A stretch of DNA of 64,000 bases. Source: Eledone cirrhosa (lineage: Eukaryota). This document shows, piece by piece, positions 1 through 64,000 of the stretch (the stretch's first letter is position 1; each line of letters opens with the position of its first letter). The notes under the pieces were generated by a model. It saw only the letters and a list, made by a program, of their open reading frames with translations. It ran no database searches and was not told the origin of the DNA. The position numbers were made by a program, and so were the translations under genes. The DNA lies in NCBI GenBank assembly GCA_964016885.1, contig OZ024743.1:221650001-221714000 (forward strand), read 5' to 3'.

Positions 1-31
1 TACATATGTACATATATACATACAGAAATGA

Positions 32-62
<31 letters not shown>

Positions 63-760
63 CATACATACATACATACATACATACATACATACATACA
101 TACATACATACATACATACATACATACATACATACGTACGTGTATGATGGCTGCCAACTCGTTTTCGAGTACGGCTACTACTTTATATCCATGTAGGATA
201 ACCCCTACCGATGCGCTGAACGAGTGTGAATTTTTAGTCCAGCCAGCGACTTGAAAACTCTGATACAAACACTTGCGACAATTATTGACACATAGTGCTG
301 GGCCCATGGTACCATGTGACGACAAGTGCAGAGAGATCTCCAGATATAAAGCAATGCCTGTGCCGTGAAGCTTTTATAGTGAGCAAAGGCACTGCACAAA
401 GCCATTCCCACTTTCTTAACCAAGATGATATTTACCAAAAAGAAGAACAAGTCAACATCATTGGATACCATCAGGGCTGCAGGTGTTATATCAGAGTTTT
501 CCTTCTCCTAGAATTCTGCCTTGACAAAGGCTAAGGGGTCATCTCTCGCGGACATACATATATACATACATACATACATACATACATACATACATACATA
601 CATACATACATACATACATACATACATACATACATACATTAGAAACCGACTCTCTCTCTATTGGTAAAACTTTGTGAAATTATAAAACCAGAAGAACACA
701 TACATACATACATACATACATACATACATACATACATACATACATACATACATACATACA
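1..760. repeat. (TACA)n tracts; representative of dozens of (TA)n, (CA)n, (GA)n, (GATA)n and (AAT)n tracts across the window
   Basis: Direct inspection. Confidence 0.95.
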
Positions 761-761
761 T

Positions 762-1086
762 GTGCAGGCAAAGCTGTGAGATAAAGGAAACAGCTTCGCA
801 GCAATCACGTGTTACTTTGGGCCAGTGGAAAGTGTCTTCTACTATAGCCTCGGGTTGACCAGTACCTTGAAAGTATAATTTGATCGTCAGCAACTGTGTG
901 GAAACCCATTGTATATGTGTGTCTGTGTATGTGTTTACGTTTACTACTTGTTTGCATTTCTTAAATTAGCTGTGTCAGAAAAGGAAATTGATAGAATAAG
1001 TACTAGACATGGTGGTGCCCCAGCATCACAGGAGTCTAATGACTGAAGCAAGTAAAAGAATAAAGGAATAAAAGAATAAAAGAATA
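762..1086 (+). mobile_element. Degenerate octopus-type tRNA-derived SINE
   Basis: AAGTGTCTTCTACTATAGCCTCGGG core, GATAGAATAAGTACTAG, ATGACTGAA..AAGTAAAAGAATA tail repeats. Confidence 0.7.
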
Positions 1087-1119
1087 CAATGTGTCTGGGT
1101 ATATAAGTATTTGTTGAAA

Positions 1120-1792
1120 ATAGTTCTAAAATAGGCACAAGACCAACAATTTTGGGGAAGAAGAAAGCCAAATATATCAATCCCAGTACTTAACTGGTAT
1201 CCTATTTTATTGACCCCGAATGGATGAAAAGAAAAGTTGACTTTGGCGGGATTTGAACTCAGAGCGCAGGCAGCAAGAACGAATATTGCAAGGAATTCCA
1301 TCCGACGCTCAAATGACTCTGCCAATTCATCAAATTCGTTGCTTCTACTTTTGGCACAAGTCCAGCAATTATCCCAGTGTATTACTGGTGCTTTATTTTA
1401 TCGACCCCGTAAGGATGAAAGATAAAGTTAACTTCGGCGGGATTTGAACTCAGACCGTAAAGGGACGTAACTATGCTAGAATGGCGTCCAACACAGAACG
1501 TAAAGGACTATGACTCTATGCTACAAAGCATGGTGTCTGATGCTCTACCGATACTGCCAATCCACCATAATAATTAATTCTACTTTTGGTACAAGGCCTT
1601 CTACCGATCGTCAACAGATTCTGCCAATCCACTGCCCTAAGTAATTTATGTATTAATAATTATTTCTACTTTTGGCACAAGGCCAGCAATTAACCAGTAC
1701 ATTACTGGTACTTTATTTTATCGACAAAGAAAGGATGAAAGGCAAAGTTAACCTCGGCAGGATTTGAATTCAGATCAGAAAGGGGCGTAACT
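1120..1792 (-). mobile_element. Cluster of 3-4 co-oriented tRNA-derived SINE copies
   Basis: Repeated reverse complement of the B-box GAGTTCAAATCC plus the TTTCATCCTTACGGGGTCGATAAAATAAAG core. Confidence 0.85.
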
Positions 1793-2423
1793 GTTATGTA
1801 TTAATAATGAATAATAACTGGTACAGCCAGTTGTTCAACTGCCACTCTAAACGTTTGACAGTGTATCCATCGTGGCATTTTAGAGTGCCTTAGAAATGTT
1901 TCTTCTACTCCTTCTTTGCCATCTTATTCCTGAGGGGGTCATGCGAGTAGAGTCGTCAAGCACGCCATCCAGCGGGTCCTGTCAAAAGCAAGATTTTCCA
2001 ATTGATCCAGTCGTATCCCTCCCCGCGAGATTAGCCGAGCTCATGTATGCTATCCAACCGTCTTACTCGGAATCTACGGCTGGATCTTCTGCTGTAGATA
2101 AATGTCCATAAATGCTTGTGAATTTAAAATCGTCAAATCAAGCAAACTCTATTTAATACTTGTGGAATTTGAGCGTGAGTAAGATTAAATGTTTATGTCA
2201 GTTTATTAGTAAACTGACACAGGAAAAATTATAATTGTTTACAAATTATATAATACAGATGGTGTCATATAGTTTTCACCTAAATGCGGATATGTGAAAG
2301 ATTAAGTAATAAAACTTCAGATTTGGTAGCTATTAATGTTTATACTCTATGGTCATGTGTTGAGTTCTCACTTTCTCAATTATATATACACCAACGTGTC
2401 ACATTGTTTATATATAGTTGCAT

Positions 2424-2471
<48 letters not shown>

Positions 2472-2519
2472 GTGAGTGTATGAAGGCATGGATATATACA
2501 TCTATATGCATATATATAT

Positions 2520-2627
<108 letters not shown>

Positions 2628-2808
2628 GGAGGTGACTTTTATTGTAGCACAATAAAGCAATGCAAATAGCGGATAAGTAGCACTCTACAGTTTGTAGGAC
2701 TGGAGTATAAGATTATATAATATAAGATCAAAAGATGGTTAAAAGAGTTCCAAGTATTTTATTATGCGCATTTCAAAAACAAATATCATCATGGGATGAT
2801 ATCTGCGT

Positions 2809-2889
<81 letters not shown>

Positions 2890-3101
2890 ATATTAATAAA
2901 TGGAAACTATATTTATAAAACCATATTTATTTTATTATATATATTTCAAGGACGACCAAGGTAAATTGTGAGCGTGCATATAAATATATGTGTGTGTTGT
3001 GTGTGTGTGTTAAAGATGCCACAAAATATCAGAACAGACTTTTAATATTTGATAAGATTAACATACCAATTGACACCAGTAAATATTTGATCATATTATT
3101 A

Positions 3102-3290
3102 TTGTGGATTGGCAGTATCGGTAGAGGCTCGAACGCTATGCTTTGCAACAAAGAGTTACGGCCCTTTGTGGTCTGAGTTCAAATCCCGCCTAGGTTAACT
3201 TTTCCTTTCATCCTTACGGGGTCGATAAAATAAAGTACCAGTAATACATTGGGATAATTGCTGGCCTTGTGCCAAAATTAGAAACAATTA
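3102..3290 (+). mobile_element. tRNA-derived SINE (other copies 18610-18752 -, 31795-31925 -, 52734-52928 -, 57005-57195 +, 63722-63860 -)
   Basis: A-box-like TGGCAGTATCGG, B-box GAGTTCAAATCC, conserved core, 3' GCCAAAATTAGAAACAATTATT. Confidence 0.88.
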
Positions 3291-3450
3291 TTATTCATTT
3301 ATTGTGAAAAAATAGAACAGTAATTATTTTGTCGAATTAAAGAAAAAAATAAATAGTTTAAGTACACTTCTATGCTTTTCTACACATATATATAGTTTGG
3401 TCAATATGATTCCTTGGCAATAGTTATAAGGGCAGCGTAAGGTGCTAAGT

Positions 3451-3503
<53 letters not shown>

Positions 3504-3760
3504 GGGGTTATATATTTATATATGTATAGAAAGAGAGATAGAGAGAGAGAGGGGAAGAGAGAGATATCAGGATTCTACTAGTTTTAAACAAGGAAGACCA
3601 TTATTCAACTGAGTACTCGATGCTTGAGAAAGTAGAATGTAAAGATAGTAAAATATAGTGGAGAGGAGAGTCAGGGACCGAGCTCTTGTAGTTTCGACAG
3701 TAAATCTCATACAGTCTTGAATTTTCTGTGGAAACGGCAAGAGGTCCCTAACCCGCTACC

Positions 3761-3799
<39 letters not shown>

Positions 3800-3861
3800 A
3801 AAAGAGTCATGACCACCACGGCTGAGCCCCGGCTCTTTTCCTATTACTCACTCTTTCTTTG

Positions 3862-3903
<42 letters not shown>

Positions 3904-4425
3904 GACACACGTGCATGCCCCACGTGTAACTATTGCATGCACTAACTACTTCAAATGACTAACAAACTACCCTCTTGCATTATCTTCGTAAACTGCCGAT
4001 GTTGTATTTTAATTTTAACTTTAATTTTGTTTTAATATGATTTTAATTTTTGAATTTAAATTGCCATGTAAAATTATTATAATGGATGTCACCCCACTGT
4101 GCATCGATATATACATATGTTTCTGTATGTCTCTTATGTTGGAAAGGAGGTCATGTATGTAAACAATCATTGAAAAATTGCTCCGAATACTCCAACCCTC
4201 GGTTTGGACGAAACAATTGTAAGCTAATAACTGGTTTGAACAGAACTTTGATTGATGTGATTTCTATATAACTGCTCTGTAGAACAACTGATGTTATTAC
4301 ATTGAGCTATTTATCTTACTGGTAATAAGGTAGTAATAAATTACTGTCTTTCACTGTTTAGGGTTTAAAATATATATAACTATAAAAAGTGTTAGTATAT
4401 ACATAACCATAAATAGTATCCTTAA

Positions 4426-4557
<132 letters not shown>

Positions 4558-4771
4558 GTCTGCTTACATGTAGATAGTGGGTATATTTTACCGACATTTT
4601 TCATGTCCTCCTACCAATAAATGTAGATTAGAAGTGCATGAATAGGTACCATGAACTTTCATTAACTGAACTACATTTCGGAAACTACTAAGTAAATAAG
4701 ATAAAAATTGCGATGATAATAATTGTAGTAGTAATAATAATAATGATAACTACAAAATACACGCACATGTA

Positions 4772-4816
<45 letters not shown>

Positions 4817-5319
4817 CAGTGTGTGCGTGTGAGTGTGTGTGTCTGTGTGTGTATATATATACATGTGTGTGTGTGTGTACATATATGTAAGCATGTATTA
4901 CATATATACATACATAATATAAATTATAATAAAGAGAGAGAGAGAACATTTCAGCGGAAGTTGATGAAGGAAAAATTGCATGAATAGTCGTTTGTTGATA
5001 TGACAGGAAACAGACGGAATGGGAATGTCAGAGAAGAGAGAATATAAAGATGAAACCCAATGTAGAAAGAAGCAGAGAAAGAGAGGGAGGAAACTGAACG
5101 AGAGTATGTGAAAACGTGAAAGAGGGAGAAAGTGCAAGAGATTATGTGAGAAGAAAAGAGAGAGAAAGGAAGTAAGACTGAAAGTTTGAGATTGAGAGAT
5201 AGAAAGAGAACAGAGTTCAGTATAAAAACTGGGTTGGTAGACGACATGGACACAGAAAATACATTATGTTCATCTACAGGATGTATATTTGATAAATAGA
5301 AGGCCAAACATGCTAATGC

Positions 5320-5930
<611 letters not shown>

Positions 5931-5994
5931 CATATATACATACACACATACATACACATACACACACACATATACACACACATACATTAATAAC

Positions 5995-6055
<61 letters not shown>

Positions 6056-6173
6056 GCAATAATAATAACGACAACAACAATAATAATATACATATTCATA
6101 TATATATACACACACACGCACGCACATAAGTATATCTCCACACACACACACACACACACACACACGATAGCAA

Positions 6174-7076
6174 CTAACAGTGCTGCGATCGAATGTGGCT
6201 TTTTAGCCCAGCCAATGATCTAAAATGTCTTGCACAGAGTCGGCAACCAAAACATTCACTGGGAATAGTCGGCTGTGGTTGGAGTTCGTGTACTTTTGCA
6301 TGTCGCTTGAGCCCTCCTGCTGATTTACATTCTCTACCACATGTTTGGCAAGCATGATGAGTAGCATCTCCAACAGCAGCCTGGTAGTCAACCACTGGTC
6401 TTACTTTATGACTGCGAAGATGACTTTCGAGTCCAGCTTTGCTTAGGCAGAGTCTCGCACAGACGCTGCATGTCAGCACCATAGGAGGACCCTCGCCGTC
6501 TGGAAGTGCAACAGCAATGCCCTTCCTCACATCCCGCTTTACTTTCTCGTGTGCGATTCGAGATGCCTCAAAGTCAACTTTTCCCTCATATACAGTCTTT
6601 CTCCATTTATTACGATCAGCAGCAACATTTTCCCATGTATCAGCAGAGATGTTAGCGTCTTTCAGAGAGGCTTTCAAGGAATCCTTATACCTCTTTTTTG
6701 GTTTATGTGGCGGTCGTTTTCCTTTAACCAACTCTCCATAGAAGAGTTGTTTTGGTATTCTAGACTCCTTCATCCTGGCAAGGTGACCACTCCAACGGAG
6801 TCGTTGCTTAAGCACAAGAGCTTCTATACTGTCACACATAGAGCTTTCCAAAATCTCGACATCACTGATGTGGTCCCTCCAGTGAACGCCATGGATCCGT
6901 CTGAGACACATCTGATGGAAACGCTCCAATTGCTTAAGATGGTGTCGATATGTGACCCAGGTCTCGCAGGCATAAAGAAGACAAGAGAGTACACATGCCC
7001 TGTACACCTTTACCCTTGTCCTCCTGCATATGTCTCGCCGACACCAGAGTCGCCTTTCTAGCTTTCCGAAAGCATC
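6174..7076 (-). mobile_element. 5'-truncated RTE-clade LINE, open frame, three C-terminal C2H2 fingers
   Basis: AFGKL..VYRACVLSCLLYACETW, RLRWSGHLARM, PKQLFYGEL, DRNKWR; stop followed by a (GT)n tail. Confidence 0.9.
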
Positions 7077-7119
<43 letters not shown>

Positions 7120-7121
7120 CA

Positions 7122-7157
<36 letters not shown>

Positions 7158-7782
7158 TTTATATATATACATATTCGAATCTGTGTTTCAAAACATACTG
7201 TAGCATATAATGCATTGAAACATTAACTGATTTCAGCTGTGGTAGGTAGAGTGTAGAAAATATGTTGTACGTAATATGTATAGAAATATATATAGTTCAC
7301 AGGTTGTAAAACGTAAGAGTCCAACTGTTAAAATTTGATACACTGATGTGTGTGTGTATGTGTATGTGTGGGGGTAGTTATGTATGCATGTGTGGGTATG
7401 TGTGTGTTTATGTGTCTATATGTCTTCCTGTGTGTCCGTGTGTGTGTGTGTGTAGGTAGTTTAGTAATTGTGTTGATTATTGGAGGTGGTACGAATATGA
7501 AAACTCGGTGCATTCTATAGCAGAGTGGATATATATTGTGTACTCAAGTCAAAACACACGATGAAAATGTTTTGATTTTAATCCACTCGTCTGATGAGCA
7601 GTTTGATATTGGAGTCATGTCTATCACATCGATAACAACTTCGAGTCAATCATCGGTGAAACATACGTTCGATATGCAATAACAACTGTTTTAAGTGATT
7701 CTTCGAAATCTCCTTCATAATAGACAGGCAGACAGGCACACAGACAGACAGATGGATAGATAGAAAGATAGATAGATAGACT

Positions 7783-7872
<90 letters not shown>

Positions 7873-8543
7873 CAGATAGATAGATACGTAGATAGAATAT
7901 ATATGAGATAAGCAGAAATCAACACACACATAGACATGTCCATGGCTGAAGGGGATTTCGCGTTCGGTTTGTCCCTAACATGAAAGTAATTATTGCAAAA
8001 CATATTGTTTTCTGCAACAACTCTCAGGTAAGAGAAAACAAACTAAATAAAATGAAATTTACAGATTACAACTTATCAGGTTTAGCTAGTCTATTATTAT
8101 GTTACATTTCATAGCAGATTTCTCTGGTGTTTTAATGAAGATGGAGGATTCCAGACCTACCACGAAAGGCAATTTGAAATAAAGCGTCTTACTCAAATCG
8201 TTACCCAGTCGAAGAATTGAGGCCTCGATCTTTATGATACTGGGTTTAACATCCTAACCACTACAACATCGGATTTCAATAAGTATAGCAACTTTTGAAA
8301 AGAAGCTATTGTGTGAGTATATGTCAGGTTGGGTGAGGTAATAGAGAGACGCTCGAAGAGATAAAGCGGGGATTTATGTAATAACTGGGGAGAGATATGA
8401 CCAATACAACTGCCCTGCAAACAAAAAGCTAGCATGATTAAAAAACATGTATCAGTTATGGTTTATACGTACACACATATATATATATATATATATTTTT
8501 TTTTCGTTAATTCCTGAGCTGAAATTCGATTCTCGCTAATTTA

Positions 8544-8611
<68 letters not shown>

Positions 8612-8698
8612 GGAAAAATTTGAACAGGGACAAAACAGAGAGGCAGTACAACGAATGTTTATTAATTTCACGCTCTGGAGAGTAGGGTGTTGGTGGGG

Positions 8699-8732
8699 GA
8701 CGACGTTTCGGGCATAAGCCCTTCCTCAGGTG
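8699..8732 (-). ncRNA. Minimal hammerhead motif, weak stem I
   Basis: Minus strand CTGAGGA-A-GGGC-TTAT-GCCC-GAAAC-GTC. Confidence 0.65.
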
Positions 8733-8930
8733 AGAAGTGTGTGGGAACAGAGTTCAAAGGGTGTGTAGGTGAGTGGTGGAGAGACATATAGCGAAAGGAA
8801 ACGGTGCGAATGAAAAAATAAAAAATAAAGATAAAAATAAAAATAAAGCATGATCAAAATACAAGGAATGAAATAAATTTAAATATATATATATACATAT
8901 ATATATATGCATATACAAACATATCTATAT

Positions 8931-8963
<33 letters not shown>

Positions 8964-9110
8964 ATCATACATAAATATATATAGATACATATATATATAC
9001 ATATAAATTTACACAAATATATATATATACACACACACACATATATATGTATATATATATATGTGTGTGTGAGTGTTTATGTATGAACATATATGTATTT
9101 ATGTATATAT

Positions 9111-9142
<32 letters not shown>

Positions 9143-10149
9143 TGTTATACTTTGGGAGGGTCATGTTGCCAATAAGAAACACACGCACCAGTTGCTTTCA
9201 CTTCAATTTAATTTAATATATATTTATAAATTTACAAATTTATAAATTTCTGGTTGGTTGGTTGGTTCCACAACCAGATAGTTGTTTATATATATATAGT
9301 CATAGTTCTTTCGTCACACACTCTGTGACCTCTTCAGTGACTGGGGATTTCTTTCTTCGTTTCTGTGCCTTTCCTTTCTTCTATCCTACGCCATTTTGTT
9401 TGTGTGTGGGTTGCGTGCTCAGTTTGCGCATGCGCCACATCCGGGTGTCTGTGTGTGTTTGTGTTCATTTTTCTATTTTTCTATTTATATTTGTTTGTTT
9501 ATTTATTTATTTATTGTTGGTTGGTTGTTTGTTCTATGTGTGTGTGTGTTTTCATTTTGTCTTGTGTGTGTTTTCATTTTGTGTGTGTTTTCAATTGTAA
9601 GTTGTTTATATATGTGTGTGTGTGTTTTCATTTTGTCCTTAATTGTAAGTTGTGATGTTGCTGTTCCACTCATATTTTCTATTTAATTTTGGTTTTAATT
9701 CTTTTATGCTTACTGCCTCTGTAATTTGCCTAAACATTGCGTCTTTCTTGTGTGTGGATTCTATTTTTATTTCTATGCTCTCTAATTTACCCCTGTGTTC
9801 TATCTTAGCATGTTGGTAGAGCACAGATGATTCTTTACTATCTTGGAGGTCTCGCCAGTGTTCATTTATTCGTTCCCCTATACTACGAGCTGTCTCACCT
9901 ATGTACACTATATTTTTGTTTCTACATTGTCCCTCAGTACATCTTATGCTATATACTACATTTCTAGTTTTACAGTTAATATGGGGGCTTATTTTACAGG
10001 TTATACATTTCTTATCTATACATGAGGGTCTTTGGAACGGGTATGTCTTGCTAATAAGTGTTTTTACGGAGGTACCAGGTCTTTCTACTATCTTAATATT
10101 GAGATTATGTTTCTTTAGGGCCCTTCTAAATTTGTAGGCTAGTTCACCT

Positions 10150-10683
10150 CTATTTATCAATACAACCCCTAGAGGTGAACTAGCCTACAAATTTAGAAGG
10201 GCCCTAAAGAAACATAATCTCAATATTAAGATAGTAGAAAGACCTGGTACCTCCGTAAAAACACTTATTAGCAAGACATACCCGTTCCAAAGACCCTCAT
10301 GTATAGATAAGAAATGTATAACCTGTAAAATAAGCCCCCATATTAACTGTAAAACTAGAAATGTAGTATATAGCATAAGATGTACTGAGGGACAATGTAG
10401 AAACAAAAATATAGTGTACATAGGTGAGACAGCTCGTAGTATAGGGGAACGAATAAATGAACACTGGCGAGACCTCCAAGATAGTAAAGAATCATCTGTG
10501 CTCTACCAACATGCTAAGATAGAACACAGGGGTAAATTAGAGAGCATAGAAATAAAAATAGAATCCACACACAAGAAAGACGCAATGTTTAGGCAAATTA
10601 CAGAGGCAGTAAGCATAAAAGAATTAAAACCAAAATTAAATAGAAAATATGAGTGGAACAGCAACATCACAACTTACAATTAA
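10150..10683 (+). pseudogene. PLE C-terminal linker + GIY-YIG endonuclease fragment (mirror copy at 9639-10152 on the minus strand)
   Basis: Plus frame reads LFINTTPRGELA..CIDKKCITC..NCKTRNVVYSIRC..YIGETARSIGERINEH..QHAKIEH..RQITEAV..LNRKYEW. The spacer translates into the FxxxTPxGEL-type motif only on the plus strand. Confidence 0.9.
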
Positions 10684-10979
10684 GGACAAAATGAAAACAC
10701 ACACACACATATATAAACAACTTACAATTGAAAACACACACAAAATGAAAACACACACAAGACAAAATGAAAACACACACACACATAGAACAAACAACCA
10801 ACCAACAATAAATAAATAAATAAACAAACAAATATAAATAGAAAAATAGAAAAATGAACACAAACACACACAGACACCCGGATGTGGCGCATGCGCAAAC
10901 TGAGCACGCAACCCACACACAAACAAAATGGCGTAGGATAGAAGAAAGGAAAGGCACAGAAACGAAGAAAGAAATCCCC

Positions 10980-11024
10980 AGTCACTGAAGAGGTCACAGA
11001 GTGTGTGACGAAAGAACTATGACT
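10980..11024 (+). ncRNA. Minimal type I hammerhead in PLE pLTR (mirror 9298-9342; sisters 63101-63143 +, 62446-62488 -, diverged 14385-14441 +)
   Basis: AGTCA-CTGAAGA-G-GTCACA..TGTGAC-GAAA-GAA-CTA-TGACT. Confidence 0.85.
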
Positions 11025-11237
11025 ATATATATATAAACAACTATCTGGTTGTGGAACCAACCAACCAACCAGAAATTTATAAATTTGTAAATTTATAAAT
11101 ATATATTAAATTAAATTGAAGTGAAAGCAACTGGTGCGTGTGTTTCTTATTGGCAACATGACCCTCCCAAAGTATAACAATATCGGTTTCAACACACGAT
11201 TTCAGATAAAGAATCTTGCTAAACAAATTCAGAAACG

Positions 11238-11280
<43 letters not shown>

Positions 11281-11628
11281 AATACATATATGTTCATACA
11301 TAAACACTCACACACACAGACACATATATATATCTACACGTTCTAAGGCCATTTTCGCTTCCTAACTAATAGTAATATATATATATATATTCATTGACAA
11401 TGTTGGACACTTAAACGCAGAAAATAACTGTAAACACCGTTGGTTGCTATAAATATTAGCTTAGAAAATCGGATAAAATACCCCTATAGTCAGAAGCAAA
11501 TGGCCAAACACTGCAGCATTTTCAGAAAGGAATCAACGTCCTTCGCAGGGTTAAAAGGTCATATTTGTGCCACTCATATATGAAAAAAGTTCAAGAGATT
11601 GTAATTCTTGTAACTGAGATTTAGTCAT

Positions 11629-12090
<462 letters not shown>

Positions 12091-12436
12091 GTATGTATGT
12101 ATTTATGTATATATCTCATTCTCAGACCTTTTTACTAAAGGGTATGCTATGCTTAATAACCACTTTCCTAGAGCTACATCTGTTTAAATTTCTTTCCACA
12201 TTTACATTGTACCATACAACATCAAACTACAGAAGTTATATTTGCCCCTTATTATGTTTCTCTTACAATTGAGCAATCAATGTTGTAACACTGCTTTACG
12301 TTTTCAGGAAACCACTTACAGTAACAAGGTTTGGGCCAAGTTTTCCTATGAGAAAACATTATCGGAATTAGAAGATATTTTCTTCTGATTTTGCCTCTTG
12401 AATAAAAATGGAAGATTACAATATTGCTAATAAGTA

Positions 12437-12780
12437 CCGTATTTGTTGGCCTATTATACCCCCTTCCTATAATACGCCTCCTGGTTTTTCACGGATATTT
12501 TGAGCAAAAGAGAAAAAAAGAATTTTACTACATTTCTTCATAAATATATTTGAAATTATTTCATTGATTTTTCGATATTATTTTGTTTATATAAACTATA
12601 TTGTATTACTGTATTAGTTAAACTAATGGTAATACAAACTAACTTTTGTTAACGATGATTTTCCTCACATTCCGTTCGGCCTCACATCGGTGTTGGTCAT
12701 ATTGGACGCAAGAAAGTTTTTTTTATTTTTTCAATATGTTTTTGTTTTCTTAAGTGCGTCCAATAGGCCAGCAAATATAG
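12437..12780. mobile_element. Tc1/mariner-superfamily (pogo/Tc2-like) MITE
   Basis: TA-flanked imperfect TIRs CCGTATTTGTTGGCCTATT / AATAGGCCAGCAAATATAG. Confidence 0.65.
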
Positions 12781-13415
12781 TAAGTAGAATGCAAATAAGA
12801 CAACTCTCTGTTAAGGACGTTACCTTTTGACTATACATAGTATATTAAGAGAAATATGTTTATTGATAGTGGTGGGAGATTAAAGCCCTCAACCCAGATG
12901 GATTAGTCATTCGGAGAGGAAGAAATTAATGCACAGATGAATTAAGAAAATAAATTATCAACAACAATAACAAAAATGGTGCGTAAATGTGTTGATTAAT
13001 CCCTTTTATTTCTCTTATGGAAAAGTTGCAAACACCTTTTTTCCATTTCGTTTCGTGCTCTTTTACAGTAAACGGAAAGCAAAGAATTCTCTTTAATTCA
13101 TTTAATTTATTTTTATGTCTGATGCAAGATTTAAGAGGATTCACTTTTATCTGTAAAACATCTTGTTTATTCATTAACAAAATAACTATCAAATTTCGGT
13201 GCCATTCATTTGCATATATTTAGTTATTTTGTTTTTTTCAGGGAATGGTTCAGATTTTAAGGGATATTTCATGGTCTCATGTTCTTTCATAAAGCATTTT
13301 ATTTTTATTGCTGTTGTTGATCTTGAATATTGCTAACTATCTCTTTATCATTTCCCATCTTTTACTCTCCTTTTCTCTCTCTTTCATACACACATACACA
13401 CACATACATACACAC

Positions 13416-13523
<108 letters not shown>

Positions 13524-13778
13524 GTTCTAAGGCCATTTCACTTCCAAACTATTAGTTCGAGGAAATTTCATTTACCGAATTTTGTTAAAATCAAGGATCA
13601 AACATTTCGCGGTTTTAGAACAACTGTTTCATTTTTGTTAAAATATTCTGCTTTTTACCATATCTCGATTTTTGTTTTGATACTTTATAACAGGATCAGC
13701 TCATCCGCTATCGATAGATCCGCGATTTTACTGAGTGTCGTCACAAATTGTTTCTTACTCGTCTTCAGCAGTTTTTAA

Positions 13779-14010
13779 CCTTTTCCACACCAAACCGCCT
13801 GAAACCGGTCCGAGTTCTTTGATACAAACTTGTCTCTTTTCAAGTGTGTATATTTATCTAAAAACCTTCCATCGGAATTTTGTATAAGAACCTTATGTTC
13901 TGAACAACAGCTTAATAATGCGAAAGTTAGTTATATAACAAAAAGCCTCCAAATTCTTGATCATTTTCAAAATCATTTGAAAACCATAGGAGTGTCTATG
14001 CAACGATGGG
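13779..14010. mobile_element. piggyBac-like MITE
   Basis: TTAA|CC...GGG|TTAA boundaries with imperfect TIRs. Confidence 0.6.
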
Positions 14011-14259
14011 TTAACAAATTAAATTTTCCTTTTTATTTTGTTAGATTTTGTTCAACGTTGTCATTCTCAAAGGTAATAGCTACACAGCAATACTCCATAG
14101 AACATACTTGTAGATAAATAACCCATTGTTTTACGAGATTGGGTGTCTTTTATATATATATATATATATATATACATAGAAGACACCCAATCTCGTAAAA
14201 CAAAGGGTTATTTACATACATATATATATATATATGATATAAAATATCAAAACGAAGTG

Positions 14260-14295
<36 letters not shown>

Positions 14296-14575
14296 CACTT
14301 CGTTTTGATATTTTGGGGCACAACTCACAGCTTACAAAATCAAGATGGTGTCGAAAAGAACACAAGAAAGACACGAAATAACAAATTATTCACTGAAGAG
14401 TCACAGAATGTGATGTGTGGCGAAAGAGCTTGGACAATAATCAAATAAAGAACCATTCGGTGGGTGTCTTTTTATTGACAGCATGACCCTTCAAAAGTAT
14501 ATATAAGGGATAACACAATATCGTTATAGGTTGTGAATACATCTTATTATGGATGGCTTTAGCGTACGGCGTTGC

Positions 14576-16146
14576 TTGACTCAACAAGAGGTTTACGTAG
14601 ATAACGAGTTTATGATTTCACTTGTATTCCTATGTAAGTTTATATTGGAGTAAGAAAATTGAAAAAGTGGAGAATAACATGGTCAACAGTACAAACAAGG
14701 GGATTTATTTGCAGTCTAACAATTGTTTCACTGATAGAGTTGTCTAAAAATTGCTGAACACTAAAAAAGCAGTGCCACTCAATTTTAAATACGATGTTAA
14801 CTCTATTAGATCTTCGGAAACTGTTAAAAATATATATGTGTTACCGGCAAATTTACAAATTCAAATTACATCATCAATAATAATATTAATAATAAAGATA
14901 TAGAGAGAAAAGGAGGAAAAAAGGGAGATAGATACAGTAAAGAAAGAAAGGAAAGGAAGGGGAAAGAAGAAGGAAAAAGAAAAAGAAAAAGAGAAAAAGA
15001 AGAAAAAGGAAAAATTATTATAGATAGAAATATAAAGAGAAGAAGATATATAAAAGATGATGGTAGATAGATTGTACCACTTGGATCTATTATGATATCA
15101 CATTATCAACATCATCATCATTATAATTATAACTATAATTATAATTATAATTATAATTATAATTATAATTATAATTGTCATCATCTATCAAAGAACAACA
15201 TCGAAACCTCTTATATTTACATTCATATTTACATTCATATTTACATTCTTATTTTATATATCTCTATTGTTCACTGATTATCTTTATATTTCCCTCCCTA
15301 AATTTATTTCCTCTCTGTCATTTTTATTATCATATAATATAACTTAAAACTAATTAATTTATTTATATATTAAATTGACCAATACACACATAAATATATT
15401 TAACATTATCATATTTTCACCTTATTATCTCTCCATATATCTCAACAATTCTCAAAAACCATTCTTAATAATTTTAATATGTTTAAATATTCTTCGCACA
15501 TTTTTACTCTTTTTACTCATTTTACGTACTTATTTTTATTCTTGATTTTTCACATTTTATACCATTTTATATCACATTAGATATAACTTATTTTTTATGT
15601 ATTTATTTATTTATTTATCTATTTTTTTATATATTTTTTTATATATTTTTTCATATATTTTTTATATATCTACTTTTATTTTTATTTACATTTATTCATG
15701 TATTAAGGTTTATTCATTTATTTGTCCCTCTATTCTTCTTTCTATCCTACGTTATTTCTACTTATGTTTGTCTCTCATCTATCTAGCATCATCTTCTATA
15801 TATCTTCTCTTTATATTTCTATCTATAATAATTTCTTCTTCTTTCTCCTTCATTTCCTTTCTTTCTTTACTATATCTATCTCCCTTTCTTCCCCCTTTTC
15901 TCTCTATATCTTTATTATTAATATTATTATTGATGATGTAATTTGAATTTGTAAATTTGCCGGTAACATATATATTTTTTTAACAGTTTCAGAAGATCTA
16001 AAAGAGTTAACATCGTATTTAAAATTGAGGACACTGCTTTTAGTGTTCAGCAATTTTTAGACAACTCTATCAGTGAAACAATTGTTAGACTGCAAATAAA
16101 TCCCCTTTTTTGTACTGTTGACCATGTTATTCTCCACTTTTTCTAT
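14576..16146. mobile_element. Older pLTR fold-back with ~400-bp arms and ~700-bp AT-rich spacer
   Basis: Imperfect inverted arms ~14657-15070 and ~15773-16146, each with a variant hammerhead; tail on the left. Confidence 0.8.
15984..16092 (+). ncRNA. Hammerhead with variant core CAGAAGA and long stem II (mirror 14712-14823 has CCGAAGA)
   Basis: Stem I CAGTTT/AGACTG; stem II closed by AGAGTT/AACTCT; GAAAC-AATT-GTT palindromic stem III. Confidence 0.65.
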
Positions 16147-16159
16147 TATATATATATAT

Positions 16160-16256
<97 letters not shown>

Positions 16257-16369
16257 AGTTATTCCGGGTTGAATCGGAGGTAACCACAGTAAGTAAGGTA
16301 CTCAATACATACCAGAGTATAAAAGTGTTAATATCGAAGGGTTTCTACAGGACTAGAACTGTTTCATTC

Positions 16370-16455
<86 letters not shown>

Positions 16456-16458
16456 TAT

Positions 16459-16490
<32 letters not shown>

Positions 16491-16574
16491 CATATATATA
16501 TACATATATATATATACATATATATATACATATATATATATATGCGTATATATATATATATACACACACACACG

Positions 16575-16690
<116 letters not shown>

Positions 16691-17048
16691 CACACCTATA
16701 TTTATACGCAGACATATTCCCATGAATATGTATAAATGCACAACATCATTTATCCATCTAAGCTAGCTAGCTATATTGATTTATCTGTTCCTATAGCTCA
16801 ATAATCTACCAGTTGGTCCTTAGACTGCCAAAACAACCTGCTGATTACAAGCTATTAATGTCCTATAATCAAACGACATCTATATTTAATATTTCCCGTG
16901 ACAAACTTTTAATTTATTGTATAGCATATATATATATATAAATATATATATATATATCACAAACACTCGTTGATTCCATAGTAACTTCGCACGACTGCAA
17001 CATATCATTCCGATGTCTTCTTTTTACTCAGATTAAGGCCAATATACA

Positions 17049-17149
17049 CAGGTTGTCCCCAAAAATTGTATACACACTTGAACAGCATTCTATTAAATAT
17101 TGCCTCTACAGATAATCAAAGTGTGTATACATTTTCTGGGGACACTCTG
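17049..17149. mobile_element. Tc1/mariner-type mini MITE (sister 21360-21441)
   Basis: TIRs CAGGTTGTCCCC..TGTATACACAC / GTGTGTATACA..GGGGACACTCTG|TA. Confidence 0.65.
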
Positions 17150-17238
17150 TAAATATATATATATATATAAAGAGTCGAGGCCCATTATTCGAGACTACTG
17201 AATAATGGTCTTACTAGTTTAAAACTGGTTAAATCCTG

Positions 17239-17370
<132 letters not shown>

Positions 17371-17989
17371 CTGTTTATGTGTGGGTGTATATATATAATG
17401 TTACGTATCGCAAACTGGCAACACAGGCTAATGCAAATCCAATTCTAACTTTCTCTATTTGTCGCTCTTTCTTCTCTTTCCCTCACTCCGTCTTATGATA
17501 TTTTATTCTAAAATTGAATTTATGAGCATATGTCATTTTCTGAAGACAAATGTGTAAACTCCTAGACTTAATAATGGCTTCTTACTAAATCATATGTCGA
17601 AATATTCTATTGTCAAGCTACAGGTGATATTTTTAGTCTTTATTGTAATTACTTTTAAAACCCTTTTTATGTGCTCCAAGACCAGTGAGGGTGTGAGGAA
17701 CGAGGAAATATCCTAAAACCAGATAACCCAGTTTGAATGCTTGCAGCTTAGTAGACGCCGCTAAAAATAAACCCTAATGATAAGGTGTTGGTCTTAAATC
17801 GGTACCACTGCTTAATTACATTAGCATTACTGTGTTTAGTGGATCATGAAAGTGTGTATGTCAAAGTAAAAACTCAAGATCAAGCAGGACTTGAACTTGG
17901 GTAAGTAGAAACACTAAATTAAAGTGCGGTAATGCGATTTACCATGTTGCCCTATCAAATATGCCAACACGTAAGCCTGAATGCTCATT

Positions 17990-18370
17990 TAACATGGGAG
18001 GTTGCCTTTAAGCGGTCATTCGGTCAACTGAAAATATCAGCCCAAATCCCCTCAGATCATACAGTGTGTGTGTGTGTGTGTGTGTGTGTACTGGACCTCT
18101 ATAGATTCCAATAGTAAGTATTTCAGTTGTTTGATCAACGTGAAATTAACCGGCAAGTGGCTAAGGATTCCACAGACACGTGTACTCCTAACGTAATCCT
18201 CAGGGACAGTCAGTGTGACACAATATGTGATAAGGTTGCCCTTTGAATTACAGATACAACACCTTTTTGCTAGCTAGGTGGACTGGAGCAATATGAAATA
18301 AAGTGTCTTGCTGAAGAACACAACGAAGGGCACCACCAGGAACTGAATTCAACCTAAGCACTAAACCATA
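17990..18370 (-). mobile_element. Older SINE of a second family
   Basis: GGACTGGAGCAA..AAATAAAGTGTCTTGCT.AAG.ACACAAC, a typical reversed SINE core. Confidence 0.55.
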
Positions 18371-18881
18371 ATATAGTGATGTAAATAGTGTACAGTTCTA
18401 TATCTTGATCCAACCCGTTTAATATAATGTGAATAGGGAAGAAGATAAAATAAATTAAATGTAAAAGACCTTTAACTATTGCTGAAGTCGTAGGAACGTC
18501 ATATTGGCTAATGTAAACCTGCCATAGCCCATCACACACCATGTCGGAAGTCACCCGATTTCTTCCAGGTAAAGAGAGAAAGTGATAAAGAGGAAGCATC
18601 AACTCCAATACAGGTACCTTTATTTATCAACCCCAAAATAATGAAAAGCAAAGTTGACTTCGATGGGACCTGAAATCAGAGAACAGTCATCTAGAATAAA
18701 TAGCATGACATTCTTAATCCAGCGCCCTAACCACTTAGCCAATTCGCCGCCTTATGAAAGACGATACTTTATCAAAAGAAAAAGAATACACGACATCTAG
18801 AAAAAAAGAATGTATATATATATATAGCTTAAAGCAGGTGAGAGAAATAGCTGAAAATGATACTTGGACTAAATATATATA

Positions 18882-18970
<89 letters not shown>

Positions 18971-19026
18971 CGTTTCTGAATTTGTTTAGCAATATTCTTA
19001 TTGGCAACATGACCCTCCCAAAGTAT

Positions 19027-19093
<67 letters not shown>

Positions 19094-20928
19094 TATATGT
19101 TACTAAGAATTGGAATTTCAGCTACTTCCTTCACCTGCTTTAAGCTATATATATATGTGTGTGTGTGGGGGGGGGGGGTTAGCTTAAAGCATGTGAAAGA
19201 AATAGCTGAAATTTGAATACGTAGTAACTTATGTAGTTTCTTTTATTATTTATTTATGTTGCTGTTCTTTTTTTTTTTTTAAGAAATGAGTTTGTGACAT
19301 GTAGATTTGATAAGAAAGAGAGATAATCAGATTATGACAATAGCTATCAGTTTACCGTACAACATTGAGGTTTCTGTAACAGCCGATAAACTAATGCATA
19401 GTAAAATATAAACATAGAAAGTTGATGAGTCATATTGTACAACTGACTACTGGGACTATAAATATAAAGTTTATGAGGCCTTTCTCCGGTTTAGTAAATT
19501 AATGCAAATATTCAATGATATTTCTTCAGCTTACAATATGAATTTAAATTGATCATTAGCAAAAAGGATATGACATAAAAAATGAAAAAAAAACCTCCAC
19601 TCTATTTCCATAAATGACCTTGTATTTTTGTTTGTTTTGTATCGGTTTGCTTCTACGTTTGGAAAAAAACAACAAATCGTTAAAAGAATTTACGAGATAT
19701 TCTCACTTGTTACTAAGGCAGGCTTTTGCTGAAGAACGAAAAAAATACAGTGAACAGCGTTGTTGATTTATTAAGTATATTTGTTCCAAATGATGGGTAT
19801 TTCAAATCAGATTCTTTGCGATTCGATTTCTGTTTTGCATTCCCAAGATAAATCTTTGTTTTCTTTTCTGCCTTGTTTGGGGTGGTTGTTGAGAGAAGCA
19901 AGGAATTACAAATCAGGATCAAAATTCCATTGCGCTATTTCTTCGTATTTCTTGGTAGTTTATATATTTTTACAGATTTTTTTTATATTGATGAATGCAA
20001 GTGGCCTGGTGGTTATGGTGATGGGTTCACAATTTTATGAACGTAGGTTCGATTGTGAGTGGGGGACGCATCACATCTTCGAGCATTTTGTCTATTTCAT
20101 ATTTCCCCCACTTCACTTAGTCAAATTAGAGTAGCTGAACATTAACCTTGTGACCGGTTGACGTCCCGTCTGGATAGAAATTTTGTACTCCAAGTCGCGT
20201 AACGCCCATAAAACCGGGATAAGCTCCGGGGCACATCCAGCTCTTTGCAAACACGAAAAAAAAATGGTGTAAAGCAATAACACACACGTGTAAAACATTA
20301 TATCCCTTCACCACTATAACATCTCACTCCCTTGCACCGGAATTTTCCATTCGAACCGCAAACGTCGAAACATACAGCACTTGGCATCCTATCTATATTG
20401 GGTTGATTTTGGAAAGAAGAAACGACTGGATGAAAACAGGAATTATTTCCAAAGATGAGAGAAAGGTTAGTCTTTGGTATGACGATAACGTCATTTATCC
20501 ACAAGACATGGAGGTCTTGAAAATGATCGAGAGAGCTGCCATTCTACCAATGATGAATGTATCCCCTTTGTTACCTTATACTTCAGATTAACCAAGATGA
20601 TCTCAATTTTCAGTTTTTACTTGACATCAGCAGATCTGTTCATACATTGAAAGCTTATTGAGCTCTCTTGCCTCTAACTTCTCTTCATTTACTTTACAAC
20701 AGCCACGTCTTAACAATCACACACACAGCTGCTGTCATCATCTCCCTATGTGATTTCGTTTTTTGTTTTTTTGTTTTTTTCCCCTATTCTACACGTTTTC
20801 TTCTCTCTACCATCTGATGCACAGCGAAACGTTTCCTTACTCCTGATTGTTAAATTATTATTCTCAATTTTTACCGTATTCTGTCATGATTTCATTTTTG
20901 CTTTTTCTATCCTTTCGCTCTCTCTCTA

Positions 20929-21033
<105 letters not shown>

Positions 21034-21035
21034 AA

Positions 21036-21336
21036 GGAGTGTAACGTTAAGTTACTGTAGGTTCACTCAGGTTAGCACTCGATGTTTAGGTTCACGTCAG
21101 TAGCGAGGTGTAGAGCTAAACAGAGTGTAGTATAATAATACAAGGACGATTTGTTAAGCCTTTGTTACGTTTATTGATTGGTGACGCTCATTACTACAAC
21201 AGAGGTCCGACGAGCTATTGATTCCAGAGTCGGGTCAGATCGATACAGATCGAACCTTGAGTTGATCAATAGCGAAACGCACGTCACCAATCAATAAACG
21301 TAATGAAGGCATAACAAATCGTCCTTGTATTATTTT
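21036..21336. mobile_element. Small pLTR fold-back with one hammerhead
   Basis: Arms ~21135-21186 and ~21281-21332; tail on the left; TA-rich flanks. Confidence 0.8.
21204..21288 (+). ncRNA. Hammerhead with variant core CCGACGA
   Basis: GGT/ACC stem I, GCTATTGAT/ATCAATAGC stem II, GAAAC-GCAC-GTC. Confidence 0.7.
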
Positions 21337-21714
21337 ATATATGTATATATGTATATATACAGAGTGTCCCAAAAAATATACATGCCTTTATTAAAATGCT
21401 GTTATATGAAGTCTGTATATATATTTTTGGGGAGACCCTGGTACAATGTGGTAAAAAATACGAAGGGGAAATAATAACAAATGAAACATAACAAAGAAAA
21501 AGTAGTGTTTTACCGAGAGTATTTTATTTTACCATTATATTTCAGGGCTATTACTCTCTTTGCCATGGTAAAATAAAATATACTGGGTAAAATATTACTT
21601 TGTTTTGTTTTGTTTCATTTGTGATCATTTGCCGTTCGTATTTTCTACCACATTGTACCGGATTTTATAAAAAACATTATCGGTCTTTTACAACATATCT
21701 CACAATGACTACAC

Positions 21715-21810
<96 letters not shown>

Positions 21811-22049
21811 TTTTCTTTATTAACCACAAGGGTTTATATAAAGTAGACATTAAGGACAGTACAGGACAATACAGGACGGTACAAATGGGCATTTCTGCGT
21901 CTAAAAAAAACAGAGGATGTAATAAAATAACAAAGAAAAATTCCCCAATAGTGGGGAGACTTCCGAGGGACATTTGTGGAGAAAGCCCATTAAAAGACCA
22001 CAGTGACCCTGACCACCAGGGCAAGTGCCCTCTCCCAGTTTTCCACCTT

Positions 22050-25000
22050 TAATTTACAGACATATACTCAGAGTAGGCCCATTCACTCGGGCCATACTTG
22101 CTTCTCACACCCATCTTTCAACAAAATGCTGGGAAGAGAGCACTTCCCTCTCTACCCTGATTTTCCTTTTCAAATGAAATTTGAAAAAGTTAATCAGGGC
22201 ATCACCGAAGAGGTAACTGCTCGTCTTTAGCCCTTTCAAACGTGTCCACCATACTATCTCTTTCGCCATGGCCACCAGACAGATAAAAACTGCCTGCCCT
22301 TCCCGGCTAAAGGAGGAGGGCGGGGAAATCCTCACGATGGACTCAGCTGATAGCCGGATCCGTCCTACACGTTACAGCAGGTGTTCGACATAAACCCACA
22401 AGTCAGCAATACTCGGACACTGGACGAGTGCGTGCAGGACGGTTTCGTCGCCCTGCGCGCATCTCGGACATGCCCGGCTGACGGCACCTCAATGCCTGTA
22501 GAGTTTATGCTGAACTGGCAAAGCTCACCGGTAGCACTGGCAGGTCAGGGATTTCTGGAAGTTGTCCATAGGCCCGGCCCGAAAGTCCTTCCGAATAGAT
22601 TGGCTAGTTGATTTTCGTCGACGCCTCGAGTTTCTCCAAGTACGTCGTCGCTCTTCCCCTCCACTAATCCTCTATAGAACGCCGATTGGTCGAGGGCTGT
22701 GAGCGCCTGAAGACATTCCAGTCTCCAGGCGCTCCCTCTCGGTCTTCGCTTGACCCAGGACTGCAGCTCCGTCAAGGAAACGAGCTGGGGAAATACGCGT
22801 CTAGCAAACGGCGACCACACCTGATCACTGTCGAGGAAGAGGTGGAGATGTCGTAGCCTGAGCGCGTGTCTTCGCATCATCAGCCAAGTCATGCCCAGCC
22901 CTCCACGTAGCGGGTGTTGACAGCAGATGGACCGCCTGACCATCGGAGCGCGTCCCTTCCACAAAAAGCAAAAGAGCAAACGCTCCAGCGCAGTCAGGCG
23001 GGGCTTAGGACAACGTACGACGGTCAGGCGGTAGTAGATGACGGACGCGATGTACGCGTTAGCCACCTCCGCTCGACCTTTCAGGGATAGCTTCCTTTCC
23101 GTCCATTTCTGGGTGAGAGAAGCCACCCTGCTCGTCACCTCGTCCCAGTTTTTGTCCGTCTGGAGGTCCGGACCGAACCAGACCCCTAGCAATTTAACCG
23201 GTCCGTCCGTCCAGCGCCCGACGATGCTGTTGGACAGCATGGACCTGCCTCTCCAGGTTCCGAGCTGCAGGCCCACTGACTTTTCCTGGTTGATCATTGC
23301 TCCTGTCACCGCTTCGTATTCTCTTAGTGTAGTGCCGATCGCCTCGATGTGTTTGGCGTTCGACACCACTACGGTGACATCGTCCGCATATGCTGACACG
23401 GATCTTCCGCATCCTAGTTCGCGCGTGACGCCCTTCAACATCTCCAGTTTGTGCAGTAATGGCTCGAGAGTAAATACGTACAAGAAGGACGAGAGGGGAC
23501 ATCCTTGGCGGACTGAACGCATGATGTTGAACGGTTCCGAAAGGTGACCGTTTACTCTCACCACAGAGCAGATGTCGCTGTACATGGCAGCGATCCAGCC
23601 TCTGAAGACGGGCCCAAAGCCAGCCGCCCTCAGGACTGCCGCTAGGTAACGATGGTCGACCCTATCGAAAGCTTTCGACTGATCTAAATTGATCAAGGAC
23701 CCACCCGTGCCAGGTACCCTAGCTACCCTCTCTACGATGTATCGCATGAGGTGGAGGTTGTCGTGGATGGATCTGTCGGGAATGGCGCATGTCTGCGCCT
23801 CTCCCACCAGACCACCAACGACAAGCGCCAACCTCTTTGCTAGCACCTTGGCCAAAATCTTGAACTCTGTGTTTAGCAGAGTTATGGGCCTAAAATTATC
23901 TATGTTATCACACTTGTTCGGATCCTTTCTCAGCAGCGCCACCGCTCCTCGTCTCACAGAGCTGGGAATTCTCCCGTTCTGTTGCCAGTTGCATTAGACG
24001 TCCACCAAGAGGCCTCCGAACAAGTCTGGCATTTGTACGTAAAGTTCATAGGGCAGACCTTCCAAACCAGGCGATTTACCCCTTGTGCAGCCAGTCATTG
24101 ACTTCCGTATTTCAGCGGCTGTTATCGGCTTTTCGCAACACTCCGCCTCAGTGGCCGAGAGCCGCGGCAGTCCGTCGAGGTAGACACTAAAGTCCATCCC
24201 TCGATCCGGCCTGCCACTGCCCCCGAACAGTTGAGCGAAGTGTCACTGAAAAGCTTCACACATTTGCCCGGGATCGAGTAGCATGCGCCCGTCGTGGTCC
24301 ACCAAAGACCAGATCGTGGCTTTGTTGCCACGACGCGCCTCCGCCACTCGGGCCCATTGAACGGCTTTCGTTCCCTCGTGTCTGAGAGCACGCACCCTAG
24401 CTCTGACAACGCAACCTTCGTGCTTTGCATTGAAGAATTGGTCAAGGGCCAATTTCGCCGCAAGTACGTCGGTCGCGATGCCTTTGCAAAGCGCCTCGTC
24501 TAATTTTCTGACTAATTCTCCCTCTGCTCTATTTTTCTCTATTGCTAAAGCCTTACTAAACCTAATGGACTCTATTCTAATTGCTCTTGTCAGAGCAAAC
24601 CACCACTTGTTGTTGTTGACGATGGCCCCCGTCAACGCCCGCTTAACTAGTTCGCTAATCCGGTCTCTGTAGGCCTTGCGCGCTGGTAAGGACGCGTTTA
24701 GCTTCCAGTAGCCGGGTCCTCGTCTATGAAGCCTATCTAAGTCAAGCACACAGATCACGAATTTGTGGTCCGTGTAGCTGACTATCTTGAATTGTGGACA
24801 GCCTATGCTAGACCTATCTATTTCCCTACAAAATACTCTATCTAGATATGATCTGGATGAGCCTATGCGATTTGTCCAAGTCCAAATTGGTACATTCGGG
24901 AAATCCAATCGGTACCTGTCAGACAGTTCAAAACGCCTGAGCAGGTTGGTGAGACTCTTGCACCCTCCTCCCCTATCCACTAATCCCACACAATCCCAGC

Positions 25001-25450
25001 GAGCATCTAAGATCCCGTTCCAGTCGCCCACTAACACTAAAGAGCGGGACGTTCCGAGAAAGGACTCCAGACGCCGGAAGAAATCAGGCCGCCCTGCTCC
25101 TGTCGGGGCATAGACGGCCACTAACCTGAAAGCTTGCCCGTCTCCGCTGGTCACGTCCAGCACCACCAACTTACCTTCTGGGTCCAGGAAGATGGCCCGT
25201 ATGGCAAGATCTAAACCTCTCCTAAAAAGCACAGCAACTCCTCCCCCCCCCCCCATCCCGGACGGCTGGGAGATGCGTACACATCGTAGCCGCCGAAGAT
25301 CGGTGCGAAGGCCCGTGCTTCGGAGATTCTGGTCTCGCTGATGGCCACTACATCTATGTTTAGTGACCTGAGGTCGTTGAGCAGGTGGCCCTGCTTCCAT
25401 GACGACCCCAAGCCACGCGCATTTATGCTACCTATTCTGAGTGAGGTCAT
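22050..25450 (-). pseudogene. ORF2: APE endonuclease + reverse transcriptase (frameshifts and stops)
   Basis: MTSLRIGSINARGL, ISETR, LVGDWN, SYLDR, YTDH, KSPGLEGLP, FRPITLLN, DQSKAFDRVD, VRQGCPLS, AYADD spread over several frames. Confidence 0.93.
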
Positions 25451-25484
25451 GTTGAAAAGGAGTGGAAAAGATGGGAAAGACCAC

Positions 25485-27310
25485 TTACCATACTTCTCGT
25501 AGAGGAAGGACGGTTTTTCCATCCTTTTCACTGATTGTGGCCTCCTCAGGAAGGATGTCCTTATAAATCCTCCTGGAGAGTGCTTGTCGGAAGTCTCCGA
25601 TGTCTTTGGGGAATTTTTGTTTTAGTGTCATGTACGTTTTCTGTGTGATGCGAGTGATTTGTATGTGTGGAGGTGGTGTGAATTTTTGGGTTGTTGTGTA
25701 GTCTTTTTCTGTGATGTTGGTGTTGTGTTGGATGTAGTGTAATAATTGGTTGTTGTTCAAATTTAATGCTGTGTAGTGTGTATCGTTTTGGTTGTTTCGT
25801 TTTGTTTGCGTTTGTTGTGGGTTTGTTTCTGTTTCGCATTTTGGTGACTTTTGTGGTGTAGGTGATGGTGGTGTTGGGGTTAATGATGGTGATGGTGTTG
25901 GTGTTTGGGGTGATGGGGTTGGTGATGCTGGTGTGGATGGTGGCATATCTGTCCTAACTTTTTTGTTTGTTAATTTATTTGTTTCCCTCTGTATTTTGTT
26001 TTTGGAGGGGGAAGGAAGAGAATTTTTGTCTTTTTTGGTTTCTTTTTTTTTTTTCCTGATACCGTTTCCCACTCCTCGTCGTCACAATCTGTCTCCAGTT
26101 GTGATAGGCCGAGGAGTGGAAAATCCTCCACAAGCGTTAGTTTTGGTTGTGGCGTGGTAGATGGTGTAGGCGCTGGTGCTAGTTCTGAAGCGTTGGGTGG
26201 TGGTGGTGTTGGTTTTGCTGGTGGTGGTGGTGGTGTTGGTTTTGCTACTGTTGCTGGGGTTGTTGCTGTTATAGTTGCTTCTGTTGTTGCTGCTTCAGTT
26301 GTTGCTGTCATCTCTGCTACTGGTGGTGTTGATGGTTGAGTCATTGGGGTGGGTAGGAGAGGTGGCCTCAACCTTTTAGCCTGAGGGCAGAAAGCCCTTA
26401 GGTGGGTTCCTTCACCACAAACGACACACCTAGGCCTTCTTCTCTCGACAATTGCGGTGAGGTGGCTGCCGTCAGTGAGGTCTATTACCTCTGGGATCTC
26501 CTCAATGCTTTTTTGGTCCGTTTGAATCAGGAGCTCCATCCCAGATCCGGACCAGTCTCCTGCTTTTCTTTTGCTATTGCTATTATCTTTGTGTTGGCTT
26601 CGATGCCGGCGAGGACGGCCGCTATTAGCCAGGGAATTTCGATGGCCAGTGGAACGTGGGTCATCCTGATCTTCACGAGTCTCTGGCCACAATAGCTTGG
26701 GACGAGTATGAAGTCGTCACTTCTTAATGGCGCCATGGAGTGTTCTCTAGCCTCCTCTGATGTTTCAAAGAACACGTCCACGGTTCCATACTTCTGCCCA
26801 CGTCTGATGTGGGTTTTTCTTGCCCACACATGTCCCAAAGCTTTTTGGATTTGCGACTCGGATGCCCGTTCCACTCGGCGCGATTTTACATTAATTGTTC
26901 GATACGACACGGTACATAGGCGCCGATGCTCCATTTTATTAGGTGGGGGGGCTGACCCTGTACCCATCTTTCTTTACCATTTTGGGGGCATTTTCTAAAT
27001 CCTCCTGAGTTACCGTAAATGCTTCGCACTGTTTTGCTACTCTGGCAAAACTCAGGGTGGTTTTTTTAATGTCATTGTTGCTGTTGTTGTTATCGTTATT
27101 TTTGTTATTATTAATTTTAGTTTCAGTTGTAGTGGTGGTGACGTCAGTGGTGTTCGGTATGGATGAGTCCATTTTGGTTGAAAACATTTCGACATCACGA
27201 GTTGATTTATTTTTTCCTTTTGTTTCTGTTGTCGCGGTGGTGGTGGGGGTGGGGGTTGTCGCGGTGGTGGTGGTGGTGGTGGCGGCTTTAACACCTGCAG
27301 TCATTGGCAA
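25485..27310 (-). pseudogene. ORF1: RRM-like region, CCHC zinc knuckle, Pro/Thr-rich tail (frameshifted)
   Basis: CVVCGEGTHLRAFC (Cx2Cx4Hx4C); lies directly upstream of ORF2. Confidence 0.8.
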
Positions 27311-27319
27311 TGGCGGGAA

Positions 27320-28535
27320 ATGAATGTTCGGAGAGTAAGGAGCGTATTAAAGTCACATCTGAACAGTAGGAATGCCATAAGTGCAGTAAATTCCCGAGCT
27401 GTGTCTATTATTAGGTACAGTCCGGGAATTCTGAGATGGAATATTGCTGAACAAAAAGAAATGGATAGGAAGACTAGGAAGCTATTGACTATCTACAACA
27501 TGTTCCACAAGAGGAGTGATATCGATAGACTCTACTTAAGGAGATCTGAAGGTGGAAGAGGTCTTATCAGCATAGAGTACTGTGTTCAGATGGAGAAAAA
27601 CAACCTACACAAATACGTGACTGATAGTAAGGAGCCAATGTTCAGAACTGTACTGAAGGAGAGGACAATAGACCAGGGGATGTCCAAGGAGGAAATAACA
27701 AGGAGAAAGAGCAGCCTTCATGAAAAATCCCTTCATAGTACCTTCTTTGAGAAAACTGAATTCAGAGATCCACAGACATGGAACTGGTTGAAAAGAGGAG
27801 ACCTTAAAAAGGCTACAGAAGGAATGTTAATGGCTGCGCAAGAGCAGGCCCTCAAAACGAAGTGGTTGAAACACCATATTTACAATGAGGAGGCTAGCCC
27901 ACTGTGCAGGATCTGTGGAGAGAGAGAGGAGACTGTGGCTCACATTGTATCCGAGTGTAAACACCTAGCCCAGACTCACTATAAGGGTTGGAGACATGAT
28001 GTGATGGGCAGGGTGATCCACTGGCACCTATGCAAAGTAAACAATTTACCACATTCTGAGAAGTGGTATGAGCATAAGCCAGAGTCGGTGATAGAAAACG
28101 ATCAGGTGAAGGTGCTGTGGGATTTTAGGATACAGACGGACAAGAAACTGGAACACAATAGACCAGACCTGGTGGTTTTGGACAAAGAAAAAAGATTGTG
28201 CCTGATTGTGGATGTGGCCTGAGAAGGAGAGGGAGAAAATTAACCGATACCAGGACTTAAAGTGGGAGGTAAAAAGGATTTGGATCTGCCATGAAGTCAA
28301 AGTGGTCCCGATTGTCATAGGCGCACTAGGTACTATCTCAAAAAGTTTCCAGGGATGGTTAAAGAAAATTGGCCCCGCCACGCTTTTTGGAACGCTTCAA
28401 AAGGCATGCTTGCTGGGAAGAGCAAGAACCCTCCGATACGTCCTGAATATCTGAGGCTGCAGGTAGTGGCTTGATATTCATTTCAACAAACTTTCCAGTT
28501 AACTAACATCAATGACTGAGACTCAAAGAACAATA
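27320..28535 (+). mobile_element. 5'-truncated R4/Dong-like LINE (RT thumb, CCHC, restriction-like endonuclease)
   Basis: RLYLRRSEGGRGL, CRICGEREETVAHIVSEC, RHD, RPDLVVLD..IVDVA, EKINRYQDL; one frameshift near 28220. Confidence 0.9.
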
Positions 28536-28749
28536 GGCTACAGTATCGTTAAAAAGGATAGCAAGAAGAGGTGTAAAGTGCTGCGATACAGAATATTACA
28601 TGCCAAAAGCGGATGCGTATGTGCTCAATGCTTGGGTTATGAGGGTTAAATATTAGAGAAAGTTTGGGCGAAATACGTGTAAGGGCTATATAAAGATATG
28701 TTTTAACGGCTTGTAACTCTTTCATTCACTAATTCCTTTGCTTATATTA

Positions 28750-28785
<36 letters not shown>

Positions 28786-30167
28786 ATGTGTGTGTGTAAA
28801 TAAATATGTGCAAATACAGTCTAAGTATGTCAAGAGGCAAAAGCTTCAATCAATTGAGACTGTCTTCGTAATTTCAATGCTGAAACACCCTTTAGGGTTG
28901 ATCGGCTAATGCGAAGTAAGCAAATGAAAAACTTCGTACAGCCTAAGGTGATACAATCCTTTTATAAGAATTGAAGACAAAAACGGTGGAAGGATCCTTT
29001 GTTTATATGTGCGTGTGTGTGAGTGAGTATGTGTTCATAGGGGTATGTGTGTATACGTATGTGTACGTACGAATGTTATGGACATTATGCTTTAAACAAA
29101 TAATTCTGGAATAACAATTTCAATTTCTCTCTCCCACCTCCCTCCATATCTCTCCTCCTTTCCCTCTATATTTATATATATATAAATTTATCCTGGGTTC
29201 AATCGGGTGTAACCACAGTAAGTAAAGCACTCAATACAAAAGAGTATAAATATTTAATATAGAAAGGCTTCTACAGGACTAGAACTGTTTCATTCGGGAG
29301 AATCATCAGGGAGCTTACTGATGATTTCTTCCGAATGAAACATATTAAATATATATATATATCCTTCTCTTCCTTATATCTCTCTCTATATATATATCTC
29401 ACTATTTCTTTCGCTATCTGTCTATCTATTTATCTCTCTTTCTGTTTGTAGTCGCAACACTTCCTTAGTGATGACACAATCTCTGCTCCTCTACTAAATC
29501 ACAGCTTTTCACTGTCATAAGCTGATATTACGACTTAAATAGCAACCTTAAAGAATCGCCGTTTTGCTTTAAATATATTTATCTATTTTTAGTGATTTCC
29601 TTACTTTTTATGTTTTCATTTTCTTCCAACTAAGGTGTTTTTTTATATTTATCTATTTTTTCTTCATTTTTTGTGTGTCAGACCACCTACAAGATTACCT
29701 GCCGTCAGTTATTGATCGTTCATAGTATTGTCGATCGGATATCGCATTTTAGATTAGTGAGACTTATTGATTGATTCCTGGTCATATTAACTGTTGCGGC
29801 TGTTGACTACACATGATTTGCTGAGCAGATGTCGATGCAGAAATTGCACGTTCAAGGCGGCATTTCAGTATAATTACTTGCTTGTATGCATATATTTACA
29901 TACATACATGCATACATTTACATTCATACATATTCATACATTTACATAGACACATATATTTACATACATACATACACATACATGCATATATATATTTACA
30001 TACAAACACATACATGAATATATATATTTAAATACATACACATACATACATATAAATACATACATACATACATGCATACCTACATACATACATACATACA
30101 TACATACATACATACATACATACATACATACATACATACATACATACATACATACATAGCGACACAG

Positions 30168-31225
30168 ACCACCTCTACTTGAAACGCAAGCAGGGAGGCA
30201 GAGGGCTAACATCAGTGCAGACAGCATTTGAATGTCACATCTTTTCCCCCCGACAACGTGTACGAACCTCCAAACGTAGGATCCCATCTAATGAGCAAAT
30301 CTATCTTCATGAGACAAATAAGATCATGAGAGTTCGGAAGGAACTCCTTGAAAGATACTCCCTGCATGATAATCAAAAGCTCACATCCAGGGAAATTGCC
30401 CGGCAGTAACGGAGCGAATCCATGGATGAAAAACTGCATGCTTATCAGCAAAAAGTCAAGCATGGATATGTTGCCAGGAAGCTCCAGAGTGAGAGTAATA
30501 TAGATAAGGAAAGTAGTCTATCTTGGACCTACAACCGTTATATTGGTTCCCACTTTGAAGGATATCCTTTTGCAATCCAAGAACAGGAAATCAACACAAA
30601 ATACCTGATTCACAAAAGAGATAGGGATGCAGGCAAAACACCTAGATGCGTCAAAAAATGCAGACTCTGCAGAATTAACATCATAGATGTCCCCCGTGTC
30701 ATAAGCATCTGTCCAAAGATGTCATCGCGGTACTATCTACCTATGAGGCATGATGTAGTGGCCAAAACACTGTACAATGCAATCCATAGAAAAGACAGCC
30801 CCGACAATAAACACATTAAAAGTTAGAGCAATGTGGAAGACATATACATAATATGAAAGAGTGCTGGTCGAATGTTCCAGTCAATAAAATGCAAACATAT
30901 CACACCAGATATAATGATATGGGACAGGAAAAAGAAGGCATGCACAGTAGCTGCCCAGCAGATGCCAATATAATATAAAGATCAGTGTAAAGGAGAATAT
31001 CTATGCAGAACTAATGAGAAATCTGCAGATACTCCACTCTGACTAAACCTTCAGATTTATAGCTTGGGGCACTGAGATATGTTTGTAACTGATTAGTACA
31101 AATCTTGAGAACCTGGGCTTCGCAGAAACAAAAAGAACACGACTACTTAGGAATTACAAGTACAATCCATTAATGGAACAATAAAAATATGTAAAACATT
31201 CCAAAAATTCTGCATCTAATAACTC
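30168..31225 (+). mobile_element. Degenerate 5'-truncated R4/Dong-like LINE
   Basis: LYLKRKQGGRGL, AIQEQEINTK, CRLC, MRHD, PDIMIWDR; several stops and frameshifts. Confidence 0.8.
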
Positions 31226-33485
31226 CATATACACTTGTACAGATACAAGGCATATGTACATACAGACATATAACTCAAAACATACACCTCCAGACATACA
31301 ATAACGTCCATAGCTGCACACACATGCATGCATGCAAACATGCAGACATGCAGACATATCTACCTAGTTGATGTTGTGTAAATTCCAATGAGAGAGTCTT
31401 GTATCTATATTAGAAACCGACTCTCTCTCTCTCTCTCTATTTCTAAAAACATACATACATACAAATCTTGTCTAACAATTCCAACAATCTACCACTGGTG
31501 TTTTATCGACCCCGAAGTCATGAAAATGAGTGTACAGAACGCTGATGACATAGGAAGAAAAAAGGTAAATAATTGCTTTTTCTTTCATGACAAAGATAAG
31601 GGAAAAGTAAAGGAGCCGATCGTCAAATTGAATTAAGGAAACAATGTTTCAGTTGGTCTTTCCATTGTTGTTACTATCTGCTGGTCACAACAGATGGAAG
31701 AGGACAGCTAAATTGAACCCGGAACACATACAACCAGATCAGATATGACAAAGTCTCCTATCCGACTCTTTAGAATTGCGCCAAACCTCGTCTCTGAACT
31801 GGTAATTTATTTATCGACCACTAACGAATAAAACATAAAGTTGACCTCGGTGAGATTTGAACAGCGCGTAGAGAACCGGAAGAAATATTGAGGAATTTAA
31901 TCCGATGCTCTAACGATTCTGCCACAGATAAAAATGGTGCATATTGTCTTTTTTTATCAATTTAGCTTCCTGGTGTAGGGAAGGAGAAGGGTGGAGGAAA
32001 ATGAAAATTAATTTCTTTATGTTAAATATTTTATCGGAATTTTGAAGGATTTGACTTCACCTCCTCCAAGAACTACTGTTGCTACGAAGGTGACCAAACC
32101 ACTCTTACCACTAACGCCACCATCATCATCACTACCACCACCACAAACACCATCACAACTACTACGACCAACATCACCACTACTACTACTGCTACTAGCA
32201 TATTTCATTATTTCATGATTATAGCAATAAATTTGATGACCCCTATCCCTCTAAAAAATGAAATACAACCTGAAATAAAATGAAAACGTAGGAAAGAATT
32301 TTATTTTATTTTATTTTATTTATTTATTTGCAGTTTTTTAATGCCAGGCAATGGGAAATTGGTGAATACCAACAGAAATAATATAATATAAAACAAAATC
32401 ATAAAATATTTCTTTTAATATATAAATAAATAATGAAAGAAAAAATAAAATGAAAGAAAAGTTACAGTAAATTCCCTCCTTGGTGATATGAGAAGTGGGG
32501 AAGGGTTGGGTGGCCTGAGGAATTTGGTGTCAATAGATCCACCGGTATCAAGTTGTCAACGAATAAAATGGATATTGTGTTATACAGCTTTTAGTGGGGG
32601 GGGGGGGGGTCTGAAAGAAAGAGGGAAAGATAGAATGTTTGTGAGAGAGAGAGAATGAAATAGAGAGACAGACTAAGAGTGAGAGAAAGATAAAAACAAA
32701 ATTACTGAGAGAGAGAAAGAGACTAAGAATGAGAGAAAAACTAAAATACTGATAGAGAGAGATAAGAGTGAGAGGAAAATAAAAATACTGAATGTGGGTG
32801 TGTGAGAAAGAGAGAGACACAGAGAGAGAGACTGAGAATGAGTGTGAAATAGAGACAGAGAGATGGGCAGAAAGACAGAGACAAAAGCAGAAAGATTATG
32901 AATGAATGAGAAGGAGAGGGAGAGAAATAGAAAGGCAGAAATATTTAAGGAAAGACAAAGACTGAGATACTGAGAGGAAGACAGAAAGATTGGGAGTATG
33001 AGAGGGGGCGGAGAAGGGTAAAAAGATAGAAAAACTAAGAAAGAGAGAAAAAAAAGACTGTAAAAGAGAGCAAGCGAGAGAGAAAGAAAGAGTAAGAGAG
33101 ATAGTGAGAGAGAGAGAGAGAGGGGAGAGAGAGAGAGAGACGGTTGGTGAAATTTCACATTTATTCGGCGTATTTTTTCTTATGGATCATCATCATCATC
33201 ATCATGAAACATAATTTAAATTTATTGCTAATAAAAGAGAGAGAGTGAGAGAGAAAGAGATAGAGGGAGAGAGAGAATGAGAATAAGAGAGTGTGTGAGA
33301 GAGTGTGTATTTGTGAGTGTACAGGCGATTGTGTATGTATCAATGTAGATACGTTTGTGCGTGTGGAGAAAATGGATTGTTCTGGAGGAAAGCAGATTCT
33401 GTTGCTTTGTTTTCACTCTGACTGGAAATATATTCTTCAAACCTTACACACTCTTACATGCTCACATATTCACACACACACTCAC

Positions 33486-33521
<36 letters not shown>

Positions 33522-33579
33522 GTTACCTCCGATTCAACCCGGAATAACGTATATATATATATTATATATATATATATAC

Positions 33580-33975
33580 TAGCCGAATTACCCGCGTCTC
33601 ACACATTTTTTGGTAAGAAAATGATGATCGATTTTAAATCAGTGATATAATTTATCGAGAAAATCTCTGCATTTCAATATTACTCAATATAAAATGTAAT
33701 GCATGAAAAATTGGAAAACCTTATTGTTTGTAATATATCAAATCAAAATTACATTATTAAATCTTATTCTTATTTTGTTTCTTGTAAATAATTTTTTCAA
33801 AATATCAATTCAAAACTTTAGTGAATATGCATCTTGTCATTTAGCTATGGTTTAAATTTCATATAAATCGAAGGGAAAACATTTTTAGCGGGGGTTTTGT
33901 GCCCCCGAGGAACCCTTTGATTAAAATGAAATATGCTTTTCCAAGCACCCTGGGCAATGTTGTTTCAGAATATAT
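33580..33975 (-). mobile_element. Possible degenerate non-autonomous Helitron
   Basis: ACTAG..TACCCGCGTC left end resembles a reversed Helitron 3' end; hairpin is decayed. Confidence 0.35.
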
Positions 33976-33995
33976 ATGGAATATGTATAAATATA

Positions 33996-34035
<40 letters not shown>

Positions 34036-34037
<2 letters not shown>

Positions 34038-34209
34038 AGTTATTCCGGGTTGAATCGGAGGTAATCACGGTAAGTAAGGTACTCAATACATAGCAGAGTA
34101 TAAAAATTTTAATATAGATGAGATTCTACAGGACTAGAACTGTTTCATTCTTTAGAAATCATATGATTTCTAAAGAATGAAACAGTTCTAGTCCTGTAGA
34201 ATATCATCT
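34036..34209. mobile_element. pLTR family member forming a zero-spacer palindrome (other copies 16256-16372, 29204-29345, 33520-33550, 45308-46175)
   Basis: Palindrome 34116-34209 centred at 34162/34163, inside the hammerhead core; tail 34036-34115. Confidence 0.85.
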
Positions 34210-34237
34210 CTCTCACTCTCTCTCTCTCTCTCTTTCC

Positions 34238-34335
<98 letters not shown>

Positions 34336-34516
34336 AAAGACAGAGAGAGAAAAGGAGACAGAGAGTGAGATACACACATACACATTAATATTCTCGTATA
34401 TTCACATACACAGAGATACATAAACATATTGAAACACACAGTTACTCACATACACCAACATACTCACACGCACACATCTTTCTCTCAATACAACCTTTTA
34501 CCTTTCTCGCAATATC

Positions 34517-34602
<86 letters not shown>

Positions 34603-34743
34603 CTCTCTTTCACACACACATACACAACACGCACATACTCACACACCTTCATTAATTTGCTCTCACATTGTTTTTTTCTCTTCAATCATTTTCCATTTCC
34701 ACATTGGTAATACGAATACATACTCCCACTTTATCTCTACTAC

Positions 34744-34798
<55 letters not shown>

Positions 34799-34923
34799 TA
34801 ATATATGCGGTGTATCACGGAACACCCGGTCTTCATATATATGTGTGTAGAGAGAGGCGGCAGTCTAAGGTAAGTATAGGGGCGTGCTTTGAAAGAAACG
34901 CAGTTTCATATGAAAGGTAAAAC

Positions 34924-34968
34924 CGATTTCTGATGAAGCTTTAACAAACGTTGAAACGAGTTTAATCG
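34924..34968 (+). ncRNA. Minimal hammerhead motif
   Basis: CGATTT-CTGATGA-AGC..GTT-GAAAC-GA-GTT-TAATCG. Confidence 0.6.
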
Positions 34969-35084
34969 ATGTAAGTTTGTTTCTGTCTAAAGAGTGGAAA
35001 ACGTTACGGCAAGGTTACATACGTTTTACAAAATACACATCTTCCTATCCCATCGCTGTGTAGTCATTATATATATGTGGCTAA

Positions 35085-35124
<40 letters not shown>

Positions 35125-35317
35125 CGGCGAGGAGTAGAGAGAGAGAGAAGGAGAGAGAGAAGAGTAGATAGATAGGAGTGAACTCAAACAAAAGAAAATG
35201 GCAATCAACATAATCTAGAAGTTGATAGCATTTATATTAACAGTTTCCCTTGTTTCCGCATTACCAGTGATTTCAAGATATAAATACGCCAGTCCCATAT
35301 TATGACACAAGCATGCC

Positions 35318-35392
<75 letters not shown>

Positions 35393-35394
<2 letters not shown>

Positions 35395-35873
35395 TTTTGA
35401 GTTTATGTTGGTTGTATACCAACACCTCAGTATGCAGGCTGGAGCACTCGACGAAGTGCGCAGGTTGGTTTGGTTACTCCGGAGTAGTGTAAAATAAAGT
35501 TAAATAAAAGTCAAATGATTAAAATTTAGCTTCGTTTATTACTGCTATATATATTTCAGTGACAGCCATCTTTGGCTGTGACCTCTTCAGGCAGTTTGAA
35601 TTAGTATGGTATAGACAAGTACATATGTTGTTTAGGTGTATGATATTGTCAATACTCTGATATGCCCAGTTCCTTGTTGGGTTGTTAATTCACTGGGGAA
35701 CTGGGCATATCAGAGTATTGACAATATCATACACCTAAACAACATATGTACTTGTCTATACCATACTAATTCAAACTGCCTGAAGAGGTCACAGCCAAAG
35801 ATGGCTGTCACTGAAATATATATAGCAGTAATAAACGAAGCTAAATTTTAATCATTTGACTTTTATTTAACTT

Positions 35874-35880
<7 letters not shown>
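35393..35880. mobile_element. Non-coding pLTR fold-back, apparently identical 184-bp arms
   Basis: Arms 35490-35673 and 35697-35880, 23-nt spacer, ~97-nt tail on the left, hammerhead in each arm. Confidence 0.9.
35775..35829 (+). ncRNA. Type I hammerhead (mirror 35541-35595, minus)
   Basis: ACTGC/GCAGT stem I, CTGAAGA, ACAGCC/GGCTGT stem II, GAAA, palindromic ATATATAT stem III. Confidence 0.85.
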
Positions 35881-35904
<24 letters not shown>

Positions 35905-35905
<1 letters not shown>

Positions 35906-36100
35906 GGGAGCAAAGATTGGGAATACGGAAGATGATGTGGTTGAGAGGAAGAGCAAGGCCTGGGCGGCGTGCCACAGCTTGAGATCGGTGTGGAAGTCGG
36001 ACCTTCGTAGAGACCTGAAAGTCCGCCTCTTCATTGCTGTAGTGGAGTCTGTGCTGCTGTATGGGTCTGAGACTTGGACACTGACCAAGAAACTCACTCA
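35905..36100 (+). pseudogene. Internal RTE-like RT thumb fragment
   Basis: RKSKAWAACHSLRSVWKS..RLFIAVVESVLLYGSETWTLTK. Confidence 0.8.
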
Positions 36101-36253
36101 GACGGCTATTTCTGAGATAGAAATAGCCGTCGAAACGGCTTGAGCTCTGCCGTCGGGGTCATACATTTTCCTATTACCCACTCTACTACCCTAAGTATTG
36201 AGTACTCTGGTGCGTTATAGTCCATCTGATTCCTTACCACAACTCCTTCGTTT

Positions 36254-36277
<24 letters not shown>

Positions 36278-36284
<7 letters not shown>

Positions 36285-37224
36285 AGTTAATATGCCCACG
36301 GGTACTAAGTACCCCTGGAAATATATAGGGTGTCTATGATACAGGGTTGTTCAATGGTATTACTTTGACATACCAGAACTATAATATTGAGATAAGCAGA
36401 ACAAGCAAAATTTAACCAATTTTTTTAAATAAATTAAAAAATATAATTTAAATATTTACCTACTCTCAGTCGCTCTTACCGATCGGTTTCCCTTTGCAAA
36501 ACATTATAAATCCATAGGATTTCTAATGGAAAAGCAAAGTTCATCAGAGAAGCATTTTCCTTTCCTAGGGCTAAAGTCCCAGGAACGGCAAAATATATTG
36601 CCATCTGCCAGCTAGCACAAGATCGAGTGAGGTCGAAAAATGACCTGTACATGAACCAGTCCGTAGAAAAGCGGAAGTAAAACATAGACGTGGTGTCTAC
36701 TTTTGGTTAAATTTTGCTTGTTCTGCTTATCTCAATATTATAGTTCTGGTATGTCAAAGTAATACCATTGAACAACCCTGTATCATAGACAACCTATATA
36801 TTTCCAGGGGTACTTAGTACCCGTGGGCATATTAACTTCTTTTAATATTCTCCGTTATGTAGAGAACAAATCTGTTGTTCTATTTAGCTGCTATTTTTAG
36901 TAGTAAAGTAGACACCACGTCTATGTTTTACTTCCGCTTTTCTACGGACTGGTTCATGTACAGGTCATTTTTCGACCTCACTCGATCTTGTGCTAGCTGG
37001 CAGATGGCAATATATTTTGCCGTTCCTGGGACTTTAGCCCTAGGAAAGGAAAATGCTTCTCTGATGAACTTTGCTTTTCCATTAGAAATCCTATGGATTT
37101 ATAATGTTTTGCAAAGGGAAACCGATCGGTAAGAGCAACTGAGAGTAGGTAAATATTTAAATTATATTTTTTAATTTATTTTAAAAAATTGGTTAAATTT
37201 TGCTTGTTCTGCTTATCTCAATAT
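36278..37224. mobile_element. Retrozyme-like 486-nt hammerhead unit: one inverted partial copy joined to a >1-unit tandem copy
   Basis: GGTTAAATTTTGCTTGTTCTGCTTATCTCAATAT at 36705 and 37191; 36278-36703 is the reverse complement of a permuted part of the unit. Confidence 0.85.
37054..37137 (+). ncRNA. Type I hammerhead (mirror ~36471-36554, minus)
   Basis: TGCTTCT/AGAGCA stem I, CTGATGA, CTTTGC/GCAAAG stem II, GAAAC-CGATCG-GTA. Confidence 0.85.
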
Positions 37225-38123
37225 ATATATATATATATATATTTAAGAGCTAACGAGGTATTGTTTAAGGCAATCCAAGTAGAGGTTATAAGTACTCTGT
37301 ATCGATGAGTCGCGACACTCTGCGGATAGCGGTTTTTAGACACACCGGACCAATGAAACATTTGTTAATACTTCGAATAAACCGTACTGTATAGCCGATC
37401 CATGTTATTCTTCACTCTTTAATTTTATATATATATATATAAGCAAAAGGGATATTTAATTTGTTGGTAATTCAACAAATATATATGTTTATAACTGATT
37501 TGAAGCACTCGCCAAGATTTCTGGAGTATAACACTCAATGATATTAAATAAATGGAAACTATATTTATAAAACCATATTTATTCCATCATATATATCTCA
37601 AAGGTACCAAAACCCTGGTACGCACCCATCAGATAAAATACAAAGTTTGTTTTATAAATATTGACATATCCAGGAAGAAGATCTATAAATATAGTTTCCA
37701 TTTATTTAATATCATTGTATCTATATCTATATATATATAACTTGGTGAAGATATCCAAGGTAGCTACTCAAGTCAGTAGAACGAGTTTTACTATAATTAT
37801 TAAGGCCATATTAGGTGCAATATTAGGAATAGTATGCTGCAATAGCATGGATTGGTGCAGATTTAGTCTAGTTAGGTGGCTGATGAGGTCTATAGTTATT
37901 GTTATTTATTATTCGTTTCTTTATATCTCGTGTAAGAAAACTTTGGTTATTTATGTATATAGCTTTATCTATCTATCTCTGCCTCGTTTTCTCTGTTAAT
38001 TTGTCTATCTCTATCTATGTCTACATCACTACATCCCTCTCTGTCTCTTTGCCTGAAACTCTCCCCCAATCAATGTGTTTCTATTAACCTCTTTCTCACA
38101 CTCTCTCTCTCTCGCTCTCTCTA

Positions 38124-38169
<46 letters not shown>

Positions 38170-38170
<1 letters not shown>

Positions 38171-38796
38171 AAAATAACAGATTAAAGTTTAAGCAAAGAA
38201 TCGCTGCTTTCACCTTTTACGGGATCTTCTGAAACTAAAAAAGTCAATCTGTGAACGCAGAAGTAAATATTTCAAAAAACGTTGCAACCGGAGGAAGACA
38301 GGAAGACGATACATTGGTTCGTGGAAACGTTCCCTAGCAAAGAACGGGAAAAAACGGAAAGATAATACGTCATTATTTGGAGCGGTGGAAAACAATTACA
38401 CGCAAAGACAAAACCACGTTTATGGTAGAAAAGAAGACGTAGACTAATATTCTATAGGTGGTTCATGGAGACGTTCTCTGGCAATGACGCTCCAAATAAT
38501 GACGTATTATCTTCGTTTTTTACCCGTTCTTTGCTAGGGAACGTTTCCACGAACCAAAGTATCGTCTTCCTGTCTTCCTCCAGTTGCAACGTTTTTTTAA
38601 ATATTTACTTCTGCGTTCACAGATTGACTTTTTTAGTTTCAGAAGATCCCGTTAAGGGTGAAAGCGGCGATTCTTTGCTTAAACTTTAATCTGTTATTTT
38701 AATAAATATTTGCTCTACGGTTCTTATATATTTGATATATATTTATCCTTAACGAGCCTTCTTTGGATTTTAGTCTTCAAATGTATTATTATTACT
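38170..38796. mobile_element. pLTR fold-back with variant hammerheads (mini two-fragment sister at 60621-60716)
   Basis: Arms ~38170-38384 and ~38488-38701; tail 38702-38796. Confidence 0.85.
38635..38685 (+). ncRNA. Hammerhead with variant core CAGAAGA (mirror 38186-38236)
   Basis: AGTTT/AAACT stem I, CCC/GGG stem II, GAAAGC..GCTT. Confidence 0.65.
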
Positions 38797-38870
38797 ATAT
38801 ATATATATATATATATGACACTCTCTTCCTCCTTGCCTATTTATTTCTATCCATATATATATATACATAC

Positions 38871-38935
<65 letters not shown>

Positions 38936-40339
38936 GATAGAAATAAATAGGCAAGGAGGAAGAGAGTGTCATATATATATATATATATTAATGCGTTGAA
39001 ATATCCGAGATCCCCAGCAGGCAACTAATGAGGAAAACGTCCCCCCCCCCCCCAGTTCTTGCTTTCTTCTTATTCTTATGTTTAAGCCTACCTTAACTAG
39101 CAACTACACAGCCAATCCCCTTCTCCATATATATATATATCACTCCCTGCCTATCTAATTCTCCCTCTCTCTCTGCTTCTCTCTCTATCTATCTATCTAT
39201 ATCTCTATCTCTATCTCTCTCTCTATCTCTATCTATCTATCTCTATCTCTATCCCACTCTTCCTCTCTCTACCTCTGATTCATTCTCGCTGCTTGCTTGT
39301 TACTTATTTAATGGCACCCCTTTTCAGGAGAAAACTAACGTAATGACAAAACACAAGCCTCGATGTAAGGTTATTTTTATCTCCCCACAGCCTTTTGTTA
39401 ATGTTTGCTGAAAAGCAGGAAATTTATCAAGCAAAACTAACATGTCACTTGACAAAATATAAAGACAAGAAACCAACAAATAGGCACACCGTAAAAATAT
39501 TTCAATAAAAATCAACTAATTAATTATAATTATCATTATACTTGTTATAATTATTGTTGTTGTTGTTGTTGTTGTTGTTAGTGGTGGTGGTGGTGGTGGT
39601 GGTGGTGGTGGTCGTCGTCGTCGTTGTGGTAGGGTTTATGGAGGTTTTGGTGGGGGCGGGGTGTCGACATAGGGTTGGTTGTTGTTGTTGTTAGTTAGTG
39701 GTGGTGGTGGTGATAGGGCTGGTTTTTGTTGTGTTGGTGGTGGTGGTGAGGTGGTCGGGTAGTGGGGTTTGGTGGTGGTGAAAGTGTTGGAGGTTGTTGC
39801 TGTTGTTGTGGTGGTGGTGATGATGGTGGGGATATTTGTTAATATTTTCATTATCATCCGAGTTGCTATTACAGGGAAGATAGAAAAGGCACTGTGTATG
39901 TGTGTGTGTATGTCTGTGTGTGTATCTGTATGTATAAACGCTTATATATATATGTATATATACATATATAAATAGGATGATAGGCTGACTATGAAGGAGT
40001 GATACTAAAGTTGTGAAATCTTACATGCATTAATTTCAACTCTTCCAAATAGATGCATTGAAAAATAAACCTCGTTTGGTTATCCCATGATAAGGAACCA
40101 TCTGGAAGAAATCGGTTGTGTTCCAAACTGGATAGTGATGATGATATATGAGCCACAAGAACGCTGACAATTCTGCTGAAAAGCTTAGACGGCATGATAA
40201 AAAAGATACATATATACCAAATTAAGTTTTGAAAAGAAAGCTTTCATTAGATTTTGATTAAAATGTTTGAAGAAAAATATCATAGCTAACCGGAATGTAA
40301 TACTAATATTGCCTGATGAACGATCTTTACGATTAAATA

Positions 40340-43280
40340 AAGATTGCAAAGGTAAAATAATAAGAGGATCACAAGAGACCCAAAACGAATTCAGTGATCG
40401 ATGAGAGCAGAACTGACTTTGCACTCATTTATCGCCGCCACAGGTGAGTCAAGAACGACCAGAGGGGTGACAAGAGCAGAATCGACTTGGCATTCAGTTA
40501 TTGCATTCACAAGAGAAGTAAAAACTTTCACAAGCTCGGCGAGAGGAAAATTAATTGTCGACCAGAAAATGATGTTTAATAACTTGGAAAGATCTTGACC
40601 AAAGAGTATTTAATTGGAGAAGAAAAATTACATGATCATTCGAAATTAGTAATTAGGAGCATCCCCAAGATATGCGGTTTTCTGCAGCGCAAAAGAATTG
40701 ATGCAAAAATTCTCGGATTCTATAGCAATAGTAGCAACGTTCACATTCCCCTTTAGAAGACCCACCAGAAACATTATCTTATTATATGGAAATTATAATG
40801 ATTTATGTCAACTTTTGAGCTATATAATAAATTGTAATTTATATTTCCAGATGACCTTTTTTCGTGCTCAATATGTGACCCTTCCTGGATGTTTGCCAAC
40901 AGTCCGCATTCAAGGACAGGTTTATTATCGAATTTATTCTCTTCTTCCCTAGCCTTCTGAATTTAATAAGCTTCTTCCAATATAGTTCATGGGAAATAAA
41001 GAGGACGAAAGACATGCTTACATTCTTGGAGTTAATCAAGATTTGGTTTTGAATTTGTAGAATATGTTTCATTTTGAAATCATTTATGTTCAACAATTCA
41101 AGACAACTTCGGAACTTTTATTGGATTCAAATTTCACGATTTTCATCAAAGCATACAGAATAACTTCAAGAGGCCATATGCAAAAATACTGGGAGAGTCG
41201 TGCGGGCAGAATCCTCAAACACTCTTTCCAGTGGTCCTGTCAGAAGCAACCGTCTCCAACTGATCCGGATGGATCCCCAAGTCAGACCAACCACGTTCAT
41301 GGATGTTATCTAACCATCTTGCTCGGGGTCTACCACTGGGTCTCCTGCCTGTAAAATCTGTCCAGCGATTCTTTCCTTCCACTCCTAAAGTAGATATTGT
41401 CAACATTTCGAGAACAAGGATTTGTATTTTTTTTTTCAAGCAAAACAATACAATTACAACGTATTATGGAAATACATCGTGTGCATGATTCCCTTCAATG
41501 TCCATTGTGTTTTTGCCGGGGCGCACACGGCTATTATTACTTATTTTATTGAAATAATCTAATTACCGGTGTTTCTTCAAAAGAAAGTATCCTGCGACAG
41601 ATTTTCCGCATACAGAGTAATGTTACGAGAAACTGAATCACATCATTTACTTCTTGCAGAAATTTGTTGTCAATTTGCAGTTGACATGAATGCAACAATT
41701 GAAACAGAGCGTCTTAATGTTATTCGTTTCAATCAGAATAAACTGTGAATAGAAGAAGACAACATAAGTTTGAAGGATGTCATAGAGAGAGATGTCCATA
41801 CTAATGATGTCGGTCAATTTGGTTATGTTGTCCTCATACTTCGTTAATGGACTACGATACATGCATAAGAAGACATGGGGAGCAATTACATATATCAGCG
41901 TGTATAGGCATCTCATCCTTTATATCGTGTAATCTAAAATGGAGACACATACAATGAGACGTGCAATAAGAACTTTTCTAAAGACATTGGTTCAACCTCG
42001 CCACGATATTAGTGCCAGAGTGTTTCATTTGAAAGTTCGAAAGGTTAGTGCTGCAATATACAAAGGAGAAATATTTGATGTCATCAGATGTTACATGTAC
42101 TCTAACAAATGGCAGAAGAGTGTACCTCCATATTGTAACCTCTTGGTTTCGATTAAAGAGAAGATGAGATCCAATCATCAGTGTAAAGTTCCCAAATCCT
42201 ATAGAAGATGCGTAACATTGAAATTATCAAAAGTCAAAAGATTCGTGGGCCATGTGGAAATATCAATAAGGATTCTCTATATTTCAAGAATGGAAAATGC
42301 TCTAAAACATATCCAAAGCAACTTTTCCAAGAAACTTGAACCAGGGATGATTTGTATCCAACTTGGAAACGTCGAAGCTCTATTAATAGCAGATTTTCTA
42401 CTAAACTATGGACCGCTGTTTAAAAGTTACAATTGACAGCCTATGGTTTGTAATAGTAACATACTGCCCACTACTGAGCAAAATGTTAAATGGTCGTGCC
42501 AATGTAGAACTATGCAACTCAGTTAATTTTGTTTTAATATATGTACATCAAGAAAAAGAAGCGACTAAGCAGTAATTGGAGATGAAAAGAACGAAAATGA
42601 CGAAATCACTTCCTACCAGACTAGATGCGATCTCAGCAGCAACGAAACATTTTAGAGAATGTTTTAACTTTCCGATACACGAAAGATATCCAGCCGTGAT
42701 ACATCTTATTATACATCTTGAAAATGATCAAAGGATATATTGGGAATAATGCCAAGATCCAAGAACAAGACTAAATTTATTTTTAATCTAAATTATACAG
42801 ACGAATTTTCTCGGACTTTGTTATATTCCCAAATATCACATTTCTATACATGAAATACATCAATTAATAAGAAGGAAAGAGTTCAAGGAAGAACAGTCAG
42901 AGGTAATCCTGGCATTAAAAGAAGTGGTGCTATTGAGCGTGTATACACAGTTCATCAAATATCTTTAAATGTTTTTCTTCGGCGCCTACTTTACGTAATT
43001 TAAGGTTCAACTTTTTTTACGGTAATACGAACAGTGAGTGGAAGGTTTGTTGGTATATATCAGGAATACTACTATCTTCTTGTATTTTTAATGAGTTAAA
43101 TCGGAATTATACTATTCGTGATGCAGGAGCAAACACTCACGGATCAACATGTAAAGATTGTTTCTGATAATGCTTACAATTTGAGCAACTGGGTGGACTT
43201 TCATGTATAATAATCACACGAGAGTCTCACTATGAATATTTTTAAAGCTGTGATCATGTAACTGCTAGCTGGGTAGGCTA
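40340..43280 (+). pseudogene. Highly decayed Helitron RepHel (Rep/HUH region)
   Basis: FQMTFF..PTVRIQGQVYYRIYSLLP, ETERLNVIRFNQNKL, RHDISARVF..KWQKSVPP (degenerate EWQKRGLPH), NVELCNSV. Confidence 0.8.
41190..41362 (-). mobile_element. RTE-like 3' fragment (older relative at ~1925-2110)
   Basis: GRRPSGRPRARWLDNI..VASDR. Confidence 0.7.
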
Positions 43281-43477
43281 CAGCTTTAAAATATTCATAG
43301 TATGATTCTCATATGTTTATTATACATAAACATATTGTATATGCTTTCATATACATCACTATTTTATATGAATATATACATACACATTATTCAAAACACA
43401 CATGACTATAGGTTGCATGAATGAATCAACAGGGAAAGTGAGAGACAGAGAGAAACATATATATATGTGTGTATATG

Positions 43478-43513
<36 letters not shown>

Positions 43514-43539
43514 TGTATATCTATATATACATATATATA

Positions 43540-43620
<81 letters not shown>

Positions 43621-44060
43621 CTAGAGAGGGGGGAGAGAGCATGGAAAAAGAGATATTATGGAAGATATTATCTGTGAGAAACGTTGCTGTGGGTGTTTTT
43701 AGTGAATCATGATGCACATCATTGTTTGATATAGTTTAAAACAATAGAAAGCTCACTGAATCACAAAACGCTTTAAGAAAAATCATTTTCTAAAACAAAC
43801 AGTGTGTTTTCATATTACAAAACACTATGCAGCATTATTATAGATAAAAACGTTATCGTGTTTGTCAATTTTCATGGTTTATTCGATAAAAATTTTCAAT
43901 TTTTCTATGCTGGTCTTCCACTATCTTGCATGGTTTTCCATTCATACGAACACAACCAAAGAAGCAGATTCTAAACACATAATAGACATTTTATATAACT
44001 ACATTTCTCCACCTCTTTCTCTCTCACTCTCTTTCTTTCTCACTATATTTCATTCTCGCT

Positions 44061-44113
<53 letters not shown>

Positions 44114-44321
44114 CGCATATATGGAGAAGAGCCTTACTTTTAGACAAGTGTTGTTGTATACATGACTATGTTCGGTGTGTAAGTGTGTGTATATATGTGG
44201 GGGGGGGGGTTAATGTGTGTGTAAGTATCTGAATATAACATGCTTCAAAGAAATATGCTGCCGACACACACACATGTGTGTATGTGTATGCGTGTGTGTT
44301 TGTGTGTGCGGGGGGTGTAAG

Positions 44322-44550
44322 AAAGTAAGGTGTTTTTTTAATGTCCCACAAGGGTAAAGATATAAGGAAAACAATTTGAAAATGCAACTGGAGTCTTTTA
44401 AGAATATTTATTTACTTTACCGGTTTCACAGTTCTTATGTTTATCAAGTGTAACATTGAGATGGAGGGTTTGTGTTTCTGCTGTAGTGTGCCTCGCACCA
44501 CGACAGAAACACAAACCCACCCTCACAATTTTACTCTTGATAAACATAAG

Positions 44551-44554
<4 letters not shown>
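44322..44554. mobile_element. Small asymmetric fold-back (sister fragment 60460-60595)
   Basis: Arms ~44430-44480 and ~44503-44554; shared GAAAATGCAACTGGAGTCTTTT segment. Confidence 0.65.
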
Positions 44555-44584
<30 letters not shown>

Positions 44585-44692
44585 ACGAACGAATGCGGAC
44601 GTTTCTTGTATTCGTCTTATTCGGGAAACCTTTGGTAATGAAGTAATTATATTGTATTGTTTATTATACATTAAATACAGTATATATATATA

Positions 44693-44728
<36 letters not shown>

Positions 44729-44749
44729 AACTAAGTTTCTTCAATAATT

Positions 44750-44828
<79 letters not shown>

Positions 44829-45262
44829 CAAGTTTAAACGATATAAAAAAGAATATATATCGATCTTATCAATCAAACCACTAAACTACTAGAATTTTAT
44901 TCATATATACAAAACAATTAATTTGTAAGTAGATATACTTACAAATTAATTGCACAATATCCTGTACCGTTTCCTTCGTAACTCTTTTATTCCTATTTGT
45001 TTACTTACTCGCTTAGCTGTCTTAGCAGAAAGACATTTCATTGTTTTCCACTCTCTTTATATTCTTGCGTTATGTCATATGCATCTTACTGGATGGTTGT
45101 TCTAAGCCGTCGTGCAGCATGAACTCACTACCCTACAGTACTACCCTTACACACGAAACTCCTTGCCCAGGCGATGACTGACGAAGACGAAAAATGCTTT
45201 TATTCGTTCCTCCCACGCGTTTTGGTCTTATTTCTTTTCGTGCGTAGCTATAATTATATAAA

Positions 45263-45310
<48 letters not shown>

Positions 45311-45324
45311 TTTTAATATAGATG

Positions 45325-45375
45325 AGATTCTACAGGACTAGAACTGTTTCATTCTTTAGAAATCATCAGGAATCT
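45325..45375 (-). ncRNA. Type I hammerhead (sister 29266-29315, minus)
   Basis: Minus strand AGATTC-CTGATGA-TTTCTAAAGAAT-GAAACAG..CTGTA-GAATCT; GUA site. Confidence 0.8.
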
Positions 45376-45590
45376 GGCTTTCCCAAAATAAACGTTGTGG
45401 TATTTATATCTTTTCGGGTGGTAGGAGAGGGTGGGGAGTGGGATGGGTGGAGGTCATTAGTTGAAAGAAAAGGGAATTCATTAAAAGCTAATTCTTTAAG
45501 GCTATAATTTATATTTAGAGTGACAAAGGCAGAAATAATTCTATAAACAAGTTCAGAATAGGGTGCCACTCCTTATTTTTAAGTTTCTCT

Positions 45591-45969
45591 TAAGCTAATA
45601 ATTGTTTCTACTTTAGGCACAAGGCCAGCAATTAACCAGTGCATTACTGGTACTTTATTTTATCGACCCCGTAAGGATGAAAGGCAAAGTCAACCTCGGC
45701 GGGATTTGAACTCAGATCGTAAAGGGACGTAACTATGCTGGAGAGCATGGCGTCCGACCCTCTACCGATACTGCCAATCCACCGTAAGCTAATAATTGTT
45801 TCTACTTTAGGCACAAGGCCAGCAATTACCCAGTGCATTACTGGTACTTTATTTTATCGACCCCGTAAGGATGAAAGGCAAAGTCAACCTCGGCGGGATT
45901 TGAACTCAGATCGTAAAGGGACGTAACTATGCTGGAAAGCATGGCGTCCGACCCTCTACCGATACTGCC
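45591..45969 (-). mobile_element. Head-to-tail SINE dimer (194-bp period) nested in a PLE 3' fragment
   Basis: TAAGCTAATAATTGTTTC at 45591 and 45785; near-identical units. Confidence 0.9.
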
Positions 45970-46194
45970 TATATTTCAGGTGTCTATAAGATGGTTGGGG
46001 AGTCGGTCATGGTTGATAGGATTAAAGAAAATGGAAATTCTTTAAAAGCTAATTCTTTAAATCTCTACTTAGAGTGACAAAAGCCAAGAGAATTCTATAA
46101 ACCAGTTCAAAATATTGGGTGCCTATCATATCATTATTGTCATATTTCTCTTAAGCTATATTCCAGGTGTCAACAGACACATTAACATACACAA

Positions 46195-46257
<63 letters not shown>

Positions 46258-46417
46258 TATATATATACACACACATATACATATATATATATACATATAC
46301 ACACATATACACACACATATACACACACATACATACATATAAATATATACACACATATACATACATATATACATATACATATATACACACACACATATAA
46401 ATATATATATATATATG

Positions 46418-47145
46418 TTGTTTACTTGTCTCACTCGCTTTACGCGATTTACTTGTCCCAATAGCTTTTTTTAGTTATTGCTCGCACCAACCTGAGGTAT
46501 ATGATTTTTAATGCGATGAAATATCAATGCTGGTTGGCAAATCACTGACGAAGGACTAATTTTATCATATGTAACCCATGTGCAAGCACGCAGTATTCTT
46601 CTTTCTTCTCATGTTTTTTTATATATATTTACCTCGGCTGCGTTTGTCTGTTTCTCTCTTACTGCTTCCCCGTTCTCTCTGTTGCTCTCACCTTCTTTCG
46701 CCCCCTCTGTCGGTTACACTTTCTCTCGACTGACCTCTTCCTCGCACTTCCACTCACTCACTCTCTGTTTCTCCCCTTCTCACTTCCTCCCGTTTGGCTA
46801 GTAGTGGGTTCTCTTCTTGCTCACATCTCACTCACGATGGACGGTCTGTATCTTGATCGCTCATGAAATCCACCCAGCTTATGCTGACCGGATAACCATG
46901 TTGCTTGTTTATTCCCATCTTTGCGTTGCTTTCATCCTTCTATGTTGTTTACTTGTCTCACTCGCTTTACGCGATTTACTTGTCCCAATAGCTTTTTTTA
47001 GTTATTGCTCGCACCAACCTGAGGTATATGATTTTTAATGCGATAAAATACCAATGACGGTTGGCAAATCACTGACGAAGGACTAATTTTATCATATGTA
47101 ACCCATGTGCAACCACGCAGTATTCTTCTTTCTTCTCATGTTTTA
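46418..47145. mobile_element. Non-coding element with ~200-bp direct repeats, period 527 nt, in (TA)n
   Basis: ACTTGTCTCACTCGC at 46424 and 46951; near-identical repeats 46418-46625 and 46945-47145. Confidence 0.75.
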
Positions 47146-47296
47146 TATATATATATTTAAAGGTTAAACAAGGTTCAATGAATAAATCAAAGAATGAGTT
47201 TTACAATAGATTGGAAGCACTCAACAGATTTGGCTTTCCGGAGTTATTAATATTAATTCAGAATATTAACAAAATAGATGTTCTTGTGATCAAGTA

Positions 47297-47363
47297 TATT
47301 TTATTATAGATATTTCAGAGGTACTGAGTTAACTTCAACAGTACGTCCTCATCAGATAAAATA
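47297..47363 (-). ncRNA. Type I hammerhead in a solo pLTR (47155-47405) related to the autonomous PLE
   Basis: TATTTTAT/ATAAAATA stem I, CTGATGA, GTACTG/CAGTAC stem II, GAAA-TATCTA-TA. Confidence 0.8.
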
Positions 47364-47538
47364 AGATGATGCATGAATACCCTGACATAGTAGATGGTTA
47401 AGATTCAGTCATGGTAGTGATATATATATATATCTACATACATATAAATATACACATATATATAAACATATACAAACACATCTGCAGAAGTACACATATA
47501 TACACATATACAAAATACATAAACACATACACAAAAAA

Positions 47539-47695
<157 letters not shown>

Positions 47696-47789
47696 CACAC
47701 ACACACACATACATATATACATATATATACACACATACATACACATACATATATATACACATATATATATATACACACACACACACACG

Positions 47790-47836
<47 letters not shown>

Positions 47837-47963
47837 CTTAGGAGTTACCAGTTTAGAATAGTAAGATTATGTTCATCTAAGTACTCAATACTTGGGAAAG
47901 TAGAGTGTATATATTGTAAATAGTTACTACCCGGCGACTGAGCTCACGCCGTTTCGACGGTGA

Positions 47964-47999
<36 letters not shown>

Positions 48000-48168
48000 T
48001 ATGTATATCTGTAGAAAAGGTAAAAGAAAGAAGAGTGCTCTATGTATAGTACAGAGCTATTTAATTATATAATAAACAACACAATGTAATTATTCGATTA
48101 CCTAAGGTTTCATGAAATTAGACGATTCTAACAGAAACGTCCAGTTCGCTCACACACACACACAAACA

Positions 48169-48242
<74 letters not shown>

Positions 48243-49584
48243 CGATATTAAACAAATGGAAACTATATTTATAAAATCATATTTATTTCGTTATATATAT
48301 TTCTGGGATATCATATTAAAAATATGTTATGCCTTCCTCAGACAAAATACAATACATAAGCTGTTTTATAAATAATTAGTGACATACATTGTAATAATGC
48401 AACTTCCTTTTAAAAGGTTGATTGATTTGGTAGTGAAACTGTTATGATAGTTATATAGAGAGAAAACGAAGATGAGAAGAAGAAGATGAAGAGATGTATG
48501 TAAATAAAAAAGAAGAAGATGAAGAGATGTATGTAAAGAGAAAAGAGATGTATGTAAAGAAAAACAACGGAGCGAGATAGAGAGACAAGGATAGAGAGAA
48601 ATACATTGATGGTGAAAAAAACATAGTAGGCTGCTTTTTGACAGATGATCATCGTATATGTGAGAGGTTAAGGGAAGGGATACAGTTAGATTAGTGTATA
48701 GGAGAAAAAGAAAGAAAGATGATATATTTAAAATATATTAAAAATATATTATGTCTCATCCATTTGAATTATCAATTTTTATGAATTATGCATTATAATG
48801 TAAATATCAGTATTCATGAATGTGACACATATCTATAATGTGTAAAAAAATGACCACATGCTCAGTTTAAAAATTCTTAGGTCTATAAGCAAAATCTGAG
48901 ACAAAACTTCAAACATAAGTATATATGCATTCTCGTGAAAAATGAGAAAAGAGAAGGTTATCTCAAATTCAAGTTGATAAATATAGACGCACATGTGAAC
49001 CTAGGTGATACGCTGCACTGATTCTTATATTTCATGAAAAACTTCAATGTGTCAGAAAAGAAAAACTTCAATGCGTTAGAAAAGATTCCACCCTACATAC
49101 ATTTACATACATATATACATATATATAGACACAAAACATATAAGATATACATTAACATCTAAAATAATCATCGATCAAGCATAGAGTAGACAACAGATAT
49201 CAATATTAAAATTAAAAACGCCAAGAATATCTTCGTCACTCCACAGAGTATCTAGGGACGCAAGAGAACATAGTATGCCACGCATATCGGTCATAGAATC
49301 AGAGTCAAAAGCAAACAAGACCAAAATTGCTCACCAAGCCTTATTTATCAGAAATCATTCAAAACTTATTCTACAAATGCTCTTATATTTATTATAGAAG
49401 TTTATCCAGCTTAAAAATTTATTCAAAAGATTAGGAACAACGCCAATTTTAGGGTAGTTTATTTAATCTCATTAATTATATATTCATGCGGAAAGGTTTT
49501 AAAAAAAAATTGAAGGAATCGAAAGATTTATCGCCAAGTATCACAAATAGTCAAATACCTTAAGTAAATATACTACATTTTATA

Positions 49585-51759
49585 CTACATTTTAAATTTA
49601 TATTTATATTTAAATGTTGAGTTCAATCTATGTCTGCAACAGCTGAATAAATTGGTTCGTAAATTAAGGGAATTTTTAGATTTTAATATAAAGAATATCT
49701 CCTCCGCGCAGAGGTCACAAGTCTCAGAAGAGGAATTAAAAGGAATCCCTTTTGAGACTATATTCCAAACCATCGAATATCCAACTTTATCATGCTTAAG
49801 TTGCCAGAGTAACCCTGACAGCGATGTTGATGATTTTTTATTTGGATCCGTGAAAGAATTTTTGTGATTATTATAGCGAAGTTTAAATTCTGTCGAGGTG
49901 GAACCAACATAATTAAAAGAATTTAAATCAGTTCTAACATTACAGTTGTATATTATATTTTTAACTAAGCAATTGTTATTTAGCGGACATTTAGATCTAT
50001 CTCTACAGTTACAGTTTTTTAGTTGAATATTGTTTAGGCTATTTTCGGTATTTTGGCTAGGTTTTAGATTCCTATTATTTATTCTATTAATATTTTGTGC
50101 TAAATTTTTGGTGGACGAGTACGTTAATTTTATAGTATGTCTATTAAAAATTGAGTGATACTTATGTGTTCTAGGGAAGCGTTTGTCAAGAGCATTAAAA
50201 AATAGTTTAGCGATGTGGGTTTTAATGTTTAGTGAGAAGGGGGGGGGGGCAAACCATATTATATTTCTAGTTCTATTTCTTTTCTGGTTTTTGAAATTAT
50301 TGTAGTGCTTTCTATTATAGTTGTTAAAGTTGTTACTGTAATTAAAATTGTTGTTATTTTGGTTAGTTTGTCTATTATCGATGTACATAATTTTATCACT
50401 ATATCCAGCTCTAGCTAAAGCATCATTATAATATTGGGCTTTCTCGTCAAAAATATTTTTATTGGAAGAGATTCTAGAGATACGTTTTTGAACAGAGTTT
50501 ACTATAGTATTTTTGACAGATCTGGGGTGATTGGAGCTAAAATTGACATAATTCAAGTTTTCATTTAACTTGTGAAATGGATAGTGAAGACATGTGTTGA
50601 GATTAAATGTTACGTCTAGGAAATTGACTATTCTATGGTTATTCTCAATTTCTATTTTTAGATTAAGGTAATTAAAAAATTGTATAATTTGTTTTCTTTT
50701 CTTATTTAGTTCAGAGTTATTATTTTCAATAAGTAAAAGCATGTCATCTCTATATAAACCTCCGGTAACACCGGGTATTTTCCTATGCAGCGAATTAATC
50801 ATAAATAGGCCCACAAGGTCCGTTACCTGAGCTGAGTCTGATGATCCCATAGTAATGTCAAAATTATTATCTCTATCTGCCCTAGTCCATAGTTGGTTAT
50901 TAAATTCTATCAAAGTTTTCCTTGCCGATAATATAATGTGCATTTCATTGCTAGTTAGGTCTGTATGCTTGAATGCGTAATTTAGTGCCTTATTAAGTAG
51001 ATTAGGGGTAATGGATGAATAGTAGTTAGCAATATCTAGTTGAATAAATTTATTATTATTGTTATATTTAATTTCATTAAACCACTCAATGACCTCCCCA
51101 GTACCCTTCCACAAGGTCAAGCCAGGTAAACAATTCAAGTCCTTAATTTGCTGTATCACTCTGTCTAGAATGTTCTTGCTAAGTTTACCCAGGTCAGATT
51201 TTGATGGTGCAATCAACCTGACTGGCAAGTCATTTTCAAAATTTCTCTTGTGATCTTTCATATTGATCTTGGGTTTCCTAGGCACGAAAGGTTGTGTTTT
51301 GTTCTCAATTTCCAACTCATGCATTATACATGATGCCTCAACATTCATTTTCTCAAGTTCAGCCTTATCTGCTACCTTGTACTTTTTCCTTAGTTCTTTC
51401 AGTATGAGGCCATTATACATGTCTTTTTCCACTCCATAGAGGTTGTTGGTTTTGTCCGATTTCACCAAGATCTTTTCTGTTCTCTCTAAGCTCGCAATGT
51501 TATCCTTAATGCTTTTCAGATATTCCTGGCCATTGAAGCTTCTCTTGAATCTGACTCCTTGTATGATAGAAATTATATCGTTTTCAAAATCATTCAAAAG
51601 TTTGTTGGGGGGTGGATTTTTTTTAGATTTGAAGACTCTGTCTAGGTCTGAGGCATTTTCGTTTACGTTAGATTTAGATTTATCAAAGTGGAATGCACGC
51701 CACCTGATTCTCCTTATAAACTTTTTAAAAGGAAGTTGCATTATTACAAGGTATGTCAC
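49585..51759 (-). CDS. PLE polyprotein: reverse transcriptase + Cys-rich linker + C-terminal GIY-YIG endonuclease (N-terminus truncated; first ~12 codons come from the inverted pLTR)
   Basis: 724-aa open frame with KFIRRIRWRAF, QLDIANYYSSI, ITMGSSDSAQV, GLYRDD, VNFLDVTF, linker CNCRDRSKCPLNNNC, NIIY..NYVGST..RYNNH and CDLCAEE..CCRH. Clade (Nematis/Neptune-type) is not certain. Confidence 0.93.
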   Translation of the reverse strand: MTYLVIMQLPFKKFIRRIRWRAFHFDKSKSNVNENASDLDRVFKSKKNPPPNKLLNDFENDIISIIQGVRFKRSFNGQEYLKSIKDNIASLERTEKILVKSDKTNNLYGVEKDMYNGLILKELRKKYKVADKAELEKMNVEASCIMHELEIENKTQPFVPRKPKINMKDHKRNFENDLPVRLIAPSKSDLGKLSKNILDRVIQQIKDLNCLPGLTLWKGTGEVIEWFNEIKYNNNNKFIQLDIANYYSSITPNLLNKALNYAFKHTDLTSNEMHIILSARKTLIEFNNQLWTRADRDNNFDITMGSSDSAQVTDLVGLFMINSLHRKIPGVTGGLYRDDMLLLIENNNSELNKKRKQIIQFFNYLNLKIEIENNHRIVNFLDVTFNLNTCLHYPFHKLNENLNYVNFSSNHPRSVKNTIVNSVQKRISRISSNKNIFDEKAQYYNDALARAGYSDKIMYIDNRQTNQNNNNFNYSNNFNNYNRKHYNNFKNQKRNRTRNIIWFAPPPFSLNIKTHIAKLFFNALDKRFPRTHKYHSIFNRHTIKLTYSSTKNLAQNINRINNRNLKPSQNTENSLNNIQLKNCNCRDRSKCPLNNNCLVKNIIYNCNVRTDLNSFNYVGSTSTEFKLRYNNHKNSFTDPNKKSSTSLSGLLWQLKHDKVGYSMVWNIVSKGIPFNSSSETCDLCAEEIFFILKSKNSLNLRTNLFSCCRHRLNSTFKYKYKFKM

Positions 51760-51788
51760 TAATTATTTATAAAACAGCTTATGTATTG

Positions 51789-51854
51789 TATTTTGTCTGA
51801 GGAAGGCATAACATATTTTTAATATGATATCCCAGAAATATATATAACGAAATA
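51789..51854 (+). ncRNA. Type I hammerhead in the pLTR of the autonomous PLE (mirror 48284-48349, minus)
   Basis: TATTTTGT/ACGAAATA stem I, CTGAGGA, stem II, GAAA-TATATA-TA. Confidence 0.82.
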
Positions 51855-51982
51855 AATATGGTTTTATAAATATAGTTTCCATTTGTTTAATATCGTAAAC
51901 CTACTCCAGAAACTGTTGAGTGCTTTTATATCAGTTATAAAATATTTACTCGTTGTAACCCAACAATCTTAAATAAAACTTT

Positions 51983-52032
<50 letters not shown>

Positions 52033-52315
52033 ATCTGAGTTTTTCGAATATTAATAATAACATTCGATTCGTTTGCAATTATGCAAACAAGCCTCAGTTT
52101 TATAGCCATGTCAGTCGAATGAACCCTTCATTCTTGCTCTTGTGTTGGCATAACGAATCGAATTGATAAAATAAAGTACCAGTAATATACTGGATAATTG
52201 CTGGCTCTGTGCCAAAAGTAGAAACAATTATTAATATTTGAAAAACTCAGATTACATTTATTGTATTCAGCCATGTAGAGCGAAAATTTTCTTTTTTATA
52301 TATATATATATATAT

Positions 52316-52716
52316 AAAATACACTATGTTGAAAAGGTAACACACTAAAGAGATATACAGTGCGCTATCAATAAAACAGGGAAAAACCACCAGTGTATGG
52401 AATCTATAACCTATGAAAGGAAGAGTATAATTAAAAATATAAATTGGATTTGTACGTGTGTTATATAGTTATAGAGGTATTTATTTACGCTTTAATTTAT
52501 ATTTTTAATTATCGTGTCTATACTCTGCCTTTCATAGGTTATAGATTCCATACACTGGTGTTTTTTCCCTGTTTTATTGATAGCGCACTGTATCTCTCTC
52601 TAGCGTGTTACCTTTTCAACATATTGTATTTTAAAGAGCTCAGGATTTCCTCTCCTTTGAGCACATTATTTACAGGGAATGGCGAGAGTCTATGGCTCCG
52701 TTAATGTATCGTGGTA
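52316..52716. mobile_element. Asymmetric fold-back element in (TA)n, no hammerhead seen
   Basis: Arms ~52316-52445 and ~52493-52633; tail 52634-52716. Confidence 0.75.
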
Positions 52717-53271
52717 TATATATATATATATATATAATTGTTTCTACTTTTGGCACAAGGCCAGCAATTACCCAGTTCATTACTGGTACTTTATTTTATC
52801 GACCCCGTAAGGATGAAAGGCAAAGTTAACCTCGGTCGGATTTGAACTCAGACCGTAAAGGGACGTAACTATGCTGGAAAGCATGGCAGCTGACCCTCTA
52901 CTGATACTGCCAATTCAAATGTAAGCTAACTGGATTAAGTGAAAAACAATCTAGTTATACACATTTACACATTAAATACAAACAAATTCTATCGAGACAC
53001 AGACATAATTGTGTTTCTGCAAACTTAGGGCATTTATATTATACGGGAAACTTTCTTCAGCTGGAAGGTATAATAGATATTTCAATTCTATTAGGTTATA
53101 TACACTGGCGACAACAGAATACGCAAAGTCGCAACGGGTAAATATTAAATTGAATGCATTGGAATACTGATATTTTATAAGTTTATTTTAATAAAGGTCG
53201 TGACGTGACAGATTCGATGGAATGCCAAACCCATACAATGGCACATATCTTAATTTGTTTTAAAATAGTTA

Positions 53272-53921
53272 TACTATATATAAAACTAAGGATGTTTGTC
53301 TCTGTGTGTCTGTGTATGTCTGTGAGTTTGAATCCCTAAAATTCGAGAGGTACCCAACCGATTTTTTTTTAATTTACATGTGTATTACTTATGTTTCAGG
53401 GAGTGTTATACACATAAAAAAATTCAACTTTTTCTTCCCCTAGGGCCCGCATTAGGTGAAAAACTGCGTTTTTCTTTTACATTTTAGGGTTTTTTGAGGC
53501 GTTACGTTAGACCGATTCCTTGAAATTGTAACTATGTATTAGCCAGTCTCTTCTTCATACCGTGAGCAAAGAAAATCCAACTTTTTCATGGCCTAGGGCC
53601 TGCATTAGGTGAAAAACTTCATTTTTTCAGCTTTTTAGGGCTTTTTGGAGGCGTTACGTCTAGCCGATTTTCCCGAAATTTCAAGGCATATTATGCACAT
53701 AAAAAAAATTCATTTTCTTGATCCCCTAGAGCCCGCATTAGGTGAAAACCTGCATTTTTCCTGCTTCATCGAGTAAAGTCTTAAAGATTATCCAACCATC
53801 AGAGTATTCGGTTTATTTTCTTTACATATTGTTCAGGCATGCAGTTTTTCCACGATTAGGTCTGTTGGTGGCCCGCGTTCCAAAATACCTAACCCCGTGC
53901 AACGCCGGGTACCACTACTAG
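53272..53921 (+). mobile_element. Non-autonomous Helitron with internal ~135-155 bp tandem repeats
   Basis: CTATATATAAAA start, subterminal hairpin CCCGTGCAACGCCGGG, CTAG|T end; CCTAGGGCCCGCATTAGGTGAAAA-like motif three times. Confidence 0.75.
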
Positions 53922-54116
53922 TACTATATAACATCAAGTTCCTTTTTTATAGCTCTAAACTTTCCTTTAAGACGTTCTTTGCTAGATTCTTGCATAGACG
54001 TATAATTTTGTTGTATTTTGATGTATACATATATGTGTGTGTGTGTGTGTACTTTTGCCTCTGTATATATGTGATATATGTGTGTGTGTTCACATGTGTA
54101 TTTTTGTATGTAAATA

Positions 54117-54161
<45 letters not shown>

Positions 54162-54235
54162 AGTGTGTGACTTTGGAGTTTATATATTATATATGTTCTT
54201 AGTGTGTATGTATATGTTTATACACACACACACAT

Positions 54236-54324
<89 letters not shown>

Positions 54325-54948
54325 TGCGTGCGTACGTGTTTGAGTATGTGTATGTATATACACATATATAGGCGTATGTTTGTGTGCATTCAAATGTGTG
54401 TGTATATGTGTGTGTGCGTGTGTGTATGTGTATGTGTATATGTTTGTGTATGTGTATGTGTATAAGTATGTGTATGTGTATGTGTGTGAATGCACGCGTA
54501 CCGATTTTTCTGTCCACTGAGACTAGTGGCTAGATAAACAATATACGTGTTAGAAACAATTTATCTGGTGTTTTTGTTAGATGAACGAAGATTATTGGAG
54601 GTCAACTTTCTGAATCGTTTCTAAATTGGTTATCGTGAAAAACAATAAAAAATAAAGAAACCATTATCAGTGGTGTGTCTTTCAAAATGGTGCATTCGAA
54701 TAAAAACTAATAAAAACATCCAAATTAAAACGAAAATAAAATAGAAAACATTTCTTTTGTTTTTAAGGTGGATGACTATTGAGGGGTTGTGTGGGGAGAA
54801 GTGAGAAAACTGAGAGAAGAAGTTAAAGTAGGGAATAACATAAATATAAAGGGAGAGAGGGAGATAGATAGATGTATGGATAGAGGGAGATAGATAGAGG
54901 GATATGGGGAGATAGATAGATAGATTGAGAGAGAGAGAGATGGGAGAG

Positions 54949-55014
<66 letters not shown>

Positions 55015-55099
55015 GGATAGATATATATAGATAGATATGATGATATTTGGATATATATATATATATATATATATGTGTATATATATATAGGGGTACAAA

Positions 55100-55295
55100 G
55101 TCTTCGTACTCCTGGGTTGCACATTTTTTCGGGGGTATGTGTTACCCATATGAAATGTCTCCCCCTATTGGGGAAAATCGATTAATTTTTAAATTACATT
55201 TGTGATAGTATTTTACACGTTTTTATTGTATGTAAACTTCCCCCTTTGTATTTGTCCCCTTCTTTTGTGCCCCTGTGGATAATAAAGAAACATAT
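55100..55295 (+). mobile_element. 3' UTR fragment of a Tx1-like LINE related to 21810-22050
   Basis: GTCTCCCC.CTATTGGGGAA and CCC.TGTGG.TAATAAAGAAA shared with the reverse complement of 21810-21960. Confidence 0.6.
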
Positions 55296-55311
55296 CTATC
55301 TATCTATCCGC

Positions 55312-55442
<131 letters not shown>

Positions 55443-55665
55443 TAGAGAGTAACACATACCCCCCGAAAAAATGTGCAACCCTCATCTCCAGGAGTACGAA
55501 GACTTTGTACCCCTTTCCTCTCTTCCTCTTTTTCCTCTACCTACAGGCTGATATAGAGAGAAGGCCCATAGATAGATAGGCCCATAGATAGAGTATTGTT
55601 TCCTATTGTTTTAACGTGGAATGGTAATTGCTTTTGAACGTCATATTAGCAACATATTATTCCTA

Positions 55666-58960
<3,295 letters not shown>

Positions 58961-59287
58961 GTTGTAACTACTAATTTAATTTAGTGATCTGTGTTACAAT
59001 TTTTGAAGTGGAATGGAGTGAAGTGGTTTCTTGTTATTTTGGTTTTCAGTTTATTTGTTTCATTGTTATTTATTTATTTAGATGTAGTTCCTTATCATGT
59101 GAGAAAATGGTCGTGGTGTTCTTTGGCGGCAAGACGCTCTGTAATGAGATATGTGAGGTGAGCCTAATGAAGATTTTTAGGAAAGGTGTCGAGCAAGAAT
59201 TATGCAGTTGCATATCCTAAATATTTCAGCGTGTGAAAATTAAAATATGTCTATTTATGTGTGTCTGCATGAGTACATACATGTATG

Positions 59288-59340
<53 letters not shown>

Positions 59341-59350
<10 letters not shown>

Positions 59351-59790
59351 AGAAGCAAAAAGTTGCTTATTGTAATACAGTTCTTGGTTAAGAAAGCCAG
59401 TTTCATGGATGGTTTCAACGTACTGTTAGGGGTAACTCCACAAGTTTGTAAGAATTCCGTTCAATCTTGGAGTATAAAGTATAAAAGATAAAACACAGGT
59501 AAGCATTAAGAGAAGGATTTTATCCAGGTATTTACGACCGTTTCATTGGTAAGTGCAACCTTATATTGCTATACTGCAAATAGCAGCCACTCAATTATAA
59601 TTGTTGTTCACGTCCAAATTTTCAAAATAGTGAGGCTCACTAATTTGAAAATTTGGACTGTGAACAACAATTATAATTGAATGGCTGCTATTTGCAGTAT
59701 AGCCATATAAGGCTGCACTTACCAATGAAACGGTCGTAAATACCTGGATAAAATCCTTCTGTTAATGCTTACCTGTGTTTTCTTTTTATA
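59341..59790. mobile_element. pLTR fold-back with only the 3' half of a hammerhead
   Basis: Palindrome centred at ~59635 (GTGAG-G-CTCAC), arms ~155 bp, tail 59341-59479; GAAAC-GGTC-GTA in the right arm. Confidence 0.8.
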
Positions 59791-59805
59791 TATATATATA
59801 TATAG

Positions 59806-59898
<93 letters not shown>

Positions 59899-59930
59899 TA
59901 CACGGGTGTGTATGATTGTGTATAGAAGAT

Positions 59931-60317
59931 TATATTAATAAGAGGAATTCCAACTTTGTCTGATTTACTCGTTTTATTTACAATCCTTTAAAATTTATAA
60001 TGGTATTATAATGAAATAGTATGATAGAATATTAAATTCTAAGTGTTAATTGAGCAAGTACTTTCATGCTTTCGCAATCTTCAGGTTCATAATATGTGGT
60101 GACAGTCAAGTTTGCAATTTTCAACTGACAATTGAAAATTGCAAACTTGACTGTCACCACATATTATGAACCTGAAGATTGCGAAAGCATGAAAGTACTT
60201 GTTCAATTAACACTTAGAATTTAATATTCTATCATACTATTTTATTATAATACCATTATAAATTTTAAAGGATTGTAAATAAAATGAGTAAATCAGACAA
60301 AGTTGGAATTCCTCTTA

Positions 60318-60325
<8 letters not shown>
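59931..60325. mobile_element. pLTR fold-back with two hammerheads
   Basis: Arms 59931-60124 and 60132-60325, 7-nt spacer. Confidence 0.88.
60167..60205 (+). ncRNA. Very compact (39-nt) type I hammerhead (mirror 60051-60089)
   Basis: TGAAC-CTGAAGA-T-TGC-GAAA-GCA-T-GAAA-GTAC-TT-GTTCA. Confidence 0.85.
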
Positions 60326-60406
<81 letters not shown>

Positions 60407-60932
60407 GAGGGTTATTTTTCCAAAATGAAAAAAAACGAGATGTCCTATACGAGTGAAAGTATAAGGAAAAAAGATGAAATCGAAAATGCAACTGGAGTCT
60501 TTTTAAGAATATTTATTTGGTTCCGTTATTTGTTTCGCAGTTCTTATGCTTTTCAAAAGTAGAATTGAGATAGAGGGTTTGTGGTTTTTCTCGCATATAT
60601 ATATATATATATATATATATAGTAATAATAATAAATGTGAAGACTAAAATCCAAAGAGGGTTTGATAAGGGTGAAAGCATCGATTTTTTGCTTAAACTTT
60701 AGTCTGTTATTTTAATATATATATATATATAAGTATGTATACGTACATACATATATGTATACAGACGTACAGTAGTATGTATATATATACATACATGCAC
60801 ACATATATATGTACGTATGGCTTTACCGAACATTTATTATAATGTTCAGTTTGTTTGTAAACAAACAGCCCGAATTACGCCGTACAGTGTTCAGCAACCA
60901 TCGTCGCCCTTTTGTTCAACACTGACACAGGA

Positions 60933-60975
60933 ACGATGTACTAGTTTCAAGCTTAATAGGTATCGTCAGCATCGT
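60933..60975 (-). ncRNA. Minimal type I hammerhead
   Basis: Minus strand ACGATG-CTGACGA-TACCTATTAAGCTT-GAAAC-TA-GTA-CATCGT; perfect 6-bp stem I, weak stem II. Confidence 0.75.
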
Positions 60976-61062
60976 ATACTTCCTGTCAGATGATTGAACG
61001 TTTGAAAGTATATACTTTTCCTATGCATATTAACGGCTGAGCAGCCTAATTTGCATATCGAG

Positions 61063-61139
<77 letters not shown>

Positions 61140-61141
<2 letters not shown>

Positions 61142-61390
61142 TGTATGTATAGTATATTTGGCAATATACCGTATGTTTAATTAAAAACATTTAGAAGACC
61201 ATACGCTATCAGTTTCAAAATAGTGACTATGCCACTTCTTTTCGGCGAAAGAAGTAATTGACATAGTCACTACTTTAAAACTGATAGCGTAAGGTCTCCT
61301 AAATGTTTTTAATTAAACATGCGGTATATTGCCAAATATACTATACATACATTCATGTATACATTGCTATTTCAGTGGACCAACCCTAAT
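61140..61390. mobile_element. Small asymmetric fold-back in (TA)n
   Basis: Imperfect palindrome centred near 61247 with a short tail on the right. Confidence 0.7.
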
Positions 61391-62165
61391 ATATATATAT
61401 ATACGGACGAAACCATGGTAGAGATATAATTACGGTATGTACACATTTCTTCTAAGTTTGAATTTACACCTAATTGTGTATGGTTGACGGTATATTTAGT
61501 CAGTTTCTACATGCTGTTGAAATGTTGGATAAATACTCTATTGGGGCCACCGCGAAGAGGCCGCTATCGGTTATTTGTCGGAAATTTCTTCATAGGAGCC
61601 TTTATTCTTATAGCCTGGTCTAATTGATTTTTATATGGTTAATTATGCTAATTGGGAGAGGGAATGCTATATATTGTATCTAATAATTCTAAGGACATGA
61701 TTTATGATATATATCAGATAGGGTGTGGTAGAAAAACCAGGTGGACTATAACCCGCCAGAGTACTCGATACTTGGGGTAGTAGAGTGGGTAATATGAAAA
61801 GATTCAGGAGCCCGACGATTGAGCTCGACCGTTTCGACAAATATATATATATATATATATATAAAATATTAAAAAAATAATGAATAAAACAATGAAACAG
61901 TTCCTTATATTTAACGATCGTTTCTAGGATATATATGTGTTAGAATTGGCATGTATATTCAACAGATCTATGATCGTTAAATAATGTATCTACATATATA
62001 TATATATATATATATGAGGAAGTATGACGCCGACGGCAGAGCTCAAGCCGTTTCGACGGCTATTTCTGGACTCCAGAAATAGCCGTCAATACTCACTCTA
62101 CTACCCTAAGTATTGAGTACTCTGGTGCGTTATGGTCCATCTGGTTACTTACCACAACTCCTTCG

Positions 62166-63394
<1,229 letters not shown>

Positions 63395-64000
63395 TATATA
63401 TATAATGATAAACATTGATTGCCAGCTAAATTATTTATAAAAATAGAAATGTATACTGAAGCGAAAACCAAACCAAAAAGTGTGTTTCACTTTTTTTCTC
63501 TGTCAATATTAGGACATGACCCTCCCCAAATATAAAATATCTATATGTATGTATAGTGTCGTAACTCCTGGTAGAGTCGTAGGGGCCCTATATTGACATA
63601 CAGCGTTTCTTGGACATTTTTAGCCTGGTTGTACCCAACCCTCACCCGGCCTAGGTACAGCAGATTTCTTCCAGAAAAAGATAGAAAGTGAGAAAGAGGA
63701 AATGAAAAAGAGATATAGAGGAAGAATCGACTCCATTACTAGACTGGTACTTTCTTTATCGACCTCGAAAGGATGAAAGGGGCAAAGTTGACCCGAAACA
63801 GCAGAGAGCCGGAACGAATACTTAACGCATTTTATCCGACTCTGCCAATTCGACGCCTTTACAATATCTATATATACTGTTATATATGGTATAACAAATT
63901 ATCGTTATAGGTAATCCAGTTAGAGGTTGTGAGTACTCCGTATTGTGGATAGTTTTAACGTACGGCGTTGTTTTAATACTGTAAATAAAACCCTTTTTGT

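Follow-up and report, generated by a model that had tools for sequence, protein, structure and literature searches.

Hydra-clade Penelope-like elements (PLEs) carry two tandem copies of a bulged hairpin (H1 and H2), one located 7–11 nt past each insertion end. Directly observed in the elements are the hairpin motif and its duplication, a constant spacing from both ends, covariation within the stem and TA-like bases at the ends. Both hairpins likely serve as docking sites in the element RNA, placing the element's own RT for internal initiation. The elements were analyzed in a 64-kb stretch of DNA (hereafter the window), whose host genome comprises 3.0 Gb and is rich in (TA)n, and in a 1.064-Mb sample.

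The family A insertion and its one-sided tail

The minus-strand frame 51762–49585 of the window encodes a Penelope-like RT with a C-terminal nuclease. Its ORF (49585–51720, minus strand; RT plus C-terminal GIY-YIG-type EN) contains the motifs RWR, DKT and CxCX5C as defined in PMC8557442. The original prediction described this element as an autonomous PLE, which applies to the family, as complete family A copies encode 741 aa, but not to the window copy, which is 5' truncated at the inversion junction and lacks ~30 N-terminal residues. The 3' pLTR of the insertion (48243–48422, minus strand) abuts (TA)n with its short end at 48243. An inverted, 5'-truncated pLTR arm (51716–51897, plus strand) pairs with 48422–48241 and is identical to it at 178 of 182 positions. 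This pairing confirms the predicted arm end at 51897; the short end has its final non-TA base at 51895, and the TA at 51896–51897 is microhomology. The inverted copy (51716–51985) extends 90 nt past the short end, and this stretch from short end to long end (51896–51985, plus strand) is the known one-sided PLE tail. H2 is absent from the window copy of family A because the insertion terminates at the long end. Putative hammerhead core-like motifs, which are pattern matches only, are found in the inverted pLTR (CTGAGGA...GAAA; 51797–51838, plus strand) and in its sister (48341–48300, minus strand).

Profile searches returned little for this element. The Pfam search of the window ORF and the PDB sequence search using alignment A1 each gave zero matches. 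An AlphaFold model of the PLE protein (pLDDT 73.8) matched generic RTs in Foldseek (LINE-1, TERT, DRT and retrons; TM 0.3–0.5), with TERT chains alongside LINE-1 among the top matches. Among the best 150 of 223 matches in an Rfam scan of the window, all were microsatellite-driven miRNA-type matches below gathering scores, and none was a hammerhead.

Assignment to the Hydra clade

By motif criteria, the window PLE has the marks of the Hydra clade, which are described as RW(R/K), DKT, a CxCX5C linker, a C-terminal EN and (TA)n targets (PMC8557442); the tree made here places host-genome families only. An RWK-type N-terminal motif is present as RWR, RWK, RWT or RWH in 8/9 family ORFs by pattern, and family D2 carries the variant ILWR. 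The change from DKG to DKT is seen in the DKT column of all nine rows of alignment A1. The linker CxCX5C occurs in 8/9 ORFs, with Y(I/V)G downstream in 7/9. By eye, family A shows CDLC and CRH near the end of EN and no CCHH arrangement, and its insertions target (TA)n. Hydra elements are generally short (<3 kb) and have tails of 30–40 nt (PMC8557442). The tandem periods found here are ~3.1–4.2 kb, longer than the <3 kb expected of the clade, which is a tendency and no strict criterion. The hammerhead core pattern was matched in families A, B and I and in two non-coding units described below, and not in C, E, F or G. Family C lacks a CTGANGA core; upstream of GAAAC it shows a variant core in an arrangement resembling a hammerhead (L282, ~4450–4800; window 36120–36255).

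A bulged hairpin near the short end

TACTC (51902–51906) and GAGTGCT (51918–51924) are both present where they had been reported. H1 of family A (51903–51924, plus strand) has the base ACTC/GAGT, the upper stem CAG/CTG and a TT bulge, and is followed by GCT; its MFE fold shows the bulged stem. The first C of CTC lies at 51904, 8 nt past the short end's final non-TA base. The consensus originally proposed, TACTC..GAGTRCT, captured a real motif but was too narrow in its literal form, which has only 7 matches in the window and was dropped. The refined motif has CTC/GAG at the base of its stem, a bulge of 2 nt on the 3' side (mostly TT, TA or TC) and a covarying upper stem of free sequence, closed by a loop of 3 to ~70 nt. 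For the window sites it was written as (C/T)TC, upper stem, 2-nt bulge and GA(G/A)Y, and in this form it fits 18 of the 21 sites examined. The misfits are two decayed copies, 37526, with additional bases at the bulge, and 38713, with the bulge AC in the window copy and TC in sister copies; and one variant, 36850, the second hairpin of a 486-nt unit, with an A after GAG. Two of the sites listed in the original prediction were misassigned: 45308 consists of a short arm alone, lacking both tail and hairpin, and 37525, taken for a solo pLTR, is part of a fold-back.

Five further H1 types of the window belong to families A to J as defined by protein searches of the genome. H1 is found on the minus strand in family B (5455–5477, with a second copy at 2705–2683), D3 (35447–35484) and D2 (21078–21125, with an upper stem of 7 bp), and these families have their own open frames elsewhere, of 821, 894 and 861 aa, respectively. 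The family C type, with its own 784-aa open frame elsewhere, has H1 at 36181–36202 (plus strand) and sister copies at 62096–62117 (plus), 61785–61764 (minus) and 47905–47884 (minus). Family C is the most abundant tail family, with 47 BLAST matches in 1.064 Mb. In family J, H1 (38712–38755, plus strand) has a decayed bulge in the window copy, and the ORF in L302 comes after an H2-like hairpin.

Other H1 sites lie in non-coding units or in families without a linked ORF. A 486-nt non-coding tandem unit (36703–37229, plus strand) carries H1 in a TTC/GAA variant (36744–36772), H2 (36850–36864) and a hammerhead-like core (37061–37088), and an inverted copy of its H1 lies at 36378–36350. The H1 at 52639–52661 (plus strand) is from a family that takes the form of a 544-nt non-coding tandem unit with H2 in L105. 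The short, abundant 29246 family has H1 at 29230–29244, with sisters at 34098–34082 and 16317–16301 (all minus strand). The remaining minus-strand sites are those of the 14652 family (14580–14650, with a 57-nt loop), the 47250 family (47243–47220) and the 59474 family (59472–59436, with a TG bulge).

Enrichment at short ends in fold-backs collected without the motif

The positional enrichment that had been predicted at short-arm ends is found in fold-backs gathered from the 1.064-Mb sample. The sample includes 100 stretches of 10 kb taken regardless of content, 20 of which flank the window, and fold-backs were collected blind to the motif, giving 115 entries, 79 of them asymmetric. A strict form of the motif lies ≤22 nt from the short end in 36 of the 79, and in 30 of the 60 asymmetric fold-backs with a tail of 25–200 nt. 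A chance or low-complexity origin is ruled out by this count, as controls reach 0–2 of 79 (swapped GAG..CTC, 1; two anchors within the arm, 2 and 1; an anchor at +30, 0; reverse complement, 1) and 200 shuffles of the 79 fold-backs give a mean of 0.7 and a maximum of 3 matches. Counted per family, the motif is present in 14 of 26, where shuffling yields 0.58 on average. The strict motif was defined after full-length copies of families A–G and I had been inspected, and 12 motif-positive clusters belong, by our count, to other families. The strict motif is missing from 43 of the 79 asymmetric fold-backs and from 12 of the 26 families, some of which are variants (TTC/GAA, CTT/GAG or a TG bulge) or other PLE clades, with several unclassified. 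Starting from the motif instead, 88 of 419 motif-like sites in the 1.064 Mb are followed by a TA run 35–110 nt on, compared with 58/711, 14/481 and 21/591 (3–8%) for control stems at tail distance.

Two hairpins bound the tail

The prediction that the hairpin marks the short cDNA end was borne out, but the short end is not the only one marked, as a second copy marks the long end. In family A, 28 TA-terminated ends were placed on the full-length locus L024, with 17 at position 848 and 9 at 938; the CTC stems of this locus begin at 857 (H1) and 949 (H2). Two non-overlapping motifs are present within 250 nt ahead of the ATG in 8/9 families, and the same double motif is found in 0/72 ORF-internal windows. 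An inversion interrupts the ninth locus (D3), which has H2 only; the H1 of D3 was found at the D3 3' end. The count of nine omits family I, with a variant H1 and an unclear long-loop H2, and family J, with a partial ORF and a changed GAG in H2. In families A, B, C, D1, D3, E, F and G, the motif is also carried by copies that read through the long end. The tail is therefore the interval that separates one signal from its second copy. Tails in motif families measure ~59–150 nt, and H2 is never included in TA-terminated insertions. Microhomology of the ends to (TA)n averages 2.5 nt, versus 0.5 nt at control positions, and CTC begins 4–6 nt after it in 20/31 cases.

Every inverted insertion seems to use both starts, because 43 fold-backs in motif families pair a short with a long end and none of the 18 symmetric entries was classed as short/short or long/long. 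One symmetric fold-back, in L101, may be short/short; it appears to be of the 486-nt family, which was outside the reference set. In the 29246 family, L333:1077–1524 holds five head-to-tail copies of the 91-nt short end, each with a hammerhead-like core and with short TA runs between them; this array points to repeated priming from the short start. Perfect tandem arrays are found for families B, C and E, and in family F each of the 150 scored matches shows 100% identity to the query, with a full 832-aa frame in many of them. Several Hydra families thus look recently active.

The location of the hairpins upstream of the ORF raises the question of whether their function, close to the ORF start, lies in translation, transcription or RNA stability, with the distance to the ends being incidental. 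H2 lies 16–66 nt ahead of the ATG in the nine families, which is what such a role would lead one to expect. The distance to the ends is tighter (most 6–11 nt), however, H1 lies 87–170 nt ahead of the ATG, and the non-coding units retain both hairpins, all of which make this a very improbable account of the motif. A second role for H2 near the ATG is possible.

The distance to the ends could also be set by RNA cutting, in which a host nuclease, an element protein or self-cleavage, directed by the hairpins, would cut 7–11 nt upstream and the RT would start at the new 3' ends, as in LINEs. The fixed distance and the hammerhead motifs in Hydra pLTRs would both agree with cutting. The hammerhead core of families A and B is tens of bases away from the ends, on their upstream side, and in the Poseidon PLE, RNA with an extended 3' end gave the same dominant product and hammerhead mutants inserted normally (PMC11167929). 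We therefore consider cutting improbable, and docking of the RT on intact RNA remains our preferred reading of the fixed distance.

Stem structure, covariation and strand

The register of the stem was examined in 39 de-replicated end-families chosen only by a CTC near the end and the next GAGY, with no condition on bulge or upper stem. With a bulge of 2 nt on the 3' side, one or more upper pairs form in 32/39, whereas this is so in 6, 6, 7 and 10 with bulges of 0, 1, 3 and 4 nt. The bulge is TT in 23, TA in 6 and TC in 3 of these families, and the offset from end to CTC has a median of 8 nt. Watson–Crick pairs occupy upper positions 1–3 in 30, 27 and 24 of the 39. When partners are shuffled the counts fall to 15.9, 11.6 and 10.5, and 0/5000 shuffles reach the observed values, although the families are related and this is no true probability. 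The upper stem thus covaries across families, with kinship weakening the shuffle test. Upper pairs 1 and 2 each require at least three two-sided switches by hand count on a 10-family protein tree of the host genome only, and within family A upper pair 3 is G-C (23), G-T (4) or A-T (14). The pair beneath CTC/GAG is mismatched in 11/39 end-families.

Folding in isolation is weak. In ensemble predictions, the lower stem exceeds P = 0.5 in 14/31 and the first upper pair in 8/31; the antisense strand folds equally well (18/31). Single MFE folds show the bulged stem in 5/7, with z from 0.04 to −2.3. Counts of G-U versus A-C pairs (1:1, 4:5 and 4:3) favour neither RNA nor DNA.

The strand tests thus give RNA no advantage, and the hairpins may be asked to act in DNA: a cDNA or a tandem or circular intermediate would span both ends, and the GIY-YIG EN would recognize the hairpin and cut the upstream TA-like bases, resolving short and long ends. 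Those bases resemble the EN target. Craig et al. suggested that the tail most likely derives from EN-mediated resolution (PMC8557442), and the tail of the D. virilis element is needed for EN recognition, as cited by Frangieh et al. (PMC11167929). On the other hand, the tail ends of the Poseidon PLE are RT start sites in vitro (PMC11167929), and since H2 is missing from TA-terminated insertions, a longer intermediate would be required every time. Action in DNA therefore appears unlikely, if less so than RNA cutting, and we continue with the RNA docking reading.

Families, open reading frames and non-coding units

The original prediction held that many non-coding RNAs parasitise one PLE enzyme. 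The protein searches speak against this as a general account: Hydra-type families with long open frames of their own number at least nine in the genome and are 37–67% identical, and the partial families I and J come in addition. Six of the ~12 window families possess their own ORF, namely those at 51902 (A), 5479 (B), 35486 (D3), 21130 (D2), 36180/61790/47910 (C) and 38712 (J). Only the families at 36743 and 52637 were seen as non-coding tandem units, of 486 and 544 nt, which keep both hairpins and a hammerhead-like core and have no ORF >69 codons. These two units, and not families A–G or J, correspond to retrozymes in being short non-coding head-to-tail units with a hammerhead motif. The 29246, 14652, 47250 and 59474 families are unlinked to an ORF; genome-wide linking covered 29246 alone, with no ORF in 30 loci. 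No full-length copy of family H was found in the genome. Because six window families own ORFs and only two were seen as non-coding units, the shared hairpin is mainly an inherited clade trait, kept also by some non-coding units.

The idea that all families are non-coding parasites, mobilized by a single autonomous enzyme via a template boundary of the telomerase kind, is accordingly highly unlikely as a general account; it is largely refuted by the family-specific ORFs and applicable at most to the non-coding units. What speaks for it is that two families consist of non-coding tandem units with both hairpins, that four window families are unlinked to an ORF and that a common signal would permit cross-mobilization. 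The comparison with the telomerase template boundary also has to be rejected: on the sense strand, the stem lies 3' of both ends, beyond the primer-pairing bases and thus 3' of the start, whereas the telomerase TBE is a helix 5' of the template that stops synthesis (PMC4993307). The proposed RT-docking role itself fits a conserved, covarying stem at a fixed distance from the cDNA end across otherwise dissimilar families, and is retained as a candidate function.

The motif in other animals and other Penelope-like elements

Among the six Hydra consensi in File S7 of PMC8557442, as inspected by eye, the exact motif is present in three: coral Hydra-2_Amil and sea cucumber Hydra-2_Ajap, both at the 3' end, and Hydra-1_Ajap, twice before the ATG. 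The motif is degenerate in two (copepod and octopus), and the region is missing in the sixth. Searching the 584-kb supplement of the same paper with six 9-nt terms gave 8 matches, of which 4 lie in the hairpins of those Hydra consensi and 4 in apparently coding sequence of Naiad or Chlamys. A metagenome scan gave 2 loci (L359 and L360); L359 ends ahead of the tail.

A non-Hydra PLE in the window (9139–11239; fold-back with a GIY-YIG Pfam match and CxxC/H motifs) served as a control. Its zinc-finger layout differs from that of the Hydra families, and its 60-nt tail has no motif. The insertion at 9139–11183 is very young: it is a perfect inverted repeat of 1014 nt with a 17-nt spacer and the EN C-terminus in both arms. 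GTTTCAA(A)CAC occurs past the short end of this element (window 11179–11239, plus strand) and past the long end in one read-through copy (L097:5884), so that this family may have a duplicated signal of its own, with one example only. A TA-targeting fold-back family (L041:9267, L040:1214 and L106:5139), with tails of 45–68 nt without the motif, represents a second control clade; the fold-back in L041 adjoins a distant GIY-YIG-like frame. The window fold-back at 59852–60396 has hammerhead-like cores at 60172–60194 and 60084–60062 and a tail that enters (TCTA)n, also without the motif. The frames at 22545–26716 (minus), 27206–28222 (plus) and 6174–7187 (minus) look like LINE-type retrotransposon fragments, with endonuclease/RT and zinc-finger-like motifs seen by eye.

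Proposed mechanism

Reverse transcription of the Poseidon PLE begins at two internal sites, one at either boundary of the tail, with priming on both nicked strands (PMC11167929), which is why we read H1 and H2 as docking sites in RNA. RNA 3' of the starts is needed in that system, the hammerhead is not, and a dimer is predicted (PMC11167929). Docking, use of a dimer and action at the RNA level are inferred for the Hydra families; the biochemical data were obtained in another clade, whose AC-rich stem-loop is a different one.

The RT/EN protein, probably a dimer, would nick both strands of a (TA)n target. Each nicked 3' end would then pair with 2–4 UA bases of the RNA located 4–6 nt 5' of the CUC stem base, and copying would proceed away from the stem, so that the stem that sets the start would itself remain uncopied. 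One cDNA would begin before H1 and yield the short arm, and the other before H2 and yield the long arm, which would carry H1 and the tail because its synthesis starts before H2. Joined head to head, the two cDNAs would produce an inverted repeat with a one-sided tail. Most families would rely on their own ORF, and a minority of non-coding tandem units that keep both hairpins would be mobilized in trans.

In its broadest form, this would amount to programmed twin priming, in which a dimeric, telomerase-related RT sits on two tandem copies of an RNA aptamer conserved from cnidarians to echinoderms and, with both nicked (TA)n strands lined up on UA bases a defined distance away, starts two internal cDNAs per event. 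We put this forward tentatively, as a proposal whose chances we place somewhat below even.

Relation to known systems

RNA stem-loops to which an RT is recruited in cis, and which non-autonomous elements can borrow, are known from the 3' ends of stringent LINEs and SINEs and from hepadnavirus epsilon, and twin priming of LINE-1, with two primers on opposite strands, leads to inversions. Those systems have one signal near an RNA end or a chance second priming, whereas here two encoded copies would set two fixed starts.

A close likeness is with Poseidon PAc of Anolis (Frangieh et al., 2024, PMC11167929), which has two tail-bounding internal RT starts, a stem-loop at the start, nicking and extension of both strands of an AT-rich target, a requirement for RNA 3' of the starts and a predicted dimer. 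Initiation in PAc takes place inside an AC-rich stem-loop, whereas the starts described here lie 5' of a doubled CUC/GAG bulged stem; PAc is also one element of another clade, and no cross-family motif or duplicated signal is reported for it. By eye, the PAc template (PMC11167929) contains two similar GCC..GAAAG stretches ~30–35 nt apart, just 5' of AC-rich bases near the RT starts, and possibly these are a duplicated signal as well. The Hydra PLEs of Craig et al. (PMC8557442) share RW(R/K), DKT, CxCX5C, the C-terminal EN and (TA)n targets with the families described here, as well as hammerhead pLTRs, partial tandems, an inverted 5'-truncated copy and a one-sided tail. They differ in tail length (30–40 nt versus ~59–150 nt), and the tails were attributed to EN resolution (PMC8557442). 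The words "hairpin", "palindrom" and "fold" are absent from the main text of that paper, and "stem" occurs in the context of the hammerhead only.

Telomerase RNA resembles the proposed system in having a related RT, an internal template, positioning of the primer by a few bases and a protein-bound helix with a conserved base (PMC4993307). Unlike the TBE, the hairpin here is located 3' of the alignment bases, where its role would be to set the start, and no repeat addition is implied. By this analogy, the telomerase comparison would fit the alignment step, not the boundary element.

The tails, the inverted arms, the two internal starts and the stem-loop at the start of one element were already published. 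For the clade-wide cis-element motif and for a duplicated signal, no description was found in the literature searched, which comprised freely accessible text.

Implications

How PLE RTs, the closest retroelement relatives of telomerase, choose an internal start, and how the one-sided tail and inverted arm arise, are long-open questions that the hairpins now make directly testable. The motif provides a marker to find and orient Hydra elements and their non-coding partners, which are very abundant in the host genome. The hairpin might also serve as an RNA handle for TA-targeted insertion tools. If programmed twin priming is true, a portable hairpin of ~25 nt would allow any RNA to be copied from a chosen internal point, other PLE clades may have duplicated signals of their own, and the tail and inverted pLTR of PLEs would be the footprint of a duplicated RNA signal.
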